Counted from the first letter of the whole stretch, positions 1 to 63,949 are shown. The stretch: 63,949 bases of DNA, filler included, from an uncultured Methanosarcinales archaeon (GCA_964550945.1; 4 parts of 4 records of this genome joined end to end with filler, not necessarily neighbours in it); one strand, 5' to 3'. The notes: a model not told the origin generated them from the sequence alone. A program made the numbers and translations.

Positions 1-47
1 TTGACGAGTAGCGAAGGCGGGAGGGGATTATAAGGGGCGTCCCCTTA
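1..47. repeat. End of a GC-rich palindromic element (hairpin TAAGGGG-cgt-CCCCTTA at 31-47; begins TTGACGAGTAG)
   Basis: Perfect 7-bp stem. The first 11 nt equal the reverse complement of 7642-7652, which lies inside another structured element. Confidence 0.5.
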
Positions 48-527
48 TTTCATTTACACTATAATATGGATTATTACATCAACAACCTCTTCCTAATTCC
101 TTATTTCTTTTTTACTGAATCAATTATTAAAAAAAGAAAACCCCTCTCAGAAAACGCTAGAAGAGCTGGGTGGATTGGTTGTAATATATCCTTAGATAAA
201 ATACCTCCCGAAGGAAAGATTTGGATTGTAGAAGATGGCACAGTTCATAGTAAAAGATTAGTTAATAACCAATGGAAAAAGATAAGTTTTATCGAGAATA
301 TTCCCTTACCCGAAAGAGGATGGACAGTAGATATTTTAAGGATAGTCCGTTCTTTAGGAAAACAGCAATTTGCTCTTCAGGAGGTTTACGAATACGAGGA
401 AGAGCTTGCAAAAGGACATCCAAATAACAATTATATAAAAGCTAAGATAAGGCAACAACTGCAGATATTGAGAGATAAAAGGATATTAAAATTCAAAGAG
501 AGAGGAAAATATTTGGTTCTTAAGTAA
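42..527 (+). pseudogene. DpnI/Dam-replacing family endonuclease, C-terminal half only
   Basis: Motifs NNLFLIPYFFF..IIKKRKPLSENARRAGWIGCNI and winged-helix HPNNNYIKAKIRQQLQILRD are typical of DpnI. The frame runs upstream as PLFHLHY but hits an in-frame TAG at 9-11, so the catalytic N-terminus is not in frame. Confidence 0.75.
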
Positions 528-550
528 TTTGTGGATTTATTCTCTTTAAC

Positions 551-575
551 GTAACACGTTACAAAATCCCGTAAC
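551..575. promoter_or_regulatory. GTAAC-N2-GTTAC palindrome plus a third GTAAC, just upstream of the MTase TATA box
   Basis: GTAACACGTTAC at 551-562, GTAAC at 571, TTTAAATA at about 581. Confidence 0.35.
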
Positions 576-615
576 AAATATTTAAATACAGTTTACCTAA
601 GACCTTAAGGATCCA

Positions 616-1425
616 ATGCATTCGTTGGATTTACTTCCTTACTATCCAAATTCTAACCAAAAGATATATGCTAAGATCTATTGTGGTGATTGTCTTGAAA
701 TTCTTCCAAAAATTCCCTCTGAATCAATAGACTTAGTATTTGCTGATCCTCCTTATAACATGTCTAAGAAAAAAGGGTTAGGCTGGAAATACAGCAAACA
801 TATTACCATGCAGGAAGAATGGGATATGTTTTCTAAGGATGGATATCTTCAATTTAATCAGACATGGATTAAAGAAGCATTAAGGGTTTTGAAACATGGC
901 GGCAGTTTATGGATTTGTGGTAGCTTCCATAATATCTATCAGGTTGGATTTATTTTACAGCATATCGAAGATGTAAAAATAAATAATTCTATAGTGTGGT
1001 TTAAGCCAAATGCCCAGCCAAATATAACCTGTAGAATGTTCACTGAAAGCACAGAGCATCTGATATGGGCTTCCAAAAATGGCAAAGGAAAAAGATGGAC
1101 TTTTAATTATGAAGATACAAAGAATCTAATTGCAGATCAAATAAACCCAAAAGGGAGACAAACAAGAAATGTGTGGAGCATTCCATTAACGCCTAAAAAA
1201 GAAAAATGGGCAGGTCAGCATCCAACACAAAAGCCAGAGGAATTGTTGAGAAGAGTGATATTATGCTGCTCAAAACCAGGAGATACTGTTCTAGATCCTT
1301 TTGTTGGGTCTGGAACTACTTCAGTTGTAGCCAAGAGGATGGGAAGGAATTCCATTGGGATTGAGAAAGACTCAAAATTTAAAAAAATAATTGATAAAAG
1401 ACTAGAGCAGGAGACTTTAGAGTAA
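616..1425 (+). CDS. Site-specific DNA amino-methyltransferase (N6-adenine/N4-cytosine, beta class)
   Basis: Catalytic DPPY near the N-terminus, HPTQKP, and SAM-binding LDPFVGSGTT near the C-terminus. Confidence 0.93.
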   Translation: MHSLDLLPYYPNSNQKIYAKIYCGDCLEILPKIPSESIDLVFADPPYNMSKKKGLGWKYSKHITMQEEWDMFSKDGYLQFNQTWIKEALRVLKHGGSLWICGSFHNIYQVGFILQHIEDVKINNSIVWFKPNAQPNITCRMFTESTEHLIWASKNGKGKRWTFNYEDTKNLIADQINPKGRQTRNVWSIPLTPKKEKWAGQHPTQKPEELLRRVILCCSKPGDTVLDPFVGSGTTSVVAKRMGRNSIGIEKDSKFKKIIDKRLEQETLE

Positions 1426-1459
1426 GGTTGAATACTTATCCGAAAAACTGACTCTGTTC

Positions 1460-1579
1460 CTAGGTAGATCCATTTTGTAATAACATTGCCAGAAGTTCAG
1501 TATCGCCTAAACTCTCAGCTCCTTTCTCCTTCAACTCATCATCCAGTTTGTTCCTTGCCCTAAATTTGATTGGTAATAG
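1460..1579 (-). pseudogene. Remnant of the RadC/UPF0758 N-terminal segment
   Basis: Minus-strand translation LLPIKFRARNKLDDELKEKGAESLGDTELLAMLLQNGST* resembles the RadC GAxxLSDxELLAILLxxG motif. No start codon and an early stop. Confidence 0.5.
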
Positions 1580-1580
1580 A

Positions 1581-2156
1581 TTATAGCTGCAAATCCTTTT
1601 TACTCTTTTTCTTCAGGCCAATTGCGCCCATTAGGTCATCATACAGCACTTTTATGTATGTTACACAGGCACCTATTGGAGGATATGTTAAAAGCACAGC
1701 AAAGGGGTCAGGGATATCATAATCTAAGGCAGCGCCATGCGCTATTGGCTGCGCGATTGTGTTTGCTACAAGGCCAAAGAGATTTGAAGAGACTATGGTT
1801 CGTGTTTCTTTTAGCCAATCGTTTATGTTTTCAAACTTTCTTCTGTGAGTGTAAAGATGCATAGGCACATTTACAACAAAAAATCCAACATTCTTTGTCC
1901 ATATCGCATAGCTGGTTATTGTATCCTGAGGATAATTATACTTTTTCATCCCATATGCAGCAATGCCTGCCATAAGGGTCGGCGCTAGGAATGCAGATCC
2001 GACACTTGCAAAATACCATGGATCTTCCCTTAATCTTCCATAGAGCCTTTTTGGCTCGTTTATTGCCTTATGATATACATAAGCGGCCTTTTCATTTACA
2101 GCAGGATATCTGTTTGCCAGTTCACGAACCCTGTCGCACAAGCTTTTTTGCTCCAT
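1581..2156 (-). CDS. Hypothetical membrane protein
   Basis: 191-aa ORF with several hydrophobic segments; no recognised motif. Confidence 0.65.
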   Translation of the reverse strand: MEQKSLCDRVRELANRYPAVNEKAAYVYHKAINEPKRLYGRLREDPWYFASVGSAFLAPTLMAGIAAYGMKKYNYPQDTITSYAIWTKNVGFFVVNVPMHLYTHRRKFENINDWLKETRTIVSSNLFGLVANTIAQPIAHGAALDYDIPDPFAVLLTYPPIGACVTYIKVLYDDLMGAIGLKKKSKKDLQL

Positions 2157-2359
2157 AAGGGCAGGAATCTTTTGTGATTAATAACCTTTTGCCAGAATCT
2201 CCTTGGCATTTGATCCAAAGAAATCTCTTTTATCAGAATTTTACTTCAACAATAAACCTATTTTGGTCTATCACTTTTATCTCTGCCCATATAAAACTCT
2301 GCCTTTGATATTTTTCATAACCAAAACCTTTTTATCCTAAACAATCTTATACTTAAGCT

Positions 2360-2674
2360 ATGAAAGTGCTTTTTATCTGCAACCAGAACGAGAACAGGAG
2401 CAAGACTGCTGAAGAGATGTTTAAACAAAGATTCAAAACCAGATCTGCAGGTTTTTATAATGAAAAGCCAGTAACTGAAAAAGAGCTCAATTGGGCTGAT
2501 ATGATAATTGTCATGGAAGAAGCACAAAGGACAGAGCTTTCCAAAAGGTTTCCTTCTGTTTATATGAAAAAACAGATACTATCGCTTGATATTCCTAATA
2601 TCTATCGTTTTAACCAGCCTGAACTGAAGTCTATTCTTGAGTCTCGGATGTCCAATCTGCAAATTGTTGCATAG
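2360..2674 (+). CDS. Low-molecular-weight protein-tyrosine-phosphatase-like protein
   Basis: VLFICNQNENRSKTAE P-loop (CX5R), RSAG, WADMIIVME. Confidence 0.85.
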   Translation: MKVLFICNQNENRSKTAEEMFKQRFKTRSAGFYNEKPVTEKELNWADMIIVMEEAQRTELSKRFPSVYMKKQILSLDIPNIYRFNQPELKSILESRMSNLQIVA

Positions 2675-2708
2675 CTTTTTCCTTGTAACTTATACCTACC
2701 TTTCATAA

Positions 2709-3205
2709 TCACTTAAAAAACCTCTTTAAGATAATGGAAAAGTGATATGCAAAATCATCTTCATTGCCAGCGTAGCTGTCTTTAACATTATTGAATCTTT
2801 TGATAAGCTCATTCTTATCAACATATTTGGACAGGGTGGCTATATCCTCTTCATCTCTTGCATTAAGCCTTGCAGCTTTGGTTATTATGATGTCGACAGG
2901 AGATAAAACCTTTAATGTTATGTTGTTTAATCGAACTATCTCCTTAGATATCTCTTCATAATCATCCGGCAACTGCTCTGAAAATATATAGCCATCCACA
3001 AAGATATCAACTATAAACTTTTCATCAAGAACTTTCTTAAAATCAGCCTTATCAGAAGAATTTAAACAGAAATCAACATCTCTGGTAGAGGGCTTTAACC
3101 CAAGCAAGGTCATTGCAGTGCCACCTACAGCAATCAGAACCATCTTCTTGTTAAGCTTTTTATCAACATCCTTCAGCCATATCAAAAGGTCATTTTGTCT
3201 ATCAT
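2709..3205 (-). pseudogene. DUF6036/AbiEii-like nucleotidyltransferase, apparently frameshifted near its start
   Basis: AVGGTAM..KPSTRDVDF and K..R..RD..DI motifs. The ATG coupled to the upstream stop (3205) reads MIDKMTF*; one more A in the A4 run at 3193-3196 would give MIDKNDLLIW. Confidence 0.65.
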
Positions 3206-3837
3206 AGATACACCCCGGCAAGCTTCTTAAAATCTTCATCAAAAAACCTTCCAAGAAGATTCCAGCTCTTAATCCTCTTAGGAGATGTTTTAAGAAGGAA
3301 ATCATAGTCTCCTTCAACTAGATAGCTTATCTCCTCATCCTTATTTTTACGCAGATATTCCAGTAGATCCTTATGCAATGGCTTTATGATAGAAGCGCTC
3401 TCCAATAGGTAACCTATCTTATTCTTGATTCCATATCTAGTAGCTATCTCTAATAGCTTATACTTATCAATATTATTTTTTATCATAATGATTGGAATTG
3501 CCTCAATAAACCTTGCTTTAGGGTGTTTTATCAGAATCCTGGCAATAAGCTCCTCAATTGGAATCTTTTTTGCCTTTTGCTTATGGACAGAAACCATATC
3601 ATAACCGTATGATGATAGGTTATACTCTATTATGGAGTCATCTTCTCTGTTATCCCTATTTATCTTCTCCAACAATCTTTCCTGGCATATAATATTCGCA
3701 GCTATCAATTTAGGCCTTATTGACCTGTACAGATAATTTCTCTCAGTCTGCTTCAATCTCTTGCCCTGCATTTTCTTTATAATTGTCTTTATCTCAACCT
3801 TTCCAAATATCTTTCTTATTGGCTCTTCAGTAAGCAT
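3202..3837 (-). CDS. Hypothetical protein, likely antitoxin/regulator partner of the downstream nucleotidyltransferase
   Basis: 211 aa, ATGA overlap with the next gene, palindrome immediately upstream. Confidence 0.7.
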   Translation of the reverse strand: MLTEEPIRKIFGKVEIKTIIKKMQGKRLKQTERNYLYRSIRPKLIAANIICQERLLEKINRDNREDDSIIEYNLSSYGYDMVSVHKQKAKKIPIEELIARILIKHPKARFIEAIPIIMIKNNIDKYKLLEIATRYGIKNKIGYLLESASIIKPLHKDLLEYLRKNKDEEISYLVEGDYDFLLKTSPKRIKSWNLLGRFFDEDFKKLAGVYL

Positions 3838-3838
3838 T

Positions 3839-3858
3839 GTAATCTTAATTAAGGTTAC
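3839..3858. promoter_or_regulatory. Palindromic operator candidate GTAATCTTAATTAAGGTTAC
   Basis: Near-perfect 20-bp palindrome between the TATA box (about 3862-3870) and the start codon at 3837. Confidence 0.55.
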
Positions 3859-4058
3859 GTTATATTTAAATCTTTCTATTCTATCCTAAATATATGGTTT
3901 GGTTTAATGATTTGAACTGATAGAGAAAATCCTGATTTATATACCTTATCCGTGCATGTCCAGTGTCCAAGGGGTTTTATAGCCACTTCTGGGGTTTGTA
4001 GCCAAAGCCTGAAAAACAGGAAGATTTAAATAATACTTAGTATATACAAAGTATTACA

Positions 4059-4322
4059 ATGGAAGCTATTAGTCTTAAATTGGATGAGACCATGTTGAGT
4101 AATATAGATGAAAATCTAAAAAAGCATAACTATAGTACTAGAACTGAATTTATTAGAACTGCAATTAGAGATAAATTGGAATATCTAAGCAAAGATGACT
4201 TAATAAAGGAGTTTATGAAGTATAAAGGAAAATCACCTAGAAAAACTACTGATGAAGAAAGGGCCAAGATAAGAGAGCAAGCCCTACTTGAAATGGCTAA
4301 AGAAAGAGGGTGGGATATCTAA
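4059..4322 (+). CDS. CopG/ribbon-helix-helix protein (VapB-like antitoxin)
   Basis: ISLKLD..IDENLKKHNYSTRTEFIRTAIRDKL RHH pattern; adjacent to a PIN gene. Confidence 0.85.
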   Translation: MEAISLKLDETMLSNIDENLKKHNYSTRTEFIRTAIRDKLEYLSKDDLIKEFMKYKGKSPRKTTDEERAKIREQALLEMAKERGWDI

Positions 4323-4737
4323 ATAATCTCTTCAGGCTTTTTTGTCTTTACGATATCTTGAAGTTTTTGTATATGCTTATCTTGAGAAACTAGTATGGCA
4401 TTATGCTTAGCTGCAATAACTGCATGAAGAACATCACCGGTTGGTAACTTTCTTTCGATCCCAATCTTCTTTGCTTTTTGGTAATCCCCGTTATCAATAT
4501 CTACTTTTTTTAATATTCCTGCAACAAATAATATATTGAACATATTATTTATCTCTTCTTCATCAAATCCGATCTTCAGTTCTTTTATGATTAAATCAGA
4601 AAAGAATAAAGTATTTTATCCTTTATTACTTTAGCAAATAATTTACTTGCGTATTCTCCTAATGGTTTTCCGATAAGACTAGATCTAGCTTCGTAATGGT
4701 CTCTCCAAATACAAGTATCAAAGTAATATTCTACCCT
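4319..4737 (-). pseudogene. PIN-domain (VapC-like) toxin, frameshifted
   Basis: N-half YYFDTCIWRD and C-half GDVLHAVIA..LVSQDKH lie in different frames. The shift maps to the A4 run at 4614-4617, and no ATG precedes VEYYFDT. Confidence 0.75.
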
Positions 4738-4822
4738 TCTAAGCCCTAAGAGAGTTATTTGCTTAAATAGATTTGTTTTTAAATCACCATATTTAAATAT
4801 AACTTTATATTTTTCTTTCATT

Positions 4823-5722
4823 ATGCCAGACACTTTGATATTAGGGACAATTGCTTTAGATGACATTGAAACTCCTTTTGGAAAGCAGAAGGATGCATTA
4901 GGCGGATCAGCAACATATGCTGCTTATGCTGCCAGCTTTTTTTCAAGCCCAGGAATTGTTTCAATTATAGGCAAGGATTTTCCTAAAGATCATTACGAGA
5001 TGTTAAAGAATAGAAATATCTGCCTTAAAGGCGTTGAAAAAGGAGACAAGACATTCAGATGGAATGGCTATTATGAATTTGATATGAATGAAGCCAAAAC
5101 ATTGAGAACAGAGCTCAATGTTCTGGAAAGCTTCCAGCCAAAATTGCCTGCTGAATACAGAGATATAAAATATGCATTCTTGGGCAACCTAGATCCAGAT
5201 GTACAGTTAGCGGTCTTAGAGCAATTAAACAAACCAGAATTAGTTGTAACTGATACGATGAATTTCTGGATTGAGCATAAAAAAGACAGATTATTGGATG
5301 TAATCAAAAAAACAGACATTTTGGTTTTAAATGATGGAGAGGCAAGGCAGCTTTTTAAGACACTTAATCTGGTTAAAGCAGCAAACCAGGCTTTGGAATT
5401 AGGCCCAAAAGCTGTTATAATCAAGAAAGGAGAGCATGGCGCTTTATTATTTACAAAAGACAAGCATTTCAATGCTCCTGGCTATCCATTAGAAACAGTT
5501 AAAGATCCGACTGGCTGCGGAGATTCATTTGGAGGAGCCTTAATAGGCTATTTGGCAAAAACAAAAGACCATTCTGAAGCAAATTTAAGAAAAGCTATTG
5601 TCTATGCTTCTGTTATTGCAAGCTTCAATGCAGAAGACTTTAGCCTGAACAATCTAAAAAAGATAAATCAAGCTGATATTGAAAAAAGATTTAATGAGCT
5701 AAAAGAGATAAGAAAGTTTTAA
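4823..5722 (+). CDS. PfkB/ribokinase-family carbohydrate kinase
   Basis: GGSATYAA, N..EA, and DPTGCGDSFGGA signature. Confidence 0.93.
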   Translation: MPDTLILGTIALDDIETPFGKQKDALGGSATYAAYAASFFSSPGIVSIIGKDFPKDHYEMLKNRNICLKGVEKGDKTFRWNGYYEFDMNEAKTLRTELNVLESFQPKLPAEYRDIKYAFLGNLDPDVQLAVLEQLNKPELVVTDTMNFWIEHKKDRLLDVIKKTDILVLNDGEARQLFKTLNLVKAANQALELGPKAVIIKKGEHGALLFTKDKHFNAPGYPLETVKDPTGCGDSFGGALIGYLAKTKDHSEANLRKAIVYASVIASFNAEDFSLNNLKKINQADIEKRFNELKEIRKF

Positions 5723-5741
5723 AACAAAAAGATTTAAATAG

Positions 5742-6596
5742 ATGGTTCTATTAACAGAACGTATGGTACTAAAAATAGAACAAATTTTAGGCTCAAAAAA
5801 CAGCATACAGATATTAAGGCATTTGGTGCTCAGGCCATATCTTTCTTTTGGGCTCACTGATTTATCGAATGAATTAAACATTTCCAAATCAAACATATTA
5901 AGAATAAATAAGAATCTGGTAAAAAACAGGCTTATTCTTGAACTGAACAAAAAACGAAAAAAAACATACAGGATAAACCCAAGCCATAATCTAAATAAAA
6001 AGCTTTTTGAGGTATTCATGATTGAGAAGCAGGGGAACCTCAATCCAAAATCAAAAAACATTGTAGATTTGGTATTTGCCCAAATCAAAGAAAAAGTTGA
6101 ATTGTTCATTATTTTTGGGAGTGTTGCTTATAATAAAGAAACGGCTGATTCTGATATCGATGTGTGCATTGTTGGAGATAAAAAAATTGGGGGATTGAAC
6201 TTGGATTATCAGCGCAAAGTTGAAATTCATAACCACGCCCAATCAGATTTCCTTAATCTGAATGATTTTGTAGTCATTGAATCTTTGATCAATGGGATAT
6301 GGTATAAAGGAGATATGTTTGATCTGCTAAGCAAAATTGAATCGATACCCAAACCTTATATGATCCATAGGTTGAATCAAGCAAAAGTTTTTTTAAAAAA
6401 AGCAGAATCTCTAAAAAGCGAAGCTAGAATATACTTTTTTGAGCTAGCTAAAACAACACTTGGCGAGATTCATTCCATCCTGCGCAACAAAACCACCATC
6501 TTAAAAAGAAAAATTGGCGTTAAAATAGATGAAAAGTTAGTGGAAAATATTGAAAAGATGCTGTCTAAAGAGGGGGAAAGGATATGGATCAATTAA
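5742..6596 (+). CDS. wHTH plus minimal nucleotidyltransferase (MNT) antitoxin
   Basis: N-terminal HTH (GLTDLSNELNISKSNI) and IFGSVA...SDIDVCIV. Confidence 0.85.
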   Translation: MVLLTERMVLKIEQILGSKNSIQILRHLVLRPYLSFGLTDLSNELNISKSNILRINKNLVKNRLILELNKKRKKTYRINPSHNLNKKLFEVFMIEKQGNLNPKSKNIVDLVFAQIKEKVELFIIFGSVAYNKETADSDIDVCIVGDKKIGGLNLDYQRKVEIHNHAQSDFLNLNDFVVIESLINGIWYKGDMFDLLSKIESIPKPYMIHRLNQAKVFLKKAESLKSEARIYFFELAKTTLGEIHSILRNKTTILKRKIGVKIDEKLVENIEKMLSKEGERIWIN

Positions 6597-6991
6597 AACG
6601 CGCTAAAGACCTGCTTAAATCAGCAAATGATTTATTAGAAAAAGATGACTTAACAGGAGTTGCTGGGCTTGCATACCATGCTGTAGAATCGGCAATTGTA
6701 TATTTAACATCTAGCTTAAATGGAAAAACAAAAGAAGGGCATACAGAAAGGAGAAAGCGCGCTGAAGAACTCCTGAATCTGTCTAAAAACTCTCTTAAAG
6801 AGTTGTGGAGCTCCAGAAACATAGATTTTTATGGCAATGAAAAAATCGGCGGAGAACAAAAAGAATTAACAAAAGAAAGCATCAAAGAATCCGTTGATAA
6901 AGCAGAAAAAATAATTGAACAAGCTGAAGATGTTGTAAAGAAAGGATCAAGTGAGCAAGATAACAGCAAGTTGGCGAAAGAAAAAAAATAA
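6584..6991 (+). CDS. HEPN-domain protein (partner of the MNT)
   Basis: AYHAVESAI, H, and R-N-x2-FY pattern; overlaps the MNT gene. Confidence 0.8.
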   Translation: MDQLKRAKDLLKSANDLLEKDDLTGVAGLAYHAVESAIVYLTSSLNGKTKEGHTERRKRAEELLNLSKNSLKELWSSRNIDFYGNEKIGGEQKELTKESIKESVDKAEKIIEQAEDVVKKGSSEQDNSKLAKEKK

Positions 6992-7004
6992 AAAAATAAA
7001 TTAT

Positions 7005-7463
7005 TTACGTTGCACAGGTTCCTTCTAATTTTGTTCCGTCTCCTGTAAAGGTATAGCTTGCTCCTGTTGCGCTGTCTGTATAAGTTATTTCAACACCAGA
7101 ACTGAATGCTTGTGTTGCTGTGCATGCAGGTGTTGCTGTTATTGAAATGCTTCCAGTGCCTCCTGCTGCCAATGTTAATGGTAATACACCAACGGCTGGT
7201 GCGTCTCCATCAATTGTAAGTGCTGTTATTGTTACTGTGTTTCTTATATTATTCTTTACATTGATACTCCATCCAGTTGTTGCAGAATTTGCATATGATG
7301 GTATGGCTATATCAGCAGTGCTCCAGTAAGCTGCGCTTGCTCTTCCTCGCGCTCCAGCTCCTATTCCAGGAATACCTCCCATTACACCAATTACTATCAG
7401 TGCGATAATTATCACAACTGCTAGAACTATAAGGTATTCTGTAGCTGCTTGTGCTTTTCTCAT
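7005..7463 (-). CDS. Archaeal type IV pilin (probable major pilin), class III signal peptide
   Basis: MRKA/QAATEYLIVLAVVIIIALIVI; GAGGTGA SD site; own TATA box at about 7523-7533. Confidence 0.88.
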   Translation of the reverse strand: MRKAQAATEYLIVLAVVIIIALIVIGVMGGIPGIGAGARGRASAAYWSTADIAIPSYANSATTGWSINVKNNIRNTVTITALTIDGDAPAVGVLPLTLAAGGTGSISITATPACTATQAFSSGVEITYTDSATGASYTFTGDGTKLEGTCAT

Positions 7464-7582
7464 TTTATCACCTCTTTTGTTTATATTGTTAATATATGTT
7501 TTAGTATACTAATATACTATCTTATATTTAAACTTATCGGTTTTGTTAAGTCAAGTTTTCAACTTATTAGTTTGTTCATTCA

Positions 7583-7717
7583 AGAAAAATCCAGCCATCC
7601 GTGGCGGTTGACGGATTTTGCCTTAAAAAAACGGCAAAATCCTACTCGTCAAAACAGAACCGTATACTGCGTATACGAACCTGTTTTGCCTCATCAACGC
7701 CATGGCTGGATTTTTCT
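7583..7717. repeat. 135-bp multi-stem palindromic element (MITE-like or structured RNA)
   Basis: Perfect 16-bp terminal inverted repeat AGAAAAATCCAGCCAT/ATGGCTGGATTTTTCT enclosing hairpins GGATTTTGCC..GGCAAAATCC and CAAAACAG..CGTATAC..GTATACG..CTGTTTTG. Confidence 0.8.
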
Positions 7718-7751
7718 GTGTATATTCAGTTAAATATTTACTTTACGGGCT

Positions 7752-8741
7752 TTAAAACATACTCCCAAAAAACAATCCAATAACATACTTTGAGATTGCA
7801 AACATAACAAGCGCAGCAACAATTATTATCAATGAATACCTTAAGCCATATTTTGCTTTGCCTTCTGTTATTACGCCAAGAAGCATGCTAGCCAAAAGGC
7901 CGGTCATTATCAACATTCCAATCGACACTTTAGTCAGGAAATCAGGGGTTATTGCTACTTCACCTGCCAAAAAAGACATTCCAAACCCAGCTGTTGAGGC
8001 TCCTGTCTTGGCTTGCATCGCAGTTATGACATCAACAAAATAGATTGATATTGCAAGCAATAAGGGAGCTCCAAGGATTATTGTGAACATAATAAACATA
8101 GTATATGTTTTTGTATTTGTTGTCAGCTCTTTTTTCAATGAGTTTGTCTCTGCAATATCAATAGCAAGCTCTTCAAGGAGCTTTGCCAGATGGCCGCCTG
8201 ATTTCATCGCAGTTGTGAATAATTTCATTGCCCTGTCAAGCATATCACTCTTGATCCGGTCAGTCATCTTAAGCAAAGTATCAGAAAATGATTCTGTGCC
8301 TAGTGATTTAGCAGTTGCGTATCTTATCTCTTCTTCTAATGGCCCAAATTCTTTTCTTGCAGCTAGCTGCAATGCCCTGAAAGGAGTGATGCCTGCCCTT
8401 AGATTAGCTGAAATAAGCTGCAATGCATCTGGAAGAACTTTTTCAACTCTTTTTCTGCGGTCCTCAACTTTAAAGTAGATTATCATATAAGCACTAAGCT
8501 GGGCTAAAAAGAACGCAATCATGGCAAATATAAGATAAGAGATCTGAAAAAACCCGAAAATATTTTGAGGGATTATCAAAACCAAAACGAACAGGAGTAT
8601 AGCCAATAATGTAGCTGAGCCAAGCCATGCTTCAGCGCTAGCATCCTCACCACTATATCTTAAAAGAATCTTAAAATGCTCTCTATATGTTCTTGGCAAT
8701 AATTTTGCAAAAGTGCAATATATCCTCTGTTTTGCTTCCAT
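7752..8741 (-). CDS. Type IV pilus membrane platform protein (TadC/FlaJ-like, T2SS F domain)
   Basis: LPDALQLISANLRAG..P..AL and SGG.LA.LLE motifs, multiple TM helices. Probable start MEAKQ at 8741. Confidence 0.9.
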   Translation of the reverse strand: MEAKQRIYCTFAKLLPRTYREHFKILLRYSGEDASAEAWLGSATLLAILLFVLVLIIPQNIFGFFQISYLIFAMIAFFLAQLSAYMIIYFKVEDRRKRVEKVLPDALQLISANLRAGITPFRALQLAARKEFGPLEEEIRYATAKSLGTESFSDTLLKMTDRIKSDMLDRAMKLFTTAMKSGGHLAKLLEELAIDIAETNSLKKELTTNTKTYTMFIMFTIILGAPLLLAISIYFVDVITAMQAKTGASTAGFGMSFLAGEVAITPDFLTKVSIGMLIMTGLLASMLLGVITEGKAKYGLRYSLIIIVAALVMFAISKYVIGLFFGSMF

Positions 8742-8755
8742 TTTATATAGCTGAT

Positions 8756-9634
8756 TTAAATATTTACAATTGGCCTTCTTGCCCTGATAAATCCAATCAA
8801 AACATACTGGACAAAAAAACATAAAACCAAGAATAAAATAAAGCTTGATTTTGTCAATCCAACAGCTGCAAATGATGATAATATAACAAGTAAAGTGGAG
8901 CCAATTGTTGGGATGGCTACTGCAAATAACATATACACCAAGCTCCAAAGATTAAGCTCATGCGCATAGTCCCTTATCTTTGCTCTTTGGTCTACAGTCA
9001 GATCATCAATAATTGACCTTAAAGCTCCTTTAAGGCTGGCTCCTGCTTTTAATGTATTGATAAGCTGCCATGATGTTCTTCGAAGATATTCGGATTTGCT
9101 TTCAATCGCTAATCTCTCTAAGGCTTTTTCCATTGACTGGCCTGTGCTAACTGCTTTAGCGACTTTTTCAAACTCATAAGAGCTGGTCCCATAGCCTGCT
9201 TTTGATATATTAACTAAAGCATTGTATAAAGAAACACCAGAGCTGATCTGCAAAAGCAAATCTTTTAATGCAAAAATAAGATTTTTGTCAATCTGCTCTG
9301 CTTTTTTTCCAGCAATAATCTTTGGATACCTGACTAGAGCAAATAAGATCAATATAAATATGCCCAAAGAAGATGATAAGCTTATCATCAATGAACCTGC
9401 AATATCTTTCATCTGGACCTTATAGCTAAGCACAAACAATAAGCAAAAGAAAATCAAAAAAAATAAGAAAGAATTGATCAATGAAGCTGAGATATACTCT
9501 CCATCGTCAGCATTTATATCTGTTTGCTTGAGGTCATATTTGAGGCCTGGAAAAAGCCTTGCAACGACATAGCCAAGGCCGATAAACGGCTTGGTAACAT
9601 TCTTGCCTGGCTGTATAACCATTAAAGGGATCAT
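8756..9634 (-). CDS. Type IV pilus membrane platform protein (TadB/C-like, T2SS F domain)
   Basis: IDKNLIFALKDLLLQISSGVSL..A; several TM helices. Confidence 0.88.
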   Translation of the reverse strand: MIPLMVIQPGKNVTKPFIGLGYVVARLFPGLKYDLKQTDINADDGEYISASLINSFLFFLIFFCLLFVLSYKVQMKDIAGSLMISLSSSLGIFILILFALVRYPKIIAGKKAEQIDKNLIFALKDLLLQISSGVSLYNALVNISKAGYGTSSYEFEKVAKAVSTGQSMEKALERLAIESKSEYLRRTSWQLINTLKAGASLKGALRSIIDDLTVDQRAKIRDYAHELNLWSLVYMLFAVAIPTIGSTLLVILSSFAAVGLTKSSFILFLVLCFFVQYVLIGFIRARRPIVNI

Positions 9635-9635
9635 C

Positions 9636-11147
9636 TTATAGGAAATCCGGTTTCTTTTTCTTGTCTACAAGCCCTATCAGCTCATCCTGGTTTTTGTAAT
9701 AAACCCGCATGACCTTTCCAACATCATCAATGTCTTTTAGGTTATTGTCAAGCATCCACTGCAAGATATTCTGCTTCTGCTTTAAGTCCTGGTTAAGCTC
9801 TTTCAAAGTCATTCCAGTATGCAAGTTTAGGTCCTCAATGACCCTTATGCTTTCATTCACTTTTTCAAATGCATCAGTTTTTGGGCGCCACCTATAGAGA
9901 TAGTTAAGCTGCAGCTCTTTGTCTGTGGTGTTTAATATCTCAGCAAGCTCAAGAGTCCTTCTGATGCCTTTTCTTCTGTCCCTGTATTGTATCAATACAA
10001 GCTGCAGCGCTTCAACTTCCTGCTTGGGTATGCTGATTGGAGGCTCTATCAATCTCCTTTTGACCTGCTCAGCTGTATCAGCGTGTATTGTGCAGTAAAC
10101 ACTATGGCCGGTGTGCATCGCTTCAAACATCGCTTCTGCCTGCTCTCTTCTTCTTACTTCTCCTACAATTATCCTGTCAGGCCTCATCCTTAAGCTGGCA
10201 ACCATCAGATCGAGCATCGTAACTTCGCCCTGGCCTTCTGGATTTTTGTTGCGGCTTGTCATCGGAACCCAATTCCAATGTAGGTTTTCAGGCAAGGTAA
10301 TTTCACGAGTGTCTTCTATTGATATAATCCTTTGAGTAGGAGGGATAAAGCAGCAGATGGAATTAAGCATAGAGGTCTTTCCTGAAGCTGTGCCGCCAGC
10401 AACCAAAATATTCAACTCATATTGCATTGCCATCCATAAAAATGCTGCGATCTCTTTTGACAGGGTATTTTCAGCAGGGTCAATAAAATGGACAGCTGTC
10501 CACGGGTTTCTTGCAAATCTTCTTATCGTAATGGTGTTGCCGCAGGTGGATATCGGAAATAATGTGGAGGCTACCCTGTCACCTGTAAGAAGATGCGCAT
10601 CCATTATCGGATTTAAAGAACTAATTTCGCGGCCAACTTTTCTGCCGATCTGGGAAGAGAAATTATAAATCTCTTCCTCATTCTGCAACCTTTTTTGTGT
10701 CTTGCACCACCCATACTTCTTATGATAGACAGAGATGGGCTCTGTGCTTCCATTGATCGTTATCTCTTCAAGCCAGTTGTCAGCAAGGATTATCTCAATA
10801 AAGCCAAGGCCATACATACGATGCAAAATAATCCCTGCTAAAGTGTCTATCCTTTTTTTGTCCTGATCCGGCAATTTTAATGCAACTACTTTCCTGATCT
10901 GCGAATAAAAATCCTGCCTTAGCTTTTCAATCTTTTTTGTGTCTGTAACATCCTCGATTTCAATCGGAACATTTGCAGCTAACTCATCAATCAATGAGCT
11001 TATCAAAGCTTCAGTCCCTGGCCCTAGATTAGGCGTTATCAGCTCATAAATGGGGATGTTCTCTGTTGGCAGAGACCATATCTGCACTGTTGCAGCAACA
11101 TTGTCTGCTAGGACAGTGTATTTTTCAAGCAATTTTTTTTCATCCAT
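9636..11147 (-). CDS. Type II/IV secretion ATPase (CpaF/TadA/FlaI family)
   Basis: Walker A GGTASGKT, SIEDTRE, LRMRPDRIIVGEVR, His box TGH..TIHA. Confidence 0.95.
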   Translation of the reverse strand: MDEKKLLEKYTVLADNVAATVQIWSLPTENIPIYELITPNLGPGTEALISSLIDELAANVPIEIEDVTDTKKIEKLRQDFYSQIRKVVALKLPDQDKKRIDTLAGIILHRMYGLGFIEIILADNWLEEITINGSTEPISVYHKKYGWCKTQKRLQNEEEIYNFSSQIGRKVGREISSLNPIMDAHLLTGDRVASTLFPISTCGNTITIRRFARNPWTAVHFIDPAENTLSKEIAAFLWMAMQYELNILVAGGTASGKTSMLNSICCFIPPTQRIISIEDTREITLPENLHWNWVPMTSRNKNPEGQGEVTMLDLMVASLRMRPDRIIVGEVRRREQAEAMFEAMHTGHSVYCTIHADTAEQVKRRLIEPPISIPKQEVEALQLVLIQYRDRRKGIRRTLELAEILNTTDKELQLNYLYRWRPKTDAFEKVNESIRVIEDLNLHTGMTLKELNQDLKQKQNILQWMLDNNLKDIDDVGKVMRVYYKNQDELIGLVDKKKKPDFL

Positions 11148-11529
11148 TTTTGACCAACAGCCCTTTTTGCAGCAAATAGACGATTGCTGCTGTTATAACA
11201 ACCACTATTATTGTAAAAATGACCAATCTAAGGTTTTTATTTTTTGCTTTGATAGTTTGTTTTTGCTCAATACTTTTCAATACTGGAGAGCCAAAAGCAG
11301 GATAATAAAGCTTGGCAAGCCCCTGCTTATCCAGAAGCTTTGCGTATTCCTCTGTTTGCTTAAGAGGCATCTTTAAGCTGTATGCTAAGTTTTTTAATTT
11401 TATGCTTTTGCCTTCGCTGATCTGATAATACATCTTGTCAAGATAAGTGACAAATTCTTTTTCTGGAGACTGCTCTTTATCTTTTTTTGGAATATTTCCT
11501 TTTGTTTCCAGCTTATCCAATAATCCCAT
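11140..11529 (-). CDS. Pilus-locus accessory protein (wHTH-like core, C-terminal TM)
   Basis: LKNLAYSLKMP..TEEYAKLLDKQGL followed by a TM helix; overlaps the ATPase start. Confidence 0.7.
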   Translation of the reverse strand: MGLLDKLETKGNIPKKDKEQSPEKEFVTYLDKMYYQISEGKSIKLKNLAYSLKMPLKQTEEYAKLLDKQGLAKLYYPAFGSPVLKSIEQKQTIKAKNKNLRLVIFTIIVVVITAAIVYLLQKGLLVKNG

Positions 11530-11530
11530 C

Positions 11531-12226
11531 TTATCTTATCTCTTTCATCACTTTTTTGTATAATTCAAACTCTTTTGTTTTCGCGAATTTTTCAATCTCT
11601 TCATCAGGCAGTTTTTCCAATAATGTATCTGTGAGCTGCAAGACCTTCTTTACGTCATCTTCAAGCCCTTTTTCAATAATGATCGTGGGTTTTTGATTCA
11701 AAGCAGCCTCTTTTTTCTTTATCTCATCTGATTTTTTATTAAGCGCAATCTCTTTTCCTCTTAATTCCTGGGCTTTCCTGTAAATATCTTCAATCTCTTT
11801 TTTGAGCATAGCTTCTTTCTGTTTCAATGCCTCTTCTTTCTTTAATATCACATCTACCCTACTGACAATCTTTCTTTCTTTTTTAGCGCTGGCTCCTTCT
11901 TTTGGCAGCTTAAGAAGCATATGGAGCAGGGATATTGACGCAAACATCAAAGCCAGGCCAATAGCCAAAATATAATAGTTTTCTTTGAGAAAACCAACTA
12001 CCATCAATATAGCTCCTGCAAAGAAGATAAGCTCATCAACTATTTTTCTTTCCTGGGTCTTTCTGTCCTCTTTTTCTTCTTCAATTATGTAACCTTTGTC
12101 TTTGAAAGCGTTCAATACCTTTTTCTTGGCGCTAATGTCACTTCCTCTTTTAATCACTAGGATAACTGAAAGGACAACAAGGATTACTGCTAAACTAATA
12201 ATTATGTATAAGCCGATTCCTTCTAT
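11531..12226 (-). CDS. Pilus-locus membrane/coiled-coil protein
   Basis: Two TM helices, a coiled coil and a C-terminal LLEKLPDEEIEKF motif. The frame extends 23 hydrophobic codons above 12157 to an ATA placed 7 nt after a GAGGTG SD. Confidence 0.7.
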   Translation of the reverse strand: MEGIGLYIIISLAVILVVLSVILVIKRGSDISAKKKVLNAFKDKGYIIEEEKEDRKTQERKIVDELIFFAGAILMVVGFLKENYYILAIGLALMFASISLLHMLLKLPKEGASAKKERKIVSRVDVILKKEEALKQKEAMLKKEIEDIYRKAQELRGKEIALNKKSDEIKKKEAALNQKPTIIIEKGLEDDVKKVLQLTDTLLEKLPDEEIEKFAKTKEFELYKKVMKEIR

Positions 12227-12244
12227 CTTAACCCACCTCTTTTT

Positions 12245-12661
12245 TTATCTGAATTTATCTGCTAAAATGCTCAATGAAACAAAAGACCCTTTCTTAAGCC
12301 TTAAATCCAATCCATACATAAATAAGACTATTGACATTAAAAACTCTATGGCCAGATTAAAGCTTGAAATGCCTGACCTAAGATAATCAGTAAGATTATG
12401 TGTGAAGATGATGCTGCCAAATATGATCAAAGTTACCCCAACAAACTTATCATACTGCGGAAATAAGGTTAAAAGCCCGAATATCAAAAGAAGAGCAGAT
12501 ATGAGCAATACAGGAACTAATCCAGGTATAATCCCAATTTGCAGCTTTATACTCCTTAGCTCCACAAAGAACAAGAGCACCAATAGGCATACAAAGACAA
12601 TCAGATTGACAAAAAGCCTGAAATATGCGTATCCTTTTTCAATGATATACTTTTCAGCCAT
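12245..12661 (-). CDS. Hypothetical 4-TM membrane protein
   Basis: Four hydrophobic segments; AGGAG SD. Confidence 0.7.
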   Translation of the reverse strand: MAEKYIIEKGYAYFRLFVNLIVFVCLLVLLFFVELRSIKLQIGIIPGLVPVLLISALLLIFGLLTLFPQYDKFVGVTLIIFGSIIFTHNLTDYLRSGISSFNLAIEFLMSIVLFMYGLDLRLKKGSFVSLSILADKFR

Positions 12662-12726
12662 AATAACCGCTCCTTTTTTTACATTTAACCATCTTGATTA
12701 TGGAACTTCTACATTTAAATAACTTT

Positions 12727-13935
12727 CTATCCTTCATATAACACCACATCTGTTTGTTTATTAAACTTATCTAATTTAGTAATATTTAGTTTTGCTTCTG
12801 GTTTTATTGTTAATGTTTCATTTGATGCGTATGTTATATCCAACTGAGTTATATTCGCAGCTAGGTTATTGACCTCTACTCTCAAAACACCATCATTGCC
12901 ATTATAAGCTCCAAAGAACACCTTAAAATCAGCGCTTTGGAAGATTACTTCATAGGGAGAATTTATCTGCGCAGGATCCAAGTTTACAGTTTTTGGGCTG
13001 CCTTGAAAGAGGTCAAGCCCCGCTGTATCATATGCATTTACAGTTATTATCACACTACCAGTATCGCTTGGAGTTGAATTAGTTAGTTCATCATCCCTGA
13101 TTTGGTCAACTGCCAGTGTTAGTGCTATAGATGCTAGTGAAGATGTGCTGTTGCTGTAAAAGATCATTGTTGTCCTGTTTATAGTATAGCTGCTGTTGAA
13201 AGGAATAATCATAAATTTAGGGTAAAAATCAGTAAGCTCGATGTTTATTTTGCTAAGGCCTGCATAGGTTGTTTGTATGAAGCTCTTGTAGTTGTCCATG
13301 AGCAATTGATGGTCTATAAGGGATGAAAGCTGCCCTGCCCTATCAAACTTTATTGTTACAAATGGATCTAACCTCTCAACGCTGCTTAGATTGAGCCATA
13401 GTAAATCCCAATAAGCATTGCGTATAATGTCATCTGTGATATAATTGAGGTTTTCACCAACTAAAGATGTGGTAAGTGTATTTTGCAAATCTTTATTCCT
13501 GTCAAGATAAGAATATGTCAAAAGGGCTAAAGAAGCAGATAACATGACTGCAGCAACAGTGAATAACACTCCTTTTTTGTTGGTTTTTATCAATGTTAAA
13601 CCCAGAACAATTATCAACAGCCAAATGATATAAATCCAAACTATTGGTTTTTCTGTTTTTGTTGGGATATTCTCCTTATTGATTATTGATTTATTGGTTA
13701 GTCCTTCATTTAATAAAATAACTCTTTCATTCTTACTGTTAGCATAACCCTTATTTATAGGATCAACCTTGCCGAAAATTCCTGTGTTGATATCCTCTTT
13801 TTGAATCTCTTTTGAGACATAATCAGGCTCTTGGTTGTATGCAGCTGCTGCTGGCAATGCTAGGATATTGCCAATCATCCATATAAGGACAACATACTTG
13901 CTGGCACATTCGAATATTCGCCTTATTTGTACCAT
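12727..13935 (-). CDS. Minor-pilin-like protein with an N-terminal export module and an internal class III signal
   Basis: Signal-like N-terminus (WMIGNILALPAAAA), TM at about aa 98-116, then NKKG/VLFTVAAVML hydrophobic segment; lies in the pilin cluster. Confidence 0.75.
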   Translation of the reverse strand: MVQIRRIFECASKYVVLIWMIGNILALPAAAAYNQEPDYVSKEIQKEDINTGIFGKVDPINKGYANSKNERVILLNEGLTNKSIINKENIPTKTEKPIVWIYIIWLLIIVLGLTLIKTNKKGVLFTVAAVMLSASLALLTYSYLDRNKDLQNTLTTSLVGENLNYITDDIIRNAYWDLLWLNLSSVERLDPFVTIKFDRAGQLSSLIDHQLLMDNYKSFIQTTYAGLSKINIELTDFYPKFMIIPFNSSYTINRTTMIFYSNSTSSLASIALTLAVDQIRDDELTNSTPSDTGSVIITVNAYDTAGLDLFQGSPKTVNLDPAQINSPYEVIFQSADFKVFFGAYNGNDGVLRVEVNNLAANITQLDITYASNETLTIKPEAKLNITKLDKFNKQTDVVLYEG

Positions 13936-14324
13936 GCAATCATCTCCGCATAATAGCTTTCAAAATTAGATATGAAGCAGCGCCTTGCTATACTGTTTAT
14001 GTCTGAAGCTGCGCAATCAGTTTTAGTGGCAGAGAGCAAACTAACTGAGTTTTTATCGTAAACTGTGATGGTTGCGCAGATTTGGTTAGGTAAAGAAGCC
14101 AAATAATTCTGTATAGCTGATGTACTGCTAGCCTTGACTGCATTTTCTAATGTTCTGCTTTTTTCCAGGACAGTAAGACTGTCTGTTGACATCTTATAGA
14201 TATCTTGTTGGCCATAAAATATATTTGTTTTTGATAAATAAAACTGGGAAGCAATTATTATAGAAGAGACAGCTAAGATCGCTAATATCGCATCTAAAGT
14301 AAATATTATGGCTTTATTATTCAT
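13923..14324 (-). CDS. Minor pilin (class III signal)
   Basis: MNNKA/IIFTLDAILAILAV. Confidence 0.8.
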   Translation of the reverse strand: MNNKAIIFTLDAILAILAVSSIIIASQFYLSKTNIFYGQQDIYKMSTDSLTVLEKSRTLENAVKASSTSAIQNYLASLPNQICATITVYDKNSVSLLSATKTDCAASDINSIARRCFISNFESYYAEMIAWYK

Positions 14325-14853
14325 TTTCCCACACCTTGATATTGATTTTGGCAAAATCACCATCCAGCAAAACAAATCTGTCAATATTAACTATGTTTTT
14401 TGTATTAGCAATAGGTGTTAAGCCAATTGTGTATGTATCAGAATAACTGCTGCCAGCCCATATAGATACTTTTAATTCAAACTCATAACCAGGGCCTAAA
14501 ATACCAAGTATCTTTTTGAATGTCCCATATTTTGTTGCTTCTAGATCAACCAATTTTTGGATCTTATCTGAGTCAAGAACATTCTGGCCAAAGTTATTTT
14601 TGACCAGGCCTAAAGAATAAACATTGTTTTCGTTGAAATCTGCTTCAGCTAGCTCATTCCAGCTGCCTGGATCTCCTTCTGTCTTGATTAAAGAATCTAA
14701 GGCGTTTCTTGCGATTATTTCCAAATCATTTCTCCTTTCATCAATGGAGATTTTTTCATTGGAATAATCCCAAGCCCAGGCTATTGAAAGCAGCACAACT
14801 ATAAAAATCCCAGATGCAATTATCAAATCAAGGGAGAATATTTGAGCTTTCAT
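14317..14853 (-). CDS. Minor pilin (class III signal)
   Basis: MKA/QIFSLDLIIASGIFIVVLL and conserved LIKTEGDPGSW. Confidence 0.82.
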   Translation of the reverse strand: MKAQIFSLDLIIASGIFIVVLLSIAWAWDYSNEKISIDERRNDLEIIARNALDSLIKTEGDPGSWNELAEADFNENNVYSLGLVKNNFGQNVLDSDKIQKLVDLEATKYGTFKKILGILGPGYEFELKVSIWAGSSYSDTYTIGLTPIANTKNIVNIDRFVLLDGDFAKINIKVWENE

Positions 14854-15440
14854 CTTACGTATGGCACACCCTGACCCATAACCCATCAACATACCAATCT
14901 AGGTTGTCCACTGCTCCACTTTTTCTGAAACTTGCTTCAACTTTCATATTTGTTATATCGCTCCATGCCCATGCCCTATCGGCAGTCACATCTTTGTAAA
15001 CAGTAATATCAGATGATGCATCATAGTAATTCTGAGTAGTAGCTCCTGCAGCTGCGCCAATCAAATAACGCAGCCTTATCATGTCATTAGCATAAGTGCC
15101 AACCCTATGATAGTCCATAGCCATCTCTACACTTGTTATTGTGCCAGTAGCTGTAGAAAATCCTGTGCCTCTGACCCAATTAGCATTAGTAGGCAATATG
15201 GCATATAAATTATTTGGAGCACCCTGAACATTGATTGGATTTGTTGCGCCTGATTGTTCAAATGCTGTTGCATAGAATTCCTGGCAGCTGATTGTATAAC
15301 AGCTGCTGGTATCAAATCCAGTGCAGTCTCCTAAACAAGCTAAATTACCTCCATCAAATCCCTGGCTTATGCATGTCTGTCCAGCTAAATCAGTTCCATC
15401 ACATATTTCTGTTCCTTCTTTTATGTTGTTGCTGCAGACA
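14840..15440. repeat. 601-bp exact direct repeat, copy 1
   Basis: Identical by eye to 15837-16437 (offset 997). Confidence 0.92.
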
Positions 15441-15850
15441 AATTCCCCTATTGCAGTTAGGGTTATAACTCCATCAATATTTGCTATTTCATACTCTCCT
15501 TTTAATGAAGATAAAGTTCCTGATATGCTGCTGGTTAAGACTGGAGAAGAATATTGGCGGTTGTTCCAGCTGATTTTTATAAGATGCTCTACAGGATAAA
15601 TGTTTATGTTGTAGTTACTATTGTCTTTCAATGTTTCTTGCAATAAAACTGTTTTTTTAAATCCATAGCCTGCTAAATAAACAGAATTAATGTTGGATGC
15701 TAGCTGATCAGATACTGATCTGGCATAAAGGGATGTTGTTTTTGAATAAAGCTCATCACTCCTTTTGTCAGCGGCTGTGAAAAGGTATAGGAAGATAATC
15801 AGAGCTATTGAAATCACAATTATGAAATCAACGCTGATTTGAGCTTTCAT
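14855..15850 (-). CDS. Minor pilin/adhesin with a Cys-rich repeat and C-terminal beta domain
   Basis: MKA/QISVDFIIVI; its C-terminal ~195 aa are identical to those of the upstream gene. Confidence 0.85.
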   Translation of the reverse strand: MKAQISVDFIIVISIALIIFLYLFTAADKRSDELYSKTTSLYARSVSDQLASNINSVYLAGYGFKKTVLLQETLKDNSNYNINIYPVEHLIKISWNNRQYSSPVLTSSISGTLSSLKGEYEIANIDGVITLTAIGEFVCSNNIKEGTEICDGTDLAGQTCISQGFDGGNLACLGDCTGFDTSSCYTISCQEFYATAFEQSGATNPINVQGAPNNLYAILPTNANWVRGTGFSTATGTITSVEMAMDYHRVGTYANDMIRLRYLIGAAAGATTQNYYDASSDITVYKDVTADRAWAWSDITNMKVEASFRKSGAVDNLDWYVDGLWVRVCHT

Positions 15851-16437
15851 CTTACGTATGGCACACCCTGACCCATAACCCATCAACATACCAATCTAGG
15901 TTGTCCACTGCTCCACTTTTTCTGAAACTTGCTTCAACTTTCATATTTGTTATATCGCTCCATGCCCATGCCCTATCGGCAGTCACATCTTTGTAAACAG
16001 TAATATCAGATGATGCATCATAGTAATTCTGAGTAGTAGCTCCTGCAGCTGCGCCAATCAAATAACGCAGCCTTATCATGTCATTAGCATAAGTGCCAAC
16101 CCTATGATAGTCCATAGCCATCTCTACACTTGTTATTGTGCCAGTAGCTGTAGAAAATCCTGTGCCTCTGACCCAATTAGCATTAGTAGGCAATATGGCA
16201 TATAAATTATTTGGAGCACCCTGAACATTGATTGGATTTGTTGCGCCTGATTGTTCAAATGCTGTTGCATAGAATTCCTGGCAGCTGATTGTATAACAGC
16301 TGCTGGTATCAAATCCAGTGCAGTCTCCTAAACAAGCTAAATTACCTCCATCAAATCCCTGGCTTATGCATGTCTGTCCAGCTAAATCAGTTCCATCACA
16401 TATTTCTGTTCCTTCTTTTATGTTGTTGCTGCAGACA
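15837..16437. repeat. 601-bp exact direct repeat, copy 2
   Basis: Identical by eye to 14840-15440. Confidence 0.92.
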
Positions 16438-17378
16438 TAATCATAACAACCAGATGTGTCAAATGCGCTGCAATCTCCTAAACAAGTTAAGGTTCCAGCA
16501 TCAAAGCCTTGTAATTGGCAGGTTTGGCCAGCTAAATTAGTGCCATCACATATTTCAGTTCCCTCAATCAGATTATTGCCGCAGATATAATTGAAGCAGC
16601 TTGTGGTATCAAATCCAGTGCAGTCTCCTAAACAAGCTAAATTACCACCATCAAATCCCTGGCTTATGCATGTCTGTCCAGCTAAATCAGTTCCATCACA
16701 GACTTCTGTGCCTTCTTTTATGTTGTTGCTGCAAATTCCTATTGGAGCAGATACACAATTGCTTGAGCTATCACAATAGCAAGGAGGTAATGCACATCCA
16801 ATTGTTGAATCACATTCACTAGGATCTTCTGCGTTGGTTATTGGAACTTGCCCGCAACCATTTATGCAATTAGGGTTATAGCAGATATTGTCTGGGCAAG
16901 CTGTTGTATCAGCTGGACAGTTCTCTCCTGGATTACAGACACCATCTGGGCAGGTTATTGTTAATTCGCCTATGCCTACATAAGTGTCAAATGCCTCTAC
17001 TGCCACCAAATAGCTGCCTTCTTCAGTTGGAATGTTTCCAGCAACCTGAAAATCAACAGTCCTGTACACATCTCTTGGATTTCCACCTGCATACATATTT
17101 ATGTTGAGGATTTGGCCAGCTATAGACACTGAATTGACATTATTGGGGAGAGTGATGTACACCTGGGTTTTTGCGCCTGTTCCCTGCTGGTAAACCAGTT
17201 CAGCTGCATTTGCAAGATCTTCTAATGATGTTTTTGCTTTTGTGACTTCAAACTTATTTGAAATAGAGCTGGTTATATCATCATTAACAGAAAGGATCGC
17301 AATGAATATGACTAATGCTATTGCTAGTATCACTATCAATTCTACTGCTGCCTGCGATTTATTTTTAATGCCTATCAT
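15852..17378 (-). CDS. Minor pilin/adhesin with three 50-aa Cys-rich repeats and C-terminal beta domain
   Basis: NKS/QAAVELIVIL class III signal; C[SG]NNxxEGTExCDGT repeats with a 150-bp period. Confidence 0.88.
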   Translation of the reverse strand: MIGIKNKSQAAVELIVILAIALVIFIAILSVNDDITSSISNKFEVTKAKTSLEDLANAAELVYQQGTGAKTQVYITLPNNVNSVSIAGQILNINMYAGGNPRDVYRTVDFQVAGNIPTEEGSYLVAVEAFDTYVGIGELTITCPDGVCNPGENCPADTTACPDNICYNPNCINGCGQVPITNAEDPSECDSTIGCALPPCYCDSSSNCVSAPIGICSNNIKEGTEVCDGTDLAGQTCISQGFDGGNLACLGDCTGFDTTSCFNYICGNNLIEGTEICDGTNLAGQTCQLQGFDAGTLTCLGDCSAFDTSGCYDYVCSNNIKEGTEICDGTDLAGQTCISQGFDGGNLACLGDCTGFDTSSCYTISCQEFYATAFEQSGATNPINVQGAPNNLYAILPTNANWVRGTGFSTATGTITSVEMAMDYHRVGTYANDMIRLRYLIGAAAGATTQNYYDASSDITVYKDVTADRAWAWSDITNMKVEASFRKSGAVDNLDWYVDGLWVRVCHT

Positions 17379-17497
17379 CCTCTTTTTTTTAATAAATCAA
17401 TTATAACCTCTTCGTAGCTTTGCCTTGGGTGAATCTTTAACTGGGATAATTCTTTTATTGTCTTTTTAGAAATTTTTATAGTTGTGATATCTTTCAT
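17375..17497 (-). CDS. Small RHH-like regulator (40 aa), not in the ORF track
   Basis: MKDITTIKISKKTIKELSQLKIHPRQSYEEVIIDLLKKRG; ATGA overlap with the first pilin gene. Confidence 0.7.
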   Translation of the reverse strand: MKDITTIKISKKTIKELSQLKIHPRQSYEEVIIDLLKKRG

Positions 17498-17498
17498 A

Positions 17499-17548
17499 AG
17501 TATACCTTAGTATAATATAGTATATTTAGGTATACCTAGTATATAAAT
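17499..17548. promoter_or_regulatory. Promoter/operator of the pilus operon
   Basis: GTATACCT..AGGTATAC inverted repeat, TAGGTATACCTA palindrome at 17527-17538, minus-strand TTTATATA box. Confidence 0.5.
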
Positions 17549-17578
17549 GTTTTGTTGTTTAATACTCTTAAACTTGGT

Positions 17579-18598
17579 TTAGAACACTTCTTCCCCTGGA
17601 TAGATAACTAAGCCGTTTTCTGTTATCTTCATGGGAAATATCTTTTGGGCGTGTTTTGTTGCCCTCATCTTGAAAATTTCCAAAGAACGCTCCCTAATGT
17701 CGCCTTTTCTTATATTGTAAAGCAAAATTACGCCATCTGTTTCAAATTCCATTATTGTGCTCTTATGTTTTTCAGGGTCTGGCTCCTGCTCAGAAGTCAT
17801 TAACGCAGTGCAGCCCCATTTTTGTATCACATCAAATAACGCCAGAACAGCTTTCCTTTTCTGGAATTCTGTCTCAAACAACAGAGTAAAGGCAGTCAAN
17901 NNNNNNNNNGTGATGCTGTCAATAACAAGCCTTTTTGCGTTTATGCCTTCAATGACATCCCTTACAACGCCTCCTCCAGCTTCCAAAACGCGTTCAACCT
18001 GCTCAGGCGTATAATATAATATAGCTAACTTTTTTTCATCTATCTTCTTTTTCAGATTCCAGTTAAACCGTTCAAAATCTTTCAGAAGCTTATCTTCATT
18101 TTCCTCAAATGAGATATAAACTCCTGGCTCATCATATCTTTCAATCCCATCTACCAGGAATTGCATGCAAAAAATGCTTTTGCCGCAACCAGCTCCGCCT
18201 CCAATAAGGTTCACTGTGTTTATCCTAAATCCGCCTTCCATGATATCATCAAGGCCAGGAACTCCGGTTGAGATCCTGTCTTTTGAGTATGTTTTTTGCT
18301 CGCCGTTTTTTCTCTTTAGTTTTGTTTTTATCGCTTCCTTGATAGAGGCCATATGAGGCTCTTTTTGCGTCTCTTTTTCTATTTTTTCACGAGGCTCTAT
18401 CTTACTTTCAATCGCTTTTACAGCGTCATCTTCTTCTCTGTGGACATGCAGCTTGCCGGTTTCTAAGGAAATATGCTCAGGAGCATCATCTTTCTCTTTG
18501 ATTTGAGGTTTTAAGAATACTGGTTTTACTTCTTTTGGCTTATCTTCTTCAAAATACATAGATGGCTTTTTCTTTTCTGCTTTATCCACAAGGCCCAT
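17579..18598 (-). CDS. KaiC/RecA-superfamily single-domain ATPase with a charged N-terminal extension
   Basis: RISTGVPGLD, GGAGCGKS, YISFEE, RLVIDS, LEIFKMRATKH. Spans the 10-N gap at 17900-17909. Confidence 0.9.
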   Translation of the reverse strand: MGLVDKAEKKKPSMYFEEDKPKEVKPVFLKPQIKEKDDAPEHISLETGKLHVHREEDDAVKAIESKIEPREKIEKETQKEPHMASIKEAIKTKLKRKNGEQKTYSKDRISTGVPGLDDIMEGGFRINTVNLIGGGAGCGKSIFCMQFLVDGIERYDEPGVYISFEENEDKLLKDFERFNWNLKKKIDEKKLAILYYTPEQVERVLEAGGGVVRDVIEGINAKRLVIDSIXXXXLTAFTLLFETEFQKRKAVLALFDVIQKWGCTALMTSEQEPDPEKHKSTIMEFETDGVILLYNIRKGDIRERSLEIFKMRATKHAQKIFPMKITENGLVIYPGEEVF

Positions 18599-18677
18599 AA
18601 TACGCACACTATATGATGTTATTAATAAATTTTTTGTTTTCGATAAATTTATTAACTTTCAAAATAATGGCAGTCGT

Positions 18678-19676
18678 ATGTTGGAAATTACTCTGGTGGT
18701 ATTATTGCTAACAATAGGCATTGTGCTTATCACAAAGGGCTCTGCCTGGATGACAGATTCTTTAATTCCTGTTGCGCAAAAGCTTGGAACCACCTATATA
18801 GCAGTAGCATCCATACTTGTTTCAATTATGCTTAGCATTCCTGAGGTATTTGTAGCGATATATGCGTTTTTTATGGGGCATGAAGGGATAAGCTTGGGTG
18901 TTATAATCGGCTCAATAATCTGCAATATTGGCTTGATGACTGGCTTAAGCGCAATGATAAAGCCTTTGTCAGTTGATTCCAGAGTTGTTATCAGAGATGG
19001 GGTTTATGCGTTTATCATCTCGTTTGTTGTTTTTTTGTTTGGGTCTGACTTAGCTTTTGATCGAACGGAAGGGCTGGTTTTATTGCTTTTATTTGTTCCT
19101 TATATCCTTAATGTGTGGTTCTTTGAAAAATGGGCGACAAAAAAAGCCAGAGCTGAAGAGTTAAAAGAAATAAAAGAAGAGCTTAATGTAATAGGCCTTG
19201 GAGGCTTTAATTTTAAGCCAGGGATATTTGTTTTTATTCTTGGCTCTGCTTTGCTCCTATTTGGATCTTATCTGTTTTCGGATTCTCTTATCAAGATTGC
19301 AAAATTAACAGGGCTGTCTGATGTGCTTATTGGGCTCACAATAGGAGCAATAGGCCCGTCAATCCCTAATATTGTTGCTGCTATAAGGGGAACTGTAAAA
19401 AATTATACTAAAATAGCGATTACAGAAACATTTGGCTCTGATATATTCACTTTGCTGGTTACCTTAGGGCTTCTTGCAGTAGTAGCCCCTTTCACAATAG
19501 ACAGCAGATGGCTTTATTTTGACATCCCTGTCATGGTTTTCATGACTGCTGTTATGATGCTTTTTATTTTTAAGGGGCATATAAAAAAAGAGCATGCTAT
19601 CTTACGCCATGAAGGTGCGATACTTGTTCTGTTTTACATTGCTTTTATCATTTTGAATATTTTGTATCTGGGTTAA
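18678..19676 (+). CDS. Sodium:calcium antiporter (CaCA family)
   Basis: Two alpha repeats (SIPE..GSIICNI; GPSIPN..GSDIF), about 10 TM. Confidence 0.9.
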   Translation: MLEITLVVLLLTIGIVLITKGSAWMTDSLIPVAQKLGTTYIAVASILVSIMLSIPEVFVAIYAFFMGHEGISLGVIIGSIICNIGLMTGLSAMIKPLSVDSRVVIRDGVYAFIISFVVFLFGSDLAFDRTEGLVLLLLFVPYILNVWFFEKWATKKARAEELKEIKEELNVIGLGGFNFKPGIFVFILGSALLLFGSYLFSDSLIKIAKLTGLSDVLIGLTIGAIGPSIPNIVAAIRGTVKNYTKIAITETFGSDIFTLLVTLGLLAVVAPFTIDSRWLYFDIPVMVFMTAVMMLFIFKGHIKKEHAILRHEGAILVLFYIAFIILNILYLG

Positions 19677-19924
19677 CTGATGTTGTTTTGCAATAGCCAA
19701 AAAAAATAATAGCCCCTCAAATTTAGCGGAAGACAGCACAATTTTCAGTTATTTTAACTTGATTTCTGCTGGTAGCCCTTACAAAACTTAGAGCTATTGG
19801 CATAAACTCTTGACATTTAGTAAGATGGGCTTGTTTAAACAGCTCTTTAATTCTTTCTTAAATATGATTTATTGCGATAATGAATGATTTAATTGCATAC
19901 ATTAATAAAACAACTCACAACCTT

Positions 19925-20024
19925 NNNNNNNNNNNNNNNNNNNNNNNNNNNNNNNNNNNNNNNNNNNNTTAATTAATTAANNNNNNNNNNNNNNNNNNNN
20001 NNNNNNNNNNNNNNNNNNNNNNNN
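19925..20024. other. Artificial contig linker
   Basis: N-run, TTAATTAATTAA (stops in all six frames), N-run. Confidence 0.95.
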
Positions 20025-23000
20025 CTTACCTCTATAATGTCAGCATAGTAGATAAGGCAGATAACAGAAACTCAACTCAAACAAGAAGAATAACACTAGA
20101 CTCAACAAAACCACAGATAGACTTCTCAACAGGAACAGCAGGCAACAACAGCTATTACAACAGAAACTGGATTTATGTTAATGTTTCTATTGCAGATGAC
20201 AATGCAAATGTAACAAGGTTTTATCTTTATGATTCAGCATTTAATCTGCTGAATAATACAAACTACACTGATGGAACAACTTATATTAATTTCAGCAGCC
20301 TGGCTGATACTAATAATATTTATTACTATAATGCAACCCATATCGACAAAGCAGGAAATATTAACTGGACAGATATAAGGGTTATAACATTAGATGATAC
20401 AGCTCCACAAATAAACTACAGCAATCCAACACCTGCAAACAACAGCAACCTATCGCAAAACAGCTTTACTGTGAATGTTACACATTTTGAGGCAAACAAG
20501 GCTCAAATAAGATTATACTTAAACAACAGCATAAACCAGACTATGGATTACCAACTAGACTGGACGAACTTTTCACTCGCTAACTTGCATGACGGCCTTT
20601 ACACATATTATGCATGGCTAAATGATTCTGTTGGCAATAGCAATCGAACAGAAGCAAGAACAATAAGGATTGACACAACAAGCCCTGCGGTTAATCTAAA
20701 AAGTCCAGACAATAATACATGGAGAAGCAATCTCACAAAAACAGTGCTGTTTGAATATAATGTGAGTGATGCTTTGCTTACAATCGCCAACTGCAGCTTG
20801 ATCATTGACAACAAAATAAATTATACAAATCATTCTGTTGAAGAATACAACACCCAAAACTTTACACAAATATTCTCCAGCGGCTATTACAACTGGAGCA
20901 TCAATTGCTCAGACACAATAGGCAATCATAACAATTCTGAAGAAAGGTTATTAAAAGCAGACTTAACATTCCCGTCAATTAGCAAAACAATCATTAATAA
21001 TACTAATTTGACTATCAACTCTTATATCTGCTTAAATGCAACTGTTGAAGACAGCTATTCTGGAGTGAACTGGACATTTGCGTATATTAAGCCTCCGAAT
21101 GGGATATCTGATGTTATAAGGCTGTACAATAATATAACTACATCATGTGATGTTAGTGATGCAGATGATATATATTCTGTTGAATACCGCCTTGGCCAGG
21201 TTGGCATTTATAACTGGACCATATTGTATGCAAATGACAGCTCTGGCAATATAAACTCCACTATAATTGGCTTAAGCTGGAACAGCACAAGCATAGGAAC
21301 TATTACAGTGAATATGACCTATCCGTCAAGTGATTTAGAAATAAACGAGTCTGAACAAAACATAAATTATACTTATAATCATACCTGCTTAGCTGTTTGC
21401 GATGATAAGCCGCAGAATTGCAGCGATGTTTATTTGTACGCCCAATATAATTTAAGCGGCGCTTCTGATATCCAGAACTCATCATCATACCTAGTAAATT
21501 TAAACAATAGCTATTATTGCGGGAATTTAACAGCAGGAGGCGATGGGTGCAATTATACATTCACAATACGATCAACAATGGATTCTGGCGCAACAAGATG
21601 GAGGGTATGGTGCCAAGCAGAGTCTTCTGATGTTGGCACCTATATATCTCATGAGGCTGTTAATATAACCATTAATGACCATCCAAGGGCTAACTTAACT
21701 TATCCAACCAATGGAAGATGGCTGCACAGCATTGAAATATTAAATGCTTCTTTCTCAACTGATGATCAGGCAATTTCAACTTATCTCTTTGAGCTGGATA
21801 ATAGCACTTATTTTAATTCTACCACTGTGTTATGCTCCAGCCAAAATCAAAATTGCACATTTAATACAACATCCCAAACAGAGTGTAATGAAGAAAATCT
21901 TGCTTGCTATCTAAGGCTTAATACATCTGATAGCGATGGATTAAGGAACAGCACTTATATCAATATTGGGATAGATAACACCGGGCCGGCATCAAGTTTG
22001 TTAAATCCAATTAATGGCACAAATATAACTGCTAATTATTATTTATTAAATTCATCTGTAATAGATAACGGCATAGGTATTAATGCAACTTCATTCATAT
22101 ACCGAGAAAATGAGGCGGATTCATGGAAATCTGCCTGTAATGACCTAGATGGAAGTTATGGCTTTAATTGTACATGGGATTTAGGTGGCTTATCAGACGG
22201 GACTCAATATCAGATTAGGGCATATTCTAATGACGGCTTCGGGAATCTTGGGAATAATGAAACAAGGTTTAATATTACAATAGATAGAAGGTCTCCAAAT
22301 GTCAGCCTTGAAAATCCGCAAAACAATACCTGGAGCAAAGAAAATGTGACTTTTTACTACAATGCCAGTGATATAACCTCCAATATTGCAAATTGCAGCT
22401 TAATTATTAATGGAAAACTCAATAGGACAAACACTACAATAACTGAAAGCGCAAGCCAGAATATTACTGGTTACAACCTTAGTGATGGAGCATATAATTG
22501 GAGCATTAATTGCACAGATACTCTAGGCAATCAAAATGGCTCTGACACTTGGAGAATAAATGTTGATACAAGCGGGCCAGATGCTTTAATAGACAGGCCT
22601 CAAAGCTCAACCAATATATCAGTCAGCACTTATCTTATTAATGCTTCTGTAAGTGATGGAGCAGGAATTGGAATAAATTCAACAGCATTCTATTACAGGC
22701 AAAATGCCTCTGCCAGTTGGACATTATTGGATATTGACATTGCACAGCCATACAGCTATAACTGGAATACTGGCTCATTAGCCGAAGGTAACTATTATGA
22801 GATAAGGGCTTATGCTAATGATAGCTTGGGAAATTTAGGAGCTAATGATACACATTATAACATAACTATTGACAGAACTAAGCCAATGATATTGCAAATA
22901 AGGCCTGATAATGCCACACAGGATATTGATGGAAATAATGTTTTATTTGAGTATAATGTGACTGATAATCTGCTGGGGATTGTTAATTGCAGCTTAATAA

Positions 23001-26000
23001 TCAATGGAACAGTAAATCATACTAATCGCTCTATACTTACAAATTCTATCCAGAATTTCAGCTTATCTGGCTTAAGCTTTAATGATTACGCCTGGAACAT
23101 AAATTGCACTGACTCAGCTGGCAATGAAAACAGCTCACTTATCCGAACTTTAATAGTGGCTCCTGATATCGATGCGCCTATCGTAAATATAACTGCGCCT
23201 GAAAATGGAAGCACGTTTTCATACAATGACATTACATTTAGCTATAATGTTAGCGACAGCCTATCAGATATTGCCAATTGCAGCCTTTATTTTAATGGAA
23301 CAAGGAACCAAACTAATAGCAGCGCAATAACTGAAAACCAAATCAACAGCTTTTTTGTTATGAATATTCCTGATGGAGATTATTTATGGAACACCAGCTG
23401 TATAGACAATGCTGCTGTACCAAATATCGGCTGGAGTAACACATTTATACTGACTATCCAGGAAGCTACTGCCATAATAGTGAATGTAACTGAGGACAGA
23501 AGGATATATGAAAAATTCGGGAATTCAGGCGATATAGCTAATATTACAATATTCACAAAAGACAGGTTTGGAAACATCCTGGTTACAAACCTTACTACAA
23601 ACGTAATCCTGGCTAATACAACAGTTCCCTGGTGGGATTCCAGCTTTCCTTATAGAAGATGGATAAATGTCACTAATAACCATACGGGGATTTTGGATGG
23701 GAATTATACAATAAACCATACAATTGACACTTTTGTGCTTGTCAATGCAAGCAAAATGCAGGCAAATGGCTCTGATCTAAGGATAGTGTTCTACAATAAT
23801 AATACAAATTCACTGATAGAGCTTGATAGGATTATTTTTAATGTTAATACCACTAACACGAGCATACTGTTTAGAACCCAAAGAAGCATTGCTGAAAATG
23901 CCTCGGATTTAGGCTATTACATTTATTACGGCAATTTCACAGTCAGAACAGCCCCAACAAACAGATCCAAAATTTATTTCTATTATGATGGGTTTGATAT
24001 CAATACTTTAAGCAAATATAACTCTACTTTGCCTTTTGAAAAAAATGACTTCACAGAAGATGATGATTCTAGCCTGGCTCATCAGGCTGCAGCAGGAACA
24101 ATAAAATATACTGGAACACAAAATAAGGGCAAGTCTATAAGATTGGAATCAGAAGCTATAAGAGACATGGTTATAGAGGCGCAGCAAAATGTTGAGGAAA
24201 GGCCTGGAAGCTCTTTATCAGCCTTCTTTGAATTTGGCGCCAGGATAAATGGAACTAGCTATTATTTATTCAACATACCCACTGACAGCATATTCAATGC
24301 AGAGATAGCCAGATTCAATAATGGGGTTAGATCATCAAATCTTGTAACAAAATCTTTAACTGATTACTCACTTGGCGCATGGCATTCAATCAAATTTATG
24401 GTGTATGAGACAAATAACTCCAATACAACTGCATTGAGAGTATTTATTGATAGCTCTGAAGCAATGAGCTACAATGATTCTGACCCATCCAACAGGCTGA
24501 CAAATTCAGGAGGTTTTGGAATTGGAAACAGCCAATTTGTAGGATATTGGGATAACCTAACTGTAAGGCGGTATGTGCCAGATGAGCCAACAACAAGAAC
24601 AGGCTTAGAGGAAGAAAAAATTTATTATACTCAAGGGCAGACAAACAGCCAGGGCGTATTCAACTTCAGCTTTGATACATCACCTTATAACCTTGAAAAT
24701 TATAGCATTGTGTCCTTAGCAACAAAACACCCATATTATAACGATGGTGTGGGTGTTAATTATTTCGAATTAAGGGCTGATTTAACCCCCCCAATATTCG
24801 GAACTGCATCTATGAAATCCACTATCTATAATATTGACAATGCGACTATTTTCATTAATGTTACAGACAGAATACTTGCAATTGACAAACTGATTATTGA
24901 GGGCAACTGGAGCGGCAGCTTAATAAATGTTACTGTGGCTGATAATTCGACTAACAGATACAACTTTACAATCTTTGAAGGAAATCTGACAGGCGGAGAA
25001 TTTATTTCCTATAGGTTCTTTGCAAATGACACGCAAGGCAACAGCAATAATAGCGATTATTATAATTTCAGTGTTGTTCGCTCTATAGCTAATATCAGTA
25101 TTGGTTATCCTGTATACGAAATAAACAGATATCTAAACAGGTCTTTCTTTATTAATGCTACAGTAAAATCAGTTAATGGATCTATTGACGAGTGCAATAT
25201 CAACATAACTTATGGTTCTGGCTTAAGTTTAATCGGGGCTAACAGGCAGAATATTGGAAATGTTTTTAACGGGACTTCAAGCGCTCAAATAGCATGGCAA
25301 TTAAATGGAACAACGGTTGGAAAGTATATAATCAATCTGACCACAAACTGCACTGAAGGAGATTACCGCAATTTCTCTTTAGCGCCTGTTGAGATAACCC
25401 CTTATTTAACTAATCTGACTGATAAACTTTATGGTGAAAAAACCACTATAAATGATATTGATTACTTCCACATCTCCACTGAAACTGAAGTTGATTGGTG
25501 GTTTAATCAGACAGAGGAATTAATCAATCTGAACTCTTCTGGAACTAATCAAGCATGGTTTAAAAATAAATGGGATATAATTGTAAATGATACAATAACT
25601 TATGACTTTAATAACATAACCTGGGATATACAGAAAACAGGTATAGATGCTGATAACTCTACATATATCCAGTTTATTGGAAGAACCCCTGATCAGAGTT
25701 TAAGGATCAACTACACAAAACGAGCACATGCTAATTCTAATCTAGATAACATAACTTTTACTGTACAAAATCTTGACAGCAATAACCTGGCTAATATAAA
25801 ACTGAGATGGGTTATCAAGGATTTTGATATAAACAATGATGGAGACAATGACACATTAAAATTAACAAACAGCTCAAATTACGAAGAAAATCATACAATG
25901 AGCTTGTCATCATTGGCTTATAACCAAAGCAACTTTAACAGCCCATATATTAGATTTACAGATCCAGATACAGATATAGAAGGTAGGATTTACTGGGAAT

Positions 26001-27781
26001 GGAACATGACTATAAATGATGTTAAGGCGATGCTGAATAATTTTTCATTTAAGGCTGGGGGTGAGGAGTTTACAGTCAACCTGACATTTGACTTGGGCAG
26101 CTTAAGCAGCGGCCAGATTAAGGGATTGGATCCAGGGGCAGGGCTTATCACTCCTGGATTAATAAGGAGGACCAGCACATTAAACAATATGGCTGCAAGC
26201 GAGGCTGGCACAAGCTACACTGATGTAACTCTGGCACTTACAGATAATAATGTCGCTACACAAGACTTTATTACTGTTAAGGTTAGTGATGATGTCCAGG
26301 TATTCAATATAATCAACCTTACTGAGGTGTCTATGTTTGATGATATATTCTTGGATTTGAGGGTTGATAGCATAGACTATACGCCTTATCCAGTGTTTGT
26401 ATTTGCGTACAATACTGATAATGCAACAGTCAATAGCGCACAATACGCAAACTACACGATAACAGATGGCGATGCAAATACATGGATACATATCAACATC
26501 ACTGACGTTGCGCACCTCCAGGATGGTTATGGGTATTTGAGGGTTAGGCTGGCTCCAAATGGCTCAGCGATTAGCAATAATAGAAAAGCGAATTTTGATG
26601 AACTAAGGTTTAATGTAACAGATAAGACTCCACCAGCAATTGCGCTATTGAATCCTGCCAATGATTACAACACCACAGATAGGATACTGGGCTTTAATTT
26701 TTCAGTTACGGATAATGTTGATATAAACTTAACCTGCAACCTGACAATAGATGGATTAGTCAATATATCATCCATTAATGTGACAAACGGTTCATACTCT
26801 AATCATACTATTGGAAATTTCTTAGAAGGCACACATTTGTGGAATGTAACCTGCTGGGATGATTACAATAATGTAAACGCAAGCTTGACTTACCCATTTA
26901 CAGTAATTGATGGCCCCACTAATATTACAGCAATATTGGATGTAGATAATATGAGCATAATATTGAACTGGTCTGATAAGGCATATGCTGCTTCATATGC
27001 AATACTTGTAACTGACGATTATTCAAGCAGCCAATTTACAATTAATGGAACAAGCACGGATTCAAACTGGACAGATAATAGTGCAAATCAATCCAGAACC
27101 AGATTTTACAAGATAACTACTATAAAAGGATCGGCTAATATCTCCAGTGATGTACCTGTAGGTAAATACGAGTTTGAGTTAGTCAACAATTCAGTATCCG
27201 GCTCTGATTGGAATCTAATTAGCATTCCGCTTAGATTGTTTAAATGGGAATTATACAATGGAACAAATGATGGCTTTGATTTCACAGTAAATCCATCAAA
27301 TTGCATTAAATCCCTATGGAGCTATAATAACTCAAATTGGTTTAGAGTAGATTATATCAATGGAAATTGGACTCCTGGCCAAGATGACGAAAACTTCAGT
27401 TATATAGAACCAAGTAGAGGATATTGGTTTGAAGTTAACACTACCTGTAATATCACTGTTATAGGAGAGATCCCTTCTGCAAATACAACTCTAGCCCTTG
27501 AAAGCGGATGGAACCTTATGGGATGGTATTCTGCAAATAGCTCTACTCTTCCAACAAGCTATAGCGATCCTTATCCCATCACAGTCAACCCATCAAACTC
27601 TGTAGATGCAATTGACAGGTATAATGCAATAACAGATACTTTTGAGGTAACTACCCATTATGATGATTGGGGATGGTGGCCGTCATGGAACAACCAGGAC
27701 TTTTTAGCTATTGACCCAACAAAGGGATATTATTTTGATGTTAATGCAGCAGCAACATGGGAGCATGATCCGAAGAGATAA
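20025..27781 (+). CDS. Giant surface glycoprotein (5'-partial, >2500 aa) with Ig-like repeats and a DUF2341-like domain
   Basis: Frame is open from the gap. Repeated DxTxP..NCSLxING..YNWSINCxD..GN units, WWDSSFPYRRWINV, dense N-x-S/T sequons, C-terminal GWNL motifs. Confidence 0.88.
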
Positions 27782-27782
27782 A

Positions 27783-29246
27783 ATGAAAAAAACACTTTTT
27801 ACCTGTTTGTTAGCGACATTATTAGTTGTATTAGTTGTGCCTATTATTTTTGCTATTCCTGTTCCCCATGGGATTGACGGCCATGTTTATGATCTTGATG
27901 GGATAACCCCTGCTGGAAATGCATATTTCAGCGTCAATGATACAACTACAGGAGAATATATCCAAGGCAGGACTAGAAGTAATGGCTATTACTCTGTTTC
28001 AATGGATGGCAGCAATGGGGATATAATTTTAGTTAAGGTTTGGAACCAGTATCATGAGAGCGCTATCAATCTAACCTTGAATGGAGTGATGCATGGTGTG
28101 GATTTATTGTTAAATATGAGCTGGCCAAATTATCCGCCTTCTATTATATCTGAACCTATACCTTACGCTTATGTCGGCAGACAATACAAATACGATGTAG
28201 ATGCTGTTGACCCTGAAAATGATACACTAAGGTATAGGCTAATTAAGTATCCGCTTGGGATGAAGATTTATGGTACAACTGGAATTATAACTTGGACTCC
28301 AAAAAAGAGAAACCTAGGGATTAATACAATCGTTGTTGAAGTAAGCGATTCCAACCTAACAGATATGCAAGTTTTTAATATAACTGTTCAGGATAAGGCA
28401 GCTCTTAGCACATTAAGCACAGCTGTTTCATCACCAGTAGAATTCCTTATTGAAAAATCTTCAGTTGAGAAGGTTGTCTTGAATGGGCTAATCGAGGGCA
28501 ACTATGAGGTTGGAGTTAATGAGCTTGTCGCAAAGCCTTATGGCATAATAAGCCCCACTAAACTTATCTACAAGTATATTGAAATGAAAGCTGACTTTAA
28601 AAACGCCATCCTAAGCTTTAAAGTTGATAAGGGATGGTTAGCGAGCAATGATGCAAATATTGAGGATGTGGCTTTGATAGGTTATTATGGTGGAGTATGG
28701 AGGGGGTTGCCTACAAAGCACATCAAAAGTTCAGAAGGATACGAGCATTTTGAAGCAGAAATCTCTAAATCAGAATATTTAGCCATATCATTAAAGGATT
28801 CTAAACTGCCTCTTAAAATATCACCTACAGGACCTACTGAAGAATATATACTATCAGGAGTAATATACGTGGATAGAAAACATCAAGCTGATATGGGTAC
28901 AGAGATTATAATCACCAACAGGAAAACCGGCCAATCAATAAGGGGAAAAACCGGATTTGCATCTAATTCAGGAGGATATTACACCATAATAAAAGGGAGC
29001 TTAGGAGATCTGATTGATATTGAGGTTATAGGGTCAATCAGCAAAAAGATTACTGTAGAGTTAGAGGGAGATAATTATAACTTAGACCTCTTTTTGAATG
29101 ATAACAGTCCGTGGACTAGTGGATTTGTTACAGCCAGTAAAACGGGATTATTAAGTAAAACATCATTGCCGATTGTTTTTATCTTTGTAACCTTATTTTT
29201 GATCTTAACTTCATTAGCTTATCTTAAAAAACGCCATAGAAAATAA
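27783..29246 (+). CDS. Membrane-anchored surface protein with cadherin/Ig and PGF-pre-PGF-like domains
   Basis: Signal peptide MKKTLF.., YKYDVDAVDPEND..GMKI..TGIITWTP, FKVDKGWL..WRGLPT, C-terminal TM plus basic tail. Confidence 0.8.
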   Translation: MKKTLFTCLLATLLVVLVVPIIFAIPVPHGIDGHVYDLDGITPAGNAYFSVNDTTTGEYIQGRTRSNGYYSVSMDGSNGDIILVKVWNQYHESAINLTLNGVMHGVDLLLNMSWPNYPPSIISEPIPYAYVGRQYKYDVDAVDPENDTLRYRLIKYPLGMKIYGTTGIITWTPKKRNLGINTIVVEVSDSNLTDMQVFNITVQDKAALSTLSTAVSSPVEFLIEKSSVEKVVLNGLIEGNYEVGVNELVAKPYGIISPTKLIYKYIEMKADFKNAILSFKVDKGWLASNDANIEDVALIGYYGGVWRGLPTKHIKSSEGYEHFEAEISKSEYLAISLKDSKLPLKISPTGPTEEYILSGVIYVDRKHQADMGTEIIITNRKTGQSIRGKTGFASNSGGYYTIIKGSLGDLIDIEVIGSISKKITVELEGDNYNLDLFLNDNSPWTSGFVTASKTGLLSKTSLPIVFIFVTLFLILTSLAYLKKRHRK

Positions 29247-29357
29247 CGCAATAAGTGAAAAATAAGTAAAATATTGCAAATACGCCCCACATGGACTATA
29301 CAAGCCTAGAAAGCATGCTCTGGATTTGTATCTTCTAGGAATCCATCAACCATACTC

Positions 29358-29675
29358 CTAACCTGCTGTTCTCTTCAAAGTGCGGATTCTTGTGCTTATC
29401 TTTTTTATCATCGAGCTTTTTGTCTTTAATTTTGCAATGGCCTTAGCCAATTCTTTATCGCCAACTATGTTAACAATCCAATTCCTGAAGTCATTCTTCT
29501 CTTCATTTACATGATGAGTGAACTGCTCATCAGACAATGATTTAATCACTTCAGGCAGTTCTCCTAAATTTTTTATAACAGAACCGTTGCTTGCCCAAAA
29601 AACCACTTCTGGGTTAACATCTCTTAGATAATTTCCGGCTTCTTCCTGACTCATCTCTTTTGCCAAATTTATCAC
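29358..29675 (-). CDS. DUF5752-like small protein
   Basis: F..NG..IKNL.EL...F.HHVNEEKNDF.NW motif; in the GH57 operon. Confidence 0.75.
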   Translation of the reverse strand: MINLAKEMSQEEAGNYLRDVNPEVVFWASNGSVIKNLGELPEVIKSLSDEQFTHHVNEEKNDFRNWIVNIVGDKELAKAIAKLKTKSSMIKKISTRIRTLKRTAG

Positions 29676-29681
29676 CTCTTT

Positions 29682-29966
29682 TTATTCCATGAATTTATTT
29701 AATACATGCTTCATTACAGACAGTTGGATCTCCATCTGGCTTTTCTTTTTTGCGATATCCTCTGCTAGCTTATTTTCGTTGAAGATGTCTCTTACCCAGT
29801 TGCTGAAGTCATTCTTCTCCTCATTTACATGATGGTTAAAAATATCATTGGGCATATCGTCCAAAGCATAAGCTAAATCAGCTATACTGCCCAACTTTCT
29901 CCCATCTGCAACTACAAACTGCTCTTCTTCTTGCGCTTCTTGAATTATATCTTCTTTTTTTTTCAT
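29682..29966 (-). CDS. DUF5752-like small protein (paralog)
   Basis: FNHHVNEEKNDFSNWVRD. Confidence 0.75.
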   Translation of the reverse strand: MKKKEDIIQEAQEEEQFVVADGRKLGSIADLAYALDDMPNDIFNHHVNEEKNDFSNWVRDIFNENKLAEDIAKKKSQMEIQLSVMKHVLNKFME

Positions 29967-31150
29967 TTAGTCACCTCCTGTAACCTTAGTTCGATATCAT
30001 TTATTATATTCATGAATGCTATAAAAGCATCATATGGGCTCTCATATGGGTTAAAATATTTGTGGACATCGCCGTCATTAAACCACTTGGTGCACATATA
30101 GTAAAAGTTGTCGCTGTTCTGCAGTTTCCTCCAGTCTTCGATTAGCTTTTTATTATTCTTTTCTTTTATGCTCTTTTCCAGCGCGTAAATCTTCTGGATA
30201 GAGGTTTGCTGTATCTTATTGCCTATCCAGGCGCTTAAGTCTCTTTCGATATCTGCCCAGGAAATAATATTGTGGATGTCAAGCTCTGCTACAGGCTCAT
30301 AAGCCTTAATCAACTCAGAAGGCGTCATAAAATTATTATCATGATGCTTTAAAATTTCTCCTGGCAAAGCTTTCATAAAATTGAATATTCCTGTGTCAGC
30401 CCACTGATGCTCGCCAAAAGTTTCATAGTCCATAAAAAGGTTGACGCAATTGCCGTTTCCATTGGCAGCATTTACCCATTTGGCAAATTTTGGAGCATTT
30501 AATGGCCATTCTTCCCAGCTTTTATTTGAAAATCTGAATGCTATGTCATCGGATAAGCGGTAGTTTTTTAGCAGCAGCTTGATATCTTTAGTTGTTTTAG
30601 GCCTATATAAAAAATTAGGGCTTCTCCAGCCAAGCACGTGGTCTGCGCCCTCTGCTAAAATACCTTTAAATCCCAGATTTTCAATGAAATTAGCTAATTC
30701 ATTGTTGTAGATAAGCTCCGTATTCCTGAAAACGCTTGGTTTGTAGTTAAACAGCTCATTAATCTTCTTTTTATGCAAATCAATCTGCTCTTTGAACTCT
30801 TCTTTTGAGTAGATAAAAGCAAGGCTGTGGTGGTATGTTTCATTCAAAATTTCAACTCTTCCAGTATCAACAAGCTCACGAAATGTGTTAACAACCTCAG
30901 GATACTGTTGCTCAAGCTGCTCTAAAAATACTCCTGAAAACGAATAACTTATTCTGAACTCTGGATGCTCTTTTAACAGGGACAGCATCAGCTTGTTAGT
31001 TGGCAGGTAGCATTTATTTACAACTTTCTGCAGCACACTCTTATTTTTTTCTTCATTGTAGTAATTGTTATTCTTGCCAATATCAAATATGCTGTAATTC
31101 CTCAGCCTATACGGCTGGTGCACTTGAAAATAAAAACAAACGCTGACCAT
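29963..31150 (-). CDS. Glycoside hydrolase family 57 (alpha-amylase-like)
   Basis: FQVHQP, ETYHH, FRNTELIY, MDYETFGEH. Confidence 0.95.
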   Translation of the reverse strand: MVSVCFYFQVHQPYRLRNYSIFDIGKNNNYYNEEKNKSVLQKVVNKCYLPTNKLMLSLLKEHPEFRISYSFSGVFLEQLEQQYPEVVNTFRELVDTGRVEILNETYHHSLAFIYSKEEFKEQIDLHKKKINELFNYKPSVFRNTELIYNNELANFIENLGFKGILAEGADHVLGWRSPNFLYRPKTTKDIKLLLKNYRLSDDIAFRFSNKSWEEWPLNAPKFAKWVNAANGNGNCVNLFMDYETFGEHQWADTGIFNFMKALPGEILKHHDNNFMTPSELIKAYEPVAELDIHNIISWADIERDLSAWIGNKIQQTSIQKIYALEKSIKEKNNKKLIEDWRKLQNSDNFYYMCTKWFNDGDVHKYFNPYESPYDAFIAFMNIINDIELRLQEVTK

Positions 31151-31247
31151 TATTTCTGAATACCTCCTGATTTTTTATTATAAATCATCATTTTTTATTG
31201 ATTGATTTACTGTTGATAATCTTATTTATCCTTCCACCCCTCTTGTT

Positions 31248-32456
31248 TTAAACACAACCTTTATTTAATACCTGATTGTAAATTGCAACACACTTTCTTG
31301 CGCTGTTGTCCCAGCTGAGCTTTTGTATGTCCACTAATCCATTTTGTTTTAGCTCGTCACTAAGCTCTTGGTATTTTAACACATTAACCATCTGATTAAC
31401 CATCATATCAATATCCCAAAAATCCACTTTTAGGCAATGATTTATAACTTCAGAAACCCCGCTCTGCTTGGATATTATCACAGGGGTGTTATTCTTCATT
31501 GCTTCCAATGGAGTTAATCCAAATGGCTCGCTTACAGATGGCATAACATATAAATCAGCCATCCTGTATGCTTTATCAACTTCATCTCCTTTCAAAAAAC
31601 CTGCAAACAAAACCTTATCAGCAATGCCTAATTCAGCGGCTTTTTCCATAATGTGATATTCCATATCACCAGTTCCCACAATAACAAACTTGATATTTGG
31701 CATGATGCCTAAAGCCCTCTTAGCAGCATAAATAAAGTAATCTGGCCCTTTTTGCAGGGTTATTCTGCCTAAAAATAAAACCACCTTGTTCTTCTTTTTT
31801 ATGCCAAATTCTTCTCTGAGATTATTATTGCCGCTAAATTCAACTGCGTTATGAACAACGTGGATCTTATCTGGATCAACCCCATAATGCTCAATTATCT
31901 TGTTTTTTGTGAAATTGCTTACTGCTATTATCGAATCAGCAGCGTACATCCCTTCCCTTTCTAAGTTATAGACCATATGGTTGATGCCATTCCCTCCAGT
32001 CCTGTCAAATTCTGTTGCATGCACATGAACCACTAATGGCTTACCAGACACTTTTTTTGCTTGTATGCCTGCCTGGTAGGTCATCCAATCATGGGCGTGT
32101 ATAACATCATGCGGCTCATCTTTAGCTATTTTCCTGGCTTGAATAGAATATCTATAAACTTCTTTAAATAGGTCTTTTCCATAAAGCTTGCTTATATTAG
32201 GATTTTTTTTCATTATAAGACTATAACTTTCAGAGGTCATATACGCACATATTGGCGAATCTACAGATTTAATACTCAATTTGGAATCAGCAGAGATGAT
32301 TTTTAAAAAATTTGCCTTTACATCAGCTGCTTTAGGCAGCACAAAAGTAACCTCTACACCATTATTACTTAGGCCTTTGGTTAGGCCATAGCATGCTGTG
32401 CCTAGCCCACCGCTATTTAAAGGAGGAAACTCCCAGCCAAACATCAATACTTTCAT
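31248..32456 (-). CDS. GT4 glycosyltransferase (glycogen/alpha-glucan synthase-like)
   Basis: MFGWEFPP..GGLG, HAHDW, EPFGLTPLEA. Confidence 0.92.
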   Translation of the reverse strand: MKVLMFGWEFPPLNSGGLGTACYGLTKGLSNNGVEVTFVLPKAADVKANFLKIISADSKLSIKSVDSPICAYMTSESYSLIMKKNPNISKLYGKDLFKEVYRYSIQARKIAKDEPHDVIHAHDWMTYQAGIQAKKVSGKPLVVHVHATEFDRTGGNGINHMVYNLEREGMYAADSIIAVSNFTKNKIIEHYGVDPDKIHVVHNAVEFSGNNNLREEFGIKKKNKVVLFLGRITLQKGPDYFIYAAKRALGIMPNIKFVIVGTGDMEYHIMEKAAELGIADKVLFAGFLKGDEVDKAYRMADLYVMPSVSEPFGLTPLEAMKNNTPVIISKQSGVSEVINHCLKVDFWDIDMMVNQMVNVLKYQELSDELKQNGLVDIQKLSWDNSARKCVAIYNQVLNKGCV

Positions 32457-32458
32457 TT

Positions 32459-33154
32459 TTAGATTCCCACAATTTGTTTGTTTAACCTATTCTGGCTATT
32501 TATTCTTAGATTATCATTGCCTGAACTATGCAGTTTACCTAATTCTGTAATCCTGAAGATACGAACATATTCTGAGCTAAAGACCTCTTTAATAAGGCCG
32601 CGGCCAACAAGATAAACCAGATGGCTTTCTACTGTTCTCCAATTAGTATTTGTTCTGATAGAAAGCTCATTAATAGTACGCTCCCCTTCTAGAAGTTCTG
32701 ATAAAATCCTTTTCCTTATCTGGATAAAACTTCTTTTTTTAATCTGCTGCTTTTTTCTGATATGAGTGATGATGTTTTTAGCGCTTTTAATTTCAGCTAA
32801 AGGCCTTATTTCAGTTATAATGCCTGAGATAATATCCTCTCTCTTAAAGGGGTGAGCCTTTACTAAGACATCAATCATCTTCCCTTCTTTGGTTAACCTT
32901 TTGGATTTGTAGCTAACTTCATTGCCTTTAAGAATCTCTTTCATGATTAGCCCTAACTCTGGTTGGTATTCTTCTGGAATCGCAGGATTTTTTCTACCTA
33001 AAACATCAATCCTTTTGTAGCCTAAAAGCTCTTCTGCTTTCTTGTTCCAGAAACTGATCTTCATAGGCAGTTTTAGGTCGGTAATGATAACAGCATCTTT
33101 AGAACTATCTAGAACTATCCAAAAGTCACCTTCTTTTTCCATATAAACTTTCAC
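32459..33154 (-). CDS. PAS-domain plus winged-HTH transcriptional regulator
   Basis: DAVIITD..FWNKKAEELLGY..DVLG (PAS) and TINELS..NWRTVESHL..LVGRGLI (wHTH). Confidence 0.85.
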   Translation of the reverse strand: MKVYMEKEGDFWIVLDSSKDAVIITDLKLPMKISFWNKKAEELLGYKRIDVLGRKNPAIPEEYQPELGLIMKEILKGNEVSYKSKRLTKEGKMIDVLVKAHPFKREDIISGIITEIRPLAEIKSAKNIITHIRKKQQIKKRSFIQIRKRILSELLEGERTINELSIRTNTNWRTVESHLVYLVGRGLIKEVFSSEYVRIFRITELGKLHSSGNDNLRINSQNRLNKQIVGI

Positions 33155-33324
33155 TTTGGGATAAGAGGTATATAAATATTATTGTTTTTGGTTGTAACCT
33201 ATCAGTATAATGGTACTATCATCTACCTAAGATAATCAGACCTTCTTGATTTGAGCCCATTTTCTCTGAACCGACTATAAAGTAGTATGAAAGGTTTATA
33301 TTATTACTTGGCTTTTCTCAAAGA

Positions 33325-34266
33325 ATGGAACTGAGGAAAGACTATATTCTAAACAGGTGGGTTTTTCTAGCCTCAGAAAGAAAGATAAGGCCAAGAGAAT
33401 TTAAGAAGCATATTGCAAAACACAAAGACAATCTGTGTTATTTTTGTCCAGGCAACGAAAATCTTACGCCTCCTGAGATTGGCAGAGTTGGGAAAGAAAA
33501 ATGGAAAATCCGCTGGTTTCCAAATAAGTTTCCAGCTGTTGCTTTGGAAGGCAATCCAGCAATAAGAACTGATAATAAATACTTCACTTTTTCAGATTCT
33601 TATGGAAAACATGAGGTTATAGCAGAAACTCCTGATCATAATAAACAACTTTGGAACCTATCAAATGAGGACATCTGCGAGATTTTAGAGGTCTATAATC
33701 AAAGAATACAAGAGCTAAGCAAGATTCCGGAGATAAAATATGTTTTGGTTTTTAAAAATCATGGCAATGAAGCTGGAACATCATTGATCCATAGCCATAC
33801 TCAGATTGCTGCCCTAAATATGGTTCCTACTTTAATACAAGAAGAGGCATTGGCTGCTAAGAATTATGGCACCTGCCCCTATTGCGAGATTATTAACGTT
33901 GAAAAACAAAGCTATCGGAGGTGTTTTGAAAATAATAGTTTTGTAGCATTTACACCCTATGCTTCAAGATTCAATTATGAGATATGGGTGTTTCCAAAGA
34001 GGCATGTAAGGGCAATGAATGATATGAATAGAGGAGAATTCGCTGACTGCGCTGATATATTAAAAAAGATAGTAGATAAGCTAAAACAAATAGATGCTGC
34101 TTATAATTATTATCTTCATTATTCTCCAAAAAATGAAGACCTGCATTTTCATATTGAGGTAACTCCAAGGATGGCAACCTGGGCTGGTTTTGAGCTGGGT
34201 TCTGAATCAATTATCAACTCTATATCCCCAGAAGATGCAGCTAAATTTTATAGGGGAGAGCCATGA
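33325..34266 (+). CDS. galT: Galactose-1-phosphate uridylyltransferase family
   Basis: ELRKD..WV, CYFCPGNE, NKFPA, FKNHG..AGTSLIHSHTQI, CPYC. Confidence 0.9.
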   Translation: MELRKDYILNRWVFLASERKIRPREFKKHIAKHKDNLCYFCPGNENLTPPEIGRVGKEKWKIRWFPNKFPAVALEGNPAIRTDNKYFTFSDSYGKHEVIAETPDHNKQLWNLSNEDICEILEVYNQRIQELSKIPEIKYVLVFKNHGNEAGTSLIHSHTQIAALNMVPTLIQEEALAAKNYGTCPYCEIINVEKQSYRRCFENNSFVAFTPYASRFNYEIWVFPKRHVRAMNDMNRGEFADCADILKKIVDKLKQIDAAYNYYLHYSPKNEDLHFHIEVTPRMATWAGFELGSESIINSISPEDAAKFYRGEP

Positions 34267-36080
34267 GAGTCATTCACTCTGTGAATAGTGAAAGCATTGT
34301 AAAGAATACAACCAAAGAATGCAGCATAATGTTAACTAATAAAATTGGCGGTTATTTGCTGCTGTCAGATTTTCCAAAAAGCAGGTATGAGGGATTCTTT
34401 ATTAATATGGGCAATAAGATGTATAAAATAATTGAAAATATCAGGATTAGCGAGCCTTCAGAGCTAAAGTCCCTGAAAAACAATTTTTATTATTTTGAGA
34501 GAAAAAGACAAGGCATCAATGAGACTTTCTTTATGCCGTACAATTTTAATTCTTTGGTTTATGAGCTGAACAAAAGCTCTATGATAGACGTGATTTTTGA
34601 TGTTAAAGAATCTTATGACAACAGGGAATTTGGAAGGCTTTATGAAATTTCTGAAGAACATGAATGCATTATAATAAAATTCACCAAAAAAACAGATGCT
34701 AAGGAGGACAGAAGCGACGGCATAACTGAGTATTCACTTTTTATTGCTATTAAGCCCGATAAATCAGCCTGCAAAAAAGCAGCTAATTGGGAAGAAAGAG
34801 ACTATACAATTGACCGAGAGCGAAACTCCGCGCCATCTAATAGATTTGTTTTTCATGCTTTAGCCTTGACAGGAAGAATGGTTGTCTTTTCTGTTTCCGA
34901 AGAAAAGAAGAAAGCAATCAGGGAAGCTACTTATATTTTTAATAACGTAAAAAAACTAAAAATACGGCAAAAGATACATTTTTTAAAGAATATTCTGAAT
35001 AAGAAAAAAAGCATAATCACGAAAATCAAAGACCATGAATTGAAATTTGCTTATTTATGCGCATTAAACTCACTCGACGCTTTACAGGTGGAATCTGCCA
35101 GCGAGGCTGGAGTCTATGCTGGGCTGCCTTGGTTTTTTCAATTTTGGTCTAGGGACGAGTTAATATCTTTAAATTCCATTATTGATATAGGCACAAAAAA
35201 AGCCATACTATTAAAGCATTTGAATAGCATAAATAATCGGGGCAAAATTCCGAATATTGACAATAAAGATAATGCGGATGGGATTGGCTGGCTTTTTAAA
35301 CGCATAGATGATTGTTTAATGCTGCCACAAAATTCAGCCGTTCCGAGCCATTTAAGCAGAGATGAGGAGGAGTTTTTGACAAATTCATTGGAGTATTCTG
35401 TTGAAAGATTAATACGCCACTCGCATGATGATTTTGTTGCTAATAACTCCAAAGAGACATGGATGGATTCAATTGACAGAGCAGGTATAAGAATAGAGAT
35501 ACAAGCTCTTTTTCTGAATATATTACATATTTCGTTTAAACTGACAAAAGATGCCAAATACAAAGTTGTTGAGGAAAGATTACGGCAAAAGTTGAAAAGA
35601 GATTTTTGGAATGGGGCTGTATTAGCGGATGGTCTAGGGGATTGGACTATCAGGCCTAATCTGTTTATTGCAGCTTATATCTACCCTGAACTATTAAATA
35701 AGGAAGAATGGACTAGATGTTTTGAGGAGACTCTAAAAGCCCTATGGCTAGATTGGGGAGGCGTTTCAACAATAGATAAAAAAAATCCATGCTTCTGCAA
35801 GTGGAATACAGGCGAGGATTCTAAGAGCTACCACAATGGCGATTCCTGGTATTGGATTAATAACCTAGCTGCTCTTGTTATGAGCGATATGAACAAAGAA
35901 CAGTTCCAAGACTATATCAACAAAATCTTAGCAAGCTCAAAAGAAGAAATTTTATATTCTGGGGCAATTGGCTGCCATGCTGAGCTAAGCTCTGCAGCAG
36001 AACAAAAAAGCGAAGGCTGCGTTAATCAAGCGTGGAGCAATGCAATGTTTGTTGAGCTGGTTGAGAAACTTGTGGAATAA
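34263..36080 (+). CDS. Amylo-alpha-1,6-glucosidase (glycogen debranching enzyme)
   Basis: YAGLPWFFQFWSRDE, ETWMD, RPN, YHNGDSW, QAWS. Confidence 0.9.
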   Translation: MRVIHSVNSESIVKNTTKECSIMLTNKIGGYLLLSDFPKSRYEGFFINMGNKMYKIIENIRISEPSELKSLKNNFYYFERKRQGINETFFMPYNFNSLVYELNKSSMIDVIFDVKESYDNREFGRLYEISEEHECIIIKFTKKTDAKEDRSDGITEYSLFIAIKPDKSACKKAANWEERDYTIDRERNSAPSNRFVFHALALTGRMVVFSVSEEKKKAIREATYIFNNVKKLKIRQKIHFLKNILNKKKSIITKIKDHELKFAYLCALNSLDALQVESASEAGVYAGLPWFFQFWSRDELISLNSIIDIGTKKAILLKHLNSINNRGKIPNIDNKDNADGIGWLFKRIDDCLMLPQNSAVPSHLSRDEEEFLTNSLEYSVERLIRHSHDDFVANNSKETWMDSIDRAGIRIEIQALFLNILHISFKLTKDAKYKVVEERLRQKLKRDFWNGAVLADGLGDWTIRPNLFIAAYIYPELLNKEEWTRCFEETLKALWLDWGGVSTIDKKNPCFCKWNTGEDSKSYHNGDSWYWINNLAALVMSDMNKEQFQDYINKILASSKEEILYSGAIGCHAELSSAAEQKSEGCVNQAWSNAMFVELVEKLVE

Positions 36081-36140
36081 TCTTGTTGGCAAGGCGATGA
36101 TTTTTCTATGCAACTTCAAACTACCAATATAAGCGAAAGC

Positions 36141-36176
36141 TTTAAATACATGTATATTACATGTTATTTGCATGTT
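36141..36176 (+). promoter_or_regulatory. TATA box with three (A/G)CATGT sites at an 11-bp period
   Basis: TTTAAATA at 36141; TACATGTA at 36147, TACATGTT at 36158, TGCATGTT at 36169. Confidence 0.6.
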
Positions 36177-36330
36177 AAAGGATGGCAAGGAAAAGATTGA
36201 TGTTTATCTCTCTCTGGAGTGCAAAAAAGAAATACAAAAAAGAGCCAAAAAAGCAGACCTTTCAGTTTCTGATTATATGAAATTAAAAGCGCTGGATATG
36301 CTGATTGATAAAAAAGAGGCAGTTAAATGA
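36172..36330 (+). CDS. Small RHH (MobC/CopG-like) regulator (52 aa), not in the ORF track
   Basis: MLKDGKEKIDVYLSLECKKEIQKRAKKADLSVSDYMKLKALDMLIDKKEAVK; ATGA overlap with the next gene. Confidence 0.75.
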   Translation: MLKDGKEKIDVYLSLECKKEIQKRAKKADLSVSDYMKLKALDMLIDKKEAVK

Positions 36331-38096
36331 GAAAGAAGAGCTTAATGCTTGCCATTTGCATGTTTCTCTTTTTTATAATCTCTTATAGTGTTACGGCTCC
36401 ACCAGCGCCTCATAATGTAAGAGGCAGAGTATTCCATTTGGATGGCGTTACAGGCGTGCCAAATGGCGTTAAAGTTGCTATTAATGAATCTAATTCAAGT
36501 GATTACATTACCACTCAGGTTTATAGCCCTCCTTTTGAGCAGGGATGGTATGCTGCAACTGTTAATGGAACTGATAATGACACAATAATTATAACTGCCT
36601 GGAACAATACACATTATGGCCAAAATATCACAACCTTGGCTAATGGCACAACTTACGCTAATATAGCCTTAAATACGACTAGAGCTGCGGAAACTAACAC
36701 AACAATAATATTGCCCTCTAACAATAGCATAAGAAATGCAAGCACATACTTCAATGTAACTGCAGTCATTGCTGCAATTGGCGGCCAAGATGCAATAGGC
36801 TGTTCAGCTGAAATCATTTTCAGCAACAACATACTAGTCCTTGCAACTGGCGAAACTATGATACATGATCTGGCTGGTATAAGCCTTGGCTCATCCAAAA
36901 CAACAACATGGAATATTACGGCAATGGCTGAAGGCTCTGTTAATATAACTGTAAATTCAAGCTGTGACAGTGATGGAATAAACCTTGATGGCCTTAATAG
37001 ATATACTGCGTATAATATCACTATCAGGGATTATGCTCCCCCATTTATTATTTTAGAATCCCCAGCAAATAATTCCATGTCAAGAGCAACAAATGACCCA
37101 ATAATCTTCAAATACAATATCTCTGATTTTTCTACAATATTAAACTGCTCATTGATGATAAATGGAACTATAAACAAGACAAACTCCACTGTAGAAAGAA
37201 ACATTTCTCAGAATTTTAGCGTGATTTTACCTATTGGAGATTATAATTGGAGCGTGCGGTGCTTTGATAACAGCTCAATCCATAACTTAGGGTATTCAAA
37301 TGCGCATAATCTATTTATAACTCCTAACGCTTTACCTGATATAACTAATATGGCTATTGAAGACCCAATAGACCTTACAGCAGGCTCTATAAAACTAGTT
37401 TTTTGCAATGCTACTGTGACTGATGAAGACAATTTGTCTGATCTACAGGAAGTTAACTCAACATTTTACTTTTCTTCGTATGAATCTACTACCGAAGACG
37501 ATAACAATTACCACTATTCTAATAACAGCTGCATGAACATAAGCCAAGGCGCATTCGCGGCAAACTATAGCTGCAGCTTTGCAATATCCTACTATGCAAA
37601 TAATGGAAGCTGGTATTGCAATATGACTGCAAAAGACCTTAACAATGCTTCAGGCTCAAATAAATTAGAAACAATAATAAATGATATGTTAGCAATTGAT
37701 ATTTCACCTATGATTATTGATTACGGCGTCTTAGACCCAGGAAACACATCAATAAATGATTCCAATGTGACTCTGACAAATTATGGGAATGTGCCAATAA
37801 ATGTAACATTAAGCGGATATGGCGCAGCTGAAGGCGATAACCTGTCCATGGATTGTGTTATTGGGAACATCTCAATAGGGCATGAAAGATACTCTATAGA
37901 TTACAATAAAAACTTTGATGAAATGAACGAACTTACAAATACATCAGCATTTATTGGCAATTTCACGCTAGCGCAACGCACAGATGACGCAACATATAAA
38001 AATGATAAGAATTATACATATTGGAAAATGAGAATTCCCTATAGTGTTAAAAGCTCATGTAACGGAACTATAACCTTTACAGCGATTTTGAATTGA
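36327..38096 (+). CDS. Secreted surface glycoprotein with Ig-like domains
   Basis: Signal peptide, NCSLMINGT..YNWSVRC Ig unit, many N-x-S/T sequons. Confidence 0.82.
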   Translation: MRKKSLMLAICMFLFFIISYSVTAPPAPHNVRGRVFHLDGVTGVPNGVKVAINESNSSDYITTQVYSPPFEQGWYAATVNGTDNDTIIITAWNNTHYGQNITTLANGTTYANIALNTTRAAETNTTIILPSNNSIRNASTYFNVTAVIAAIGGQDAIGCSAEIIFSNNILVLATGETMIHDLAGISLGSSKTTTWNITAMAEGSVNITVNSSCDSDGINLDGLNRYTAYNITIRDYAPPFIILESPANNSMSRATNDPIIFKYNISDFSTILNCSLMINGTINKTNSTVERNISQNFSVILPIGDYNWSVRCFDNSSIHNLGYSNAHNLFITPNALPDITNMAIEDPIDLTAGSIKLVFCNATVTDEDNLSDLQEVNSTFYFSSYESTTEDDNNYHYSNNSCMNISQGAFAANYSCSFAISYYANNGSWYCNMTAKDLNNASGSNKLETIINDMLAIDISPMIIDYGVLDPGNTSINDSNVTLTNYGNVPINVTLSGYGAAEGDNLSMDCVIGNISIGHERYSIDYNKNFDEMNELTNTSAFIGNFTLAQRTDDATYKNDKNYTYWKMRIPYSVKSSCNGTITFTAILN

Positions 38097-38098
38097 AT

Positions 38099-38766
38099 AT
38101 GAATAAAAATAATATAGCAAAAAGAGGCGTACTGATTTTGATTGGTATAGCGATATTTATAATCCACATTATATTTGTCCATGCCATTAGCTATGATATT
38201 GAGTATGGCTGCGAACAAGATATTTGTATAAAAGGTGAACCTATCCAGTGGACCATATCCCTGTTTAATTATGGCCAAAAAAAGATAGAAATCACTAGTA
38301 TAGAACTAATCGACAGCGTTAATAGCACTGTAATAGCTTATTACAACATAACGTATGATCCTTACAGGTCAGAGAATAAAGGTTTGATCACCATTGACCC
38401 TAATAGCAAAATAAATAGGATAATCAACACCAGACTGCCAAAACCAAATATATATAACTCATTAGCCTATCGCTTTTGTTATTCAAATACAGTATTGGAT
38501 AATAATATACTAATAAGGCAAGGCATTTATACATTAAGGAATTGTGATAATAAGAATTACAGTATAAACGTTTTAGAATGCAATACAGATAATCATTGCA
38601 GCTATAATGAGTTATGCAAAAACAGTAAATGCGTACCTCTAGAATGCGGAGATGGAGAATGCCAGTATATATCTTCACATAAATGCATGGATTATGACTG
38701 TTGTGATCCTGATTCGTGTGGAAAAGCGGAGTATTGCGAAAATCATCAATGTATTCAGCTTAATTG
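38099..38766 (+). CDS. Secreted Cys-rich protein (3'-partial)
   Basis: Signal peptide, EC..D.HC...E.C...C repeats; runs into the gap. Confidence 0.72.
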
Positions 38767-38866
38767 NNNNNNNNNNNNNNNNNNNNNNNNNNNNNNNNNN
38801 NNNNNNNNNNTTAATTAATTAANNNNNNNNNNNNNNNNNNNNNNNNNNNNNNNNNNNNNNNNNNNN
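38767..38866. other. Artificial contig linker
   Basis: N-run, TTAATTAATTAA, N-run. Confidence 0.95.
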
Positions 38867-40425
38867 TGTTCAGTGATAGTAATAGTTGAAGGATCTGGAA
38901 CTGGATAGAACCCGGGAGATATCACAACAAAATTAAAAGTGCCATTTGGAACGTATCTTATCTCATAATTACCATTTAAGTCTGTTATAGCTATTGCTTC
39001 TTGCGACCAAAGGCCATTAGTGATTAGGACTCTAGCGCCACTCACTTTGTTGCTGGTGGTCTGATTATATACGTAACCGGTTATTTTAGCGCCTCCTGGT
39101 TCTTCACAGACTGTTGTTGAATATCTTGTTGTGGCTCCATCATAGCAGCAATAGCCAGTATCTGTAGTCAGGTTTCTTCTGTTAGTATCTGTAGTATAAT
39201 CATGAGGGCAATAACAATATCCCAATCCAACAAAAGCGTCATTATTGCTTTCAGTGATTTCTCCTGCATTGCAGAAGTTTTCATTGCAGTTTTGATAACA
39301 TGGGAAACCATCGCAGCCAGGATAAATGTAATAGGAGTTATCTGGGCATTCATCTTGGGAGTTACAGCAGTCTTGTATTGGTCCGTTTGGGTCTATATCT
39401 TGACAACATATTGAATTTGGACCATAAGCCTCTTGACAATCAGAATCATAGGTTGGATAAGGAGTGTTACAAGCTAGAATTCCTCTATCAGGAATACAAT
39501 CATAAGGTGAAGTGCATCTATTTGGGGCTGGACAACTGCTGTCATCAGTTGCTTCTGGTTCAAATGCTCCATCAACGCAGCACCAGCCTGAGCCAGCTGC
39601 TCTGACTTGCCCATCACAAATACAGGGAGTTTGTATAACCCCAGCTGAGCAATCAGAAACAGGAGTACAAGTAGAACCAATAGGATCTGTATCATAAGTA
39701 TTATCACTACAACAGAAACCCGAAGAATGCTCTTGACCTTGACAAATGCATGCTTGAGTTATCGTATCATTTAATGTGCAGTTATGCAATGGGGGCTGAC
39801 ATTCTACTAAACATTGGCTTTGGCTGGTATAATTTGCAGTATTATAAATGTTCCAGCAGCAATAGTCGGCTGCATTAATTTGACCGTCTCCACAATAACA
39901 GCTTACACTATTTGCTCCGCAGTCCATATCGCACACAGGTGATTGGCATTCATTAACATTTGGTCTTGGATCATTACAGGCTGTAGCTTCAATAGCTGAA
40001 CTTACAGGAGCACAACAATTTATTTTTGTACATGAATCAATGAAAGGAGCGGTTTGTATTGGTTCGCCTGAGGATTGGTTATAACAAGGATTATTGCCCT
40101 GGCTTACTGTATAACCTTGGTTATAGGTACCTTCTGCACCTAAACATTCTGATTCATTCCAACCATAACATCCAAAACCAGGAAGCAGACAACAACCTTC
40201 GCCTGAGGGCGTTGCAAGTAAATCAACCTTTTCTGCTTTTTCTTTCAACTCGTAACTAATCGGAACAATTCTTCCGAACTCTCTGTTTTCAGTTAGATAA
40301 TTAGATACAACTTGTGATGAAATAGGATTATCTTCCTGAGCATAAGCAGCAGGCCATAATATGATATTCATAATTATCCAAAATATCAAAAACTTATTCA
40401 AGCTCCTAGAGCTTGCCCTATTCAT
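38867..40425 (-). CDS. Cys-rich secreted protein with a carboxypeptidase-regulatory-like beta sandwich (3'-partial)
   Basis: N-terminal shared export module, repeated CxC..G.CC units, ITGYVYN..VSGARV..TDLNGNYEI. Confidence 0.8.
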
Positions 40426-40561
40426 TCTTTTCTTCCTCCAGTTTCCTTTTCATCAAGAATTCTAAGCCATGGCTTCTATTTGCAAAAATCTTTTCATCGA
40501 TTTTTTTATCTAACCAATTCAGAAGGTCTTTATCAAGGGTAATTGTTATTCTTTCTTTCAC
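40418..40561 (-). CDS. Small CopG/RHH regulator (47 aa, GTG start), not in the ORF track
   Basis: MKERITITLDKDLLNWLDKKIDEKIFANRSHGLEFLMKRKLEEEKNE; GAGGA SD; overlaps the next start. Confidence 0.8.
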   Translation of the reverse strand: MKERITITLDKDLLNWLDKKIDEKIFANRSHGLEFLMKRKLEEEKNE

Positions 40562-40995
40562 TTGCTAATCCTCTTTTTTGCCAAAAACTTTTTGTGTTTT
40601 TGGTCTTAATCAGAAATTTTTTAGATTCCTGACTTCTCAATCCCCTTCTCAGTCTTTGCTTACCCCCGAGTATTTTGAAATACACTCGACTATAAAGTGT
40701 TATTCGATACTATGAAATAAGTAGTATTTAAAGTTTTTGTTTTCGATTATTACAAAATAATCATTGATAATAATGTATACTAAATGGTATGGTTAAATAA
40801 GATAAGATATGATATAATAATAAGCATCTATCATATTAAGGTATAAACAGTAATATTTTTACATATTAAATAAGTAGTAGTATTTTGTAAATACTATAGA
40901 GTATTAATGATTATTAGTACATACTTAGTAAAATAGAATCATATAATTACGTTTACATATTTAATAAGATAGTATAAGTATAGATAATCTTAGGG

Positions 40996-43377
40996 TTATG
41001 AATCGCAAATATTCCCTATACCATCAAGATCAGTATCTGTTTGATCTGGGTCCTGATCATGGTTTTGCGCTCCTGGAGGGGATTCTGGTTCCCATGTACT
41101 ATCGCCATCACCTTTAGGGCAGTTATCTGAAGCATCATCTACTCCATCATTATCATCATCTGAATCACATGCATCGCCTACCCTATCACTGTCAAAATCT
41201 GCTTGGTTAGGGTTATTTATTGTAGGGCAGTTGTCATCGCAGACTAAACTCTCCCCTCCTCTGCAAAAATTATCAGCACCAGAGTTGCAATCGCCTTGAG
41301 AGTTACATATTCCATCCTGATCCGTATCATCATTCTCGCAACACCAATCATTTGGACAGTTATTGCAAGCATCATTTAGGCCATTGCAGTTATATTTAGT
41401 GACAGAATCAAAAATACATCGATGATCATCAGTACAAGTGTAGCAAGTTTTGCATCCTTCTCCTTCTGCTTTCCAATCGTGATATCCTAATGGGGCTGTG
41501 GATTGATCACAGCAATAGTCGGGGTTGGGCTGTTTATAGTTGCAAGATATGAGCACATCAATAATCTGATAATCTTCTTTAAATTCGTCGTCTTTTATTG
41601 ATATGTTCACCTTATTTAAAGCAGGCGTATAATCAGCTGGAATTAAAAATGTCCCCCAAAAAGAAGAATTGCCATTAGGAAGCCAGCCACCATATGTATG
41701 TTTAACTTCATCCTCATCTGGATCCAAACCCCATGGAATCTCGCAGTTTACTGTAAAGTTGCAGTAGCTTGGCCGTGTGCTACTGTCAGACCTATTTAAA
41801 TTATGGTCAATAGTCACATTTTCTCCAAGAATGCCCTCCAAGTTGCTTAAATACTCTAAAGCAGGAATCCTGTTTTCAATGGCAAACAAAAAAACAAATG
41901 GTTTGTCGTCCAAATAAAACTCTTGATTATTATCTCTTATCATTAATATGTCACTATAATTTTGCCAATCATAAGAACAAAGCCCTGTTGCCTTGCATTG
42001 ATGCGGAACCTTTTTAACTTCCATTCCAGGATATTTGCATGGCCGCTCAAGAACTGTTTCATTAGGATTATCAGACCTGCAATCTAAAGGGTCATCATTG
42101 GATATGTTGAAAAAAATATTGTCGGCATCAGCTTTGGTATTGTTGGTGTTTATGCATTTAGCTCCTGATAATGAATCACATCCAATCAAATGAGAAGCCA
42201 GCTCATGAATTTTTTTAAATCTAATGCCTATATTTACCCTATACTTTTCAAAAAAAGTTTTTGGTGGCTGGCCGCCCATGCTTATCGTGATTGGATAGAT
42301 AAGCTCAGATATTGTGTCGTCATTTCCGAATAAAACCATAGAGGTTATATTCCCTATACTCGCATTATAGCCGTACGTTTGGCTTAATGATGATACATTC
42401 ACGCAATTTTTCATTCTTTCAGAAATGAATAGAGAAAGATATTTTTGTATGGTGTCTTTTTCAGTTAGATCATAAGTTTCACAACTAAACTCAAAGCCGC
42501 TAATGTTATACCAGTTTGGCGCTCCTTTTTTCCCGCTGCAAAGAGGAACAAGATTTGAGCCAGCAACCTTCCCCTCAAAAGGGCTATCATCTCCATTCCC
42601 AAAAGGATGGCTATTGCTTCCCCTTTCTGTTAAATTGCCTAGATAAGGATAATCTGGAACATTAGGTACTTCGGTTCCTCCTAAAACAGGAGCCCTAATT
42701 CCATAGGAGACATTATATATTTCATTATCTCCTCCTAAATATTGAGAGTAATTAAAAGGTAATGTGGCATTTTCATCAGGAATATGATAACCGCCAGCAG
42801 CCTGATAGTCATAGATTCTTCCACCCTGCAAAGCTAGAAGGTATACTGCTTTTTTTGTTTCGGTTTCTAAACAAGTTCTTACATAGCTATTAATCCCAGA
42901 TGTTGTCAGGAAATCGCTGTAGATCTTGTCTACATCCTTAACCTGCTTTTTGGATAGTGATGACTTGACATAGAAAATGAAGCCGAATACGATTGCAATA
43001 ACAAGGGCAAGGATAATGAACATTGTGATTTGCGATCTCTTTTGCTTGATCAATAAAGCGCATAAGAAAAGCATTAAAAACCAAACAATATAGATCAAGA
43101 GCAGCGGTTTTCTTGTTTGAATATTGCTTGTTTTTTCATTATCAGCTATGTTATTGCTGCTATCCCCATTAAACAAGCTAATCTTGTCAATCTTATTATG
43201 GGCATAGCTGTTGTATATTGGAGCTACCTTTCCAAACACCCCAATCTCATTATTTTCTTTTTTAATCTCTTTAGAGAGATAGCTAACCTCTTCAGTATAA
43301 ACAGCAGCAGCTGGCAAGGCTATCAGATTACAGATCAGCCAGCTTAAGATAAAATATCTAACAACTCGTTCAAGCAT
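40996..43377 (-). CDS. Large pilin-like surface protein with N-terminal export module, internal class III signal and thrombospondin type-3 Ca-binding repeats
   Basis: [53 protein letters not shown]. Confidence 0.85.
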
Positions 43378-43393
43378 AGATTTAACCTCTTTT

Positions 43394-43945
43394 TTATTCC
43401 ATAAAAATTATCTTTAAAGTGTAATCAACATTCCAAGTTTCTAGGAATGCCCTAAATAATTCAACTTTTTCCATAGGTATTAAAATAACGCCCGGTTTTA
43501 ATATTTTTCCATCGGTTTTCTTTAAGATTGATTCAGATTTATACCCCATCAGAACCTGGCTAAATCTCGATTTCCGTTTGACTTTTGTAAGGTTATAAGT
43601 AAAAATGCCAAAGCACTTCAGCCCAAATACATCCGCTATTTTCTTATTACTTACTACAGAAATGCCTTCCCTTATGATAGTCCTCCATAAGCTCTCGCTA
43701 TACAGCTCACTCAGTAAGATATGGTCAACATGGATAAGCTTATCCAACGATCTTATTTTATTTAAGACCGATTCATCTTTTTCTGTTCTGAATACTACTG
43801 CAATGTCTATATCAGATACAAACTCTTTAGCCTTAACCGCAGAGCCAAAGAGGATTATATCAAATATTTGCCCTTTATTGCTCTTGTAGATGGCCAATAA
43901 ATTCCTTTTCAAGCCCTGTAAGGTTGAGTGTTCGTTTAAGCCCAT
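43394..43945 (-). CDS. Minimal nucleotidyltransferase (MNT) with a C-terminal ferredoxin-like domain
   Basis: IILFGSAVK...SDIDIAVVF. Confidence 0.85.
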
Positions 43946-44237
43946 GTTTTATTGTGTTCAGCTCTTCTTTTGTGACAGAGCTCCTGTACGACTTTCGGTA
44001 GATATTGAACAATGAATCCACTAAGGCATATAGCTCCTTATTCTCTTTCTCTAGAATCCTGAAACGATCTGTATGCGAATCAGGGATTTTTCCTATTTTT
44101 TCATACAGGTAAAAATCGATAGAGTGTATTAAAGCCTTGAAAAAGCTGTCGCATGCAGGAATAAGCAAACCGCTTTTTTCAGCCAATCTTCCGCTTATTA
44201 TAAATTCTTTTACTCCCTGCCTTAGTCCATCTTTCAT
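43875..44237 (-). CDS. HEPN-domain protein
   Basis: FFKAL..D, PDSHTDRFRIL, YRKSY; paired with the MNT. Confidence 0.8.
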   Translation of the reverse strand: MKDGLRQGVKEFIISGRLAEKSGLLIPACDSFFKALIHSIDFYLYEKIGKIPDSHTDRFRILEKENKELYALVDSLFNIYRKSYRSSVTKEELNTIKHGLKRTLNLTGLEKEFIGHLQEQ

Positions 44238-44245
44238 TTAAGAAT

Positions 44246-44339
44246 GTTAAACGTATTTAACTATATAAGCTTTTCTGTTCTCTAGTTAAACGCGTTTAAT
44301 AAATAAAAAAATGTGGTGTGTTAGTTAAACGTGTTTAAC
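44246..44339. promoter_or_regulatory. Three 16-bp palindromes GTTAAAC-N3-TTTAA(C/T) at a 39-bp period
   Basis: GTTAAACGTATTTAAC at 44246, GTTAAACGCGTTTAAT at 44285, GTTAAACGTGTTTAAC at 44324, upstream of HEPN-MNT. Confidence 0.7.
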
Positions 44340-45687
44340 CACCTTGCTTGCCAAAAACGCCTTTAACAGTCTTAAAAACAACCATCAAATCCTCTTTTTC
44401 TATTAACTTGCTAAAAAATAATATTGGAATGATAAAAATCAAAATTAATACCCCAAAATACTTAAGATAAAAGCTCAAAGGAACTGTTAATACCAAGAAA
44501 TAGACTAGGTAATATCTTTTTAATAATCCCATCTTAAAAGCCAATAAGCTAAAAGCCAGCATATGCGCTACCATAGTTGCAACTGTAATGCCATAAAGCC
44601 CGAATTTAGGGATTAAAGCGATATCCAGCACAATGTTTAACAAAGCTGCTAGAACGATTGGCCAGAATGCTTTTTCTGGAGTTAATTTCCCAGCCAAAAA
44701 GGTGTACATCAAACTGTAAACAGCATAAAACAATATTCCGATAGAGAGTATCATAACAAATGGCTCAATGCCTGCATATTTTGGAAAAAATATCCTGATT
44801 ATCAGAAACAAAAATGAATTGATCAAAATAGCGAATATCAATGAAAATGAAAAAGAGAGCCTCAAAGTCCTGTGGAACATGCCTTCTGAATATTTCTTTA
44901 TTTTTTCTTCTGCGCTTCTTGTCAATAAAAACATTGAAAGGGAGATGGGGATTAATGTTATTACGTTAGAGATAGGGCCTGCAATGTTGTATTTGGCGAC
45001 ATTTTCAAAAGTGGACATGATGCCTAAAATGATGGAGTCGATCCAGCCGAGAAAGGAAAATGATAGAAATATCAAAGAGATAATAAATCCTTTTTTAACG
45101 TAACTAATAATTTCAGGAAGTTTCAATTGAACTTTGGATGCTATAGCAATAAACTCTTTTTTTGTTACTGCCAAAGCCAAAATCGCTGGAACAAAATAAC
45201 CCAAAGAGTAACCAAGAAGTATACCTAACTCACCAAACACCCTAAAAATGAACACCCCACCTAGAGTTGCAACAGAACCCAATAAAATGAATAATTGCGC
45301 AAGGTGGTATTTATGTTTCGATCTAAGTATAACCTGGCCAACGAGATTTATAAAATTAAAAGGAATAGCTAATATCAAGGGTAATAGCCATAAATGATTG
45401 ATAGACAAGATGATGCCTAAGAGGGTTACTAATAAATTCAAAGATAACAAAAAATAGAACACAGAATGTACATCCTTTTTCCTTACCAACCATGATATAA
45501 AAATCTCGCCTCCCCCCAGATTACAAAAATAGGTTGCTATTAGATACATTGATAAAACAAATGAGGCTTTACCAAATGAATCTTTAATAAAATAGTTTCC
45601 TAACAAAAGTAATAAAAAATAGGTAATCACCTTTGAAGAAAGCATCATCAAGAATACAAAAAATGTTTCTTTTTTTCCTTTTGGCAT
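44335..45687 (-). CDS. Oligosaccharide flippase (Wzx/MOP family)
   Basis: 12-14 TM; GWIDSIILG..VAKYNIA; LNIVLDIALIPKFGLYG. Confidence 0.88.
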   Translation of the reverse strand: MPKGKKETFFVFLMMLSSKVITYFLLLLLGNYFIKDSFGKASFVLSMYLIATYFCNLGGGEIFISWLVRKKDVHSVFYFLLSLNLLVTLLGIILSINHLWLLPLILAIPFNFINLVGQVILRSKHKYHLAQLFILLGSVATLGGVFIFRVFGELGILLGYSLGYFVPAILALAVTKKEFIAIASKVQLKLPEIISYVKKGFIISLIFLSFSFLGWIDSIILGIMSTFENVAKYNIAGPISNVITLIPISLSMFLLTRSAEEKIKKYSEGMFHRTLRLSFSFSLIFAILINSFLFLIIRIFFPKYAGIEPFVMILSIGILFYAVYSLMYTFLAGKLTPEKAFWPIVLAALLNIVLDIALIPKFGLYGITVATMVAHMLAFSLLAFKMGLLKRYYLVYFLVLTVPLSFYLKYFGVLILIFIIPILFFSKLIEKEDLMVVFKTVKGVFGKQGG

Positions 45688-45802
45688 TTTATATTCAAGA
45701 TAGTGTTATGACTAATTATTTATAAGTCTTATCATTATCCAAGATGGTTTTCTTTTAGAAAGATATTTAAAAGGTTAAGTAAGTTATAAAAAAGAGGCTA
45801 AT

Positions 45803-46438
45803 ATGAGTTATTACACCCAAAAGATGTATACCTATGGTACAACTTTTTATGACTATTACACCTATTACCTTTTTAGAAGACTAACTAAAAACGCAAATCC
45901 GAAAATATTAGAAATTGGTTGCTCAAAGGGGAATTTCTTAGCAGTAAATCCAAAAAACATAATTGGTGTAGATATCGACAAATCTGCTCTAGGGATATCA
46001 AAAAAAAGAGGGCTAAATTGTAAGTATATGAATATAAACAATAGGATTAAGTTTCCTAATAATGTTTTTGATTGTGTTTTAACGAGTCATGTGGTGGAAC
46101 ATTTGCCACTAGATAAAACCATACTCCATTTTAGAGAAATTTATAGAATATTAAAACCAGGAGGAATAGCAATAATTTATACACCTAACATTCAAAATGT
46201 AAAGTGGCATTTTTACTGGGACCCAACACACATAAATCCATTTAATAAAGAAAAACTTTTTAGGGCCGCCTATGAAGCTGGATTCAAAGAACAGAACATT
46301 ATTGTTAAGTACCAATGGGTGTATTTACCAGGATCTACTCGTGTTTTTAAGATTCTTAAAAGTGCTATGTTTAAAGTTCAAGATTTCCTTAACATTATAC
46401 ATGATAAAAGAAACATAATGGCGATCCTAAAAAAGTAA
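45803..46438 (+). CDS. Class I SAM-dependent methyltransferase
   Basis: ILEIGCSKG, FDCV..SHVVEH, LKPGG, DPTH. Confidence 0.9.
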   Translation: MSYYTQKMYTYGTTFYDYYTYYLFRRLTKNANPKILEIGCSKGNFLAVNPKNIIGVDIDKSALGISKKRGLNCKYMNINNRIKFPNNVFDCVLTSHVVEHLPLDKTILHFREIYRILKPGGIAIIYTPNIQNVKWHFYWDPTHINPFNKEKLFRAAYEAGFKEQNIIVKYQWVYLPGSTRVFKILKSAMFKVQDFLNIIHDKRNIMAILKK

Positions 46439-46440
46439 GG

Positions 46441-47574
46441 TCAATCTTTTCTTCTAATCTGCCTATGAAGTTTCATTACGGCATTAAACACTTCGCCCAC
46501 TCTAACTGAGGTTATGCAATTATGGTCCCTGCATTTTGTAAATCTGTCAGTTCCAAAACAAGGCGCGCATCTAATTTTTGAATAAACTGCAATAGAGTTT
46601 TTATTTAACGGAGCCAATCTCATCGGATCTGTAGGTCCAAATATTGAAACCGTAGGTACACCCATAGCAGAGGATATATGCATCGGAGCCGAATCATTAG
46701 TTATGAACAAATCACATCTACCAATCACTGCAGCACTTTGTCTAATAGTGGTCTTTCCTGTAAAATCTAAAATTCTTTTTTTATCTAATCTTGATAATAT
46801 TTTAGCTTGTTTATTGTCTTCTTGCCCCCCTATTAGGATTATATTGCAATTGTAGTCTGATATTAATTTTTTTACTAGTTTTTCATAATATTGTGTGGGC
46901 CACTGTTTGGATTCTGTTGGATAGCCGGGTTTAATCCCCCCTCCTGGACATAAACCAATCAACAATTTGTTTCTAAAACCTGTTTTTTTAAAATGCTGGC
47001 CAGCAAATTTGATATCCTCTTTAGATAACTCCAGTACCATTTTTTTGTCATGGCCGTTTATACCTAAAAATTTAATCATATCCAGAAAGTAGTCTAGGAC
47101 ATGTTTATCTTGAGTATATTGCACCGTATGAGTAAGCGAAAATCCCTCCCCATTGAAATCAAAACCAATTCTAATAGGTATGCCGCATAAAAATGAGAAT
47201 ATTGGTAGACTAAACATCTCACAAACTATACAAGCATCAAATTTCTCTTTTTTTAGTTTTTTTATAAACTTCATACCCCATTTTTTTTTAATAAAAAAAT
47301 TATTATCGACAATAATCACATCATCAACATATTTATTATTTACAATTATATCTTTGGACCAATCAGAACATAGGCATACAATTTTTGTTTTAGGCAAATT
47401 TTTCTTAATCGCTTTAATCATAGGGGTTGTTATTAACACATCTCCTATGGCATAAGGTACAATAATCAAAATTTTTTTAATTTTTTTAGGGTTGATTATG
47501 AATTTTTTTTTAGTAAATAAAATTTTCCCGACTAGGATTAATAGCTGCACTAATTGTTTTTTGCCCATAATCAT
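46441..47574 (-). CDS. Glycosyltransferase family 9 (heptosyltransferase-like)
   Basis: AIGDVLITTP, KQWP, FTGKTT, TNDSAPMHI, FGPTDP, CAPC. Confidence 0.9.
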   Translation of the reverse strand: MIMGKKQLVQLLILVGKILFTKKKFIINPKKIKKILIIVPYAIGDVLITTPMIKAIKKNLPKTKIVCLCSDWSKDIIVNNKYVDDVIIVDNNFFIKKKWGMKFIKKLKKEKFDACIVCEMFSLPIFSFLCGIPIRIGFDFNGEGFSLTHTVQYTQDKHVLDYFLDMIKFLGINGHDKKMVLELSKEDIKFAGQHFKKTGFRNKLLIGLCPGGGIKPGYPTESKQWPTQYYEKLVKKLISDYNCNIILIGGQEDNKQAKILSRLDKKRILDFTGKTTIRQSAAVIGRCDLFITNDSAPMHISSAMGVPTVSIFGPTDPMRLAPLNKNSIAVYSKIRCAPCFGTDRFTKCRDHNCITSVRVGEVFNAVMKLHRQIRRKD

Positions 47575-48185
47575 TTTTTACACACCAAGTACACAACCTC
47601 ATGGGGAGCAAACTTCAATAAAAGATTAAAAATATTTATTACCCAGTTTTTTGGTAAACCCACTAAATAACATTCTGTTCTAAACCCAAACATCTGAGTA
47701 AATAACGCCTCATCTTTTCCTGTCGGCGGCTGTAGATGGGTCCTGTCTCTAAAGTACTCAAAGCCATTAAGATTGAAGAAATAAGGGTAGATTATTATCA
47801 GAATTCCTCCTTTCTTCAAAAGATTGTAAGCTCTTATAAGAAAGGACTCTTTCTCTTTCTCAGTCAGATGTTCATAGACATTATCTGCTATGATAAAATT
47901 AAATTTAATTGAAGATTCATTGTAAAAATCAAAAAATATTTTTTGTTTTTTCAGCCATTTAATTGTTTGTCTGTCAATATCAAATCCATAGTAGGTTGCA
48001 TTCTCCTTAAGAGATTTCTCATAGATTTTGCTCTCTAGATTAGAACCAAAATCAAGCACAGTTTTATCCTTAAACACGAACGTTTTGTTAAACCACCTGT
48101 CCTTATTGAAAGGGAACCATACCCTATTAATTTTTAGATTGCCCCTCCTTTGATAGATCAGGTTGTAATCTTTTTTAGTTCTCAT
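47571..48185 (-). CDS. Class I SAM-dependent methyltransferase
   Basis: VLDFGS, GFDID, VYEHL, LKKGG, DRTH. Confidence 0.82.
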   Translation of the reverse strand: MRTKKDYNLIYQRRGNLKINRVWFPFNKDRWFNKTFVFKDKTVLDFGSNLESKIYEKSLKENATYYGFDIDRQTIKWLKKQKIFFDFYNESSIKFNFIIADNVYEHLTEKEKESFLIRAYNLLKKGGILIIIYPYFFNLNGFEYFRDRTHLQPPTGKDEALFTQMFGFRTECYLVGLPKNWVINIFNLLLKFAPHEVVYLVCKK

Positions 48186-48977
48186 TTGGTTAACTTCATT
48201 TTAATAAATTCAAACAAACTTATATACCTGCCTAAAAGATCTAAAGTGACCCATAAAAAACTCAATTTAAAATTTTTTATTGTAAACCAGTATTTAAAAA
48301 ACAAATAAATCATTATAGGCGGGAAAAAGCATGGGGCAAAATATCTCAACTTAGCGTAAGACATAGTATTTACAAAGTACCTTCCTTGCCATTTTCTTTG
48401 CCTGACAAAATCAGAAAACGTCTCTGTGTCTATGTGATAGATTATAATATTGCTATATCTCTTATTAATCCCTTCCAAATCCATCCTTTTATTTAAATCT
48501 TCATCTTCATAAAACATAAGTCGTTCGTTGAATTTATGTTTATTAAATATCTTCTTATCATAACCCAAGCTAAATTCATTTCTATNNNNNNNNNNCTTTT
48601 TGAAAAATTGTTTTAGGATTATAAGACAACACAGTCAGGGATAATCTCTCAAAGGGCATATACATTTGTACTTTCTCTATAAAATCAGGCAAAACAACAT
48701 GGTCAGCATCTAAGAATATTATATATCTTCCCTTGGCCCGCTTAACCCCCTGGTTTCTTGCAAAGGAAACCCCATGTCCCTCATTAAAATTTACTAAACG
48801 AATAAATTTATATTTTTTTGAAAACTCACTGACCACTCTAGCTGTATTGTCAGTTGAGCCGTCATTTACAACTATAACCTCATAGCCACCATTTTGATTT
48901 AATAAGCTATTCAACAGATGGTGTATTGTTTTTTCCTCATTATGGGCCGGCGTTACTATAGAAATCAGATTTTTCAT
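48182..48977 (-). CDS. Glycosyltransferase family 2 (one gene split by the 10-N gap at 48586-48595)
   Basis: SIVTPAHNEE, VNDGSTD, FLDAD in the 5' part; EDEDL..R and RQRKW in the 3' part. Confidence 0.82.
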
Positions 48978-49654
48978 TCTTTAACTCCTATTATTATCAA
49001 ATTTTCACCTATAGGGGGCATTACTAACCTCTTCAGTTTATATTGGGCATATCCTGGTATTAAAAAAGCTTTTTGAATTGATTTAGGTAAAAAGGAAAAA
49101 TAGGGTATATCCCAAAACCCATCGCTCGCAAGTTTTGTTATCCTAAATTCATATTTTTTTAATAAATCAATCCACTCTTTTTTTGGCAGTATAGATAAAT
49201 GGGTTTTGTCTGTGAAACCAAACCAATTATCCTTCTTTAAAAATCTCAAAATAGAACTTGTGTTCGGAACACTTATCACAATTATACCTCCCCCCCCAAT
49301 AATCCTAGAACACCCCTTAAGGCATTCTTCTGGTTCTCTCAAATGCTCCAATACATCAAATAGCACAATAATATCAAAATAATTTTGCTTAAATTTTTTT
49401 AAATTTATAGCATCCATCACGTAAACTTGTTTGAGTCCAGTCGCTTTTAGTTTTTTAATAGTCTTAGCAGACCTATCAACCCCAAAAACATTATAAAATT
49501 TATCTGCTCTCTTAAGAAAATGCCCTTCTGCACAGCCGATTTCAAGCAGATTCCCTTTTTTTTTATAAGTTTGCAGAATATTCACCCAGAAATCCCAGCG
49601 TAATGGGGTGTCTCTATACACTATAAAATAATCGTTATAATTATTAAATTTCAT
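48974..49654 (-). CDS. Class I SAM-dependent methyltransferase
   Basis: LLEIGCAEG, FDVLEHL, SVPN, DKTH. Confidence 0.9.
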   Translation of the reverse strand: MKFNNYNDYFIVYRDTPLRWDFWVNILQTYKKKGNLLEIGCAEGHFLKRADKFYNVFGVDRSAKTIKKLKATGLKQVYVMDAINLKKFKQNYFDIIVLFDVLEHLREPEECLKGCSRIIGGGGIIVISVPNTSSILRFLKKDNWFGFTDKTHLSILPKKEWIDLLKKYEFRITKLASDGFWDIPYFSFLPKSIQKAFLIPGYAQYKLKRLVMPPIGENLIIIGVKE

Positions 49655-50769
49655 TTTAATAATCTCTCATATTCTAAAGTATAAGATTCCACTATTCTTT
49701 TCCAATAATAGGAAGATCTGATTAGGTTTACAATTTGTTTTGACGAAAATTTTGTTCCTCTTATCATTTTGATTATGTTCTCTTTGATATTATTGGTGTC
49801 AAATGGATTCATGTAATACCCTCTCTTTCTTGGGATAGTGTCTCTTATACCTCCAACGTTGCTTCCAATAACGGGCAATCCGCAAGCCATAGCTTCAATA
49901 ACAGCAATCCCAAACGGCTCAACAATGCTTGGCTGGATATAAAAATCAGCACTTGAATACACCTTAGGCATAAAAGAATGATCGATGAAGTCAGTAATCA
50001 AATGCACATTAGTAATGTTATTGTTCTTTATTAAATTCAATAATTTATTTTTTAATGGCCCTTTGCCAATGATAACTAATTCGCAAGGCACGTTTTTCAT
50101 AGATAGGATTAATCGTTCTAGATTTTTGTAAGGAACTAGCCTTGCAACACACAACCCCATTTTCCTATTTTTTTTGATTTTTAGTTTTTCTCTTAGGTAA
50201 TTGCTCTTCACAGGTTTAAACATAGAAATGTCTACACCAACGGAAATAACCTTTATTTCCTTTTTAACTCCTTTTTTGATAAGATATCCTTTTGCTGCGC
50301 TTTCATGCACAGTTATAGTGTCTGCTTTTTTTCTGACATATCTCGCATATAGATTATCAATAAAAAAATAAGGAATGTTTTTTGGAAATGGGGGGTCATA
50401 GTATCTCTCATTAGAAACAATAAAGGGGATCTTATTTTTCAACGCGTATTTTAATGCTTTGTAGCAAATGTGCTGGTAGTCTTCCTGAGCGTGGATTATA
50501 TCAAAATCATATTTTTTTAAAGCTTTTTCTAGGCCAAAAACAATAGGCCAGCCAAATAAATCAGAGAATGTATTCAAATATACAACATCAAAATTAGATC
50601 TTGTTCTTTGTTCTTTATCTAAAACATTCAACCTCCCTTTCTTTAAATTTGAAGAGAATATAATCACCTTATGGCCCTTCTTAGCTAAAAAATGAGCTAA
50701 TCCATACTCATTGCTTCCGATTGAGCCTGAAAAATAAGGCACGACAATTGCTATTGTTAGTTTCTCCAT
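49651..50769 (-). CDS. Glycosyltransferase family 4
   Basis: VARLVPYKN, EPFGIAVIEAMACGLPVI. Confidence 0.92.
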   Translation of the reverse strand: MEKLTIAIVVPYFSGSIGSNEYGLAHFLAKKGHKVIIFSSNLKKGRLNVLDKEQRTRSNFDVVYLNTFSDLFGWPIVFGLEKALKKYDFDIIHAQEDYQHICYKALKYALKNKIPFIVSNERYYDPPFPKNIPYFFIDNLYARYVRKKADTITVHESAAKGYLIKKGVKKEIKVISVGVDISMFKPVKSNYLREKLKIKKNRKMGLCVARLVPYKNLERLILSMKNVPCELVIIGKGPLKNKLLNLIKNNNITNVHLITDFIDHSFMPKVYSSADFYIQPSIVEPFGIAVIEAMACGLPVIGSNVGGIRDTIPRKRGYYMNPFDTNNIKENIIKMIRGTKFSSKQIVNLIRSSYYWKRIVESYTLEYERLLK

Positions 50770-51902
50770 TTTTTTAGAGATTTTGTTACTGCATTAAAAA
50801 CATTATCTACTTTGATCAGTTCCATACAATTTGGCTTTCTACTACAATAATATTGGCCGCAAGGCGAACACTCAACCTTTTTTTGTAAAATTATCTTTTT
50901 ATCTGTTAATGGCCCAAACCTATCGGGGGATTCTGGACCAAATAAAGCTATTAGGGGGGTTCCAACTGCAGCCGCAATGTGTGCTGTTGCAGAATCATTT
51001 CCAATATATAGGTCAGAACCCTTAATCAAAGCTGTTAATTCCCTTAGATTGGTTTTTCCCGTGGCGATACATAGATTTGAATCAACTCCGCTTTGGATAG
51101 ATTCTGCTAGATTAAGCTCGTCTTTAGATCCAATTAAGATAATTTTTGCATTCAATTTTTTGGTTAATAGCCTTATGAGTTCCGTATAATTATCTTTTGG
51201 CCATGCCTTAAAAATTCGTGAAGCGCCCGGATTGATTGTTATTTTCAAATCGTGAGTTTTAATACTGCACTTATTAAGAAAATTGATCACAAAAGTTCCC
51301 TCTCTTGGGGTGAGATTGATAAGTGGGTTTTTATTAACCCCATTCACCCCTAACTCTTTAATAATTTCAAGATTTCTTTCGAACTTATGCTTTTTTAATA
51401 ATACTTTTCTATTTTTGATAGAATTAGTTCCAAAATCGACCCTATATTTAGCTCCCTTAAACAAAGCCAAAATCAAAGTTCCAAAACTGCCTCTAAGATC
51501 GATAATAAGTTCATACTTTGCCTTAAATAAACCCTTTATTGTTTTAATGTTTTTGAATATGTTATATCGGTTGTTTCTTTTAAAAAACAGGGAATCATAT
51601 TCTATCACTTTATCAACATAAGGGTTTTTATTAACCAAATCAACGCATAAAGAATTAACTAACATATCAATTTTAGCATTTTTAAAGTATTTTTTAACGT
51701 TTGTTATGACTGGAGTTGCTAAAATAACGTCTCCTATATGGTCTAATTTTATTATCAAAATCTTTTTTATTTTAGATGGATCATCAATCTTTTTTGTATA
51801 AAGAATGAGGTTTATCAGGTATGAAATTATAATAATTAGAATCTCGTATGTTTTCCTAACATAATATCTACTAAAACAGACCAGATAATTGTTTTGTTTC
51901 AA
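50757..51902 (-). CDS. Glycosyltransferase family 9 (heptosyltransferase-like)
   Basis: DHIGDVILATP, NPGAS..KAWP, GKTNL, GNDSATAHIAAA, CSPC. Confidence 0.9.
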   Translation of the reverse strand: MKQNNYLVCFSRYYVRKTYEILIIIISYLINLILYTKKIDDPSKIKKILIIKLDHIGDVILATPVITNVKKYFKNAKIDMLVNSLCVDLVNKNPYVDKVIEYDSLFFKRNNRYNIFKNIKTIKGLFKAKYELIIDLRGSFGTLILALFKGAKYRVDFGTNSIKNRKVLLKKHKFERNLEIIKELGVNGVNKNPLINLTPREGTFVINFLNKCSIKTHDLKITINPGASRIFKAWPKDNYTELIRLLTKKLNAKIILIGSKDELNLAESIQSGVDSNLCIATGKTNLRELTALIKGSDLYIGNDSATAHIAAAVGTPLIALFGPESPDRFGPLTDKKIILQKKVECSPCGQYYCSRKPNCMELIKVDNVFNAVTKSLKKWRN

Positions 51903-51947
51903 TCAACCACCCAAATATATTTAAATCACCCTTGTTTATAAAGATAT

Positions 51948-52823
51948 ATGCTCTCAATAATCATAACGACCTATAAAGAGCCGAAAACAATTGGAAAAGC
52001 CATTGAAAGCTTTACAAATCAAAAGATAAAAGATTATGAATTGTTAGCCCTGTGCCCAGACAAAGAAACCGCTGATGTGATAAAACAATATTCAAAAAAG
52101 AATAAGAAAATAAAATATATAAAAGACCTAGGAAGAGGGAAACCCAGTGCATTAAATCTTGCACTTAAGAAAGCTAAAGGAGATATTTTGGTTCTAAGCG
52201 ATGGTGATGTTTTTGTTTCTAAAGATTCTGTAAGCTTATTGTTAAAGCATTTTAAAAATAAAAAAATAGGCGCAGTAACTGGGAGGCCGGTTTCAATAAG
52301 CGAAAGGAATAGTATGCTTGGTTATTGGTCTCATTTATTGACTGAAGCTGCACATAAAACTAGGATTAGAAGAAAAGATAAATTTATTGATTGCTCTGGT
52401 TACCTGTATGCTACAAGAAACATCATAAAAGAGATTCCGAAAGACTCCTTATCGGATGACGCGGTAATCTCGCATTTAATCTGGGAAAAAGGATATAAAA
52501 TCGATTATGAGCCAAAAGCTGAGGTCTATGTAAAGTACCCTACTAACTTCAGAGACTGGATTAAACAGAAGAAGAGGTCTGCAGGAGGGTATAATCAAAT
52601 AACTCAGTTTTTTGGCAAGACTGAAAAAATGCGTTCTTTTTCTCGCGAGATTATCTTTGGTTGGTATAAAGCACTAACATACCCGAAAAACATAAAAGAA
52701 TTTATTTGGACATTGCTATTGTTCATTGCAAGACTTTATCTGTGGATACTAATTTATGTTGATATAAACTTAAAGAAAGAAGAGTTTAAAAAAACCTGGC
52801 AACGGGTTGAAAGCACGAAATAA
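51948..52823 (+). CDS. Glycosyltransferase family 2
   Basis: SIIITTYKE, GKPSALN, SDGD, SDD, QKKR. Confidence 0.88.
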   Translation: MLSIIITTYKEPKTIGKAIESFTNQKIKDYELLALCPDKETADVIKQYSKKNKKIKYIKDLGRGKPSALNLALKKAKGDILVLSDGDVFVSKDSVSLLLKHFKNKKIGAVTGRPVSISERNSMLGYWSHLLTEAAHKTRIRRKDKFIDCSGYLYATRNIIKEIPKDSLSDDAVISHLIWEKGYKIDYEPKAEVYVKYPTNFRDWIKQKKRSAGGYNQITQFFGKTEKMRSFSREIIFGWYKALTYPKNIKEFIWTLLLFIARLYLWILIYVDINLKKEEFKKTWQRVESTK

Positions 52824-52850
52824 GGGTGTGAGGAAAATAAGTTGAGAGTT

Positions 52851-53864
52851 TCACAGAATATACAATACAACCGCTACAAAAATTAGTTCAAATACATACA
52901 AACTATAAACTATATCTCTTTCAAAAACTTTCTTCTTTATTATCTTCAAGAGCAAGATAAAGAAATGAGTCAGGCTATAGATTTTTTTATAAGGCATTTC
53001 TAAACTATTGTCTTTGTTTGGCTTTCCAAAGCTTTCTTTTTTAAATTTCCCTCTTAACTTCAAGAAGAATTCAAATATAAACGGGATCAATAAAAACAAA
53101 GCAGCCTTCTCAGCATTTCCTAAGATGGCGACAATTGCAATAACAGCTCCGACACAATAAGTCAAAGTATCTCCTGGGAAGATTTTTGCCGGATACAGAT
53201 TGAACAATAAAAAAGCCACTAAGCATGCTACCATAACTGCTGCAATCATAGCTACTTTGCCTAATCCCTGGTCAATCCAGATGATATAGCCTAAGGCGCC
53301 TAAGATTATTATGCCAAGGCCTGATTCTAATCCATTATACCCAGCAAGCATATTAAAGCCATTTGCAAAAACCATAATGAATATTGGAACAAAAAATAAC
53401 GGATAAATAATCCCTATATCAATCTGGCCTATTAACGGCAAGATCATCTGTGACTTGCCGACATTAATCATCATTATAGGCAAGGCTGCGCATAATGTCA
53501 GAAGTGGCTTTTGCCATTGTTTTAAGCCAATCTTCCATCCAAGGATGTCATCCATCAATCCAATAATTGCGATTATTGTTATGGTGCTTATAGCCCCTAA
53601 AATCTCCAGATTAAATTCTGTTGTTTTATTGATGAAAGTCCTGTAACCCAGATACAAAAAAACGCCAAGCAGAAAACCCATCAAAACAGGCAATCCGCCG
53701 ATCTCTGCAACATTTCTTTTGTCAAATTTATTCATATCAGCTCCAATCAAGCCTGTTTTTTCTGCTCTTCTGATCCACCATTTTGCAGCAAAGAAAGTAG
53801 CAAAAAAAGCTATTATTATGCACACAATTAACAGTATGCTAATCATGTTGCTAGCCATCTCCAC
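52851..53864 (-). CDS. Polyprenyl-phosphate GlcNAc-1-phosphate transferase (GPT/MraY family, AglH-like)
   Basis: DMNK..VAEIGG, GLMDD, NGFNMLAGYNGLE, PAKIFPGDT; multi-TM. Confidence 0.9.
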   Translation of the reverse strand: MEMASNMISILLIVCIIIAFFATFFAAKWWIRRAEKTGLIGADMNKFDKRNVAEIGGLPVLMGFLLGVFLYLGYRTFINKTTEFNLEILGAISTITIIAIIGLMDDILGWKIGLKQWQKPLLTLCAALPIMMINVGKSQMILPLIGQIDIGIIYPLFFVPIFIMVFANGFNMLAGYNGLESGLGIIILGALGYIIWIDQGLGKVAMIAAVMVACLVAFLLFNLYPAKIFPGDTLTYCVGAVIAIVAILGNAEKAALFLLIPFIFEFFLKLRGKFKKESFGKPNKDNSLEMPYKKIYSLTHFFILLLKIIKKKVFERDIVYSLYVFELIFVAVVLYIL

Positions 53865-55108
53865 AAAGGCTCATATTTTATTTTCTTCCCTTCGATTGTT
53901 TCTTCATTTAACATATCATCAGTAATAACAATTCCCTCCTTTAGTTTATATTCGTCCATAAATTTCAGCAGCCCTTTTATATCTTTTTTCCTTATATTAT
54001 TTTTATATTTAACCTCAACCGGAATAGTCTTTTTGTTTATAACTATAAAATCAACTTCCTTATTCAAATCTCTCCAATAGTGGTCTGTTTTAAGAGCAAA
54101 CATTACTAAATTTTCTACAACTTTTCCTACATCAGGAGAATCTAAAGCCAAGGCAAATGCAGGATGGGACAAATAATATTTCTTAAGTTTCCTAGAAGAA
54201 ACTTTCAAGGAGCCCCTGTAGTTTTTGAGGCCGTTCACAACAAAGCAGCTGCACAAATAATAAAGGTAATTGCTGATCAGTTGCCTGCTCCTCCCAAAAT
54301 CTTTTGACAGGTCTTCAAGGCTGACTATCATGCCAGGGTTATTGGCCAGAATATGCACAATTTTATCAATCAGCTCTATGTCGTGGATTCCAAATAACTG
54401 GGTTAAGTCCTTAAATATCACCTTTTCAATAACTCCCTCTTTTATATACTTCTTAGCCAGCTCATCATCTGCATTTACTGTTTCTGGAAATGGCCGCAAA
54501 AGATAATTGTTGAGCTCCACCCTTAGTTCATCTTTCCATAATAAAACATTCTCTTTGATTTTCTGCATTTTTTTTCCTTTAAGTGTTAGGAACTCCTGAA
54601 AACTGAGCAAATGGAGGGTAAAATAAAAAATTCTTCCGGCCAGGTTTTCCTTGGCATAAATCAAAATATTAAGTGAAGCAGAGCCAGAAATGAAAATCTT
54701 AATATTGGGATGAGTGTCATAAATAATCTTAATCTTATTTTGCCAATCGCTTAGTTTTTGAATCTCATCAAAAAAGAAATACAGATTACCCTCACCCAAA
54801 CCTTTTCTCAGTATGTGCTCTTTATACAGGTTTAGTATGTCATCTAGATTCTCAACCGTTTCATCAAAGGAAAAATAGAGTATGTGCTCAGGCTTAATAC
54901 CTTGATTAAGCAAATGCTGAATGACCTGATATAATAGGGTGGTTTTTCCTGTCCTTCTTAGACCCAATATTGCTGTAATCTGCCTTAGGCTGATTGATTC
55001 AATTATTTCTTGAAAAATTTCTCTTTTGAACTTTGGAGTGAGTTCTTCTTTGGCATGACCCACTTTCCACCAAGGGTTTGCTTCAACTAACTTGCTAACA
55101 TTCAACAT
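53843..55108 (-). CDS. AAA_14 ATPase with DUF4143 domain
   Basis: NPWW, GLRRTGKT, FDEIQ, SGS, LAGR, ENLV..EVDF..PVEVK. Confidence 0.92.
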   Translation of the reverse strand: MLNVSKLVEANPWWKVGHAKEELTPKFKREIFQEIIESISLRQITAILGLRRTGKTTLLYQVIQHLLNQGIKPEHILYFSFDETVENLDDILNLYKEHILRKGLGEGNLYFFFDEIQKLSDWQNKIKIIYDTHPNIKIFISGSASLNILIYAKENLAGRIFYFTLHLLSFQEFLTLKGKKMQKIKENVLLWKDELRVELNNYLLRPFPETVNADDELAKKYIKEGVIEKVIFKDLTQLFGIHDIELIDKIVHILANNPGMIVSLEDLSKDFGRSRQLISNYLYYLCSCFVVNGLKNYRGSLKVSSRKLKKYYLSHPAFALALDSPDVGKVVENLVMFALKTDHYWRDLNKEVDFIVINKKTIPVEVKYKNNIRKKDIKGLLKFMDEYKLKEGIVITDDMLNEETIEGKKIKYEPLWRWLAT

Positions 55109-55217
55109 ATTCGTTATATAAAACTAACTGATATTTAAACTTTTCGCAAAAATAAACATAAGAGGGCATTATTGGTTAATCTTACATAACCAATATTCAA
55201 TATAATCGTTATGTGAT

Positions 55218-56369
55218 TTAATCCACTAATTCCCATCTTATTTCCAAATTGCGATCATCTTCATCCAATAATATGGAAAATCCCTCTTCTTTTTCAATAG
55301 CTTCAATAGTCCTATTAGCTGTTTTGCTTGTTATGTTTAATGGATTTAGCTTTGTCTTAAAATCCACTTTTGTATTGTTAATAAGCTTGTTAAGAGTGAT
55401 ATAAGAGCGCATTTCCTTGTAGTCTGTTGTCAGCTCTGCGCTCATCTCCTCTGTTTTTCTTATGTATAAATTTAGATCGTTTGCTGCAGCAAACATTGTT
55501 TTTTCTCTTGGAATATTTTTTAAGAAGCCTTCAAAATTGTTAGTGTCTTTTATTGCCTCTTTGTTTAAGAGTAGGACAAATACCCCTTCTTTTCTTATGT
55601 CTTTTTCCTGGTAAAGGGGATAGATAAGGATGTTCATCTTGCCTCCGACTAAAGAATCAGGATGAAGCGGCTTTGTTGAATTGCCTACACTAAGCAGGAT
55701 AAATTCAATATTATTGTTTTCTGCAGCTAAGATCGTGTCGTAATTTGCCTGCAGTGATGGAGGGATAAACCCTTTAACAACCATTCCCTGGCCTTTGAAA
55801 GCTAATTTTGACTGCCTTATCAGCCTTTCCTGGTATTTGTAGGGTATCTCTGTGTATGGCTGGTTGATGTAGCCAGATGCCTCAAAATCCACATTAGTGA
55901 GGTTAGTAATGTTAAATGCAAGAGAAGGATAGCCTGTTATGAAATCCTCGTAATTATTGCCTTCCTGGGCTGTTAAAAATATTGTGATTGGAGTTTTATA
56001 CTTTGTGGTTGTTTTTGATATATTTTTAATAAATCCAATATCGTTATTTGTTAAGGGCTTGTCAAAATCAACAGCTAAAATTACTGCTCTTTGGTATTCT
56101 CCTGGATAGATGCTGAACTCCATGCCAATATCAACTATGACTGGCTTGCCATAATTAAGAAGAAAAAATAATGCAATGACCAAAACAGCTATCAAGATTA
56201 TGAATATGTTTGTTTTATTTTTGAAGAATTCTATTATCTTCAATGGATTTTTTTGTTTTTTTGTTTTTTCTATCTTAGCGCCGCAGAAAGAGCAATGGAT
56301 GGAATCAGCATCAATCTCTTTTCTGCAAAAACTGCAATGGGCCTTTACTGGCTTATTTATTTCTTTCAT
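55218..56369 (-). CDS. Zinc-ribbon plus TM plus degenerate polysaccharide-deacetylase-like domain
   Basis: CSFC..CSFCG, TM, AVDFD..PITIFL..GFIPP without the metal-binding histidines. Confidence 0.65.
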   Translation of the reverse strand: MKEINKPVKAHCSFCRKEIDADSIHCSFCGAKIEKTKKQKNPLKIIEFFKNKTNIFIILIAVLVIALFFLLNYGKPVIVDIGMEFSIYPGEYQRAVILAVDFDKPLTNNDIGFIKNISKTTTKYKTPITIFLTAQEGNNYEDFITGYPSLAFNITNLTNVDFEASGYINQPYTEIPYKYQERLIRQSKLAFKGQGMVVKGFIPPSLQANYDTILAAENNNIEFILLSVGNSTKPLHPDSLVGGKMNILIYPLYQEKDIRKEGVFVLLLNKEAIKDTNNFEGFLKNIPREKTMFAAANDLNLYIRKTEEMSAELTTDYKEMRSYITLNKLINNTKVDFKTKLNPLNITSKTANRTIEAIEKEEGFSILLDEDDRNLEIRWELVD

Positions 56370-56387
56370 TAAATTCACCTTAGTTAC

Positions 56388-56497
56388 GTCAAGAACTGCG
56401 GATTGAATTCCACAGCGTGCAGTTCTTGAGCGTGCTCAGAAATCGCTTGCTTGCTCTAGGTTAAAACCCCTAAGTGTGCGCATTAGCGATTTCTGAC
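56388..56497. repeat. Twin-hairpin palindromic element
   Basis: TCAAGAACTGC-N19-GCAGTTCTTGA, then central GAGCGTGCTC, then TCAGAAATCGCT-N37-AGCGATTTCTGA. Confidence 0.8.
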
Positions 56498-56549
56498 ACA
56501 TCAATATAATCATAATTTTATCTGGGTTCTTCTTTAGGCTTTGCTTATT

Positions 56550-57193
56550 CTAAGGAATTTTTGAATTTAACCTTTTAGTAGTTGCCGCAATTCTTTTCTC
56601 ATCAGACTTAACTTTTCGCTCTAATTTTTTTATGTCTTGCTCTGGTGGAAGGTTTTCAGGAGCTATTCCACTTTTGGCAAGCAACCCTCTCACATCTTGG
56701 TTATTCTTTATATGCTCCTTTGTGATTGTAGGCTCACCACATAAATTATCTTTTTTAACGTTGAAGTTGGTTATTTCCGCAGCGAGGTTTTTTGCAGTTA
56801 TCGTTATTGTAGGCAAAAAATCTGCAAGAGGCCTATTCTTAGGCAATCCTAATTTATGCTTCATCTGTAATGTAGTATGCCCGCCAAATAATGCGTGGTC
56901 GCCCTTGCTTCTTATTCTGCCAAACCCCTCTTCGTCTACGCCCCTTTCATAGATCAATTTCGACAATTCGGTTTCAGATGAGACTAATTTTTGACGTGCA
57001 TTCAGCCTTTCGATCAATGCAATCCTTTCTTCAATTAATTCTTGCTTTCGGGTTTGGATTGCAAAATAACTTTGCGCAAAGGCTATCTGCTCTTTTCTTG
57101 AGTCCCCATTTTGGGCTATAAGGTAACAGGCATAGCGGGTAAGCATTAAATCATCAATCTCTTTAGTTGCGCCCTTTGGCATAGGTATCGTTT
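56550..57193 (-). CDS. dinD: DNA damage-inducible protein D (5'-partial)
   Basis: LTRYACYLIAQNGD..K..IAFAQSYFAIQTRKQE, GDHALFGG, PENLPP..DIKKLER. Confidence 0.88.
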
Positions 57194-57293
57194 NNNNNNN
57201 NNNNNNNNNNNNNNNNNNNNNNNNNNNNNNNNNNNNNTTAATTAATTAANNNNNNNNNNNNNNNNNNNNNNNNNNNNNNNNNNNNNNNNNNNN
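57194..57293. other. Artificial contig linker
   Basis: N-run, TTAATTAATTAA, N-run. Confidence 0.95.
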
Positions 57294-57593
57294 ATTTAAA
57301 GAAAATACTTAATGAACAGGTTTTTGTAAAAAACGCAAAAGTCTAATTTGAGAAAGTTTTATATAGTTCCGTCTATAACTAAGCAATTATTGGGGATGTT
57401 TTAATTGTTTTAATGGGGGTTTGAAAAAATTGGTGAGCAGTGTCTTAGACAATAGAATCAGGACTTCTAATAAGACTTTAAGGCAGATTGCTGAACTTGG
57501 TTTTGTTGAAAAAGATCATTCTTGTGTAACCATAATTAGCATATGTAATCAGACAATTGAGAACTACATAATTGGTAGGGAGATTTGATAAGT

Positions 57594-60500
57594 ATGGAGA
57601 TTAAAAAAAGTAAATGTGCAAGATATATTTCTGTGCATTTGTTGGTGGTCGGTTTATTGATTTTTATTATGAGCTTTAGTGTTTTTGCAGACAATTCTTT
57701 AACCAATAAAGAATCAAAAAATAAATTTGATTATTCGCTTGTTTCATATCTGCAGAATGAATCACAAAAGAGGTCTCATACCTCAGGTGTAAAAGCGACG
57801 AGCGTTCAAACATTAAGCCAAGATAAAATTCCAGTAATCATAACCCTATACCGAAGAGAAGATATGTTTAAATTATCTTCTTATCTAAACAGAAATGGTG
57901 CTAATATCAAGTTCTCTTTTGAGTTGATAGATGCTATAGCTGTTGATATTTCCTCGAACTTTTTTGAATCATTAGCATCGAATGAATATGTAAAGCAGAT
58001 ATACCTTGATAGGAAGATACAACTACCCCAACCAGATATAAATTTTGAAAAAAAGATTTATAACCTGTACAGAAAACCAAATATGCAGAACATAGAAGGA
58101 AATAGTGAATTAAAACCGCAACTTTACGAGAGTACTAAATTTATTAGTGCACCTTTTATGTGGGATTTAGGAATAGATGGATCAGGTGTGAAAATAGCAA
58201 TATTAGACACCGGAATCGACGATACTCATCCTGACTTAAAGGGCAAAGTTATCTCTAAAAGGGATTTTACTTTATTTGATGGAGAACTTAAGACCAAAGA
58301 TGGGAATGGCCATGGAACCCATGTTGCTGGTATTGCTACTGGAACTGGAGCAGGCTCAGTTAAGCATATTGATACGTCATCCACTTACACATCTGGCTTA
58401 TCTAATTTACCTTTCTCTCCAAACAATTATCATGTGGGAAAAGAATCATTCCGTTTTTTGTGGGATGACCAAAGCAACAAATATAATATTCTTATTCTTG
58501 ATTCGCCACCATCAGAAGGTAATGTATCATTAAATAGCAGTTATCCTGATAACTATTTTGATTTTGAAACTTTATCAGTGTCAGACAAAGGGTATTATAG
58601 AGACCTAGGTTTTTATAATCATTCGATGATAATGTATGCACGAATCATAGACATGGGTGAGAACTCAATAGATACTGTAACTTGCTCTGAAAGTCCCGAA
58701 AGTTATGGATACTATGGATATATCTACCAATACCACACATATTGTATTCTTACTGATAAGGATAATTATGTAAAAATTTATATTACCGATAAGCAATCCG
58801 ACAATCTTGATTTTTCATATCAATTTCAAAGTATACCTGAACCAATAATTTTCTTGGATATGGATGGTAATTTTAATACAAAATCAGACCAGTTAGTTGC
58901 CTCTAATAATACTCATTTTGGCAAAACAGAAAAAACCTGCTATAGTTATAGCTGGGGTGATTATTGTTATTATGATTATTCATATGACCTCTTGTTTGAT
59001 ATACCTAGTAACTTAAAATCTGTAAAAGTAGGTTACGATTTGGATTGGGATAACCAACAAGATACATTTAAAGGAGTTGCACCGGGAGCAAAATTATTAA
59101 ATGGAAAAGTATTGTCTGACTATGGTAATGGTTACGATTCAGGAATAATTGCGGGCATAGAGTGGGCTGTTCTTAGTGACGTAGATATAATCTCAATGAG
59201 TCTCGGTGGTGGGGAAAATATTTGTGATGGAAATGATCCATTATCAGAAGCAGTTGAAAAAGCTTCTGATATGGGCGTAACTGTTGTAGTTGCTGCTGGT
59301 AACTCTGGTTATTGGGGTAGAGAGACTTTAGGTTCTCCAGGATGTGCAGATAAAATTATTACTGTTGGAGCATCTTCAAAATACGCTTATGATCCATATA
59401 TAGCCGATTTTAGCAGTCAAGGACCAACAGCTGATGGTAGAATAAAACCTGAAGTGCTTGCCCCCGGGAAAGATATAATTGCTCCTCAAGCTGTTGATAC
59501 TGAACTAGGTTATTCACCTATTAATGGTTATGTTTCTTTAAGTGGGACATCTATGGCTACACCTCATGTTGCTGGTGTTGCAGCTTTGCTTAAGCAGATG
59601 GATAGTTCATTAACACCAAAGGAAATAAAGGAAATATTGATGAATACAGCAAGTAATCTTGCAGGTGAAAGTGTTTTCAGACAAGGGGCTGGAATTATAA
59701 ATATGGTTAAAGCTTATGATGAAGTATCCAATTCAAAGCTGTTGGCATCTCCTTCTATGTTTAGTTTAATTTTAAAAGATAATGAAATAAAAAAAATTGG
59801 ATTAGACACTTCTATAAGAAATCCTAAGCTATTAGCTTTTAAGGATGAACTTAACTCTACAATGGCTGAAGAATTCTCAGGAGAAGTAAATGAGAAGAGG
59901 GGGTTTTGGTATAATTTCACAATTCCTGCAGATACTATTAGATATGTAGTGCAAATTAACTGGAGTGACAGCGCACATGATGTGGATATGCATTTATATG
60001 GGCCTTCTGGGGATTATTATGGTGGGTCATACGGAGTTAGTGACCACGAATCAATTTTGGTCAATAACCCATCGGAAGGGACTTGGCGTTTGTATGTTTA
60101 TTTATGTTGTGGGCTTAGTGGAACAGCCAATGTGGATGGTCAGCTTGATTTGTCGAGCCTAATTAAATGGGATTGGTTTAACTATGATGGTACAACAGAG
60201 AGACTAATCATTGATTCAGGTGGTGCAGAATCAGGATTTTATTCTGGCAAAATTAGGTTGTCCTCACAAGATGATAATGATTCCACTACTATCCCTACTT
60301 CGATAATAGTATCAAAATCAATAAATTTCAGCGGCTTTATGAGTCATTCATCCATTTCCAATCCGTGTTCAGGAGGAAGCAGTGGAGGGGGGTGGAGTAG
60401 TCCTGGAAGTTCTACAAAGTCTTACGCCTCATTTGATGGTTTTTTTTGTAAGGATTTAGACAGAAAGGCGTATTCATTTACAATACCAGACAACATTCCT

Positions 60501-63500
60501 TTTTTTAATGTATTTGTTGATTGGTGGGTCCCATCTGGGGCCCCATACTTGAATGATGTAAGGTTGTTTTTATATGATCCAAATGGAAAGTTGCACGATT
60601 CTAGAGATTATGAAGGTACATTTGAATCTGCCTTTGTCTATCAGCCTATGAGTGGGGATTGGACAGTAGTTGTGGAGTCAGAATACGTTTCAGAAGATGG
60701 AATACTTTTTTCAGGTGATGTTGAAATTCCAAGTATAATATTTGACCCTGATTATGTATGGTTGACTTTGAAACGAGGAGAGCAAACCAACCAAACAATA
60801 AATGTTACCAACACACTGAATTATGATTTAGATCTCTCAGTTGAAAAAACTATTTGGAGAGAAAGCCCCCTAAGCGTTGCTCCAAACTCGGATATAGATG
60901 ACAATAATCTTGGACCATTTATCTATTCTTACAGATACTACAACTTCTATGTGCCTCCAGAATACATAAATGGAGGTAATTATATAAAAAGTCAGATATC
61001 ATTAAAAGATGATTCTTTTGTTTATAGAATTGGAGCCTATTTATTTGATGCTGATGGGGTTTTTGTTGATTACGTTTATAATGAGTTTAGCAAAAGTTTA
61101 TTGGCGTATCATTATATTCCAACATCGGCAACTTCTGGCAATTGGACCATAGTTGTTTTTGCCGATGGTTTCTATTATGATGAGTATCCATTTAATATTA
61201 GTTTATTTCTATTGGATAATATAGGTTGGGATTGGGCTGAAGTTGAAGAGCCACCGAATTTTTTTAGGGGAACGGAAAAAATGGTCTTGGATATAAATGT
61301 CCCAAAAGATTTACCTTTAGGTGATAAATGGGCTACCTTGTATTTAACTGGTGGGTGGTGGATAGGGAAACCAGGTGATAGAACCCTGTACAGAACTTTA
61401 TCAATAATGTACCCAGTTTCAATGACCATCATTGAGGGGTGTATTCCTTATCCTGAATTATGCGACGGGGTTGATAATGATTGTGACGGATTAACTGATG
61501 AAACTGGAAATGCCCTTTGTAATGATGGAGCATTCTGTAATGGACAAGAGACTTGTAATGGTGTATTAGGCTGCCAAGCAGGAACACCAATCAATTGTGC
61601 TGATAACATTAGCTGTACTCAAGATTCCTGTAATGAATCAACTGACATCTGCAGCCATATAACAAACAATACGGTCTGCAATAATGACCTATATTGCGAT
61701 GGCCAAGAAACATGCAATGCTTTGCTAGGCTGCCAAACTAGCACACCGATAAACTGCTCTGCTAATCACCTAGTAGGAATTTCAACTTGCAATAATAATC
61801 CAGACAACAATCCATTTACCTTTGATTATTTTGTTGGTTTCATCTCTAGTTGTAATGAATCAACTGACTCATGCGCAACTGGAACAAGAAATTTAACTCA
61901 CACATGCAATATATCTTGCGGAGCTCAATGCGTAACTAATGGAAATTGTGCAAACAAATGTATAGGTCAAATCTATTATCATAGTGGAAACTGTAACTCG
62001 ACATGCGGATGCAATTATTTAACCCAGAATTGTAATACTCAGGATAGATGGTATAATACCACAAATGTAACATGGGTTGTAACTGGAGAATGCACAGAGA
62101 AAGAACAGTTAAAACAAGAATATAGGGATTATGGCTGTGGGCAAAGCGGATGTAATTATACTCTTAATCAGACAAAATGGACAGATACAGGAAGGACGAG
62201 AAACAAGACAAATGGAACTCCATGTAACAATAGTTTTAATCTAACAATCTTATCTCCAAAGCCATTTAATTATTCTACAAGAAACATACCTTTAACTGTT
62301 AAGGCTTCAGATTTAATGAAGCAGATTAATTATTCCTTGAATAACAAAGGTTACAAACTCTGCAGCAACTGTTCTTTTTACAATAAATCTCTGAATCTTA
62401 ATGATGGAAAATACAATCTAACTGTTACAGCTATTAACAAAGATAAAATGTATAATGCTTCAGTTAACTTCCTTGTGGATTCAACTTTTCCAAAAATAAC
62501 AAGCACGAGCCCCACAATGGGCTATGCAAATGGCACTTTCTCTGTACGATATGATGAAAACAATATGGCTCTCGCAAGAATTTACTACAAAGAAAAAGGA
62601 GCAGCAATTAATTTTACAAAGAACAATACTAATTGCCCTAGCGGAAAAAGAAAAACATGCATAATTGAGCTTAACTTATCCGAATTTGACGGAAAAAAGA
62701 TTGAATACTTCTTTGAAATACAAGACAGCTCTGGCAATAAGGCTAAGTCAGGAAAATACTCTCTTGATGTTGACCTTACAAGGCCAGTATTAACCATTAA
62801 CACCCCCTTTAAAGATATATATGATTCAAAAAAGGTTTTATTTGATTTAAGCGTGACAGAAAATGCAGAAATAAACTATGTAAATAATAGCCAAAAGAAA
62901 CCCGAAACCAAAGATATATGTTCCTATTGCAGTTTATACAAAAAAAATATAACTTTTTCTAAAGACGGATTTTATAATCTAACAATCAGCGCAATTGACA
63001 AGGCAGGCAACTTAGATACCAAGAATGTGACTTTCTTTATAGATTCAATATATCCAAGAATAATAAGAAGAGAGCCTACATCAGGCTACGCAACTGGTAA
63101 CTTCTCAGTTTATTATACGGAAGCTAATTTGGAACAGATAAATCTTTATTATGGAGATAATGTGATTGGAACAACTAATTGTCCATCAGGCACAAATAAA
63201 CAATGCACTTTGACAGTTAATTTAAACAATTATGATGGCAAAAAGATTAACTATACTTTTGAGTTAATTGATCCTGTGCGCAGCATAATGTCCAAACCAA
63301 TAACCCTATTAGTTGATACAACCCCTAGCTACATAACAATAAACCAGCCTAAAAATGGCTCAACATATCCAAGAAATGTTCCATTAAATTTAACTTTAAC
63401 AGACAAAGCAAACCTAAAGTACATTGACAATGCAGTAAAATATCCGTATTCTAAAACTCTTTGTTCGGGTTGTGACGGGTATGGCTATAATAGCAAAAAA

Positions 63501-63599
63501 ACACAATATTTCGGAATAGGATTCCACAATCTAACCCTCACCAGCCAAGATGCTGCTGGAAATATTGATAGAAAAGATATTCATTTTAATGTGATATAG
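57594..63599 (+). CDS. Giant secreted S8 subtilase with I9-like propeptide, PPC-like domains, Cys-rich repeats and Ig-like tail
   Basis: ILDTGID, HGTHVAG, AAGNSG, GTSMATPHVAG; ELCDGVDNDCDG; C-terminal Ig repeats. Confidence 0.93.
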   Translation: MEIKKSKCARYISVHLLVVGLLIFIMSFSVFADNSLTNKESKNKFDYSLVSYLQNESQKRSHTSGVKATSVQTLSQDKIPVIITLYRREDMFKLSSYLNRNGANIKFSFELIDAIAVDISSNFFESLASNEYVKQIYLDRKIQLPQPDINFEKKIYNLYRKPNMQNIEGNSELKPQLYESTKFISAPFMWDLGIDGSGVKIAILDTGIDDTHPDLKGKVISKRDFTLFDGELKTKDGNGHGTHVAGIATGTGAGSVKHIDTSSTYTSGLSNLPFSPNNYHVGKESFRFLWDDQSNKYNILILDSPPSEGNVSLNSSYPDNYFDFETLSVSDKGYYRDLGFYNHSMIMYARIIDMGENSIDTVTCSESPESYGYYGYIYQYHTYCILTDKDNYVKIYITDKQSDNLDFSYQFQSIPEPIIFLDMDGNFNTKSDQLVASNNTHFGKTEKTCYSYSWGDYCYYDYSYDLLFDIPSNLKSVKVGYDLDWDNQQDTFKGVAPGAKLLNGKVLSDYGNGYDSGIIAGIEWAVLSDVDIISMSLGGGENICDGNDPLSEAVEKASDMGVTVVVAAGNSGYWGRETLGSPGCADKIITVGASSKYAYDPYIADFSSQGPTADGRIKPEVLAPGKDIIAPQAVDTELGYSPINGYVSLSGTSMATPHVAGVAALLKQMDSSLTPKEIKEILMNTASNLAGESVFRQGAGIINMVKAYDEVSNSKLLASPSMFSLILKDNEIKKIGLDTSIRNPKLLAFKDELNSTMAEEFSGEVNEKRGFWYNFTIPADTIRYVVQINWSDSAHDVDMHLYGPSGDYYGGSYGVSDHESILVNNPSEGTWRLYVYLCCGLSGTANVDGQLDLSSLIKWDWFNYDGTTERLIIDSGGAESGFYSGKIRLSSQDDNDSTTIPTSIIVSKSINFSGFMSHSSISNPCSGGSSGGGWSSPGSSTKSYASFDGFFCKDLDRKAYSFTIPDNIPFFNVFVDWWVPSGAPYLNDVRLFLYDPNGKLHDSRDYEGTFESAFVYQPMSGDWTVVVESEYVSEDGILFSGDVEIPSIIFDPDYVWLTLKRGEQTNQTINVTNTLNYDLDLSVEKTIWRESPLSVAPNSDIDDNNLGPFIYSYRYYNFYVPPEYINGGNYIKSQISLKDDSFVYRIGAYLFDADGVFVDYVYNEFSKSLLAYHYIPTSATSGNWTIVVFADGFYYDEYPFNISLFLLDNIGWDWAEVEEPPNFFRGTEKMVLDINVPKDLPLGDKWATLYLTGGWWIGKPGDRTLYRTLSIMYPVSMTIIEGCIPYPELCDGVDNDCDGLTDETGNALCNDGAFCNGQETCNGVLGCQAGTPINCADNISCTQDSCNESTDICSHITNNTVCNNDLYCDGQETCNALLGCQTSTPINCSANHLVGISTCNNNPDNNPFTFDYFVGFISSCNESTDSCATGTRNLTHTCNISCGAQCVTNGNCANKCIGQIYYHSGNCNSTCGCNYLTQNCNTQDRWYNTTNVTWVVTGECTEKEQLKQEYRDYGCGQSGCNYTLNQTKWTDTGRTRNKTNGTPCNNSFNLTILSPKPFNYSTRNIPLTVKASDLMKQINYSLNNKGYKLCSNCSFYNKSLNLNDGKYNLTVTAINKDKMYNASVNFLVDSTFPKITSTSPTMGYANGTFSVRYDENNMALARIYYKEKGAAINFTKNNTNCPSGKRKTCIIELNLSEFDGKKIEYFFEIQDSSGNKAKSGKYSLDVDLTRPVLTINTPFKDIYDSKKVLFDLSVTENAEINYVNNSQKKPETKDICSYCSLYKKNITFSKDGFYNLTISAIDKAGNLDTKNVTFFIDSIYPRIIRREPTSGYATGNFSVYYTEANLEQINLYYGDNVIGTTNCPSGTNKQCTLTVNLNNYDGKKINYTFELIDPVRSIMSKPITLLVDTTPSYITINQPKNGSTYPRNVPLNLTLTDKANLKYIDNAVKYPYSKTLCSGCDGYGYNSKKTQYFGIGFHNLTLTSQDAAGNIDRKDIHFNVI

Positions 63600-63651
63600 T
63601 TAGGGAATATTGCGCTAAACTTCGCACATACAATTCAACAGAAATAGCTAT

Positions 63652-63891
63652 TTACTCTTCAACAATTCTAGAAATCTCATCAATTTTTTCTGGATTTAAG
63701 CTAACCTGCAATCCATAGGAAGTTGGCTTTGACAAAACTAATCCCTCTTTTATTAGCTCATTGACTGCATTTTTTGCCTCTCCAATCACATGTTTAGGCA
63801 GGCCTTTTGTTAAATGTTCTATTGCCGTGTGTTTTCCCCCTATAACCCTTCTTCTAAAGAGCTTTCTTAAAATGATCTTCTTAAAGTCCAT
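63652..63891 (-). CDS. Small wHTH-like hypothetical protein
   Basis: 79 aa; ILRKL..IGGKHT..LTKGLP..ELIKEGLV. Confidence 0.65.
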   Translation of the reverse strand: MDFKKIILRKLFRRRVIGGKHTAIEHLTKGLPKHVIGEAKNAVNELIKEGLVLSKPTSYGLQVSLNPEKIDEISRIVEE

Positions 63892-63949
63892 GATTGGAAC
63901 AAAGAATAAAGCAGATATTTATACTTTTGTTCATTACAGTGAACGTTTA

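What the first reader, a model, noticed from the sequence alone, without database searches (positions are those of the whole stretch)
43033..43377. Conserved N-terminal export module in front of an INTERNAL class III prepilin signal: candidate two-step processed pilin polyprotein
Seen: ORFs 12727-13935 and 40996-43377 lie on different contigs and have unrelated mature parts, yet share a ~115-aa N-terminus. By my count, 32 of 64 ungapped positions are identical over KYVVLIWMIGNILALPAAAAY..SKEI.KE..G.FGKV.PI..YA..K, with divergent synonymous codons. In both, a TM helix (KP..IYI.W) follows and then a canonical class III site ([16 protein letters not shown]). Established: archaeal prepilin signals are normally short N-terminal peptides cut on the cytoplasmic side by PibD/EppA-type peptidases. 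Inference: the topology is Sec signal, small extracellular domain, return TM, prepilin cleavage site, pilin helix. This would release a membrane-anchored leader that could act as chaperone, sorting tag or assembly timer. Both copies also have TTG-Ile-Lys just before the basic site, possibly a relic or alternative internal start.
Basis: partly seen in the sequence, partly recalled or inferred. Interest (0 to 1): 0.85.

Follow-up and report, generated by a model that had tools for sequence, protein, structure and literature searches.

The report
Removable address tag on archaeal proteins
Some tiny groundwater archaea put the same short, apparently removable tag at the front of many unrelated surface proteins, including pilin-like ones whose normal cut site is thereby pushed inside the chain; it may mark an unknown protein-sorting step, but no partner or cut has been shown.

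Summary
In detail: 32 of 64 positions are identical, the upstream starts are real, and a return helix is followed by a class III site. The module is not pilin-specific. This Woesearchaeota-like genome has 19 copies (plus one borderline): 8 before class III sites, 1 before a lipobox, 10 fused directly to large secreted proteins, including the window's third copy. It is a cleavable Sec signal, about 20 polar residues and a GxF[GSA][KR][IVL]xP motif, with no predicted fold. I confirmed it in 12 of 401 genomes of the order. It is under purifying selection, groups by genome rather than by passenger, and sits on different genes of one syntenic operon in different genomes. Untagged orthologues show that it was added in front of the native signal or right behind the signal cut. 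The passenger's native start always follows a possible second cut. Best reading (about 0.5): a removable N-terminal sorting tag, working like PEP-CTERM or YSIRK but a member of neither. Main rival: a translation pause timed to Sec engagement. No partner was found; no cleavage is shown.

The parts
43385..43389 (-). Shine-Dalgarno-like GAGGT before the upstream ATG of copy A
   Evidence: sequence
43303..43377 (-). Copy A, TM1: Sec/SPase I-type signal (aa 1-25) with W13, N17, P22 and an A-x-A c-region
   Evidence: cleavage inferred
43216..43242 (-). Copy A, core tag motif GVFGKVAPI (aa 46-54; consensus GxF[GSA][KR][IVL]xP[ILV])
   Evidence: dN/dS 0.16 for the motif over 18 pairs
43171..43188 (-). 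Copy A, DKISLF: retained form of the E[KR]xxL[L] element that ends direct-fusion tags
43048..43104 (-). Copy A, TM2, the return helix (aa 92-110)
   Evidence: hydropathy; helix in model
42970..43041 (-). Copy A, internal class III site KRS|Q and following pilin-type helix (aa 113-136)
40996..43032 (-). Passenger A: class III-signal surface protein of a widespread Woesearchaeota family, Cys-rich, with C-terminal TSP3 repeats
13570..13935 (-). Copy B leader (aa 1-122): signal, tag motif at 13756-13782, return TM, KKG site; lies between the family's native start junction and its class III site
12727..13569 (-). Passenger B: pilin-like protein, last of a run of five class III genes upstream of a T4P ATPase and platform gene
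40213..40425 (-). Copy C leader (aa 1-71), direct-fusion type: signal, FGRIVP motif, EKVDLLA; no return TM, no class III site; Cys-rich secreted passenger cut by the contig end
8756..11147 (-). Type IV filament ATPase (FlaI/PilB-like, below the FlaI cut-off) and platform-like membrane protein; context for copy B
13923..17378 (-). Four class III genes of the same run that carry no leader (internal control)
40418..40561 (-). 47-aa basic ORF overlapping the start of copy C; looks like a ribbon-helix-helix regulator by eye, no Pfam hit

Best explanation
The element is a removable N-terminal sorting (address) tag on surface proteins. Shown from sequence: a signal peptide, about 20 polar or acidic residues and the GxFGK[IV]xP motif always form the first extracellular segment, in one of two builds. 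In the direct build the tag ends in E[KR]xxL[L] and the passenger's native mature start follows at once. In the return build a second helix brings the chain back inside and the passenger's own class III, lipoprotein or Sec signal follows intact. Inferred: (1) Sec exports the leader and SPase I cuts after A-x-A. (2) The exposed motif is bound as an extended strand by a dedicated membrane-side receptor, chaperone or protease, which routes or times the passenger to a surface assembly site. (3) A second cut frees the passenger with its native N-terminus: the prepilin peptidase, SPase I or the lipoprotein machinery in the return build, an unknown protease at E[KR]xxL[L] in the direct build. That the leader is real and translated is very likely; that it is removed is likely; the address function is the uncertain step.
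For: It has the marks used to recognise sorting domains (PMC1569441, passages): many copies per genome on unrelated secreted proteins (19 here; passengers include YadA-head, Ig/PKD/cadherin, S8 subtilase and GH9/FN3 proteins) and a sporadic distribution (12 confirmed of 401 genomes; 8 changes on an RpoA1 tree against 8.5 +/- 0.7 shuffled). Selection acts on the protein: dN/dS is 0.16 in the motif, 0.22 in TM1, 0.36 in the spacer and 0.20 in passengers (18 pairs); synonymous codons vary freely and the tag DNA does not fold (mean z -0.2, 19 copies). In the 1,169-aa family 25 of 34 rows are untagged, 6 have about 40 residues inserted between the signal cut and the native mature start, 2 have TM1-tag-TM2 before the native signal, and 1 is truncated. 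E[KR]xxL occurs in 30 of 41 direct but 7 of 42 return copies; W14 and N18 of TM1 occur in 35 and 38 of 42 return but 4 and 4 of 41 direct copies (kin are not independent). Leaders group by genome (28 changes vs 38.1 +/- 1.7) and not by passenger family (14 vs 13.2 +/- 0.8), as expected for copying within a genome or co-evolution with a genome-specific reader. A prepilin peptidase and an archaeal SPase I are encoded.
Against: No cognate receptor or protease was found: gene neighbourhoods of the copies in 12 genomes and larger islands of two genomes gave only passengers, glycosylation genes and small regulators. Most class III proteins of this genome carry no tag. The tag sits on different genes of one syntenic operon in G000 and G065 and on none of the three compared in G026, which is odd for an essential address. 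Grouping by genome may partly reflect amino-acid composition. Whether a prepilin peptidase cuts a loop tethered between two helices is untested. Two genomes (G027, G040) show only two copies each. No expression data were found.
Confidence: 0.5

Rival explanations
1. Built-in translation pause: the motif acts inside the ribosome tunnel and holds elongation until TM1 engages the Sec translocon, pacing synthesis of very large or abundant surface proteins; the leader is then discarded.
For: The spacing from the TM1 proline to the motif F is 26.0 +/- 2.0 residues in 83 copies, while F to TM2 varies from 17 to 53. A spacing-free motif scan of this genome found 19 known copies and 1 other hit against 0.46 expected (matrix trained on the same copies). 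The last charge before the h-region lies 41.4 +/- 3.3 residues before F, so about 46 before the motif Pro; pulling starts when a helix's N-terminal end is about 45 residues from the PTC (PMC7886326, passages). K/R/Q at -3 with Pro at 0 recalls RAPP-like motifs, which are also patchy (PMC10987492, passages).
Against: Pro is present in only 61 of 83 copies, and a hydrophobic residue after it plus E[KR]xxL further downstream are conserved. One copy keeps the motif with the spacer deleted (G050). Distance from the predicted signal cut is as constant (21.6 +/- 2.2). Known arrest peptides of this kind are short upstream ORFs of sec/yidC genes with the motif near the C-terminus. SRP54/FtsY-type genes are found alike in tagged and untagged genomes.
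Confidence: 0.17
2. Passive or nearly neutral leader that spreads by recombination between 5' ends of surface genes, bringing a good start and signal peptide, and survives only where normal peptidases remove it.
For: It hops between neighbouring genes, groups by genome, is absent from most orthologues, and lies only where processing would restore the passenger. One genome uses a signal typical of the 1,169-aa family on unrelated passengers (G150).
Against: The motif is conserved across eight families and in return-type copies, where it is not needed for removal; dN/dS is 0.16. There is no DNA-level conservation or palindrome. No relative was found in phage records or viral contigs (single-protein queries of low sensitivity).
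Confidence: 0.15
3. The tag is kept or released as a product of its own: a docking strand that ties many passengers to a common scaffold or to each other, or a peptide signal reporting on secretion.
For: Alternating hydrophobic pattern in the motif and two weaker strand-like patches; unstructured alone; return-type processing would leave a membrane-anchored peptide that shows the motif outside.
Against: In the return build the second cut separates tag from passenger, so it cannot tether the mature pilin. Passengers have unrelated folds. No scaffold or receptor candidate was found.
Confidence: 0.13
4. Misread start: the genes begin at the internal TTG and the upstream frame is not translated.
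For: TTG-Ile-Lys precedes both class III sites; most orthologues start there.
Against: Upstream starts have SD words and the internal TTGs do not; 17 of 27 class III copies have no start codon within 12 codons of the site; the leader is under purifying selection; in direct copies it supplies or follows the only signal peptide.
Confidence: 0.03

Closest known systems
PEP-CTERM/exosortase-type multi-copy sorting domains (PMC1569441; abstract and passages seen)
   Same: Short motif beside a membrane helix, many copies per genome on unrelated secreted proteins, sporadic across genomes.
   Different: N-terminal, not C-terminal; no PEP motif; prefixed to or inserted behind other signals; no co-distributed processing enzyme found.
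YSIRK/G-S signal peptides (PMC12445088; passages seen)
   Same: Conserved sequence in an N-terminal export signal shared by unrelated surface proteins, which in that case directs the site of secretion.
   Different: No YSIRK motif; the main motif lies outside, about 20 residues after the predicted cut; archaeal; includes a return-helix form.
Archaeal class III signal peptides cut by PibD/EppA (PMC3387779 and PMC6098224; passages seen)
   Same: Positive residue at -2, small residue at -1, hydrophobic helix after the site; untagged orthologues are ordinary short-leader substrates; one A24 peptidase is encoded.
   Different: The site lies about 85-125 residues inside the chain, behind two helices.
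Sec-monitoring arrest peptides SecM, MifM, ApdA/ApdP, RQH family (PMC10987492; passages seen)
   Same: N-terminal signal, spacer of over 30 residues, conserved motif usually ending in Pro, patchy distribution.
   Different: Inside long surface-protein genes, not a uORF of sec/yidC; not RAPP-like at the middle positions; conserved residues continue past the Pro.
Twice-processed type V pilins of Bacteroidota (search listing only; mechanism recalled) and the T4 capsid-targeting sequence (recalled; named in earlier scan notes)
   Same: A leader or pro-region removed by a second protease after a first targeting step.
   Different: No sequence link; different envelope and enzymes; here the same tag serves class I, II and III passengers.

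Membership tests
Archaeal class III (PibD/EppA) substrates | K/R at -2, small residue at -1, accepted +1, then a hydrophobic helix | tested here: met
   KRS|Q and KKG|V with helices; 27 copies listed; rule from PMC3387779
Archaeal class III (PibD/EppA) substrates | Homologues begin with the same site as a short N-terminal leader | tested here: met
   25 of 29 and 15 of 15 non-self homologue loci lack the leader
Archaeal class III (PibD/EppA) substrates | Site lies in a short, free N-terminal leader | tested here: not met
   Site at residue 115 or 122, behind TM1 and TM2
Archaeal class III (PibD/EppA) substrates | Prepilin peptidase encoded | tested here: met
   One PF01478 protein of 294 aa over the cut-off
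Archaeal class III (PibD/EppA) substrates | Cleavage at the site | not testable with these tools
   Needs an assay
PEP-CTERM-type sorting domains | Many copies per genome on unrelated secreted proteins; sporadic distribution | tested here: met
   19 copies here, 2 to 14 or more in 11 other genomes; 12 confirmed of 401
PEP-CTERM-type sorting domains | C-terminal position and PEP motif | tested here: not met
   N-terminal; no NCBIfam or Pfam family shared by the 83 copies
PEP-CTERM-type sorting domains | Co-distributed dedicated processing enzyme | tested here: inconclusive
   Only neighbourhoods were compared; whole proteomes of relatives were not profiled
YSIRK signal peptides | YSIRKxxxGxxS motif at the start of the h-region | tested here: not met
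   Column counts show W14, N18, P23 instead; no Pfam match
YSIRK signal peptides | Directs secretion to one cell site | not testable with these tools
   Needs localisation
Sec-monitoring arrest peptides | Signal or TM, spacer over 30 residues, conserved motif | tested here: met
   About 31 residues from the TM1 proline to the motif Pro
Sec-monitoring arrest peptides | Short uORF of sec/yidC with a C-terminal RAPP-like motif | tested here: not met
   All 83 copies lie in open frames of 167 aa or more, in surface-protein genes; middle residues are V/I/L and T
Sec-monitoring arrest peptides | Ribosome stalling | not testable with these tools
   Needs in vitro translation
In-frame palindromic DNA repeats (Rickettsia RPE type; recalled) | DNA-level conservation and hairpin structure | tested here: not met
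   pS 0.60-0.76 between paralogous leaders; fold z near 0 and free codon use

The most novel reading that the evidence does not exclude
A previously unknown export or sorting step in a subset of Woesearchaeota: one transferable leader can be placed in front of class I, lipoprotein and class III signals, turning them into internal signals cut second, or be inserted behind a signal cut and removed by its own protease. It either addresses surface proteins to a host-contact apparatus or pauses the ribosome until the translocon pulls. It would show that archaeal prepilin peptidases cut membrane-tethered loops in polyprotein-like precursors.
Probability: 0.3. Interest if true: 0.85.

Novelty: new variant of a known kind. 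Interest (0 to 1): 0.66.

Why it matters
Multi-copy sorting motifs have repeatedly led to new processing enzymes, and this one gives a defined profile (tag-positive against tag-negative genomes) with which to look for one in DPANN archaea, whose surface machinery is poorly understood. It gives natural substrates to test whether a prepilin peptidase can cut an internal, membrane-tethered site. It also means that predictors which expect class III sites or lipoboxes near the N-terminus will miss these proteins. The reach is limited: 12 confirmed of 401 genomes of one order, and none confirmed outside it in a 400-genome phylum sample.

Tried and rejected
Family and structure look-ups: Pfam and NCBIfam on the module and on all 83 copies gave no family shared by more than 2 members; the PDB profile search gave two weak hits, E 0.035 and 0.14; the Atlas gave no usable hit for residues 1-140. 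AlphaFold models show only helices and were not sent to a fold search. Complex prediction of three tag copies was not available, so self-association is untested. Loss of SRP as the reason for the tag: rejected; all 53 genomes searched have SRP54-family genes and most have two, tagged or not. A single clade of tagged genomes: not supported; 10 of 11 tagged genomes on the RpoA1 tree fall in one sub-clade but interleaved with 14 untagged ones, G150 had no marker, and deep support is weak. A regulator-plus-leader cassette: several copies follow small RHH- or AbrB-like ORFs by eye, but a uniform filter gave 2 of 19 against 5 of 169 controls, p 0.15, and missed some seen by eye. Measuring the spacing from the helix end or from the predicted cut did not separate the pause and receptor models. 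A search for tagged relatives by back-translated patterns could not use the alignment, and the single-protein viral and phage searches found nothing. No RNA holder was listed. The 11 weak phylum hits were signal-peptide-only. Literature searches for an internal class III signal, for Woesearchaeota signal or propeptide terms and for the motif letters listed nothing on this element; the two GxFGK hits concern the flavivirus fusion loop (listing only) and are taken as coincidence. The library lacks most subscription papers, and no supplements were read.

Full report
Setting. The window is four contigs of a 1.97-Mb, 177-contig genome of 36.6% GC, 92% complete. Source names of homologues say Candidatus Woesearchaeota. 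The near-identical DNA holders are groundwater metagenomes of one study, which may be the source.

Observation. Both continue into a second hydrophobic helix, a basic loop and a class III-type site. The upstream ATG of copy A has GAGGT in front and the internal TTGs have no such word. Contigs of two other runs bridge the junction at 43033 without differences.

The element is a genome-wide family. An iterated profile found 18 of 16,543 six-frame ORFs at E<1e-4 and two borderline ones; 19 were kept. Eight precede class III sites, one a lipobox, and ten are fused directly to secreted proteins. Pfam names some passengers: YadA-head repeats, Ig/PKD/cadherin arrays, an S8 subtilase with a propeller, and a 4,327-aa GH9/FN3 protein. 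The window's third copy is a direct fusion. Many class III genes have no leader, including the four upstream of copy B.

Distribution. A 57-row profile rang in 33 of 401 genomes of the order at E<=1e-3. Twelve, counting this one, in eight family codes, carry the motif; 17 inspected weak hits were plain signal peptides and 4 were not inspected. At most about 14 candidates were scored per genome, so copy numbers are lower bounds. A 400-genome phylum sample added no new genome: 13 rang, 2 were true and 11 were signal-only. Eighteen genomes without the tag, 14 of them from the same sub-clade, matched a return-type profile only over TM2 or the class III helix, apart from one weak signal-region hit in G172, or not at all. 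A library-wide search gave 52 proteins, 13 of them from this genome; the rest repeat the same builds. Presence is not clustered on an RpoA1 tree (8 changes against 8.5 +/- 0.7; 55 rows, two sister genomes left out).

Anatomy in 83 copies (19 own, 64 from 11 genomes; seven more were seen later and are not in these counts). Conserved columns are P23 (78), A25/A27, G47 (63), F49 (75), K/R51 (70), I/V/L52 (82) and P54 (61). The script sorted 41 as direct, 29 as return plus class III, 6 as return plus second Sec signal or helix, 4 as return plus lipobox and 3 as return only. By eye two of the 29 are Sec signals and one of the 3 is class III, giving 28, 8, 4 and 2. W14 and N18 mark the return build (35 and 38 of 42 against 4 and 4 of 41) and E[KR]xxL the direct build (30 of 41 against 7 of 42). 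Charges fit N-in, loop-out, class III site in. The proline-to-F distance is 26.0 +/- 2.0, whereas F-to-TM2 runs from 17 to 53. A scan without a spacing rule found no off-position motif above background in this genome, but one G050 copy has the motif directly after the signal. AlphaFold predicts helices and an unstructured loop.

It is an addition to ordinary genes. Of 30 loci homologous to passenger A (30 of 42 matches examined), four have the leader (this genome, G008, G026, G027), one has a two-helix hairpin without the tag (G021) and 25 have none. None of 15 homologues of passenger B has it, and several share the 'VQ' start junction that precedes the leader here. In the 1,169-aa family 25 of 34 rows are untagged; in six the tag lies between the signal cut and the native mature start, in three of them clearly behind the family's own signal; in two a full TM1-tag-TM2 precedes the native signal; one is truncated. 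In one syntenic operon this genome tags two of three compared genes, G065 tags the third and G026 none. Leaders cluster by genome (28 changes against 38.1 +/- 1.7, 62 rows, sister genomes left out) and by build (12 against 20.9), not by passenger family (14 against 13.2, 25 rows). For 25 of 38 copies the mean identity to unrelated same-genus leaders exceeds that to leaders on orthologues. These trees rest on about 50 columns and composition may contribute.

Selection. Over 17 cross-genome pairs and one paralogue pair, dN/dS is 0.22 in TM1, 0.36 in the spacer, 0.16 in the motif, 0.27 after it and 0.20 in passengers. Codon use at motif residues is free and the tag DNA has no folding excess. It is therefore a protein-level element.

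Mechanism. In every build the passenger's native mature start follows a possible second cut. That points to a leader that acts during biogenesis and is removed (inference). A short conserved motif beside a helix, repeated on unrelated exported proteins and patchy among genomes, is how PEP-CTERM was recognised (PMC1569441, abstract and passages), and a conserved signal sequence often means specialised secretion (PMC12445088, passages). I put a removable sorting tag read outside the membrane at about 0.5. Against it, no partner appeared in neighbourhoods and the tag moves between genes. A translation pause (0.17) is favoured by the geometry, about 46 residues from h-region start to the Pro against about 45 for the onset of translocon pulling (PMC7886326, passages), and disfavoured by the variable Pro, downstream conservation and the spacer-less copy. 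Passive spread (0.15), a retained or released docking peptide (0.13) and a wrong start (0.03) follow. The general machinery is present: one A24 peptidase and one archaeal SPase I. Archaeal lipoprotein-processing enzymes are unidentified (PMC6098224, passages).

Comparison and novelty. The passengers meet the class III sequence rule (PMC3387779, passages) but not the short-leader rule. The leader belongs to no Pfam, NCBIfam, PDB or Atlas family. It works like a multi-copy sorting domain but fails the defining features of PEP-CTERM, YSIRK and known arrest peptides. Searches listed no description, and passages of a 2026 survey of archaeal type IV filaments (PMC13705601) do not mention it; its supplements were not read. 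The scan's sequence look-up found no similar note.

Noticed in passing
L266:1525-3942 (G071:C9): An 806-aa frame has a Sec signal, about 560 extracellular residues, a return helix and then an internal KKS|Q class III site with a pilin-like passenger: an internal class III site without the tag.
   Followed up: partly
L265:40-5844, minus strand (G021:C36): A homologue of passenger A starts with a two-helix hairpin resembling TM1-TM2 but with no outside tag; the module profile finds nothing in that genome.
   Followed up: partly
L264:1334-2962 (G050:C83): Tag motif directly after the signal cut, spacer missing, followed by a return helix and the family's own Sec signal.
   Followed up: yes
L010:3219-8891 and L012:2072-6775 (own genome); P0056: Large S8 subtilases carry the tag (clearly in the first, borderline in the second); a lead for the protease that might cut direct fusions.
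   Followed up: no
window 14317-17378: Two adjacent class III genes share an identical C-terminal region of about 200 aa, and two share the same 18 translated residues up to KAQI: recent tandem duplication or an assembly repeat.
   Followed up: no
window 43394-44237: MntA-like nucleotidyltransferase with an extra C-terminal domain, after a 120-aa ORF without a family hit; small ORFs resembling that extra domain by eye precede tagged genes in G050, G008 and G212.
   Followed up: partly
window 44335-56378; L099, L306: A glycosylation cluster (flippase-, glycosyltransferase- and AglH-like genes, named by eye) lies beside gene A; genes of the same families, with an AglB-like gene, lie near its homologues in G026 and G065.
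   Followed up: partly
window 40418-40561 and upstream of several tagged and untagged surface genes: Small RHH- or AbrB-like ORFs often head surface-gene runs; not specific to tagged genes in my test.
   Followed up: partly
G000:C12:6782-7363: Only one SRP54-family GTPase was found in this 92%-complete genome, also in G027 and G150 and in three untagged genomes; most have two.
   Followed up: partly
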